Positions 1-26,976 of a stretch of DNA of 26,976 nt are shown one piece after another. Location: positions 1 through 26,976 of the forward strand of contig JBKJLC010000221.1 of assembly GCA_046597055.1 (NCBI GenBank). The letters run 5' to 3'. The notes beneath the pieces were generated by a model. That model worked only from the letters and a program-made list of their open reading frames with translations. It was not told the DNA's origin and searched no databases. Source of the stretch: Kofleriaceae bacterium (GTDB lineage: Bacteria > Myxococcota_A > Polyangia > Haliangiales > Haliangiaceae). The number at the start of each line of letters is the position of its first letter. Position 1 is the stretch's first letter. Position numbers and translations under genes: made by a program.

Positions 1-2
1 CC

Positions 3-959
3 ATCCTCTCGCTTGGTCTGGTCGCCTGCGGAGGCGGCGATGGCGATGACGAAGGTGGCGGCACGGTCAATCCGAACGGCACCAACCACACCTACGTGGT
101 CAGCGCGGTCGACCTGCCAACCAACCCGGCCGAGGCCATGTCGCTCGGCATGGACATCGACGGCAAGGCGAACGACGGCATCGACAACCAGCTCGGCTCG
201 GTGCTCGGCGCGATCGGGGGCCTGGCTCCGACGCTCAACCTGCAGATGAATCTCGACACGCAGGTCGACACGGGCCAGCTCGTGATGCTCATCAACATGA
301 AGGCCACCGACCTCGCCTCGGCCTCCGGCGTCGGCATGGAGGTCTACGTCGGGACCAACGTCGTCACGCCGCCCGCGTGCACCGACATGACCGACACGGT
401 CTGCCGCAAGCACTTCACCGGCACCGGGATGTTCAACATCGACAGCGTCAACGGCCCGACCGATGCCCAGCTGGTGGGCACCATCATGGGCGGCAAGTTC
501 AAGGGTGGCCCGGGCACCGTGACGCTGAAGATCGCGCTCGCCGGCGGCGCGCCGATCAGCCTCCCGCTCCAGAAGGCGCGCGCCGAGATCTCGGGGATCA
601 CCGCGGCCGGCTGGCCCGCGACCGGCAGCAAGATCGGCGGCGCGATCTCCGATGAGGACATCGACGGCGAGGTCATGCCGGCGATCGCGTCCACCGTGCG
701 CACCTCGTTCGACGAGACCTGTGACGTGGGTGCCACCACGGCCAGCTGCAACTGCGTGATGGGCTCCACCGGCCTCACCCTCAAGAACCTGTTCGATAAG
801 GCCCCGACCCAGGACTGCATGATCTCGGACGCCGAGGTCAAGGCGGTGGTCGACGGCTTCCTGACCCCCGACATCGACCTCGACGGGGACGGCACCAACG
901 ACGCCGTCTCGATGGGTCTCGGCGTGACCGGCGTCGCCGCCGTGTACACCACGCCCTGA
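3..959 (+). CDS. Putative lipoprotein, Cys/Asp-rich, 5'-truncated by the window edge
   Basis: The frame of ORF 96..959 is open back to base 3 and reads ILSLGLVA-C-GGGDGDDEGGG, a hydrophobic stretch ending in a lipobox-like LVAC (Cys at 27-29). Contains acidic Ca-binding-like loops (DIDGKANDGIDNQLG, DIDLDGDGTNDAVS) and several Cys. Confidence 0.8.
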   Translation: MLSLGLVACGGGDGDDEGGGTVNPNGTNHTYVVSAVDLPTNPAEAMSLGMDIDGKANDGIDNQLGSVLGAIGGLAPTLNLQMNLDTQVDTGQLVMLINMKATDLASASGVGMEVYVGTNVVTPPACTDMTDTVCRKHFTGTGMFNIDSVNGPTDAQLVGTIMGGKFKGGPGTVTLKIALAGGAPISLPLQKARAEISGITAAGWPATGSKIGGAISDEDIDGEVMPAIASTVRTSFDETCDVGATTASCNCVMGSTGLTLKNLFDKAPTQDCMISDAEVKAVVDGFLTPDIDLDGDGTNDAVSMGLGVTGVAAVYTTP

Positions 960-982
960 ACGACTCAGCTTCGGTACCGACA

Positions 983-1016
983 CGACGGGCGCCCACCGGC
1001 GCCCGTCGCGCGTTTC
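983..1016 (+). terminator. GC-rich hairpin, probable intrinsic terminator
   Basis: Perfect 11-bp stem CGACGGGCGCC (983-993) / GGCGCCCGTCG (998-1008) with loop CACC, just after the lipoprotein stop. The T tract is weak (CGCGTTTC). Confidence 0.6.
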
Positions 1017-1020
1017 GGGC

Positions 1021-1026
1021 TAGAGT
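1021..1026 (+). promoter_or_regulatory. Putative -10 box (TAGAGT) of a leaderless manC transcript
   Basis: TANNNT hexamer 6 nt before ATG 1033, with no Shine-Dalgarno sequence. Confidence 0.5.
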
Positions 1027-1032
1027 CGGGCG

Positions 1033-2094
1033 ATGCGGTGGTCCGTGATCCTCGCCGGCGGTAGCGGCACCCGGCTGTGGCCGGCCAGCCGCCAGGGCCG
1101 CCCCAAGCAATTCCTCGCGCTCGCCGACGGCCGGTCCTTGCTGGCCGCGACCGCCGGGCGGCTGCGCACGATCACCGACCGGCTGGTGATCGTCACCGCC
1201 GCGGCCCAGGGAGCGGCGTGCGCGACCGAGGTCCCGACCGCGACGATCATCGGCGAGCCGGTACCGCGCAACACCGCCGCCGCACTCGGGCTGGCGGCGG
1301 TCCACCTGATCCACGACGACGCCGCCGCGGTGCTGGGCGCGTTCCCGGCCGACCACCACATCGCCGACGAGGCCGGGTTCGCCGTGGTCGCGGAGCGGGC
1401 CTTCGCGGCGGCCAGCAAGGCCGACGTGATCTGCACGATCGGGATCACGCCGACCCACGCCGAGACCGGCTTTGGCTATCTCGAGCTCGGCGCGCCGCGC
1501 GACGACCTCGGCGAGCACGTCCAGCGCGTGGCCCGCTTCGTCGAGAAGCCCGACGCCGCGACCGCCGCGCGCTACCTCGCGGAGGGTCGCCACCTGTGGA
1601 ACGGCGGCATGTTCTTCACCCGCGCCGGCCACCTGCTCGCCGAGATCGATCGGCTGCTGCCGGCGACCGGCGCCGGCCTGCGCGAGATCGCGGCAGCGCT
1701 GCGCCAGGGTGACGACGCGGCCGCGCGGGCGACCGCCGCGGTGTATCCGCAGCTGGGCGCGATCTCGATCGACCACGGCGTGATGGAGCGGACCCGCGAG
1801 GTCGTCGCGGTGCCGGGCCAGTTCGGCTGGAGCGACGTCGGCTCGTGGCAGGCGATCGCCAGCCTGCGTGCCGGCGACGTCCACGGCAACGCGGCGCTCG
1901 GCGAGCAGGTCGTGGTCGACGGCGCCGGGAACCTGACCATGACCGACGTCGGCGTGATCGCGATCGTCGGCGTGTCGGGCCTGGCGGTCGTGCGCGACGG
2001 CGACGCGGTGCTGGTGATCCCGCTGGAGCGGGCCCAGGACACCCGCGCGGTCGTGACCGCGCTGGCCAGCACGGGCCGCGAGCGCTACCTGTGA
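1033..2094 (+). CDS. manC: Mannose-1-phosphate guanylyltransferase (no C-terminal PMI/cupin domain)
   Basis: Motifs VILAGGSGTRLWPASR..PKQF, EPVPRNTA, PADH, RFVEKP, WNGGMF, SIDHGVME and WSDVGSW. 353 aa. Confidence 0.93.
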   Translation: MRWSVILAGGSGTRLWPASRQGRPKQFLALADGRSLLAATAGRLRTITDRLVIVTAAAQGAACATEVPTATIIGEPVPRNTAAALGLAAVHLIHDDAAAVLGAFPADHHIADEAGFAVVAERAFAAASKADVICTIGITPTHAETGFGYLELGAPRDDLGEHVQRVARFVEKPDAATAARYLAEGRHLWNGGMFFTRAGHLLAEIDRLLPATGAGLREIAAALRQGDDAAARATAAVYPQLGAISIDHGVMERTREVVAVPGQFGWSDVGSWQAIASLRAGDVHGNAALGEQVVVDGAGNLTMTDVGVIAIVGVSGLAVVRDGDAVLVIPLERAQDTRAVVTALASTGRERYL

Positions 2095-2114
2095 AAGGCG
2101 CAGGACCCGAACCG

Positions 2115-3503
2115 ATGAACCCCCGCATCTTTCGCGAGTACGATATCCGCGGCGACGCCGCGCGCGATCTCGACGACGCCCTGTTCACCGCGATCGGCCG
2201 CGCTCATGCCGCGCAGGTCGCCGGCCGGGTCGGCCCGGACCGGCGGCCGCGCATCGCCCTCGGCCGCGACTGCCGGCTGACGTCGCCGCGGCTGCACGCC
2301 GCGTTCATCGCCGGCGCCCGCGGGTTCGTCGACGTCATCGACATCGGCGTGGTGCCGACCCCGCTGGTGTACTTCGCGGCGGCGACGCTCGGGGTCGACG
2401 GCGCCGCGATGATCACGGGCAGCCACAACCCGCCCGAGGACAACGGGGTGAAGCTGATGGTCGGTGGCGCGCCGCTGTACGGCGAGGGCATCACCGCGCT
2501 GCGCCGGTCGATCGAGGCGAGCGCAGCCGATCCGGCCCCGGCCATCGCCGGGACCGTCACCGCCCACGACCTCACCCCGGCCTACCTCGCGTACGCGACC
2601 GACCAGCTGCGGCTGGGCCCGCGCCGGTTCAAGATCGTGGTCGACGCCGGCAACGGCTCGGGCGGGCCGACCGCGGTCGCGCTGTACCAGCAGCTCGGCT
2701 TCGAGGTGGTCCCGCTGTACTGCGACATGGACGGCCGGTTCCCCAACCACCACCCCGATCCCACGCTGCCCGAGAACGTCGCCGACCTGCGCGCGGCGGT
2801 GGCAGCCCACGGCGCCGAGGTCGGGCTCGCGCTCGACGGCGACGCCGACCGGCTGGGTGCGGTCGACGGCGCCGGCCGCATCCTGTGGGGCGACCAGCTG
2901 ATGATCCTCCTCGGCAAGGCGGTGCTGGCCGAGGTGCCGGGCGCACGCTTCGTGGGCGAGGTGAAGTGCTCGCAGGCGATGTACGACGAGCTCACCCGCG
3001 CCGGCGGCCAGCCCGAGATGTGGAAGGTCGGCCACTCGCTGATCAAGGCGCGCATGAAGGAGACCGGCGCCGCGCTGGCCGGCGAGATGAGCGGGCACCT
3101 GTTCTTCGCGCACCGCTGGCTCGGCTTCGATGACGCGATCTACGCCGGTGCCCGCCTGCTCGAGCTCCTGACCCGCTCGGACCGGCCGCTGGCAGCACAT
3201 GCCGACGAGCTGCCGGTGATGGTGAACACGCCCGAGCTGCGGGTCGCCTGCGCCGACGAGCTCAAGTTCGACGTGGTCGCGCGGGTCACCACCCGCCTGC
3301 GGGCGCGCCCCGACGTGATCGGGCTGGTCGACATCGACGGCGTGCGGGCGCGCTTCGCCGATGGCTGGGGCCTGGTCCGCGCGTCGAACACCCAGGCCGC
3401 GCTGGTGGTGCGCTGCGAGGCGATCGACGCCGCGCGGCTGGCCGCGATTCGCGGGCTGATCGAGGACGAGATCGCGATCGCGACCCGGGAGGCACAGGCA
3501 TGA
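2115..3503 (+). CDS. manB: Phosphomannomutase/phosphoglucomutase (AlgC/ManB-like)
   Basis: IFREYDIRG N-terminus, catalytic ITGSHNP, metal-binding DGDADR, sugar-binding GEMSGH and RASNT. Start is ATG 2115, or GTG 2091 overlapping the manC stop; the ORF-track start at 1845 lies inside manC. Confidence 0.93.
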   Translation: MNPRIFREYDIRGDAARDLDDALFTAIGRAHAAQVAGRVGPDRRPRIALGRDCRLTSPRLHAAFIAGARGFVDVIDIGVVPTPLVYFAAATLGVDGAAMITGSHNPPEDNGVKLMVGGAPLYGEGITALRRSIEASAADPAPAIAGTVTAHDLTPAYLAYATDQLRLGPRRFKIVVDAGNGSGGPTAVALYQQLGFEVVPLYCDMDGRFPNHHPDPTLPENVADLRAAVAAHGAEVGLALDGDADRLGAVDGAGRILWGDQLMILLGKAVLAEVPGARFVGEVKCSQAMYDELTRAGGQPEMWKVGHSLIKARMKETGAALAGEMSGHLFFAHRWLGFDDAIYAGARLLELLTRSDRPLAAHADELPVMVNTPELRVACADELKFDVVARVTTRLRARPDVIGLVDIDGVRARFADGWGLVRASNTQAALVVRCEAIDAARLAAIRGLIEDEIAIATREAQA

Positions 3504-4534
3504 CGGCGCACGAGTGGGTGGTCGGGGTCGACCTGGGCGGGACCAACCTGCGGGTCGCGGCGTTTCATCAGCTGGCGGTCCACGCGGCGCAGGCGCGGCG
3601 CGAGCGCCGCTCGGTCGTGCCCGAGCCGACCGCGGTGGTGCGCCATCGGGTCGGCGACGACCGCCGACCCGAGGCCATCGTCGAGGCGATCGCCGTCGCG
3701 GTCGAGGACGTGCTTGCCCAGGTCGGCGTGACGCCGGCGATGGTGGTGCCGGTCGGCGTCGGCATCGCGGCGATGCTGCGCGATCGGAAGGGCACCGTCG
3801 CCAACTCGCCGCACCTGCGCTGGCGCGACGTCGGGTTCGGGCCGATGCTGGCGGCCCGGCTGGGCCCGACCCGCGCGATCGGCGTGTACAACGACGTCAA
3901 CGCGATCGCCTACGGCGAGTTCGGGCTGGGCGCCGCCGCCGGCGCCTCCGACGTGCTGACCGTGTATGTGGGGACCGGCATCGGCGGTGGCCTGATCGTC
4001 AACGGCCAGCTCGCCGACGGCTACACCAACGCGGCCGGCGAGATCGGCCACGTCAAGGTCGCCTGGGGCGACGACGCCGCGCCGTGCGCGTGCGGCGGCC
4101 GTGGCTGCGTCGAGGCCTACGTCGGCGGCGTGTACGTGCAGGCGCGCGCGCGCGCCGAGCTGGCGGCCAGCGATCGCAGCTCGCGGGCGCTCGCGCTCGC
4201 CGGCGGCGATCCGCACGCGGTGACGCCCGGCCACGTCGACGAGGCGGCGGCCGAAGGCGACCCGTGGGCGCTCGCGCTGTGGACCGAGCTGGCGCCGCTG
4301 CTGGCGGTCGCGCTGGGCAACGCCATCACGCTGCTCAACCCCGAGCGGGTCGTGCTCGGCGGCGGCATGCTCGGCCGGACCCCGACGCTGAAGGCGCAGA
4401 CCCTGGTCGCGCTCACCTTGGTGACCCCGACCGCCCTGCTCGACCCGGTCGAGATCGTCGACGCCGTCCTCGGCGACGACGCCGGCCTGATCGGCGCCGC
4501 GCTGCTCGCCAGCCACGGCGTCGCGATGCTGTAG
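3500..4534 (+). CDS. ROK-family sugar kinase (glucokinase-like)
   Basis: GVDLGGT, NDVNAIAYGE, GTGIGGG, GEIGH and Zn-binding CACGGRGCVE. No N-terminal HTH. ATGA overlap with the mutase stop. Confidence 0.9.
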   Translation: MTAHEWVVGVDLGGTNLRVAAFHQLAVHAAQARRERRSVVPEPTAVVRHRVGDDRRPEAIVEAIAVAVEDVLAQVGVTPAMVVPVGVGIAAMLRDRKGTVANSPHLRWRDVGFGPMLAARLGPTRAIGVYNDVNAIAYGEFGLGAAAGASDVLTVYVGTGIGGGLIVNGQLADGYTNAAGEIGHVKVAWGDDAAPCACGGRGCVEAYVGGVYVQARARAELAASDRSSRALALAGGDPHAVTPGHVDEAAAEGDPWALALWTELAPLLAVALGNAITLLNPERVVLGGGMLGRTPTLKAQTLVALTLVTPTALLDPVEIVDAVLGDDAGLIGAALLASHGVAML

Positions 4535-4542
4535 CCGGCGCC

Positions 4543-4757
4543 AGGGCGTCCTTCGACCTCGGGCTGCGCTCGGAGGGTTGATCAGAGCAGCGTGTGTTCG
4601 GGCCCGTTCTTCCCCGGTCGCCCTTCGACTCCGCGCTTCGCGCTGCGCTCAGGGCCACCGGGAAGATGTGTGGGATCCAGAGGGCGCCCTTCCTTCGGTG
4701 TGGCGGGCGTCCTTCGACTTCGCCCGTCGCTCCGCGCCGGGCTGCGCGTGCTCAGGG
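4543..4757. repeat. Cluster of REP-like palindromic elements (CCTTCGAC...GCTCAGG family)
   Basis: Three copies between convergent genes: degenerate 4543-4570, 4609-4665 and 4681-4757. 4619-4655 is the exact reverse complement of 24875-24911 (37 bp). 4681-4747 matches 24906-24972 at 63 of 67 positions. Confidence 0.85.
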
Positions 4758-5177
4758 CTCGAGGGCGAGCTGCTTGGCGATGTCGCCGACGGTGAGGGCG
4801 TCGTTGCCGGCCAGCACGTAGCGCAGGCGGCCGCGGCGGTCGAACACGCGCACGTGGGGCAGCGGGCCGACCTTGTGCTGACGCGCGACCGCGGTCTCGC
4901 CGTCGCCGATGTCGATCTTGCGGACCACCACGCCGGCGTCGCCGCGGATCGCGGTCAGCAGCCGCTCGTCGACGACCTTGCAGCCGGCGCACCACTCGGC
5001 CCAGAAGTCGACCACGGTGACGTGGCCGGCCACCAGGACCGACACGAGGTCGACCGGCTCCCCGGTCCGGTTGACCTGCACGACCTGCGCGGGCGGCGGG
5101 CCCGGCGGCGCGACCGGCTCGCGGGTGCCGCAGCCGATCAGCGCGATCGTCATCATCATCGCGCGTGCGTGCCTCAC
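4752..5177 (-). CDS. Thioredoxin-fold lipoprotein (WCAGC)
   Basis: VTVVDFWAEWCAGCK thioredoxin motif with a downstream cis-Pro-like LPHV. N-terminus MRHARAMMMTIALIG-C is a lipoprotein-like signal. GTG 5177 overlaps the upstream TGA (GTGA). 141 aa. Confidence 0.85.
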   Translation of the reverse strand: MRHARAMMMTIALIGCGTREPVAPPGPPPAQVVQVNRTGEPVDLVSVLVAGHVTVVDFWAEWCAGCKVVDERLLTAIRGDAGVVVRKIDIGDGETAVARQHKVGPLPHVRVFDRRGRLRYVLAGNDALTVGDIAKQLALEP

Positions 5178-6631
5178 GGCCGCCACTCTGCCACGATCGG
5201 CCGGCGCTCGGCGAGGGTGGCGGCGTCGAGGCCGGCCTCGACCAGCGGCGTGACCGTCAGCGCCGCGCCGTTGACCAGCTCGGTGGCGGTCAGCGCCGGG
5301 ATGCCGTTGCCGTCGATCGCGACCGTGCACAGCGCGAGCGCGTCGCCGGCCGGCGCCGGCGGCAGCCCGCCGATGCGGTAACGACCGAGCGCGCGCGGCG
5401 GCGTGGTGTCCTCCCACAGCTCGACCTCGAGCGCGTCCTGACCGACCCGGTGGGTCGGGATCACCCGCGCGGCCCGGGTCGGCACCACCGCGCCAGCGGC
5501 GATCAACGGCACCAGCCGATCACCGGCGCCCATCGAGATGCCATAGGTCACCACGTCGACCAGCAGCGCCGCCGGCTCGGCGACGAACATGCGCGCGGCG
5601 GCCGCACCGCCCAGCGCCACCGCGAATCCGACGTCGGCGGGCTGCCGCGGCGCGCGCGCCAGCACCTGGCCGAGGCGGCGGGCGATCGAGGTCACCCGGG
5701 CGCCGCCGCCCACGAGCACGACTTCGGCCAGGTCGTTCGCGGTGGTCCCGGCGGCCGTGAGCGCACGGGTGCACACGTCGTCGACCTTGCGCACGCGCGG
5801 CGCCGACCACAGCTCGACCTCGTCCTTGCGCGGGGCCCGCAGGCTGCGCGCGCCCGGGCTCGCGCCGGTCAGCGCCTCGGCGAACGCGGCCTCGGTGGCC
5901 GCCGCGGTCCCGACGTGTTCCTTGACCGCCCGCGCGGCCCGCCACAGGTGCGGCCAGTCGTGGTCGTCACGGGCGACGCCGCCGAGCTCGCGCGCCAGCT
6001 CGGTGGCGATCACCCCGTCGAGCGCGTCGCCGCCGAGCTCGACCGCGCTGGCGGTCGACAGCCGATCGACGGCGCCGCCGACCAGCTCGATCACCGAGGC
6101 GGTGAACGCAGTGGATCCGGCGTCGCACACGAGCCAGCGCGCGTCGGGCGGCGCCGGCAGCGCCAGCGCGGCCAGCACCGGCTCGCCGCACAGCCGCACC
6201 ATCGGGATGCCGGCGAGCAGCGCCGCGTCGCGCAGGACCCGGCGCTCGACCGCGCCCGCGTACACCGGCGCCGCGATCACCGCGGCGATCACCGGTCCGT
6301 GCTCGGCCTCGGCCGCCTGGATCGCGGCGCGCAAGAGCCATCCGACCAGCTCGGCCGGGGCCCGCGGCTGGCCGTCGACGATCGGGCACGCCAGCCCGGC
6401 CGGGCCCGCGATCGCCGCGCGATCACCCTGGCCAGCGGCGCGCCCCAGCCAGGCCCGCGGCTGGACCCGCTGGGCGAGCGGGAGCGCCCGCGCCGCCGCG
6501 CCGACCAGGACGGTGGCGCCGTCGAAGCCGACCCACGCCGGCAGGGTGGCGACCGCGACCGGTCGCTCCTCGACCAGCGCGGCGACCCGCAGCTGATCGT
6601 GGCCGAGATCGATGCCACACACGATCGTCAT
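5174..6631 (-). CDS. Divergent Hsp70/DnaK-like protein lacking the helical lid
   Basis: Recognisable but altered Hsp70 motifs: GIDLGHD, GEPVLAAL, VCDAGSTAFTAS, LGGDALD, VLVGGGARV, AVALGGA, linker LLVDVVTYGISM, SBD-beta LGRYRIGGLPPAPAG and IDGNGI. 485 aa. Confidence 0.85.
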   Translation of the reverse strand: MTIVCGIDLGHDQLRVAALVEERPVAVATLPAWVGFDGATVLVGAAARALPLAQRVQPRAWLGRAAGQGDRAAIAGPAGLACPIVDGQPRAPAELVGWLLRAAIQAAEAEHGPVIAAVIAAPVYAGAVERRVLRDAALLAGIPMVRLCGEPVLAALALPAPPDARWLVCDAGSTAFTASVIELVGGAVDRLSTASAVELGGDALDGVIATELARELGGVARDDHDWPHLWRAARAVKEHVGTAAATEAAFAEALTGASPGARSLRAPRKDEVELWSAPRVRKVDDVCTRALTAAGTTANDLAEVVLVGGGARVTSIARRLGQVLARAPRQPADVGFAVALGGAAAARMFVAEPAALLVDVVTYGISMGAGDRLVPLIAAGAVVPTRAARVIPTHRVGQDALEVELWEDTTPPRALGRYRIGGLPPAPAGDALALCTVAIDGNGIPALTATELVNGAALTVTPLVEAGLDAATLAERRPIVAEWRP

Positions 6632-7992
6632 CGGAACAGCCTCTGCATCGCCAGCACGGTCGGCGTGATCGCGCGGCGCACGGTGTCGAGCGCCTGCGCC
6701 GCCTCGGCCGAGGCCGGATCATGGGACAGCGCGGTCTCGAGCGCCGCGACCGCGGCCAGCCGGTCGTTGCGGCTGCACGCCGCCATCGCCATCGCGACGT
6801 GCTGGAGCCCGCGCAGCCGGCGATCGCCGGCGTACAGGTGGAGCGCGGCCTCGGCGATCTGCTGGGCGCTGCCGTGGTCGCCGACCCCGAGCCGCTCGCG
6901 GATCTGGCGCAAGAAGCGATCGCCGGGACCCGAGCGGGCCTGGGCCAGCGACTCGTCGAGCGCGATCGGCAAGACCCCGGCCGCGGTCGGCATCGCGAGG
7001 TCGTTGAACAGATCGCTCGGCGAGCCGAAGCGCACCGCGACCGGGGTCGCCAGCGGCGGCAGCGTCAGATCGTCCGAGGGCGGTCGCGGCGGGCCCGCGC
7101 CCACCGCCGGCAGCTCGACCCCGTCGGGCCCGGCCTCGCTTGCCGCCCGGTCCGGCGCCGCCGGCGCGAACCCGGCCGGCCGCACCACCACCGGCACCTC
7201 CCGCGAGGGCGCGGTCGGCAGCGGGCGCGCCGACACCAGGCCCTGGCGATCAACCACCGGCAAGCTGGCGTTCGACACCTCGAGCAGGACGTCGATCGCG
7301 GCGTCGATCGGCGGCGTGACCGCCTCGGCGAAGAACCCGGTGGCCTGGGCCAGATCGGCGAGGCCGACGTTCCAGCCGACCAGCGGCCGGACGGTCGCGG
7401 CGATCGACGCGCCCCGCCCACCGGCGACGACCTCGGCGCGGAGGCAGTCGTAGGCGCGGCCGACCAGCGCCATCGACGCCTCGGCGGCGGCGGTCAACGC
7501 CGGCGACGAGTACCGGGCGACCGCGTCGGGATGCTCGCGCCGCGCGATCGCGATCCAGGCGGCGCGCAGCTCGAGCGCCGACGGATCGCGCGGCACGCCG
7601 AGCAGCTCGTGGGCGCCCAGCTGGCGCATGCGGCGCAGATCGCCCTCGCGCGCCGCCAGCAGCCGGCGCTCGTCGTCGGCGGTGTCCTCGTCGAGGAGGT
7701 CGTGATCGCGCCCGGCTCGCACCATCGCCTCGAGCTGGGCCAGCAGCGACGCGGTCATCCCGAACAGCGTCACCTCGACCCGGCCGCCGTCGCCGGCCAC
7801 GCTGATGGTGCCGTCGATCGCGATCACGATCTGGCTCGGCAGCTCGAGCGCGAGCGTCACCGGGGTGCCGATCTCGGCGGCGAACGGGACCCGCATCACC
7901 ATCCGGCCGCTCTTGCGCAGCTTGCGCTGGTAGAACGACTCGACCTGGTCCCAGGTCGCGCAGCAGACGCGCAGCAACCGCGCGGCGCTCAT
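6628..7992 (-). CDS. J-domain protein with N-terminal PilZ-like domain and C-terminal TPR-like helices
   Basis: J domain HELLGVPRD...ARREHPD...VGRAYDCL (HPD at 7525-7533). The N-terminal beta-rich IGTPVTLALELPSQIVIAIDGTI is PilZ-like. The C-terminus ALETALSHDPASAEA is TPR-like. ATG 7992 overlaps the upstream TGA. 454 aa. Confidence 0.8.
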   Translation of the reverse strand: MSAARLLRVCCATWDQVESFYQRKLRKSGRMVMRVPFAAEIGTPVTLALELPSQIVIAIDGTISVAGDGGRVEVTLFGMTASLLAQLEAMVRAGRDHDLLDEDTADDERRLLAAREGDLRRMRQLGAHELLGVPRDPSALELRAAWIAIARREHPDAVARYSSPALTAAAEASMALVGRAYDCLRAEVVAGGRGASIAATVRPLVGWNVGLADLAQATGFFAEAVTPPIDAAIDVLLEVSNASLPVVDRQGLVSARPLPTAPSREVPVVVRPAGFAPAAPDRAASEAGPDGVELPAVGAGPPRPPSDDLTLPPLATPVAVRFGSPSDLFNDLAMPTAAGVLPIALDESLAQARSGPGDRFLRQIRERLGVGDHGSAQQIAEAALHLYAGDRRLRGLQHVAMAMAACSRNDRLAAVAALETALSHDPASAEAAQALDTVRRAITPTVLAMQRLFR

Positions 7993-10217
7993 CGTCCGCC
8001 TGCCGGCTGGGGCAGCAGCGTCACCGCCCGGTCGATCGTCTCCTTCTTCGGCGCCGCCGACAGCGGCAGCCGCGGATCGCCGCCCGCCCGCCACTCCTCG
8101 GCGGAGACCCGCACGAACTCCGGCAAGAAGCCGTCCTTGGCGACCTTGAGCTCGTAGTCGCGCCCGGCCTCGATGCCGGTCAGCGACATCGAGTTGGTCT
8201 GCCCGACCAGCAGCCAGACGGCGGCGCCGGCCGGCATGGTCACCGCGTGCAGGGTGCCCGAGCCCTCGGCCAGTCCGGCCAGGTCGCTCGCCGGCGGCGC
8301 GGCCGGCAACCCCGGCAGCGGCTTCGTCGGCGTGCCGGCCTGGAGCGTGACCTCGATCGCCGCGCGCCGCGCATCCTTGGGCCCGCTCCATTCGGCGCCG
8401 CCGACTCGCACGTCCTGCGCCACGTGGCCCTCGCGCTCGACCCGCAGCTCCCAGACGTTCTCGGTCGACAGCGGGATCGAGTCGAACGGCGTGCGCCCGA
8501 GCAGGAGCCAGACCGCGGCGCCATCGGGGGTCGATCGGATCGCGATGGTGCCCGGATCGGCCTGCTCGGCGCGCAGCCGGCGCTCGAGCACGGCCGCGGC
8601 CTCGGCCTTGGCGTCGCGATCGCGCGCCTCGCGGGCCTGGAGGTCCTGGCGCTCCTCGCCCTGCCGCAGGAGCGCGAGGACCAGCGCGGTCGCGCCGGCG
8701 GCCACGACCAGCAGGCCGATCCACGTCCACACCGGGCTGCGGCCGAGCCGCGGCGGGTCGAGCACCGCGACCTCCTCGGTCGCTGGCGCGGCGCGACGGA
8801 CCGGCGCGGGCCTGGGGGCCGCGGCCGGCGCGGGCGCGGCGGCCACCGGCTCGTCGTCGGCATCGGGGCGCGAGGTGGCCCGGGTGGCGGCGCCAGCCCG
8901 CGGCCGGGTCGCCTCGACCAGGCGCGACGGCGCGGTCGACAGCTCGGGCCGTCGCATCGGGCGCGGCGCCGAGCCCTCGCGGGTCATCGTGCCCGGTTCG
9001 TCCGGCTGCGGCGGTGGCAGCGGGGTGTGCTCCGGGTCGATCGCGTAGCTGCCGTCCACGACGTTGGTCGGCTCGCGATCGGACTCGAGCTCGATCAGCT
9101 CGGAGATCGGATCGCGCGCGGCCTGCCCGCCCGGCGCGTCGACCATGGTGTGCGGTCCGTCGATGCTGCCATCGCCGGTGTCCTCGAGCTCCGACAGGAT
9201 CGAGTCGAGTCCGCCCGTGCGCGACCGGGTCCGGGGTGGCGCCACCGCCATCACGTCGAGCCGGCGGGCGGCACCGGCGCTGCCCGCGCCCGGCTCGGAC
9301 CGGGGCCGGGTGACCTCGACCGAGCCGCCCAGGCTGGCCAGCAGATCCTCGGTGGCGGCGTCGAGGCTCTGCTCGACCGGCGCGCGCGGGCCGACGAAAC
9401 GCGCGACCTCGTCGGCGGTCGCGATCTCCCAGCGATCGTCGTCGATCGCCTCGGCGAAGCTCTCCTGCAGCGAGGTCGCGTCGCCGAACCGGCGGGCCAG
9501 ATCGGGGTCGAGCGCGCGCTGGACCAGGCGCTCGATCGCCGGGGTGGTGTGGAGCGAGCCGGGCGGCGCCGCGCCGGTCAGCAGCATGTACAGCAGCGCG
9601 CCGGCCGCGTAGACGTCGGAGGCCGGCCCCGGCGGCTCGCCCTGCGCCACCTCGGGCGGCAGGTAGCCCGCGAGCTCGGTCAGCGGCATGGCGACGGACC
9701 CGGCGGCCCCCGCGGTGGCTGCGGCGAGGCCGACCGCGAAGTCGGTCAGCCGCACCACGCCGTGCTGATCGATCAGCACGCTGCGCGGGTGGACCGCGCC
9801 GTGGACAACCCAGCCCGCGTGCGCGGTCGCCAGCGCATCGATCACCGAGCGCGCGATCGCGGCGGCGATCCGGGGCGGCGTCTTGCTGGCCTGGGTCCGC
9901 GGGTCGCTCAGCACCTCGGCCAGCGTGATCGCGCCGCTGACGCCCTCGGTCACGACGACCAGGTGGGCCCCGTCGCGGACCACCAGCAAGGTGGTGACCA
10001 CCGCAGGATGGCGAAGGGCGTCGACCACCGGGCCGGCCACGCGGCCGAGCGCGACTCCGAACGGCCCGGCCGCCGCCAGCCGCGGCGTGACGATCCGCAG
10101 GCGCACGTCGGTCCGGCCGTCACCGCTCGCCCGGTAAATCTCACCATAGATGTCCTGCCCGAGTCGCTCGCCGAGCGTGAAGCCGGCCAGCGCGCGGACA
10201 CCCGACGGGCGAACCAC
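7989..10217 (-). CDS. Membrane-anchored Ser/Thr kinase-like protein (pseudokinase) with C-terminal PEGA-like domains
   Basis: Hanks-type fold: FTLGERLG, LRHPAVV, VHGAVHPRSVLI, LTDFAVG, YLPPEV, SDVYAAGALLYMLLTG. Then a Pro/Asp-rich linker, a TM helix WTWIGLLVVAAGATALVLALL, and two PEGA-like units (IRSTPDGAAVWLLLGRTP; VTMPAGAAVWLLVGQT). The GTG 10217 start is inferred from the TATAGT box 7 nt upstream. Confidence 0.85.
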   Translation of the reverse strand: MVRPSGVRALAGFTLGERLGQDIYGEIYRASGDGRTDVRLRIVTPRLAAAGPFGVALGRVAGPVVDALRHPAVVTTLLVVRDGAHLVVVTEGVSGAITLAEVLSDPRTQASKTPPRIAAAIARSVIDALATAHAGWVVHGAVHPRSVLIDQHGVVRLTDFAVGLAAATAGAAGSVAMPLTELAGYLPPEVAQGEPPGPASDVYAAGALLYMLLTGAAPPGSLHTTPAIERLVQRALDPDLARRFGDATSLQESFAEAIDDDRWEIATADEVARFVGPRAPVEQSLDAATEDLLASLGGSVEVTRPRSEPGAGSAGAARRLDVMAVAPPRTRSRTGGLDSILSELEDTGDGSIDGPHTMVDAPGGQAARDPISELIELESDREPTNVVDGSYAIDPEHTPLPPPQPDEPGTMTREGSAPRPMRRPELSTAPSRLVEATRPRAGAATRATSRPDADDEPVAAAPAPAAAPRPAPVRRAAPATEEVAVLDPPRLGRSPVWTWIGLLVVAAGATALVLALLRQGEERQDLQAREARDRDAKAEAAAVLERRLRAEQADPGTIAIRSTPDGAAVWLLLGRTPFDSIPLSTENVWELRVEREGHVAQDVRVGGAEWSGPKDARRAAIEVTLQAGTPTKPLPGLPAAPPASDLAGLAEGSGTLHAVTMPAGAAVWLLVGQTNSMSLTGIEAGRDYELKVAKDGFLPEFVRVSAEEWRAGGDPRLPLSAAPKKETIDRAVTLLPQPAGGR

Positions 10218-10265
10218 GAGGGCGACTATATCGCACCCGGTGAACCGTGCTAAACGCGAGGCGCC
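10218..10265. promoter_or_regulatory. Compact divergent promoter region (pseudokinase operon / asnS)
   Basis: 48-bp gap. The minus strand has TATAGT (10230-10225) 7 nt before GTG 10217. The plus strand has TGCTAAACG (10248-10256) 9 nt before ATG 10266. Confidence 0.5.
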
Positions 10266-11662
<1,397 letters not shown>

Positions 11663-11663
<1 letters not shown>

Positions 11664-12232
11664 TGGAGGCGGCGCGCGGCTGGCTCGACGCGGTCGAGGC
11701 CGCGCTGGTCGCGCGCGCGCTCGGCCGTCCGGTGCCCGCGCTCGCGCTGTCAGCCGACCAGGCGGCGGCCGGGATCGCCGCGGTCGCCGCCAAGTTCCTC
11801 GCGGTCGGCACCCCGCGCACGCTCGCGCTGGTCGGCCTCGGCGAGCTCGCGCCGATGGTGGTCGCGAGCCAGCGCGCCTACGCGGCGCCCCGCGAGCTGC
11901 GGGTGTTCGAGGCGGTGCCGGTCACCGCCGCGCGGGTCGCCGAGCAGGTCGGCGGTCGGGTGGTGTCGCTCGCGGTCGCGTGCGCCGCCGACATCGTGGT
12001 CGCGCGCGGGCCGGTGGCGCTGCGCCGCGAGTGGTTTCGCTCGGGCACCCACGTGACCGCGCTCGACCCGGGCGTGGTGTGCGACCCGGCGCTGCTGGCG
12101 GCGTCGATGGTCTACGCCGACGGTGAGGTCCCGGCCGGGGTCACCGTGCACGCGACCCTGGCCGCGGTCGCCGCCGGCCTGGTCGATGGCCGCCAGCTCG
12201 ACGAGTTGACCGTCCTGCTCGTCGCCGGTTGA
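11663..12232 (+). CDS. Ornithine cyclodeaminase/mu-crystallin-like protein, essentially the Rossmann domain only
   Basis: TGATG overlap with asnS. AAVAAKFLA, TLALVGLGELA, ADIVV, EWFRSGTHVTAL and TLAAVAAGLVDGRQLDELTV resemble the OCD C-terminal half. Only 189 aa. Confidence 0.7.
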
Positions 12233-12244
12233 GCAGCCCGCGCG

Positions 12245-12286
12245 CGCTGAAGGGGTGTCGATCAGAGCCTCGACACCGCTTCAGCG
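12245..12286. terminator. Hairpin between convergent genes, possible bidirectional terminator
   Basis: 17-bp inverted repeat CGCTGAAGGGGTGTCGA / TCGACACCGCTTCAGCG with one mismatch and an 8-nt loop. No T tract. Confidence 0.45.
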
Positions 12287-12517
12287 GATCGCGATCACGA
12301 CCTTGCCGCGGGCCCGCTTGGTCTCGCGGTACGCGTGGGCCGCGCTGGCGTCGGCGAGCGGGAACACCCGGTCGACCGCGGGCCGGATGTCCTTGGGGTT
12401 GAGCGCCATCGCGTGGACCCGGACCCGCAGCTCGCCGCGGCCGGCGACCGGCGCCGGCTACTCGCCGATCAGCAAGACCTCGGGCGAGCCGAACCGCTGG
12501 TAGTAGGAGGCGCGCAT
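12281..12517 (-). pseudogene. Collapsed MDR-family (quinone oxidoreductase / alcohol dehydrogenase-like) pseudogene
   Basis: Manual translation from ATG 12517: MRASYYQRFGSPEVLLIGE*PAPVAGRGELRVRVHAMALNPKD-IRPAVDRVFPLADASAAHAYRETKRARGKVVIAIR*. A typical MDR N-terminus is joined directly to a typical MDR C-terminus, with an in-frame TAG at 12460-12458. Confidence 0.85.
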
Positions 12518-12563
12518 CGGCCCTGACCATGCGGGCCCCGCGCCGTCCGCGCAACCGCGGAGG

Positions 12564-13313
12564 TCACAGCCGCTGGCAGCCGCGGAAGACGCGGCGCTCG
12601 CGCCGCAGCGCCGAGGTCGCCATCTTGAGGTGGTTGATGAGGGTCGGGAACCGGTCGACGTCGGCCGCGTCGAGGCTCTCGGTGCAAAAGAAGATCGCGA
12701 TCACCAGCGTGCCGTCGATGTAGGCGCCGCCCATCCCGAACACGGTGCGGATCGCGTGGGCCTTGACGAAGTCGCGCGAGGGGATCACCGCGCGGCCGAG
12801 CTCGTCGACCGCGTTGTCGGCGTCGGCCACGTAGAACCGGCCGTTGATGCCGCCCAGCATCTTGCGGGTCGCCACCGCGCGATCGCTGGCGAGCAGGCCA
12901 CAGTCGACGCCAAGATCGCCGAGCAGCCGCGCGATCATGGGCGCGCCGTCGACCATCTCGCGATCGATCAGCGGGATGGCCAGGTGCCCGTCCGAGCGCA
13001 GGCGGTCGTTCCAGGCTGGCAGGTCGCCGCGAGTGCCAACCAGGGTCAGCACCGGGCTGGTGGGGACCAGCCGGCTGGCCGCCCCCAGCCGCGCCGCCAG
13101 CGCGGTCGCGAACGCGGCCTCGCGGGGCGGCAACTCGGCCAGCGGCAGCACCAGGAACACCCGGGCCAGCACGATCGACGGGTACGCGCCCTTCATCAGC
13201 TCGGCGAACCGCCCGGCGGCATCCTCGACCGTGGCGGCGCCGGTCAGGCGCGCATCGACGTTCGCGCGCAGCGCGGCGACGTCGGGCCAGGTGGTCTCGC
13301 GCAGCCTCGGCAC
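12564..13313 (-). CDS. Hypothetical protein, possibly GAF-like fold
   Basis: Globular, coding-like composition (WNDRLRSDGHLAIPL, VIPSRDFVKAHAIRTVFGMGG). The GTG 13313 start is inferred; the ORF is open to 13370. Confidence 0.7.
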   Translation of the reverse strand: MPRLRETTWPDVAALRANVDARLTGAATVEDAAGRFAELMKGAYPSIVLARVFLVLPLAELPPREAAFATALAARLGAASRLVPTSPVLTLVGTRGDLPAWNDRLRSDGHLAIPLIDREMVDGAPMIARLLGDLGVDCGLLASDRAVATRKMLGGINGRFYVADADNAVDELGRAVIPSRDFVKAHAIRTVFGMGGAYIDGTLVIAIFFCTESLDAADVDRFPTLINHLKMATSALRRERRVFRGCQRL

Positions 13314-13385
13314 GCCCAAGCGGAGCACGATCGGCGCGCGCGAGCCACCCGCGCGGGTCGCGAGTTGCAACCCGGCGTGGCCCGG

Positions 13386-14411
<1,026 letters not shown>

Positions 14412-14459
14412 GGGAAACCGAGCCTACCCGATGCGCGCGACTCCGGTACCGTCGGGCCC
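14412..14459. promoter_or_regulatory. Compact divergent promoter region (aldo/keto reductase / HAD phosphatase)
   Basis: 48-bp gap. The minus strand has TAGGCT (14426-14421) 9 nt before ATG 14411. The plus strand has TACCGT (14447-14452) 7 nt before GTG 14460. No SD on either side. Confidence 0.5.
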
Positions 14460-15110
14460 GTGGCGACGATCCAGGCAGTCATCTTCGACCTCGACGGCAC
14501 CCTGGTCGACAGCCTCGACGACATCGCGGACGCGCTCGGCGCCGCCCTGGCCGACGCTGGCCTGCCCCGACCCGAGCGCGACGTCGTCCGCGGCTGGATC
14601 GGCGACGGCGCCCGCAGCCTGGTCGCCCACGCGGTCGGCGGCCGCGCCGACGTCGAGGTCGTGCTGGCCAGCTTCCGGGCGCACTACCGGGCCGCGCCCG
14701 TGGTGCACACCCACCTCTACGCCGGCCTCGGCGCCGCGCTCGACGTGCTGGCCGCGCCCGGTCGCGCGTTCGCGATCCTGTCGAACAAGCCCGACGAGCT
14801 GACCCGCGTGGTCGCCGCGCGCCTGCTCGGGGCCTGGCCGTTCGCGGCGGTGTTCGGCCAGCGCGCCGGCGTGCCGCTGAAGCCGGATCCGACCGCGGCG
14901 CTGGCCACCGCCGACGCGCTCGGGGTCGCGCCCGCGCGGTGCGCCTTCGTCGGCGACTCGGCGGTCGACATCGCGACCGCCCGGTCGGCCGGCATGCGCG
15001 CGATCGCGGTGAGCTGGGGCTTCCGGCCGCGCGCCGAGCTGGCCTCGGCCGGCCCCGATGCCCTGATCGACCGCCCGGCCGATCTACCGGCGGCGGTGTC
15101 CCTGCCGTGA
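14460..15110 (+). CDS. HAD-family phosphatase, phosphoglycolate phosphatase-like
   Basis: Motif I FDLDGTLVDS, motif II LSNKP, motif III KPDP, motif IV VGDSAVD, and VSWGFR. 216 aa from GTG 14460. Confidence 0.92.
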   Translation: MATIQAVIFDLDGTLVDSLDDIADALGAALADAGLPRPERDVVRGWIGDGARSLVAHAVGGRADVEVVLASFRAHYRAAPVVHTHLYAGLGAALDVLAAPGRAFAILSNKPDELTRVVAARLLGAWPFAAVFGQRAGVPLKPDPTAALATADALGVAPARCAFVGDSAVDIATARSAGMRAIAVSWGFRPRAELASAGPDALIDRPADLPAAVSLP

Positions 15111-15224
15111 CGGGCGGCAACCGGGCGGCAACCGCGTGCCGAACGTGCGCCCGGCCGCGCGCCGTGACCAAACGATGACCGAGCGCTGATTACCTCTGAC
15201 CGGCCCGGGCGCTATCTCACCGGG

Positions 15225-16148
15225 ATGCACACCGCACGCGCAGCGCAGGCCGCGGGCTGGCGCGCCATCTACTTCAACCGGTCGTCGATCGCCTACTGGG
15301 GCGTCCACATCGGTGCCGTCGCCGGCGTGATCGCACTCGGGTTCTCGTGGACCGGGCTGGCGTGGGCCATCGGCCTTTACGCGCTTCGCCTGTTCTTCGT
15401 GACCGGCGTGTACCACCGGTACTTCTCCCACCGCGCCTACAAGACCTCGCGCCCGATGCAGTTCCTGCTCGCGCTCGGCGCGACCGCCACCGCGCAGAAG
15501 GGTGTCCTGTGGTGGGCCGCGCACCACCGCCGGCACCACCAGGCGTCCGACACCGAAGGCGATCTCCACTCGCCGTTCCACGGCGGGTTCTGGTGGTCGC
15601 ACATGGGCTGGATCATGGCCCGCGACTTCGAGGGCGCTGAGCTCGATCGGATCAAGGACTTCGCCAGGTACCCCGAGCTGCGCTGGATCGATCGCTGGTG
15701 GGTCCTGCCCCCGATCGCCGCCGGCGTGCTGGCCTACCTGATCGGTGGCTGGTTCGGCCTGGTCTGGGCGTTCGCGCTGCCGCAGATGCTGGCCTGGCAC
15801 GGCACCTTCACCATCAACTCGCTCTCGCACCTCTGGGGCGCCCGCCGCTACCAGACCACCGACGACTCGCGCAACAACCCGGTGCTGGCGCTGATCACCC
15901 TCGGCGAGGGCTGGCACAACAATCACCATCATTATCAGTCGGCGGCGCGCTCGGGATTCTTCTGGTGGGAGCTCGACATCACCTACTACGTGCTGCGGAC
16001 GATGGCCGCGGTCGGGCTGGTCTGGGATCTGCGGGAGGTCCCCGAGCACGTCCGCGCCGGCCGCCGCAAGAACGAGCGGCCGGTGAGGGTCACGCGCCAC
16101 GACGACGCGCCGGCCGGCCTGTCGGTGGGCGCGCCCGATCCGTCCTGA
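15225..16148 (+). CDS. Membrane delta-9-type fatty acid (acyl-CoA) desaturase
   Basis: Three His boxes (YHRYFSHR, HHRRHH, GEGWHNNHH), INSLSH, and hydrophobic TM segments. Confidence 0.93.
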   Translation: MHTARAAQAAGWRAIYFNRSSIAYWGVHIGAVAGVIALGFSWTGLAWAIGLYALRLFFVTGVYHRYFSHRAYKTSRPMQFLLALGATATAQKGVLWWAAHHRRHHQASDTEGDLHSPFHGGFWWSHMGWIMARDFEGAELDRIKDFARYPELRWIDRWWVLPPIAAGVLAYLIGGWFGLVWAFALPQMLAWHGTFTINSLSHLWGARRYQTTDDSRNNPVLALITLGEGWHNNHHHYQSAARSGFFWWELDITYYVLRTMAAVGLVWDLREVPEHVRAGRRKNERPVRVTRHDDAPAGLSVGAPDPS

Positions 16149-16217
16149 CCGGTCGCGCTTCCGCGCGCCGTGCCTCGGACACGGCGCGGATGGCGGTGTT
16201 ACGCTGCGCTCCGCCTC

Positions 16218-19200
16218 GTGAGTCAGCGCCACGACGACACCCCGACCCGGCCGACGCCCTTCGCGGTCGCCGACGTCGACGCGTTCCGCAAGGATCCTCG
16301 CGACGAGCGTCGCTTCGCCACGTTGCGCCAGGCGCTGCGCGACGGCGGCCAGGGCGCCGCGCTCGCCGACGTGTGCGAGCTGCGCGCGCCGTTCGAGCCC
16401 AACCCGACCCGGGCCGCCGAGATCTGGGCCGAGGCCGGCGAGGCCCGCGCGGTGCTCGGTCAGGTCACGCTGGCCGAACGCGATCTGCGCGCCGCGGTCG
16501 CGCTCGAGCCTGCCAACGAGCGGGCTTGCGCGCGGCTGGTCGAGATGTTCTTCACCGCCGGCAAGTTCGCCGAGGCCGGCGACATCCTCGAGGGCGAGCT
16601 GGCCGAGCTGGCCCGCCGCGCCGAGGCCCCAGCCCCAACGCCGATCCCGCGATCGGCCGCGAGCCCCAGCGACAAGGCCAGCCTGGTCCGCCGCGCGCAC
16701 CGCCACCGGATGGCGGCCCAGGTCTGGGACGAGCACCTGGGCCGGGTCGACCGCGCGCTCTACCACTGGCAGCAGGCGTGGCGGCTCGAGCCCGAGCGCA
16801 CCGACGCGCTGGCCGCGGCGCGCACGCTGTATGCGTCGCTCGGCGACGACGCGATGGTCGCCACCCTGTACCGCGCCGAGCTCGATGTGCTCGGCGACAA
16901 GGCGCCGCCGATCGGCCGGGCCCAGCTGTGGCTCGCGCTCGGCAAGATCGAGCTGCGGCGCGGCGATGCCGCGGCCGCGGCCGCCGCGCTCGAGCAGGCG
17001 CTGCGGCTGGACCCGGGCGCCGCCAGCGCGCGCGAGGTGCTGGCCGAGGTCTACGCGTCGCCGGCGCTGGCCGAGGCCAGCGAGGATCCTGGCGCCGGGG
17101 CCCGCAAGGCCGGCGCGATCTACATCGAGCTCGGCAAGGCCGCGCTCGGCCGCGGCGACCTCGAGCACGGCCTGATCTTCCTGCGCCGCGCGGTCGGCAT
17201 CGATCCGTTCGACCCGGGCGCGACCGCCGAGCTCGAGCAGGCGCTGCGCGCCGCTGGCAAGTGGGAGGAGCTCGAGCGGGTCCTGGCCCAGCGCATCTCG
17301 CTCACCGAGGACGAGGCCGAGCGGGTCGAGCTGCTCACCCGCAAGATCGAGCTGCACGAGCGCGAGCGACCCGACCGCGCCGCGCTGATCGCCGCGCTGG
17401 GCGAGCTGTCGCTGCACCAGCCGCCGCACGGCCCGGCCGCGACCCGGCTGCGCCAGCTCCTGCGCGAGGACCAGCGCTGGGCCGAGCTAGCCGCGCTGAT
17501 CGAGCGCGACCTCGCCGGCCATGCCGACGATCTCCAGGCCCAGGTCGCCGAGACCCTCGAGCTGGCCGCGCTCACCCGCGAGCACCTCGGCGAGAAGGAC
17601 CGCTCGGCCGAGCTGCTGCACCAGGCGTTGTCGCTGGATCCATCCAACGAGGACGCGCTGGCCCGCTACGTCGATCACTTCCGCGAGCGCCGCGACTTCC
17701 GCGGCCTGGCCGATCTGTACGAGTTCTCGCTCGAGAACGCGCGCGAGTCCGGCTCGCAGCCGGCCGATCTGGTCCGCCGCCTGGAGGAGATCGCGCAGAT
17801 CTGCGAGCTGCGCCTGGGCGACGTGCCGCGCGCACTCGACGCCTGGCGCCGCATCGAGGAGATCGAGCCGGGCAGCCCCAAGGCCCGCGAGGCGGTGCGC
17901 CGGCTGTCGGCGCGCGCCAAGATGTGGGAGCAGCTGGTCGCGGTGCTCGACGGCGAGGCCCAGGCCGCGGCGTCGTCGAGCGAACGGGCCGGCACCCTGC
18001 GCCGGATCGCCCAGACCTACCGCGAGCGCCAGGTCGAGCCGCGCCGCGCGATCGCGCTGTACGAGGAGGTCATCGAGCTCAGCCCCAATGACGACGGCGC
18101 GCTCAAGGCGCTAGCCGAGCTGTACGAGCGCGAGAACGACGACACCGGGCTGGCCCGCACGCTGCGTCGCCAGCTCGAGCTCGACAACCGCCGGCTCGCC
18201 GCCGAGATGGCCGCCGCCGGCAAGCCCGCGACCGCCGCCCGCGAGTGGCCGGTCGGCAAGCGGGTCGAGCGCCTGACCGTGCTGCGCCGCCTCGGCGGCA
18301 TGTGCGAGCACCGCCTGGCCGACGCCGACGGCGTGGTGTTCGCGTGCGGCGGCATCCTCGAGATCCTGCCCGGCGACCGCGACGCGCTCGACCGCATGGA
18401 GCGGGTGCTCGAGCAGGCCGGCGATCTCGAGCGGCTCGAGCAGACGCTCGAGTACCACGCGGCCTCGGCGACCGGCCCGGCCGAGCGGGCCCGGGTCCAC
18501 CGCCGCCTGGCCAAGATGGCGGCCGACGCCGGCCACGACACCCGTGCGCTCGAGCGCTGGGAGCAGGCGCTCAAAGCGGCGCCGACCGACGAGGAGATCC
18601 TCGCCGCGGTCGCCGATCTGTACGAGAAGGCCCACCGGTTCGGCGAGCTGGCCAGCGCGCTCGAGCGGCTCGACGCGGTTCGCTACCCGTCGACCACCGC
18701 GCCGCCGGCGCCCGGCTCGGCCCCGGCTGCGTTGCGCGCCCGCGATCTCACCCGCTACGCCCGCATCGTCGACGACAAGCTCGGCGACGGCCAGCGCGCG
18801 ATCAAGGCATGGGAGCGGCTGCGCGACGCAACCCCGCGCGACCGCGCGGCGCTCGACGCGCTGGCCCGCCTGTACCGCGGCGCGGCCCGCTACCGCGAGC
18901 TGGCTGAGCTGCTCGCGGTCCACGTCGAGGTGTTCGCGGTCGATGACGTGGCCCGCGCCACCGCCGCCGCCCGCGAGCGCGCGACCGTGCTCGCCGAGCG
19001 GCTGGGCGCGACCGAGGACGCGATCCGCCAGCTCGAGCGGCTGGTCGCCGAGCTCGACCCGACCGACCTCGACGCCCACACCATGCTGCGCCGCCTGCAC
19101 GAGGTGCGCGGCGACTACCAGGCCGCGGTCAAGGTCGCCGAGCGCGAGCTGTACCTGGTCGCCGAGCCGGCCGCCAAGATCGTGCGCGCCCTCGAGATCG

Positions 19201-22200
19201 GCGTGGTCTGTCGCGATCGCCTCGGCGATCCGGCGCGCGCGCTGCAGGCCTACGAGCGCGTGCTCGCGATCGATCCGCACCACGACGAGGCGCTGGCCGC
19301 CGCCGCCGATCTGCACGAGCGGCTCGGCGACTTCAGGAGCGCGATCCGGGTGCTCGAGCGCCGGATGACGCGCATCGAGGACGTCCGCCACAAGAAGGCG
19401 CTGCTGGCGCGGCTGGCCACGCTCACCGCCGAGAAGCTCGGCGACCAGAAGGCCGGCTTCAGGTACTGGCGCCGGGCCCACGACGAGGCGCCCGACGCGA
19501 GCACGCTGGCCGAGCTCAAGCGCGCCGCCGAGGCCTACGGGCTGTGGCGCGAGCTGGCCGAGGTGTGGAGCGACGAGCGCAGTCGCCTGCTCACAGCCGG
19601 GGGTGGCGGCGTGCCGTCCGACCTCGACGCCTACGTCGGCGCCAGCCGCGAGCTCGCCAGCGTGTGCGAGCGGCGGCTGTCGGACCGGCCGCGCGCGATG
19701 ACCGCGCTGCACGAGGCGCTCGCGGTCGCGCCGCGCGACGCCGCGCTCCTGGCCGAGGCCGAGCGGCTGGCCGCCGAGGGCGATCAGCGGCCGCTGTGGA
19801 AGCAGCTCACCGACGGCTACGACCTGGCGCTGCGAGCGGCACCGGCGGCGGCCCGGGTCGAGCTGCACCAGAAGAAGGGCCGCGTGCTCGACGAGCGGCT
19901 GGGCGAGCCCAAGCCGGCCGCGGCCGAGCTGCTCGCGGCGTTCGCGTGGGCACCCGATCGCGATGACCTGCGCCAGAGCCTGTACAAGCTCGCCGAGAAG
20001 AACCGCACCTGGGGTGACGTGATCGCGGTCGAGACCGCGCTGGCCGAGCGCGCCGACGGCGCCGACCGGCTGGCCGCGCTGCGCCGTCGCGCCCAGGTCA
20101 TCGAGGAGCACCTGAAGGACCTGCCGCGGGCGTTCCGCGGTCACCTGGTCGGGTTCCTGCTCGCGCCCGAGGACGCCGACACCCTCGCTCATCTGTGGCG
20201 GCTGGCGCGCGCGATCGGCCGCTACCGCGAGGCGGACCGGACCCCCAAACCCGAGGCCGCGCCGGCGATCATCCACGACGGACGCGGTGACGGACGCGGT
20301 GACGGACGCGGTGGCGACGGCTCGCCGCTCGGGCGCGCCGGGTTGTTCGCGGCCCCGGCCGCGCCGGCGGTCGCCGCGGCGCCAGCGGGCACCGGACGTC
20401 ACCAGCGCCGGGCGTCGACCGAGGAGCTCGGCGAGCACGACCTGCGTCGCGGGCGCACGACCCGGCCGTCAGGCGTTTCCGACGACGACGTGCCGAGCGA
20501 CGAGGACCTCGCGGTCGGCGACTCGACCCAGCCGATCGACCTCGACGAGCTGCTGCCACACGCCGGCCAGACCGGGCCGCAGCCGATCGTGGCGCCGGCG
20601 CCCGTGACCATCGGCTCGACCCGCCCCGAGCGCAACGACCGCACGATGGAGCTCGACATCGGCGACCTGGCGCCGGCGACCGGGCTCACGCGGACCGGCC
20701 GCACGCCCGGCGGGCTGCCCGGGCTGCCCGGGGTGTTCACGCGCACCAAGCTGCCGCCGCCGCCGCCCAAGGCGCCCCGGATCGAGCCCCGCGCGGGCGG
20801 ACCCACCAGCACGACCATGCCGGCGCCGGTCCCGCGCAAGGCGCAGGCGACCGTGCGTCGCCCGCCGCTGCCGCAGCTGCCTGTGCGTGCGTACGAGTCG
20901 CCGTGGGAAGAGCTCGCGGCCGCGTACGAGTCGCTGCCCGCGGTCGATCCCGGCGCGCGCACGCGCTGGCTCTACCGCGCCGCCGACGCCTGGGAGAACG
21001 GCGCCCACGACATCCCGCGCGCGTTCGACACCCTGGCCCGCGCGCTCGGCAAGGCCGGCGCCGAGCCCGGCGGGGTCGGCGAGGCCCGCGCCCGCCTGCA
21101 CCGCCTCGCCGCGGATCACGAAGGCTGGGATCGCCTGGCCGAGCTCTACGAGTCGCTGGCCGAGGAGTCACACACCGCCGAAACCGCGGCCGACCTGCTG
21201 CTCGAGGTCGCCGCGATCCGCGAGCGCCAAGGCCACGCGAGCAAGGCCGAGGCCCAGTATCGCCGCATCCTCGGCATGCGGCCCGACGACGGCAACGCGC
21301 GCGGCCGGCTCGAGGCCCTGTACCGCAGCGGTGGGCGCTGGGTCGAGCTGGCCGCCTCGCTCGAGGAGCGCACCGATCCCCGGCTGGGCTCGGCCGCGCC
21401 CGACACCGAGCGGCCGGCGCTGCTGCGCGAGCTGGCGTCGATCTACGTCGACCACCTCGGCCATCCCCACGACGGCATCGACACCCTCGAGCGGCTGCGC
21501 CAGCTGGCGCCGACCGACGTCGGCGTGCTGCGCGATCTCGGCGGGCTCTACGCGCGGGTCGGGCGCTGGTCGAAGGTGATCGAGACCCACGCGCGCATCG
21601 GCGACATCGCCGAGGGCACCCCCGAGGCGCGCGAGGCCATGCGCAAGGTCGCCGTGATCTACGAGGCCGAGCTCGAGCTGCCCGAGCGCGCGATCGACAC
21701 CTACCAGAACCTGGTCGGGCAGTGGCCCGACGACGTCGACGCCTACGCCGCGCTCGATCGGCTGTGCGAGGCGCAGGCGCGCTGGCCCGACCTGGTCGAG
21801 ATCCTGCGCCGCCGCGCCGCGCTGGCCCGCGCGCCCGAGGACCGCGCGCACCTGCTGGCCCGCCGCGCCGGGATCCAGATGGACTGGCTGGGCGCGCCCG
21901 AGGAGGCCGCGACCGCGCTCCGCCACGCGCGGACCATCCTCCCCGACGACGCCGATCTGGCCGATCGACTGGTGACCGCGCTGGTCGCGGCGGCCCGCCA
22001 TCGCGAGGCGGCCGCGGTGCTCGAGGGCCGCATCGGCGCCGCCGCCGAGCGCGGGACCGGCGCCGGCGATCTCGCCGCGCTGCTGATCCGCCTGGCCCAG
22101 GTCCGCGCCGACGGCCTGGGCGATCCAGCCGGGGCCCGCGCCGCGCTCGACCGCGCGATCGCGCTGGTCCCCGATCACCCGACCGCGCTCGCCTCGCTCG

Positions 22201-24803
22201 GCAAGCTGACCACCGCCGACGAGGACCCGCGCGCGTTCGTCGCCAACAAGCTGCGCGAGGCCGAGGCCGCCACCGACGACGACGTCAAGGTCGACGCGCT
22301 CTACGCCGCCGGCGTCGCGCTGCGCGATCGGGTCGCCGATCCGACCACCGCGCGCGCGACCTTCGAGCGCATCATCGCGATCCGCGCCTACCACGCCGAC
22401 GCGATCTGGGCCCTGGCCGGCCTGATCGAGCAGGGCGGAGATCCCGAGACCGCGGCCCGGCTGCTCGAGGGCCGGCTCGACAGCGGCCAGCTCGAGCCGG
22501 CCGAGCGCGCCCGGATCCTGACCCAGCTCGCGGCGCTGGCCCGCCACGCCGGGATCGAGCTGGTCGCCGAGCGCCGGCTGTCGGAGGCGCTCGACGCCGA
22601 CGCCGGCCACGTGCCGGCCCTGATCGCGCTCGCCGATCTGTACGCGGACTCGGGCCGCTGGGACGATCTCGAGGGCTTCCTGCGCGAGACGCTCGCCGAG
22701 GGCCTGCCCGACGCGACCCCGCCGGTCACCGCCGAGCTGCACCGCCGGCTGGCCCAGGCCTACGAGCGGCTCGGCCGCGAGGACGACGCCTACGAGACGC
22801 TGCTCACCGCCGACCGCCTGCACCGCGGCCACCTGCTGATCAAGCTCGCGCTCGGCGAGAACCGCTACAAGGCCCGGCGCTGGCGCGAGGCCGCGCTGCA
22901 CCTGGGCGCGCTGGCCAGCCACGACGAGGCCGCGCGCTATGCCAGCGAGGTCGCGCAGGGCCTCTACCACGCCGCCCTCGCCGAGATCCGCAGCCTGCGG
23001 CCCGAGAAGGCGCCGCCGCTGTACGCGCGCGCGCTCGAGCTGCGCCCGAGCTACGCCCCGGCGCTGCAGGCGATGGCCGAGCTGGCGATGGAGCAGAACG
23101 ATCCGCGCCGCGCCGCCGACCTGCTCACGCGCCAGGCGATGGCGACCGAGGAGCCGGCCGAGCGCATGCGCCTGTTCGAGGCGCTGGGCGACATGGCGCT
23201 CATGATGCTGTCCGACGAGGCCCGGGCCCGGGTCTGCTACGAGGCCGCGGTCGCCGCCGCGCAGCCGCTCGACACCAAGCACGTGCCGCTGCTCGAGAAG
23301 CTGCTCGAGCGCCAGGACCTCGCCGGCGATCACCTCGGCGCCGGCAAGACCGCCGAGCTGATGTCGGCGTTCGGCACCACCGCGGCCGAGCGCGGCGCCC
23401 GCCTGGCCCGCGCCGCCGGCGACTACCTGGCCGGGGGCGATCGCGAGCGCGCCCGCGCCGCCGCCGAGCGCGCGGTCGCCGCCGACCCGTACGATCTGAG
23501 CGTGGTCGAGATCGCGAGCGAGCTGCAGGTCACGGCCGGCGACCTCGACGCCGCCGCCGAGGTGCTCGGCCGCTGCCTGTCGAGCAAGGACGACGGCGAC
23601 GAGGTGGTGCGCGCCCGCAAGTCGGCGCTGTGGCTGCGGCTCGGCGACGTCCGCCGCGACCGCGGCGACGCCAAGAGCGCCCAGGCCTCGTACGAGCGCG
23701 CGGTGGCGATCGCGCCCGAGACCGCGGCCGCGATCGGCGCCCGCCGCCAGCTGGCGACGATGTTCCACGGTGACAACGCGCGCCGGGTCGAGCTGATCGA
23801 GCTGCGCCGCGAGCTGACCGCCGCCACCACCCAGACCGACGACGTGGTCGCCTGGGCCGACGAGCTGCGCCGGGCCGGCCGCAACGACGCTGGCCGGGCC
23901 GCGCTCGATCTCGCGATCGCGCTCGGGGTGAAGCCGGACCTGCACCAGGCCGCGTTCCTCTCGATCCAGAAGCCGCACGAGCTCGCGATCGACGAGGGCT
24001 ACAAGGCCGTGGTCGACGCCGAGGCCCGCGCCGGGTTCCTCACCGATCCCGACGATCGCCCGCTCGGCCCGGTGTTTGCGACCCTGGCCGAGGCCGCCAG
24101 CCTGCTGTGGCCCGATCCCGAGGAGGCCCTGGTCCGCGCTGGCGCGGGGGGTGCCCGCCGCATGGGCGCGACCGCGCCGGTGCGCGCTGCGGTCGCCTAC
24201 CCGCGCATCGCGGCCGCGCTCGGCACCGGTCCGGTCCTCATGTACGTGCGCGACGACGCCAGCGCCCCGCCGGTGCAGCTGGTGTGCGCCAGCACGGCCA
24301 TCGTGGTGCTCGGCCCCGGCGCCGCCGAGATCGACGGCGCCATCCGGTTCGCGCTCGGCCGCGCCGCCGAACTGTCGCGGCCCGAGCGGATGATCGTCGC
24401 CGGCCTGGCCGAGGCCGAGGTCCGCTCGCTGTTCGCCGCGCTGGTGCGCTCGTTCGCGCCGGCGGCCAGCCACGCAGCGGTCCGCACCCTGTACGCCGAT
24501 CCCGACGTCCAGCGCGCCCGCGACGAGGCGCTGCGCGGCGCGCTGCCGGTCAAGCTTCGCCACCGGTTCGAGCAGCACTTCGCCGACCTCGCCCCGGCCG
24601 ACCTCGACCTCGGCGCCTACCTCGCCGCCACCCACCGGGTCGCCGACCGCGCCGGCCTCCTGGTATCCGGAGACGCCGCGGCCGCGGTCGCGGCCTCGAC
24701 CGCCCGCGGCGCCGGCGCCGAACCCATCATCCGCGCCGTCGCTGCCGCCGCCTACCTGCCGCTGCGCGCCCGCCTCGGCGTCGGCGTCCGCTCAGGCAGC
24801 TGA
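16218..24803 (+). CDS. Giant TPR-repeat protein (~2860 aa), similar in architecture to the myxobacterial AgmK class
   Basis: Many TPR-like units (e.g. ALQAYERVLAIDPHHDEALAA, AIALYEEVIELSPNDDGALKALAELYE), a central Pro/Asp/Thr-rich linker, and a C-terminal domain with RFALGR...ADRAGLL. The start is uncertain (GTG 16218 or 16170); an extended -10-like TGTTACGCT lies at 16197-16205. Confidence 0.88.
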   Translation: MSQRHDDTPTRPTPFAVADVDAFRKDPRDERRFATLRQALRDGGQGAALADVCELRAPFEPNPTRAAEIWAEAGEARAVLGQVTLAERDLRAAVALEPANERACARLVEMFFTAGKFAEAGDILEGELAELARRAEAPAPTPIPRSAASPSDKASLVRRAHRHRMAAQVWDEHLGRVDRALYHWQQAWRLEPERTDALAAARTLYASLGDDAMVATLYRAELDVLGDKAPPIGRAQLWLALGKIELRRGDAAAAAAALEQALRLDPGAASAREVLAEVYASPALAEASEDPGAGARKAGAIYIELGKAALGRGDLEHGLIFLRRAVGIDPFDPGATAELEQALRAAGKWEELERVLAQRISLTEDEAERVELLTRKIELHERERPDRAALIAALGELSLHQPPHGPAATRLRQLLREDQRWAELAALIERDLAGHADDLQAQVAETLELAALTREHLGEKDRSAELLHQALSLDPSNEDALARYVDHFRERRDFRGLADLYEFSLENARESGSQPADLVRRLEEIAQICELRLGDVPRALDAWRRIEEIEPGSPKAREAVRRLSARAKMWEQLVAVLDGEAQAAASSSERAGTLRRIAQTYRERQVEPRRAIALYEEVIELSPNDDGALKALAELYERENDDTGLARTLRRQLELDNRRLAAEMAAAGKPATAAREWPVGKRVERLTVLRRLGGMCEHRLADADGVVFACGGILEILPGDRDALDRMERVLEQAGDLERLEQTLEYHAASATGPAERARVHRRLAKMAADAGHDTRALERWEQALKAAPTDEEILAAVADLYEKAHRFGELASALERLDAVRYPSTTAPPAPGSAPAALRARDLTRYARIVDDKLGDGQRAIKAWERLRDATPRDRAALDALARLYRGAARYRELAELLAVHVEVFAVDDVARATAAARERATVLAERLGATEDAIRQLERLVAELDPTDLDAHTMLRRLHEVRGDYQAAVKVAERELYLVAEPAAKIVRALEIGVVCRDRLGDPARALQAYERVLAIDPHHDEALAAAADLHERLGDFRSAIRVLERRMTRIEDVRHKKALLARLATLTAEKLGDQKAGFRYWRRAHDEAPDASTLAELKRAAEAYGLWRELAEVWSDERSRLLTAGGGGVPSDLDAYVGASRELASVCERRLSDRPRAMTALHEALAVAPRDAALLAEAERLAAEGDQRPLWKQLTDGYDLALRAAPAAARVELHQKKGRVLDERLGEPKPAAAELLAAFAWAPDRDDLRQSLYKLAEKNRTWGDVIAVETALAERADGADRLAALRRRAQVIEEHLKDLPRAFRGHLVGFLLAPEDADTLAHLWRLARAIGRYREADRTPKPEAAPAIIHDGRGDGRGDGRGGDGSPLGRAGLFAAPAAPAVAAAPAGTGRHQRRASTEELGEHDLRRGRTTRPSGVSDDDVPSDEDLAVGDSTQPIDLDELLPHAGQTGPQPIVAPAPVTIGSTRPERNDRTMELDIGDLAPATGLTRTGRTPGGLPGLPGVFTRTKLPPPPPKAPRIEPRAGGPTSTTMPAPVPRKAQATVRRPPLPQLPVRAYESPWEELAAAYESLPAVDPGARTRWLYRAADAWENGAHDIPRAFDTLARALGKAGAEPGGVGEARARLHRLAADHEGWDRLAELYESLAEESHTAETAADLLLEVAAIRERQGHASKAEAQYRRILGMRPDDGNARGRLEALYRSGGRWVELAASLEERTDPRLGSAAPDTERPALLRELASIYVDHLGHPHDGIDTLERLRQLAPTDVGVLRDLGGLYARVGRWSKVIETHARIGDIAEGTPEAREAMRKVAVIYEAELELPERAIDTYQNLVGQWPDDVDAYAALDRLCEAQARWPDLVEILRRRAALARAPEDRAHLLARRAGIQMDWLGAPEEAATALRHARTILPDDADLADRLVTALVAAARHREAAAVLEGRIGAAAERGTGAGDLAALLIRLAQVRADGLGDPAGARAALDRAIALVPDHPTALASLGKLTTADEDPRAFVANKLREAEAATDDDVKVDALYAAGVALRDRVADPTTARATFERIIAIRAYHADAIWALAGLIEQGGDPETAARLLEGRLDSGQLEPAERARILTQLAALARHAGIELVAERRLSEALDADAGHVPALIALADLYADSGRWDDLEGFLRETLAEGLPDATPPVTAELHRRLAQAYERLGREDDAYETLLTADRLHRGHLLIKLALGENRYKARRWREAALHLGALASHDEAARYASEVAQGLYHAALAEIRSLRPEKAPPLYARALELRPSYAPALQAMAELAMEQNDPRRAADLLTRQAMATEEPAERMRLFEALGDMALMMLSDEARARVCYEAAVAAAQPLDTKHVPLLEKLLERQDLAGDHLGAGKTAELMSAFGTTAAERGARLARAAGDYLAGGDRERARAAAERAVAADPYDLSVVEIASELQVTAGDLDAAAEVLGRCLSSKDDGDEVVRARKSALWLRLGDVRRDRGDAKSAQASYERAVAIAPETAAAIGARRQLATMFHGDNARRVELIELRRELTAATTQTDDVVAWADELRRAGRNDAGRAALDLAIALGVKPDLHQAAFLSIQKPHELAIDEGYKAVVDAEARAGFLTDPDDRPLGPVFATLAEAASLLWPDPEEALVRAGAGGARRMGATAPVRAAVAYPRIAAALGTGPVLMYVRDDASAPPVQLVCASTAIVVLGPGAAEIDGAIRFALGRAAELSRPERMIVAGLAEAEVRSLFAALVRSFAPAASHAAVRTLYADPDVQRARDEALRGALPVKLRHRFEQHFADLAPADLDLGAYLAATHRVADRAGLLVSGDAAAAVAASTARGAGAEPIIRAVAAAAYLPLRARLGVGVRSGS
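20277..20312 (+). repeat. In-frame tandem repeat, 3 x GACGGACGCGGT (DGRG)
   Basis: Three perfect 12-bp units at 20277, 20289 and 20301. Confidence 0.95.
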
Positions 24804-24813
24804 CCGGGTTCAT

Positions 24814-25042
24814 CCCCGTTCACCCTGAGACGGTTGATCAAATAGCCTCGGGCCGGCCGAGCTCACCCCGGTTCGCCCTGAGCGCAGCGCGAAGCGCGGA
24901 GTCGAAGGGCGCCCTTCCTCCGATCTGGAGGGCGTCCTTCGACTTCGCCCGTCGCTCCGCGCCGGGCTGCGCTCAGGACGAACGGGGAGAACCGCAGTCG
25001 CGGCGCCATGCTGGCCAACCGCTCAGGACGAACGGGGTGAGC
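24814..25042. repeat. Second REP-like palindrome cluster
   Basis: Inverted pair GCCCTGAGC...GTCGAAGGG (24875-24909) and GTCCTTCGAC...GCTCAGGACGAACGGGG (24934-24987). Extra half-sites at 24814-24829 and 25021-25042. Shares long blocks with 4543-4757. Confidence 0.85.
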
Positions 25043-25057
25043 TGGGCCGTGCGGGTA

Positions 25058-25756
25058 CTACCCGCCGGCCAGCCGGCGGCGTAGCTCGGGCAGCGAGCGC
25101 CGGCTGATCCGCGCGCGCTGGCCGTCGTCGAGCTCGACCGTGCCACCGTCGCCAGCCTCGTGGACGGCGCGCACCCGGCCGAGCTGGATCAGCTCGCCGC
25201 GGTGGACGCGCACGAAGCCCCAGGGCGCCAGCCGATCGGCCAGCGCGGCCAGCGCCTCGTCGAGCAGGTGCTCGACGCCGTCGACGACGAACGCGGTGTA
25301 CTTCTGCTCCGACCAGAACCGGGTGATCGCGGTCGCCGGGTAGACGTGGACCCGATCGCCCTGGCGCGCCATCATCCGCGGCGGCGCGGCCGGCGCAGCG
25401 GCCAGGCGGGCCCGGGCCCGGTCGAGCGCGCGGGCCAGCTTGGCGAGGCCGACCGGCTTGAGCAGGTAGTCGATCGCCGACGCGTCGAAGGCGTCGACCG
25501 CGTGCTCGGCGTGCGCAGTCGTGAACACCACCGCCGGGCGCGCCTCGAGCAGCCGCGCCAGCGCCAGCCCGTCGGTGCCGGGCATCCGGATGTCGAGCAG
25601 CACGACATCGGGATCGAGCCGCCCGATCGCGAGCAGCGCCTCGTCGGCATCGCCGGCCTCACCGACCACCTCGGCGTCGCCCAGCTCGGCGACCAGCCGC
25701 GCCAGCCGCCGCCGCGCCGGCGGCTCGTCGTCGACGATCAGCACGCGCAGGGTCAC
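25058..25756 (-). CDS. LytTR-family response regulator
   Basis: REC domain LIVDDEPPARRRL, LLDIRMPGTDG, FTTAH and DYLLKP; LytTR domain FVRVHRGELI...ISRR. GTG 25756 overlaps the kinase TGA. 232 aa. Confidence 0.93.
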   Translation of the reverse strand: MTLRVLIVDDEPPARRRLARLVAELGDAEVVGEAGDADEALLAIGRLDPDVVLLDIRMPGTDGLALARLLEARPAVVFTTAHAEHAVDAFDASAIDYLLKPVGLAKLARALDRARARLAAAPAAPPRMMARQGDRVHVYPATAITRFWSEQKYTAFVVDGVEHLLDEALAALADRLAPWGFVRVHRGELIQLGRVRAVHEAGDGGTVELDDGQRARISRRSLPELRRRLAGG

Positions 25757-26865
25757 GTCGCCGGCCCCGCGGGCATGGTGATCGCGGCGCGCCAGCCCGC
25801 GGGCGGCGCCGGCCCGACCTCGAGCCGGCCGTGCGCGCCGAAACCCAGCGCCAGCCGCGCCGCCAGATCGGCCAGCGCGGTGCCGGCGCCCGGTCGCGAC
25901 GGGCCCACCGGCGCGCCGCCGCCCTCGGCCGGCTGATCCTCGACCGCCAGCTCGATCGCGTCGCCGCGGCGGTGGATCGACACCACCACCGCGGTCGCGC
26001 CCTTGCGCCGCTGCGCGCCGTGCCGGACCGCGTTCTCGGCGAGCGGCTGCAGCGCCAGCGGCGGGATGGCCAGCCCGGTCAGATCCGCGTCGCACTCGAC
26101 CCGCCAGCGCAGCCGATCGCCGAGCCGGGCCGCCTCGACCGCGAGGTAGGCCTCGACTGCGGCCAGCTCGTCGGCCAGCGCGACCGTGGGCCGTCGGCCG
26201 GCGTCGAGCGCGTAGCGGAAGACGTCGGCGAGCCGCTCCAGCGTACGCTCGGCCAGCGCCGGATCTTCGGGGATGAGCGCCGCCACCGTGTTGAGGCTGT
26301 TGAACAAGAAGTGCGGATCGGTGCGCGCCTGCAGCGCGGCCAGCTCCGCGCGCAGCGCGGCCACGCGCGCTTGCGCGGCCCGGCGCTCGGACGCGAGCGC
26401 ACGCGCCTTCATCTCGTCGACCGCCACCTGCACCCCGATCACGACCGCCGACACGACGATCAGGGTCGACCACAGCCGGGTCCGGACCTCGGCGGCCGAA
26501 CTGCCCCACAGCAGCTCGAACGCGGCCCCCGCCAGGTAGGTCGCCGGCACCACCGCGATCGCGATCGCCGCCGCGTGGCCCGCGATGCGGACCGGCCAGC
26601 CCGGCTTGCGCACGATCAGGCGTGGCCAGAGCAGCCGGTACTGCAACTCGAACAGCCCGGCACCGCAGAGCATCACCACGAATGCGTGCTGGTAGCTCTC
26701 CCACAGCTCGGGCAGCACCGGCTCGTCGCTGCGCAGGCCGATCATCGCGATCGCGAGCGGGAGGATCAGGTAGATCAGCGCGTGCGCGGCCAGCTCGCGG
26801 CGCCAGCCACCCGGTTCACGGGTGAGGTGCCACAGGCCACGCCACGGGACCTCGCCAGTCGCCAT
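25753..26865 (-). CDS. LytS/YehU-family sensor histidine kinase
   Basis: N-terminal TM helices, H-box ALQARTDPHFLFNSLNTV, YLAVEAARLGDRL and LQPLAENAVRHG. ATG 26865 is preferred because GTG 26886 lies within intron domain VI. Confidence 0.92.
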   Translation of the reverse strand: MATGEVPWRGLWHLTREPGGWRRELAAHALIYLILPLAIAMIGLRSDEPVLPELWESYQHAFVVMLCGAGLFELQYRLLWPRLIVRKPGWPVRIAGHAAAIAIAVVPATYLAGAAFELLWGSSAAEVRTRLWSTLIVVSAVVIGVQVAVDEMKARALASERRAAQARVAALRAELAALQARTDPHFLFNSLNTVAALIPEDPALAERTLERLADVFRYALDAGRRPTVALADELAAVEAYLAVEAARLGDRLRWRVECDADLTGLAIPPLALQPLAENAVRHGAQRRKGATAVVVSIHRRGDAIELAVEDQPAEGGGAPVGPSRPGAGTALADLAARLALGFGAHGRLEVGPAPPAGWRAAITMPAGPAT

Positions 26866-26976
26866 TGGTAGATTCTGCCCTTTCACTTGGGGACTTGCGT
26901 CGTAGGTGAAAGGGCAGAACCCCCTTTCAAACCGTGCGTGCGGATTACCCGCACACGGCTTACCGGTGATCTCTCG
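26864..26976 (-). mobile_element. 3' end of a group II intron (domains V and VI); the rest lies beyond the window
   Basis: Minus strand 26961-26929 AAGCCGTGT-GCGG-GTAAT-CCGC-AC-GCACGGTTT is a domain V with AGC triad and AC bulge. It is followed by GAAAGGGGG and a domain VI hairpin with a perfect 14-bp stem (26919-26906 / 26886-26873), a bulged A at 26869 and the end ...CTACCAAT. Confidence 0.9.

Follow-up and report, generated by a model that had tools for sequence, protein, structure and literature searches.

What may an Hsp70 still do once the residues that split ATP are gone, and how does it come to be kept in a conserved operon beside a J-domain protein and a membrane pseudokinase? In a 2026 review, bacterial DnaK derivatives are described as largely unexplored 'dark matter', and the role of the 12-13 such proteins of M. 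xanthus is asked (PMC13580251). The locus studied here lies in the window, by which we mean the whole stretch of 26,976 nucleotides of a Kofleriaceae contig that was analysed. From the ORF list and the translations, four open reading frames are found on its minus strand, at the positions given in a preliminary description of this DNA (Table 1).

Table 1. Features of the operon and its flanks (positions are those of the window)
Feature	Position	Strand	Remark
manC - phosphomannomutase - ROK kinase flank, convergent	1033..4534	+	persistent neighbour
Thioredoxin-fold lipoprotein, 141 aa, accessory	4752..5177	-	Pfam Thioredoxin 8e-8
Lidless pseudo-Hsp70, 485 aa	5174..6631	-	Pfam HSP70 7e-43
Co-chaperone, 454 aa	6628..7992	-	PilZ-like + J + TPR-like domains
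Single-pass membrane Ser/Thr pseudokinase, 742 aa	7989..10217	-	Pfam Pkinase 3e-18, PEGA 5e-5
Remodelled catalytic loop, HGAVHPRS	9780..9803	-	without catalytic Asp, Lys, Asn
Sigma70-type promoter, TTAGCA-17-TATAGT	10225..10253	-	-35 at 10253-10248, -10 at 10230-10225
asnS flank, divergent	10266..11663	+	occupies the place of pilD in other genera

A conserved transcription unit

The preliminary description had proposed four genes joined by three 4-bp start/stop overlaps. These are present and read ATGA, ATGA and GTGA, and the GC3 of the four ORFs is 0.94-0.98. Its domain labels were also matched (Pkinase with PEGA, HSP70, Thioredoxin and a weak DnaJ that falls below the cut-off). Overlaps of 4 nt are common in the host genome, where a crude set of 2486 co-oriented neighbour pairs has them in 781 cases (31%), so that three consecutive overlaps alone are mild evidence; it is conservation, and not the overlaps, that provides the real evidence for an operon. 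The promoter is the sole promoter-like match within 4400-10400 (shuffle mean 0.0) and ends 7 nt before the GTG start of the pseudokinase, from which a leaderless transcript is predicted. Of the 74 related loci, 63 have a -10-like box 5-8 nt ahead of the kinase start, which such a box also precedes in all 13 of the host-genus loci displayed; the 19 codons upstream of the start at 10217 have a GC3 of just 0.63.

In 74 Kofleriaceae/Haliangiales loci, the order of pseudokinase, PilZ-like/J/TPR protein and lidless Hsp70 is interrupted solely by contig ends, with a second Hsp70-J pair inserted in 3 of them. The J gene is found in 69 and the Hsp70 gene in 65 of these 74 kinase loci, every absence being a contig end. 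The J and Hsp70 genes overlap by 4 nt in 38/58 loci, the kinase and J genes are spaced by no more than 20 nt in 59/66, and the thioredoxin gene comes next in 50 of the 58 loci with room for it. A small gene between two Hsp70s in deeper loci was considered as a GrpE and rejected, as it encodes a J-TPR protein. A survey of the neighbourhood across Myxococcota, which the preliminary description had called for, bears it out within Haliangiales, the one order in which the full module was seen; no member of the family of the J protein's N-terminal domain was found outside two Haliangiales families among 301 genomes of the phylum. The four linked genes are thus conserved across one group of uncultured myxobacteria, and their assignment to one conserved transcription unit is supported.

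The gene directly upstream of the operon is pilD in 59 of the 74 loci and asnS in 14, one locus ending at a contig end; outside the host genus, pilD holds this position in 59/60 loci. Either manC or PGM lies near the operon in 48/74 loci, and manC/PGM also lies beside a distant PEGA homologue in all 8 loci fetched (one genus, another family). A protein search gave 47 matches, none with a characterised name. A description of the operon was not found in the literature searched, of which PMC10410713 holds zero mentions of PilZ or Myxo and the supplements of PMC8265645 and PMC8316039 may list related M. xanthus architectures.

The membrane pseudokinase

The first protein of the operon has a cytoplasmic kinase fold (aa ~8-300) with a near-invariant helix at aa 286-296, followed by a Pro/acidic linker, one transmembrane segment predicted from hydropathy (residues 499-517) and a periplasmic PEGA-like region (aa ~548-738); its nearest ESM Atlas clusters are PEGA (best 0.90). 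The preliminary description saw a catalytically dead receptor kinase, and the protein is indeed a true pseudokinase: the beta3 Lys, HRD Asp and catalytic-loop Asn of an active Hanks-type Ser/Thr kinase are absent from 75/75 aligned sequences, for which the HGAVHPRS motif was one of three search seeds, and the catalytic Asp is also absent in 26/26 kinases from loci found via the J protein. The DFG Asp is retained in 71/75. Signalling across the envelope through this kinase, as had been suggested, is at best a tentative idea; of 5 tested genomes with the J-Hsp70 pair, 4 yielded neither the kinase nor its periplasmic domain. A predicted complex of the J protein with kinase residues 1-400 scored 0.00, which we count neither for nor against contact between the two. 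We consider the chances evenly balanced that the pseudokinase anchors the J-Hsp70 pair at the inner membrane.

The PilZ-like/J/TPR co-chaperone

The second protein was described as PilZ-like with a J domain; this is correct, and an HPD motif and a TPR can be added. A class C J-domain protein, it consists of a PilZ-like domain of the TIGR02266 type (aa 3-95), a J domain (aa ~105-190), a disordered Pro-rich linker and a TPR-like domain (aa ~355-452). The Pfam DnaJ match of the window protein is below the cut-off (E 0.0026), but the HPD is at 154-156, the model (pLDDT 77.5) has a helical J fold, and structure matches were obtained for a J domain (6jmg, Z 9.1) and for TPR. HPD is present in 56/56 J domains caught by pattern. 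It is lost in one genome, G019, in which the Hsp70 has decayed too and the kinase was not found. No hydrophobic window of at least 1.9 occurs in the J protein, which is thus predicted to have no transmembrane segment.

TIGR02266 is matched by 19/31 family members (best 1.4e-9), the window copy itself being unmatched, and PilZ by 6/31. The top 9 Foldseek rows for the N-terminal domain are Xanthomonas PilZ proteins (best E 2.6e-3, TMt 0.62). By eye, neither of the c-di-GMP motifs RxxxR and D/NxSxxG is seen in the 31-sequence alignment. The J protein and the Hsp70 are probably cognate partners, and the J protein likely targets the adjoining lidless Hsp70 to one specific client.

An Hsp70 without its ATPase residues

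The Hsp70 consists of NBD, linker, SBD-beta and one helix of 12 residues, after which it stops without an alpha-helical lid; its intact orthologues (~515 aa) are also lidless. AlphaFold may lean generally towards docked Hsp70s. The model of the window protein (pLDDT 94, pTM 0.91) best matches ATP-docked DnaK (4b9q/5nro, TMq 0.80), from an input alignment of 39 rows of which 30 are intact relatives.

A private lidless Hsp70 paralogue had been proposed, and a lidless paralogue it is, but the proposal missed that the ATPase residues are lost in the host genus. The window copy has 5 of ten key NBD residues, the equivalents of T11, K70, G197, T199 and D201 being lost, and with them both phosphate loops and the catalytic Lys. 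Whereas 9-10 of the ten are present in 50/50 full-length copies outside the host genus, 0-5 are present in 11/11 host-genus loci, and five host-genus copies are also without ~100 aa of lobe II. Judged from these residues, the window Hsp70 very probably does not hydrolyse ATP. With the ATPase chemistry lost in the host genus, the J domain could not drive an ordinary cycle on this Hsp70.

On the stem of the genus, the Hsp70 NBD and SBD have 1.23 and 1.11 substitutions/site, against 0.24 for the kinase, 0.36 for the J protein, 0.02 for the thioredoxin and 0.04 for PGM. The decay counts as a single event on a single stem, not as a series of independent ones. The Hsp70 tree is a quick version; long-branch attraction may account for its placing the host-genus clade together with G019. 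That the decay followed from a loss of type IV pili was rejected, because pilM is kept in 17/17 host-genus genomes, as are pilB-family matches (17/17, above the pilB cut-off in 14).

What the host genus has kept

The Hsp70 frame is open in 12/13 host-genus copies read, the exception being a frameshifted copy (G002), and no orthologue was found in two fragmented assemblies (G001 and G013). Identity to the window copy across the host genus is 41-70% pairwise. A dN/dS near 1 had been named beforehand as what would speak against the module; Hsp70 omega is 0.07-0.22 in the closest pair and 0.07-0.38 across the two closest pairs, but in one pair the NBD lobes have values as high as 0.76-0.80, against 0.36-0.53 for the ROK/PGM controls, all by an NG86-style count that overestimates omega at the GC3 of these genes. 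The host-genus Hsp70 is under relaxed purifying selection.

Among columns conserved in 48 intact Hsp70 copies (Gly, Ala and Pro excluded), 15/139 persist in 11 or more of the 12 host-genus copies. The kept columns include the equivalents of R151, R167, D393 and D481, which makes 4/8 interface positions versus 0/12 nucleotide-site positions. The P419 equivalent is kept in 12/12 host-genus copies; that of Q378 has been lost, L391 varies, and at the D481 position the window copy has Asn. In the available text of PMC8215388, R167 and P419 are HPD contacts and D481-R167 is the docking clamp. The host-genus Hsp70s also have invariant residues of their own. From these residues, the NBD-SBD/J-docking surface appears to be partly kept. 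Since the protein has lost its ATP-splitting residues and is yet kept, it is likely to be a binding adaptor and not a motor. It may also be observed that acceleration on the genus stem was equally strong in SBD and NBD and that omega is high in one pair; both fit plain relaxation and count against an adaptor.

The thioredoxin lipoprotein

The preliminary description of the last gene product as a thioredoxin lipoprotein agrees with its fold, its CAGC at aa 63-66 and its lipobox Cys16. All 50 related copies have CxxC, and most also have a lipobox-like Cys at the N-terminus. Translation may start at GTG 5177 or at an ATG at 5159-5153; the GTG puts a positively charged n-region before the lipobox. 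A role as redox partner of the receptor, as had been envisaged, is not supported: the kinase is without Cys and so offers no disulfide substrate, Cys occurs in 0/22 aligned periplasmic domains, and the thioredoxin is absent from 8/58 loci with room for it. A disulfide substrate within the kinase was therefore rejected, and it is unlikely that the thioredoxin acts in the same pathway as the J/Hsp70 module.

A proposed adaptor and its alternatives

The reading that we favour, with a probability of roughly 0.4, is that of a conserved Kofleriaceae/Haliangiales J/Hsp70 operon in which the host-genus Hsp70 is predicted to be an ATP-independent adaptor on the J protein. The PilZ-like/J/TPR protein would bring the adjoining lidless Hsp70 to its client, the Hsp70 would persist bound to the J protein, and the HPD would likely fire another Hsp70 of the cell. 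Other intact Hsp70s are encoded in G000; one of them, on C32, has a J protein of its own that is without the HPD Asp. This absence was considered as a reciprocal loss on the host-genus stem and rejected, because the Asp is absent across the family and order.

It is also possible, though we hold it somewhat improbable, that the Hsp70 became largely dispensable after the loss of its pilD context and is eroding slowly, while the J protein now serves the cell's remaining Hsp70s, with kinase and thioredoxin as co-transcribed passengers. Acceleration of the whole protein, SBD included, would be expected from such erosion, as would the lobe II deletions in five copies, the frameshift, the high omega in one pair and the parallel decay in G019, where HPD and kinase are lost too. 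Slow erosion is harder to reconcile with open frames in all but one of 13 copies across a genus this deep, with the low omega of the two closest pairs, or with genus-specific invariant residues and the selective keeping of interface residues. If the Hsp70 is merely eroding, the finding is an undescribed but ordinary lineage-specific chaperone operon. It seems unlikely that the module is a chaperone dedicated to quality control or assembly of a client in the membrane or envelope, with the pseudokinase as client or tether and the dead Hsp70 as a holdase and with no part in signalling. Specialised Hsp70-J pairs of the HscC-DjlB/DjlC style are proposed for membrane clients in the available text of PMC8215388, mild sporulation and oxidative phenotypes of M. 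xanthus non-canonical Hsp70 mutants are given in that of PMC8265645, and several J + lidless Hsp70 pairs occur in G000. The J protein here, however, is soluble and carries PilZ-like and TPR adaptor domains in place of TM/TerB, and the conservation of a remodelled catalytic loop and a near-invariant helix in the pseudokinase is what one would expect of a binding platform.

Regulation by c-di-GMP, with the PilZ domain as the sensor of a chaperone like CsdK2 of M. xanthus, is very improbable. The N-terminal domain is PilZ-like, and PilZ-DnaK chaperones act in M. xanthus heat-stress cell death in what is available of PMC10313047, but the binding motifs are absent from the alignment read by eye and one of the best structural matches is XC1028, whose binding of c-di-GMP is called trivial in its title. 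Least probable of all is an anti-phage or conflict system with a kinase-like sensor: the kinase domain matches PADLOC kinase models such as PD-T4-6, but these matches span the generic kinase fold only, 0 PADLOC families match the J protein, Hsp70 or thioredoxin, and the locus is stable among housekeeping genes, its gene trees giving the same genus clade.

A possible link to pili and exopolysaccharide

The J/Hsp70 module is possibly linked to pili or exopolysaccharide. We suggest tentatively that the module has the type IV pilus motor or the pilus-exopolysaccharide link as its client and would reach it by means of the PilZ-like domain, whose best fold and PDB-profile matches, though weak, are PilZ proteins of the PilB/FimX adaptor type. 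The observations that point this way are pilD upstream outside the host genus, the adjoining manC/PGM and the PilZ fold match. TIGR02266-type domains are generic in myxobacteria, which counts against the link. In the host genus pilD has moved away from the operon, with pilB and pilM kept, and as the operon has its own promoter, adjacency to pilD need not be functional; co-transcription with pilD was rejected as not needed, given the -10 box of the operon. According to the available text of PMC8316039, single deletions of four M. xanthus PilZ-DnaK/DnaJ genes gave no motility, EPS or development defect. Precedents for a pilus/EPS role are available in SglK/SgmC and StkA of M. xanthus (PMC4319316; bioRxiv 10.64898/2026.08.28.747804) and in cyanobacterial DnaK1-DnaJ3 and DnaK1-PilB (PMC9239167; PMC13710413). 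If the PilZ-like domain binds PilB, it would offer a physical route for the Hsp70-pili-exopolysaccharide link in myxobacteria, which is long known and mechanistically open.

In the widest reading, which is improbable as a whole, the host genus has given rise to a bacterial equivalent of the Ssz1-Zuo1-Ssb triad. The pseudo-Hsp70 would be locked in the docked state without nucleotide and bound to its PilZ-like/J/TPR partner on the transmembrane pseudokinase, the J domain would fire another lidless Hsp70 in trans, for example that on C32, and the PilB pilus motor would be remodelled upon a periplasmic cue. Were this true, sister genera that carry the operon in intact and in dead form would allow the birth of a pseudochaperone to be tested directly. 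The 50 catalytically intact copies and the genus-wide ATPase-dead clade, with the same J and pseudokinase neighbours, form a matched natural experiment, in which it can be asked which Hsp70 functions survive without ATP and whether an eukaryote-style non-hydrolysing Hsp70 adaptor has arisen independently in bacteria.

Comparison with known systems

The following comparisons rest on the available portions of the papers cited. SglK/GrpS/SgmC and StkA of M. xanthus resemble the window system as non-housekeeping myxobacterial Hsp70s, here with a predicted dedicated J partner, and the pilus and sugar-gene context of the window operon points to similar pilus-EPS control. SglK, however, is a full DnaK with GrpE, and StkA adjoins StkB/StkC and not a J protein or kinase (PMC4319316; bioRxiv 10.64898/2026.08.28.747804). 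Cyanobacterial DnaK1-DnaJ3 and DnaK1-PilB are likewise built on a dedicated Hsp70-J pair, there acting at the pilus motor and on polysaccharide output, but DnaK1 acts together with GrpE, the portions of PMC9239167 and PMC13710413 available describe neither a pseudokinase nor a PilZ adaptor, and the pilus link of the window operon comes from gene context. In E. coli, HscC is likewise a specialised Hsp70 of short length that has J proteins of its own, DjlB/DjlC, and no accompanying GrpE (PMC8215388); HscC keeps its ATPase, whereas the motifs are lost in the window Hsp70, and the window J protein, unlike DjlB/DjlC, is built with PilZ-like and TPR domains and without a TM segment.

The pairing of PilZ with a chaperone domain is already known, a PilZ-type domain being fused to a chaperone component in CsdK1/2 and PilZ-DnaJ of M. 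xanthus (PMC10313047; PMC8316039). The window system differs in having PilZ-like, J and TPR domains in one protein, without c-di-GMP motifs, and in its operon with a pseudokinase and a dead Hsp70. By structure and by profile, the N-terminal domain is best matched by Xanthomonas PilZ XAC1133/XC1028 (3cnr, 4fou, 7lkm), which is of the type bridging FimX and PilB; identity is 16-19% with weak E-values, and the domain is stand-alone there and J-fused here.

In yeast RAC, Ssz1, a lidless and non-hydrolysing Hsp70, is bound to Zuo1, whose J domain activates Ssb (PMC7083937). Homology to the window system is limited to the Hsp70 and J folds, and ribosome-binding domains are absent from the latter. 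Ssz1 binds ATP and has a detached linker, whereas the window Hsp70 has remodelled phosphate loops and a docked model, and segments of lobe II are missing from five of the host-genus copies. What the two have in common is a lidless Hsp70 with a complete SBD-beta and no ATP hydrolysis, predicted here from sequence alone, a partner J protein with an intact HPD and a Pro-rich segment, and other active Hsp70s in the cell.

Operon structure and distribution

The four minus-strand genes proposed in a preliminary description to form an operon are real, and their coordinates hold as first assigned. All four have a GC3 of 0.94–0.98. The overlaps between successive genes read ATGA, ATGA and GTGA; they are weak proof by themselves because the same overlap is possible in 781 of 2486 co-oriented neighbour pairs of this genome, for which gene calls are crude. 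One sigma70-type site lies 7 nt 5' of the kinase GTG, and 63/74 related loci (best 74 of 172) have a corresponding -10 box ahead of the kinase start, which fixes the kinase start codon. The promoter position and the conserved -10 box suggest that the operon transcript would be leaderless.

Coordinates of the operon, its surroundings and related stretches (G000, genome of the window; other G, compared genomes; C, contigs; L, related loci)
Feature	Position	Strand	Evidence or remark
Kinase-like protein, 742 aa	window 10217-7989	-	ORF
J protein, 454 aa	window 7992-6628	-	ORF
Hsp70-like protein, 485 aa	window 6631-5174	-	ORF
Thioredoxin, 141 aa	window 5177-4752	-	ORF
Intergenic stretch between ROK and thioredoxin, with a dispersed repeat	window 4536-4752		repeat has 211 BLAST matches in genome, both orientations, window 24867-24990 among them
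2877-aa protein, mostly TPR repeats	window 16170-24803	+
LytTR response regulator and LytS-type histidine kinase	window 25058-26886	-
Kinase's best paralogue in genome	G000:C39 ~59530-60430
J-TPR protein with HPA instead of HPD, then intact lidless Hsp70	G000:C32 5985-8569 (L155)
Paralogous PilZ-like/J/TPR gene and intact lidless Hsp70, no kinase	G000:C79 24100-27660 (L156)
Second decay of the same module	L042 (G019) 5483-9234
Kinase with intact HRD fused ahead of TM and PEGA (distant homologues)	L143 7061-9484; L146 7038-9491
Extra uncharacterised gene, ~200-250 aa, between pilD and kinase (some genera)	L040 10688-11338; L041 5047-5787

A contig scan confirmed 172 stretches. The best 74 loci were analysed; their titles name Kofleriaceae or Haliangiales, or give a loose myxobacterial/deltaproteobacterial MAG label. 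Among these 74 of 172, the J gene lies downstream of the kinase gene in 69 and Hsp70 follows in 65, all missing neighbours coinciding with contig ends, and thioredoxin lies downstream in 50 of the 58 loci with room; the genes of the proposed module do co-occur in other genomes. In the same 74 loci, the kinase has the prepilin peptidase gene pilD upstream in 59 and a divergent asnS in 14, the latter being the loci of the window's genus; one locus has a contig end there. A manC or phosphomannomutase (PGM) gene is nearby in 48. In three loci on deeper branches, an additional intact Hsp70 and a small J-TPR gene separate the kinase and J genes.

Within the window's genus, a J orthologue occurs in 13 of 16 other genomes; pieces of the Hsp70 orthologue were also present in G007 and G008, and none was found in the fragmented assemblies G001 and G013. 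The family of the J-protein N-terminal domain was found in 7/301 genomes of the phylum, all from two Haliangiales families. Weaker homologues of the PEGA region exist in three further families of the class; there the region is joined to an apparent remnant of a kinase C-lobe, frequently located after hisF. One genus with such homologues has Hsp70 and a small J gene nearby in 7/8 loci and PGM/manC in 8/8. In another family of the class (L136–L138, L144, L145, L148–L150), a long Hsp70 gene, a small J gene, his genes and the gene of the PEGA membrane protein follow one another in that order, convergent with PGM/manC, hinting at an old link of this membrane protein to Hsp70/J and sugar-nucleotide genes. 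A degenerate kinase-like remnant lies between the intact-HRD kinase and TM + PEGA in L143.

The pseudokinase and the J protein

The kinase-like protein matches Pkinase and PEGA and has a single TM segment (aa 499–517). The beta3 Lys is missing in 75/75 aligned sequences, whose catalytic loop reads HG[AG][VLI]HP[RQ]S; the set was partly seeded on that motif itself, but the catalytic Asp is also absent from 26/26 kinases from loci found via the J protein. These motifs support the pseudokinase that had been proposed. The kinase is accessory to the J-Hsp70 pair, since it was not found in G019 (an 8-contig genome), G024, G043 and G044, although J and Hsp70 are kept there. Its best paralogue in the genome, also altered in the catalytic loop, is apparently another pseudokinase.

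The J protein is modelled as three folded domains. The N-terminal domain matches TIGR02266 in 19/31 family members and PilZ in 6/31, its nine best Foldseek rows are Xanthomonas PilZ (best E 2.6e-3), and no c-di-GMP motifs were seen in the alignment, read by eye. It is followed by a J domain with HPD, the motif that activates Hsp70s, and a TPR-like domain. HPD is present in 56/56 J domains caught by pattern and in ten further copies, locus L126 excluded. J orthologues of the C32 type carry HPA, HPN, HPH, HPS or HPT across family and order; here a J-like protein that is conserved but lacks the Asp is paired with an intact Hsp70. The C79-type pair is also present in other genera; the small protein after the C79 Hsp70 resembles a GbsR/MarR-type regulator.

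Loss of ATPase residues in the Hsp70

We scored ten residues of the nucleotide-binding domain (NBD), excluding four contig-truncated copies, in E. coli numbering, which PMC8215388 confirms in part. Full-length Hsp70s outside the genus have 9–10 of the ten in 50/50; those of the genus have 0–5 in 11/11 loci. The private Hsp70 first described is a lidless paralogue whose catalytic residues have been lost genus-wide, a loss that the preliminary description does not mention. The window copy keeps the equivalents of D8, E171, D194, K270 and R345 and is without those of T11, K70, G197, T199 and D201, and five genus copies also lack ~100 lobe II residues. The genus Hsp70s cluster in a single clade, whose stem is 1.23 (NBD) and 1.11 (substrate-binding domain, SBD) substitutions per site long, versus 0.02–0.36 for the kinase, J protein, thioredoxin and PGM encoded at these loci; the change was therefore Hsp70-specific and happened once. 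This clean transition from intact to dead adds to the operon's significance. At the G019 locus, pilD stands directly ahead of a J protein without HPD, and the Hsp70 is strongly degenerate.

The main rival explanation is slow erosion of the Hsp70 under relaxed selection, favoured by an SBD accelerated equally with the NBD, the lobe II deletions, the frameshift in one genus copy and the parallel decay in G019. The gene has been retained despite the change, 12 of 13 genus copies being open frames and one frameshifted. NG86-style omega values for the Hsp70 domains, inflated by high GC3, were 0.07–0.22, 0.19–0.38, 0.36–0.48, 0.47–0.59 and 0.40–0.80 in five genus pairs and 0.02–0.15 in three outgroup pairs. 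An alignment of 48 intact Hsp70s has 139 conserved non-Gly/Ala/Pro columns; at least 11 of 12 genus copies retain 15 of these, including the R151, R167, D393 and D481 equivalents, and the P419 equivalent is invariant. Columns are kept at 4/8 interface positions (the NBD-SBD/J-docking surface) versus 0/12 nucleotide-site positions (p ~0.01, descriptive only, because the copies are related and cannot count as independent). No equivalent of Q378 is retained, and Asn stands at the D481 position of the window Hsp70. Its model (pLDDT 94, pTM 0.91) has a TMq of 0.80 to ATP-docked DnaK and 0.55–0.60 to undocked structures, with the reservation that 30/39 alignment rows were intact copies.

Proposed role and comparison with known systems

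From the established features of the operon, a pseudokinase and an HPD-bearing J protein beside a lidless Hsp70 that has lost catalytic residues genus-wide and partly kept its docking surface, we infer that in most Kofleriaceae the J protein would hand a specific client to its own operon's Hsp70. In the window's genus this Hsp70 would be unable to cycle and would likely persist as a partner that serves the J protein independently of ATP; the HPD of the J protein would then require another Hsp70. G000 encodes several intact Hsp70s, one being the lidless Hsp70 on C32 with a J protein that lacks the HPD Asp order-wide.

The motor of the type IV pilus, or the coupling of pilus and EPS, would be the most plausible client, to judge from the neighbouring pilD and sugar-nucleotide genes, the match to the PilZ fold and earlier cases in M. 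xanthus and cyanobacteria. The opposing evidence is that the operon has a promoter of its own, that pilD has moved to a different contig in G000, and that deletions of M. xanthus PilZ-DnaK/DnaJ genes gave no motility, EPS or development defect (PMC8316039). The lipobox and CxxC of the thioredoxin are conserved in relatives. The operon kinase offers it no Cys target, which speaks against its suggested role as redox partner of the receptor; the thioredoxin is best regarded as either a passenger or an envelope oxidoreductase for other substrates.

Literature searches (supplements outside their scope) found no description of the operon or of an ATPase-dead bacterial Hsp70 retained beside an HPD-intact J protein. 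Every part of the operon has known relatives: myxobacteria have DnaK derivatives that are lidless or truncated (PMC8265645, PMC13580251), PilZ occurs fused to chaperones (PMC8316039, PMC10313047), and dedicated pairs of Hsp70 and J protein are known (PMC8215388, PMC9239167). The operon is a real, undescribed, lineage-restricted version of a specialised J/Hsp70 theme, and the logic proposed for it is like that of yeast Ssz1-Zuo1-Ssb (PMC7083937), without homology.

Follow-up and report, generated by a model that had tools for sequence, protein, structure and literature searches.

Introduction

A clade of group IIB1 introns located at start and stop codons was reportedly described by Michel, Costa, Doucet and Ferat in 2007 (Biochimie 89:542). 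In the accessible part of PMC12584367, this clade (Avi.groEL, EcKTE56.groEL) is presented as a monophyletic set of bacterial introns in or next to initiation or termination codons, with a CL1 reverse transcriptase (RT) that contains an endonuclease domain and with housekeeping genes as targets; at groEL the first G of the intron turns TAA into TAG. Introns of group IIC insert after terminator hairpins or attC sites according to passages of PMC12584367 and PMC4424553, and the passages of the latter name three target strategies for bacterial group II introns: sequence homing sites, terminators and attC sites.

Here, these systems are compared with an intron lineage found at the end of a DNA stretch of 26,976 nucleotides from a Kofleriaceae bacterium (the whole stretch is termed the window). 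The lineage resembles the IIB1 clade, as excerpted in PMC12584367, in that insertion occurs in or beside the start codon and that bases of the intron end rebuild the codon. By the description of the clade in the same part of that source, the two differ in several respects. The RT of the lineage shows only RVT_1 and GIIM in a Pfam search, with no HNH or other endonuclease domain, and ends about 40 amino acids past the maturase domain; the 5´ part of the ribozyme comprises only about 480–610 nucleotides, which leaves no room for an insertion beside domains I–III; the targets are diverse non-housekeeping genes; and the terminal ATG, the −10-type hexamer at the targets and the RT frame that continues from the host start codon are features of the lineage described here. 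The known start/stop-codon clade therefore differs from it, as far as that description goes.

IIC introns (GsI-IIC and the Eubacterium rectale intron; PDB 6ar1 and 7uim) are similar to the lineage in having an RT without endonuclease domain, a very short exon pairing (about 3 nucleotides) and a target that is a gene-expression signal and not a long sequence. In pairwise scores the best RT relative of solved structure is the IIC protein 7uim (195.7 bits; 6ar1, 167.9 bits), whereas the IIB protein 6me0 is nearly as close (180 bits). In contrast to IIC introns, the lineage inserts after promoter-adjacent start codons, the 5´ flanks consisting of a −10-type hexamer, 6–8 nucleotides and the start codon, and the IIC ribozymes are smaller. 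Among the papers listed for group II introns with leaderless genes (judged by title and opening of the abstract), with insertion at initiation codons or with an RT in frame with the upstream exon, no description of the lineage was found, and neither "start codon" nor "ATG" occurs in PMC4424553, PMC3552965 and PMC3753933.

The intron tail at the end of the window

Read on the minus strand, positions 26976..26863 give cgagagatcaccggtAAGCCGTGTGCGGGTAATCCGCACGCACGGTTtgaaaGGGGGTTCTGCCCTTTCAC-ctacgacgcaagtccccaa-GTGAAAGGGCAGAATCT-A-CC-AATG. An initial annotation of this DNA had recognised domains V and VI of a group II intron on this strand, and the RNAfold structure agrees with it. Domain V (26928..26962, minus strand) has 14 base pairs, an AGC triad, a 2-nucleotide bulge and a GUAA loop according to RNAfold, the Rfam alignment and an alignment of 33 copies, and the catalytic-triad hairpin and the bulge are kept in all 33 of them. 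Domain VI (26867..26924, minus strand) is folded by RNAfold into a hairpin of 19 base pairs with a single bulged branch-type A at 26869, which is 7 nucleotides away from a terminal ATG end and 6 nucleotides away from an AAT end, the distances already annotated. The energy of the fold (−53.3 kcal/mol, z = −6.53) was equalled by none of 200 shuffles, and across the 33 diverse copies compensatory changes occurred in 10 of the 24 predicted pairs of domains V and VI, the domain VI stem included.

Two short motifs are located in the tail. The SD-like run GAAAGGG (26878..26884, minus strand), 12 nucleotides 5´ of the ATG, has all of its bases paired within the 3´ arm of the domain VI hairpin, which had likewise been annotated. 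The single hexamer CAGAAT (26872..26877, minus strand), located 6 nucleotides 5´ of the terminal ATG, is −10-like (A at position 2, T at position 6) and a putative promoter element; a two-hexamer promoter scan of the intron tail in the window returned 0 sites. The bases before domain V (26963..26976, minus strand) belong to the 3´ side of domain IV or to the linker, and contigs C155 and C191 share them without a difference; since the intron is repeated in the genome, the contig ends at this point. An all-against-all comparison of the contig ends of the assembly mostly showed mutual overlaps of 117 nucleotides.

In the covariance model check suggested in the initial annotation, with Rfam RF00029, nothing in the whole window reached the gathering score; a local search gave 39.7 bits, just below the gathering score of 40 (E = 1.1e-6), with the domain VI half misaligned into coding sequence, and a search of the genome gave 37.9 bits for the window tail. 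Full-length relatives reached 41–42 bits in four of five cases and also matched the D1–D4 models RF02003 (71–81 bits) and RF02005, and their RT scored 409.8 bits with TIGR04416 (cut-off 300). In the genome of the window itself, the tail on contig C251 extends 101 nucleotides further and holds the last 33 codons of the RT reading frame (...FWKGPA*). A BLAST search with C251:1-216 for the intron body in this genome returned the three known tails only, and the maturase model PF08388 had no match in the assembly. The window ends inside a group II intron of about 2.0 kb, the body of which is unassembled in its own genome; the annotated identity is upheld by the fold of domains V and VI, by the RT/maturase of the relatives and by their D1–D4 matches.

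Start codons at both intron ends

The initial annotation had proposed to look for other copies that abut start codons, and these are the rule. Among the best 80 of 601 loci, the set examined here, copies are related by descent and counts overstate independence; within it, the last intron bases form a start codon in all 68 copies that have a domain VI tail of this type (66 ATG, 2 GTG). Sorted by origin, tails ending in a start codon were present in 28 of 28 and 10 of 10 family loci and in 29 of the 38 loci found by their RT (best 80 of 601); the nine others are eight outgroup lineages with other tails and the locus L145. An open reading frame of at least 60 codons follows in the frame of the ATG in 63 of the 68 copies, whereas the two alternative frames have one in 22 and 40 copies (best 80 of 601 loci). 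In the genome of the window, all three 3´ junctions end in the start codon; they share their sequence as far as CTACCAATG(G), beyond which they differ, continuing into the kinase, an EAL protein and an unnamed reading frame.

The profile used to find the 5´ ends was free of exon sequence. A start-codon triplet precedes 55 of the 60 ends located among the best 80 of 601 loci (45 ATG, 9 GTG, 1 TTG); together with the 68 tails this means that a start codon is present on both intron flanks. The four 5´ junctions in the genome of the window all read TA(T/C)CCT-N6-7-ATG / GTGCGTCGTGACG. The initial annotation had asked whether the 5´ exon ends in AT; at these four junctions it ends in a whole ATG, and thus the element adds a complete start codon.

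Comparison with intron-free loci, likewise proposed earlier, revealed one ATG and a native hexamer at each empty site. Intron-free orthologues in congeners have a single ATG at all three sites of the genome that were tested. The empty site of C126/C191 reads TACGCT in G134, TACCCT in G120 and TACGCT in G125, each followed by N6 and ATG GCG CCG TTC, and the empty site of C32/C251 reads TATCCT-N6-ATG in G133. Since the empty sites have one ATG, the intron brings one start codon along. Across the many bacterial phyla in which it occurs, the lineage as a whole sits on start codons and carries one of its own. Cultivable candidate carriers of an intact copy are Sorangium sp. So ce176 (NZ_CP150371.1, locus L098), Pelomonas dachongensis DC23W (L108) and Nannocystis pusilla Na p29 (L138).

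Chance does not account for the ATG overlap. That it is a coincidence, or that the repeat is a hairpin element and no intron, could be argued from the RF00029 score of 39.7 against a gathering score of 40 and from the unmatched PF08388 in the assembly, and we give this reading a negligible probability. It is ruled out by the 68 of 68 start-codon tails, the empty sites of the congeners, the RT/maturase and D1–D4 matches of the relatives and the RT C-terminus on C251.

The kinase/regulator operon

The gene behind the intron in the window (25753..26865, minus strand; 370 amino acids plus stop) encodes a LytS-type sensor histidine kinase (PF06580 His_kinase, 77.2 bits). It is followed by a gene for a response regulator with a LytTR DNA-binding domain (25058..25756, minus strand; PF00072 and PF04397), the ATG of which overlaps the kinase stop codon. 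The terminal ATG of the intron (26863..26865, minus strand) is, by junction comparison and empty sites, intron-borne and would serve as the kinase start codon when unspliced, leaving the reading frame intact without splicing, as annotated.

Kinase homologues with a different start would have spoken against an insertion exactly at the translation start; the orthologue from G127, which is 74% identical, uses the same ATG. The occupied site reads ...TATCCT-cgcgctg-ATG / GTGCG...intron...CTACCA-ATG / GCG ACT, with the 5´ flank on contig C129, and the intron-free orthologue reads ...TATCCT-cgccgtg-ATG-TCG, with upstream DNA that matches C129. The intron separates the promoter-proximal ATG of the kinase gene from codon 2 and is located exactly at the translation start, as annotated. 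At this site the stop codon TGA of an upstream reading frame overlaps the ATG (TGATG), and the kinase gene could be translated by coupling within the operon instead of from a leaderless mRNA.

Splice register

Two splice registers are equally possible from the sequence. In the ATG/ register, the intron would have the canonical 5´ end GUGCG, a branch A 7 nucleotides from the end and UG as intron end. In the AT/G register, it would have the canonical 3´ end AU, begin with GGUGCG and have the branch A 6 nucleotides from the end. The latter was the register of the initial annotation; it does fit the sequence, but it is only one of the registers that do. Directly after the start codon, GTGCG is found at all four junctions in the genome of the window, compared to TTGCG or TCGCG in some actinobacterial relatives.

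The AT/G register is part of an explanation that differs from ours: the intron would sit inside the start codon, the terminal AU and the exon G would rebuild ATG, and the output of kinase and regulator would be set by splicing or by unfolding of domain VI. We regard this as possible, with a probability somewhat under one half. It would provide the canonical AU end, the first base of the 3´ exon is always G, the G stays the first intron base in the TTGCG and TCGCG sub-lineages, and the bases of the SD-like run are engaged in the domain VI stem. The C of a CAU loop in domain I (see below) could moreover pair with this G, by analogy with the δ–δ´ pairing known from IIA introns. However, a full start codon ends the 5´ exon, so that the intron would have to begin with GGUGCG, the branch A would be only 6 nucleotides from the end, and GCG is invariant at positions 3–5 in the ATG/ register only. 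The regulatory part is also weakened by the presence of the same element on unrelated genes.

Hexamers upstream of the target sites

A TANNNT hexamer is located 6–8 nucleotides before the start codon in 49 of 52 targets among the best 80 of 601 loci, with spacers of 6 (32 targets), 7 (14) and 8 nucleotides (3); the other 3 of the 52 start-codon junctions with flank (best 80 of 601) have no strict hexamer. The hexamers track the composition of the host: TATAAT, TAGAAT and TACAAT occur in Proteobacteria and Acidobacteriota, TAGGCT and TATCCT in Myxococcota. As background, TANNNT-N6-7-ATG is present at 670 sites in the genome of the window, 531 of them with a reading frame of at least 100 codons, compared to 234 sites with the spacer N10-11 and 150 with N2-3. 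With a spacing of 6–8 nucleotides, a −10 box makes transcription begin at the A of the ATG, resulting in a leaderless mRNA. The geometry of the targets is that of leaderless genes; while this pattern is observed, leaderless initiation as the mechanism behind it is what we infer from the sequences.

TANNNT might also be a homing-site sequence that is read by the intron RNA or protein and is not a promoter, the link to leaderless genes being incidental. Group II introns usually read 10–15 nucleotides of the 5´ exon (accessible part of PMC12584367), the hexamer is at the expected IBS2 position, and the LytS target is located at a stop/start overlap in an operon, all of which would fit. On the other hand, T1, A2 and T6 alone are fixed and the three inner bases are free, whereas base pairing would demand contiguous bases in a fixed register; the spread of the spacer over 6, 7 and 8 nucleotides is typical for −10-to-start distances; and an RT frame that begins at the host start codon makes sense only if this codon is translated. 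We therefore consider recognition as a mere homing site unlikely.

Survivorship is a further, even less probable explanation. Insertion might take place after many ATGs by a 3-nucleotide pairing, and only promoter-adjacent copies would express the RT, multiply and be seen. An exon pairing of 3 base pairs alone cannot specify a site, and a tandem copy in G104 is inserted after the terminal ATG of another intron, where the upstream hexamer is TAGATC and not TANNNT. Against this, dead and decayed copies are found at TANNNT-ATG sites as well, for example L039, L041 and L047, which have frameshifts, and the copy on C32, which has an internal deletion, and among the 52 junctions with flank none is elsewhere except for the three without strict hexamer.

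A conserved hairpin loop in domain I, cuCAUgUCa, has a CAU available for pairing with AUG or GUG. The −10-type hexamer upstream of the targets was absent from the initial annotation, as was the RT frame that is continuous with the host start codon.

Reading frame of the reverse transcriptase

In the yeast mitochondrial introns aI1 and aI2 of cox1, the RT frame extends without interruption from the upstream exon across the ribozyme domains before domain IV. Both are IIA introns of an organelle and follow a long exon, and the reading frames of bacterial introns are normally confined to domain IV. The lineage described here differs from aI1 and aI2 in being bacterial and in that the start codon alone is the "exon" part of the frame.

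Among the best 80 of 601 loci, the frame of the host start codon continues into the RT gene without a stop in 27 of 55 copies, compared to 0 of 55 for each of the other two frames; the mean number of stops is 1.6 in the host frame versus 4.8 and 5.9. Of the 28 copies with a stop, 21 have an open start codon in the frame of the RT −4 to +12 nucleotides from the stop of frame 0, for example in ATGGTGA or TAGggcATG. The distance from the first intron base to the RT match is 482–609 nucleotides in 53 of 55 copies (best 80 of 601 loci). In the genome of the window, the 113 assembled 5´ bases have no stop in frame 0 and one and two stops in the other frames. Variability by codon position in the 5´ ribozyme part showed only a weak excess at third positions (0.76 versus 0.67 and 0.69, p = 0.075). 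The RT frame thus stays open through the 5´ ribozyme part, yet a peptide does not appear to be conserved.

A proposed model for start-codon capture and its implications

The best explanation, which we consider likely, is that this intron lineage is seated on promoter-proximal start codons of the leaderless type and brings its own spare start codon. The intron would be transcribed from the host promoter with a 5´-terminal AUG, and the frame from this AUG would be open across ribozyme domains I–III into the RT gene or close at the RT start codon, so that the RT would be made from the captured host start codon. Splicing in either register would restore ATG plus codon 2. In the unspliced transcript, the terminal ATG would keep the kinase frame startable, the nearest SD-like run being sequestered in domain VI.

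More tentatively, and with all steps taken jointly somewhat less probable than not, a widespread lineage might live by the capture of leaderless gene starts. The CAU loop would find start codons right behind a −10 box, reading AUG or GUG like an initiator anticodon, and the intron may act on DNA opened at the promoter. The RT would be translated from the 5´-terminal AUG of the host straight across the ribozyme, and the host gene would be given a replacement start codon, often with a domain VI motif, either AGGA or a −10-like hexamer. Such replacement start signals would make insertion cheap for the host, even unspliced.

If true, promoter-adjacent start codons would be a fourth target strategy and the first one tied to transcription and translation initiation. 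The lineage would also show for bacteria that an intron-encoded protein can be translated as an in-frame continuation of the upstream exon. In most group I introns, an in-frame stop just past the 5´ junction bars ribosomes from the ribozyme (PMC3073962). The lineage might provide a small model in which to study how translating ribosomes and a folding ribozyme share one RNA. It might further serve as a natural marker of leaderless genes across phyla. Gene callers are prone to mis-annotate such genes, and contigs break at such repeats, as here.

Only 0.06 of the sampled words occurred in six RNA runs, and the three runs with strong matches among the 20 were soil DNA runs. Metatranscriptome contigs from four of the 20 runs (X3, X15, X17 and X19) match only positions 26919–26976, the conserved domain V, with a likeness of 90–99%.

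Intron tail and copies in the genome

The group II intron domains V and VI at the end of the window (26976..26863, minus strand) belong to a widespread, apparently undescribed variant of group II introns. These last 114 bases run from a short linker through a textbook domain V and a 7-nt joiner into a long domain VI hairpin bearing a single bulged A, followed by CC and AATG, and fold with -53.3 kcal/mol (z = -6.5, RNAfold). A local search with the Rfam model RF00029 reached 39.7 bits (gathering score 40), its domain VI half being misaligned into the coding region, and a search of the whole window at the gathering threshold gave no match. The ATG (26865..26863, minus strand) opens a 370-aa protein with a LytS-type His_kinase domain; directly 3' of it on the same strand lies a receiver and LytTR regulator gene, whose own ATG overlaps the kinase stop codon. 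The initial annotation, which saw an intron inserted at this translation start, is confirmed in its observation: all the sequence features it described are present (sequence, RNAfold, domain matches), including GAAAGGG, the sole SD-like run of the tail, located 12 nt before the ATG and paired in the fold. Its interpretation was right at the core, but the anatomy was incomplete.

Upstream of its ATG the kinase frame has no stop across domains VI and V, as far as the contig end (25753..26976, minus strand; 407 aa, 5'-open, GTG at 26886), so that a gene caller could extend the kinase into the intron. On the opposite strand an open frame of 2,877 codons (16170..24803, plus strand) adjoins the operon; long open frames are common in 72% G+C DNA.

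The window makes up all of contig C155 in assembly G000 (303 contigs, 8.4 Mb, 94% complete, 7.6% contamination, 72% G+C). This assembly contains 111 bases of the tail twice more, at the end of contig C191 and at C251:102-216. The three tails are identical up to ...CTACCAATG(G) and diverge beyond, and at all three 3' junctions the terminal ATG opens a long ORF, encoding the kinase, an unnamed protein and an EAL-domain protein, which bears out the expectation that further copies abut start codons. The final 33 codons of a maturase-like ORF lie on C251 as well. The ends of C32, C126, C128 and C129 stop inside the intron 5' end, and all read TA(T/C)CCT + 6-7 nt + ATG + GTGCGTCGTGACG. In this assembly repeats break the contigs, which share 117-nt overlaps; a search for the intron body across them found none. 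The copy at the EAL gene (last 257 nt of C32, minus strand; C251:1-216) has an internal deletion, jumping into the reverse transcriptase (RT) coding region after about 85 intron bases, and its domain V triad is CGC instead of the usual AGC.

Intron-free sites

Intron-free orthologues were found for all three tested insertions, each with hexamer and ATG. The kinase orthologue in genome G127 is 74% identical from residue 1 and reads ggcggTATCCTcgccgtgATGtcggcc; its upstream 1.5 kb match the left end of C129, which is thus the 5' flank of the window's intron. For the unnamed protein (C126/C191), genomes G134, G120 and G125 have TACGCT, TACCCT and TACGCT, respectively, then 6 nt and a single ATG GCG CCG TTC..., with upstream DNA matching C126. 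At the EAL gene (C32/C251), G133 reads TATCCT + 6 nt + ATG, and the upstream DNA matches C32. All three insertions are thus polymorphic within the genus, present in one member and absent from another. The target natively has the hexamer and a single ATG, the intron contributing about 2 kb including one further ATG. Group II introns are known to generate no target duplication, and therefore one ATG of the pair is the element's own.

Full-length relatives and distribution

The intron tail was matched in 53 of 138 genomes of the same family (a tally including the unpublished G038, which was used for this count only), and seven genomes yielded 14 full-length copies of 2,008-2,041 nt. All 14 start with GTGCG(C/T)CGTGA directly behind an ATG and finish in CTACCAATG. 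Their 5' part is matched by the Rfam D1-D4 models RF02003 and RF02005, and four of five full-length copies score 41-42 bits with RF00029. The encoded protein is a group II RT/maturase (TIGR04416, 409.8 bits; RVT_1 and GIIM), in which a domain search found no endonuclease domain; its best relatives of solved structure are the class C (IIC) protein 7uim (195.7 bits) and the IIB protein 6me0 (180 bits). One of the 14, in G104 (L052; G104:C43:29600-34800, minus strand), is a tandem pair, the GTGCG of the second intron lying directly behind the terminal ATG of the first, so that the intron's own tail can serve as target.

A scan with an alignment of seven RTs (one genome per species) returned 601 relatives, of which the best 80 were examined. 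By record labels these 80 include Myxococcota (Polyangiaceae, Sorangium, Archangium, Nannocystis, Sandaracinaceae), Actinomycetota (Acidimicrobiia, Solirubrobacterales, Pseudonocardia, Saccharopolyspora, Mycobacterium), Gamma- and Betaproteobacteria, Acidobacteriota, Planctomycetota, Spirochaetia, Chloroflexota and others. Two MAG contigs with archaeal labels, Nitrososphaerota and Thorarchaeota (L159, L160), carry RTs that share 46% identity with the query alignment; their junctions were not placeable. Eight distant RT relatives (L150, L152-L157, L164; 45-54% identity) differ in their domain VI regions, which are longer and end in ...CCTACCTCAC or similar. They lack a start codon at both junctions and form a natural outgroup.

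Junctions and the upstream hexamer

An exon-free profile covering intron bases 1-140 placed 60 intron 5' ends. The preceding triplet was ATG in 45, GTG in nine, TTG in one and another triplet in five, the last belonging to more distant lineages. Fifty-two of the start-codon junctions had 25 nt of flank or more, and 49 of these carried TANNNT 6 nt (32), 7 nt (14) or 8 nt (3) from the start codon; the other three had GACAAT, TGACAT and no hexamer. The inner bases track host composition: TATAAT, TAGAAT and TACAAT in Proteobacteria and Acidobacteriota, TAGGCT and TATCCT in Myxococcota. In several Actinomycetota sub-lineages (L115, L117, L122, L123, L127-L136 and others) TTGCG or TCGCG replaces GTGCG, and the 5' flank ends more often in a GTG or TTG start codon.

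The distance from the end of a -10 hexamer to the transcript start is 6-8 nt. At the intron targets this geometry would let transcription begin at the A of the start codon and thus predicts a leaderless mRNA. A working promoter that may be recognised or depended on fits better than base pairing, since T1, A2 and T6 alone never vary, the spacer differs in length and the hexamers tend to be taxon-specific. TANNNT-N6-7-ATG occurs at 670 sites in G000, 531 of them opening an in-frame ORF of 100 codons or more, compared with 234 sites for N10-11 and 150 for N2-3 spacers; such starts are thus common in this organism, though they account for a minority of genes. The LytS gene itself could instead be translated by coupling, as an upstream ORF ends in a stop codon that shares bases with the LytS start (TGATG).

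Translation of the RT and the intron's terminal ATG

In 27 of 55 copies, reading from the host start codon (frame 0) meets no stop across the entire 5' ribozyme part (about 480-610 nt) and leads on into the RT, so that ORFs of 617-680 codons result; each of the other two frames is stop-free in none (mean stops 1.6 versus 4.8 and 5.9). In 21 of the remaining 28 the frame-0 ORF ends within -4 to +12 nt of a start codon of the open RT frame, as in ATGGTGA, TCATGA and TAGggcATG. Among the 14 family copies nine are continuous, two are coupled via ATGA and three are frameshifted and look dead. The 113 assembled 5' bases in G000 are open in frame 0 and closed in the other frames. Third-codon-position variability is raised only weakly (p = 0.075), and selection seems to act on the open frame and not on a particular peptide. 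Ribosomes starting at the captured host start codon would deliver RT expression. This is the opposite of most group I introns, which have an in-frame stop just behind the 5' junction (PMC3073962). In five copies (L044-L046 from G136, L053 from G098, L054 from G103) the RT ORF lacks its usual stop and continues through domains V and VI to the TAG of ...GTAGGATCTACCAATG; in the G136 copies this stop lies 12 nt short of the intron end.

At the 3' end, xxACC(A/T)(A/G)TG was found in all 28 + 10 distinct family tails and in 29 of 38 tails from the RT scan; the nine exceptions are eight outgroup introns with different tails and L145. Nothing in the tail is more conserved than the terminal triplet (66 ATG, 2 GTG), whose sole variant is another start codon. 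An ORF of at least 60 codons follows in its frame in 63 of 68 tails, versus 22 and 40 in the other two frames. In many copies the domain VI 3' strand reads AAGGA/TAGGA-TCTACCA-ATG, with AGGA 7 nt before the ATG; it can also be read as TAGGAT + 6 nt + ATG. The window copy has CAGAAT + 6 nt + ATG, and a two-hexamer promoter scan of its tail found no site.

Comparison with known introns

As a sequence pattern, the proposed mechanism of leaderless capture, RT translation from the host AUG and a spare start codon is well supported. The start-codon habit is shared with the start/stop-codon clade (subgroup IIB1; Michel et al. 2007, as summarised in PMC12584367). According to that source, however, the clade has an endonuclease-bearing CL1 RT and a 300-700-nt domain I insertion; our lineage has neither and thus falls outside it. 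With IIC introns it shares an endonuclease-less RT, minimal exon pairing and an expression signal as the type of target, although the actual target differs. The review PMC4424553 gives only three bacterial target strategies, and the terms 'start codon' and 'ATG' are absent from it. The literature searched, with Michel et al. 2007 represented through PMC12584367, yielded no published description of the lineage.

Exon recognition and splice register

The consensus fold of 20 diverse intron 5' parts contains a conserved hairpin, GCCG-cuCAUgUCa-CGGC, which we infer to be the EBS1 loop. Its CAU is able to pair with AUG and, by way of a G-U pair, with GUG; UUG is a poorer partner. The first five loop bases, CUCAU (approximately columns 285-305 of the alignment), presumably equal those of the initiator tRNA anticodon loop.

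Since both intron ends carry the start codon, more than one register is possible for the splice sites. Cutting behind the ATG gives an intron GUGCG...CCAAUG with a canonical 5' end, invariant G3, C4 and G5 and the branch A at -7, but the intron then terminates in UG and some actinobacterial sub-lineages would start with UUGCG or UCGCG. The register of the initial annotation, AT/G, gives G-GUGCG...CCAAU: the AU end is canonical, the first base is always G and the first 3'-exon base is constant, at the cost of one extra 5' base and a branch A at -6. The ligated exons are identical in both registers.
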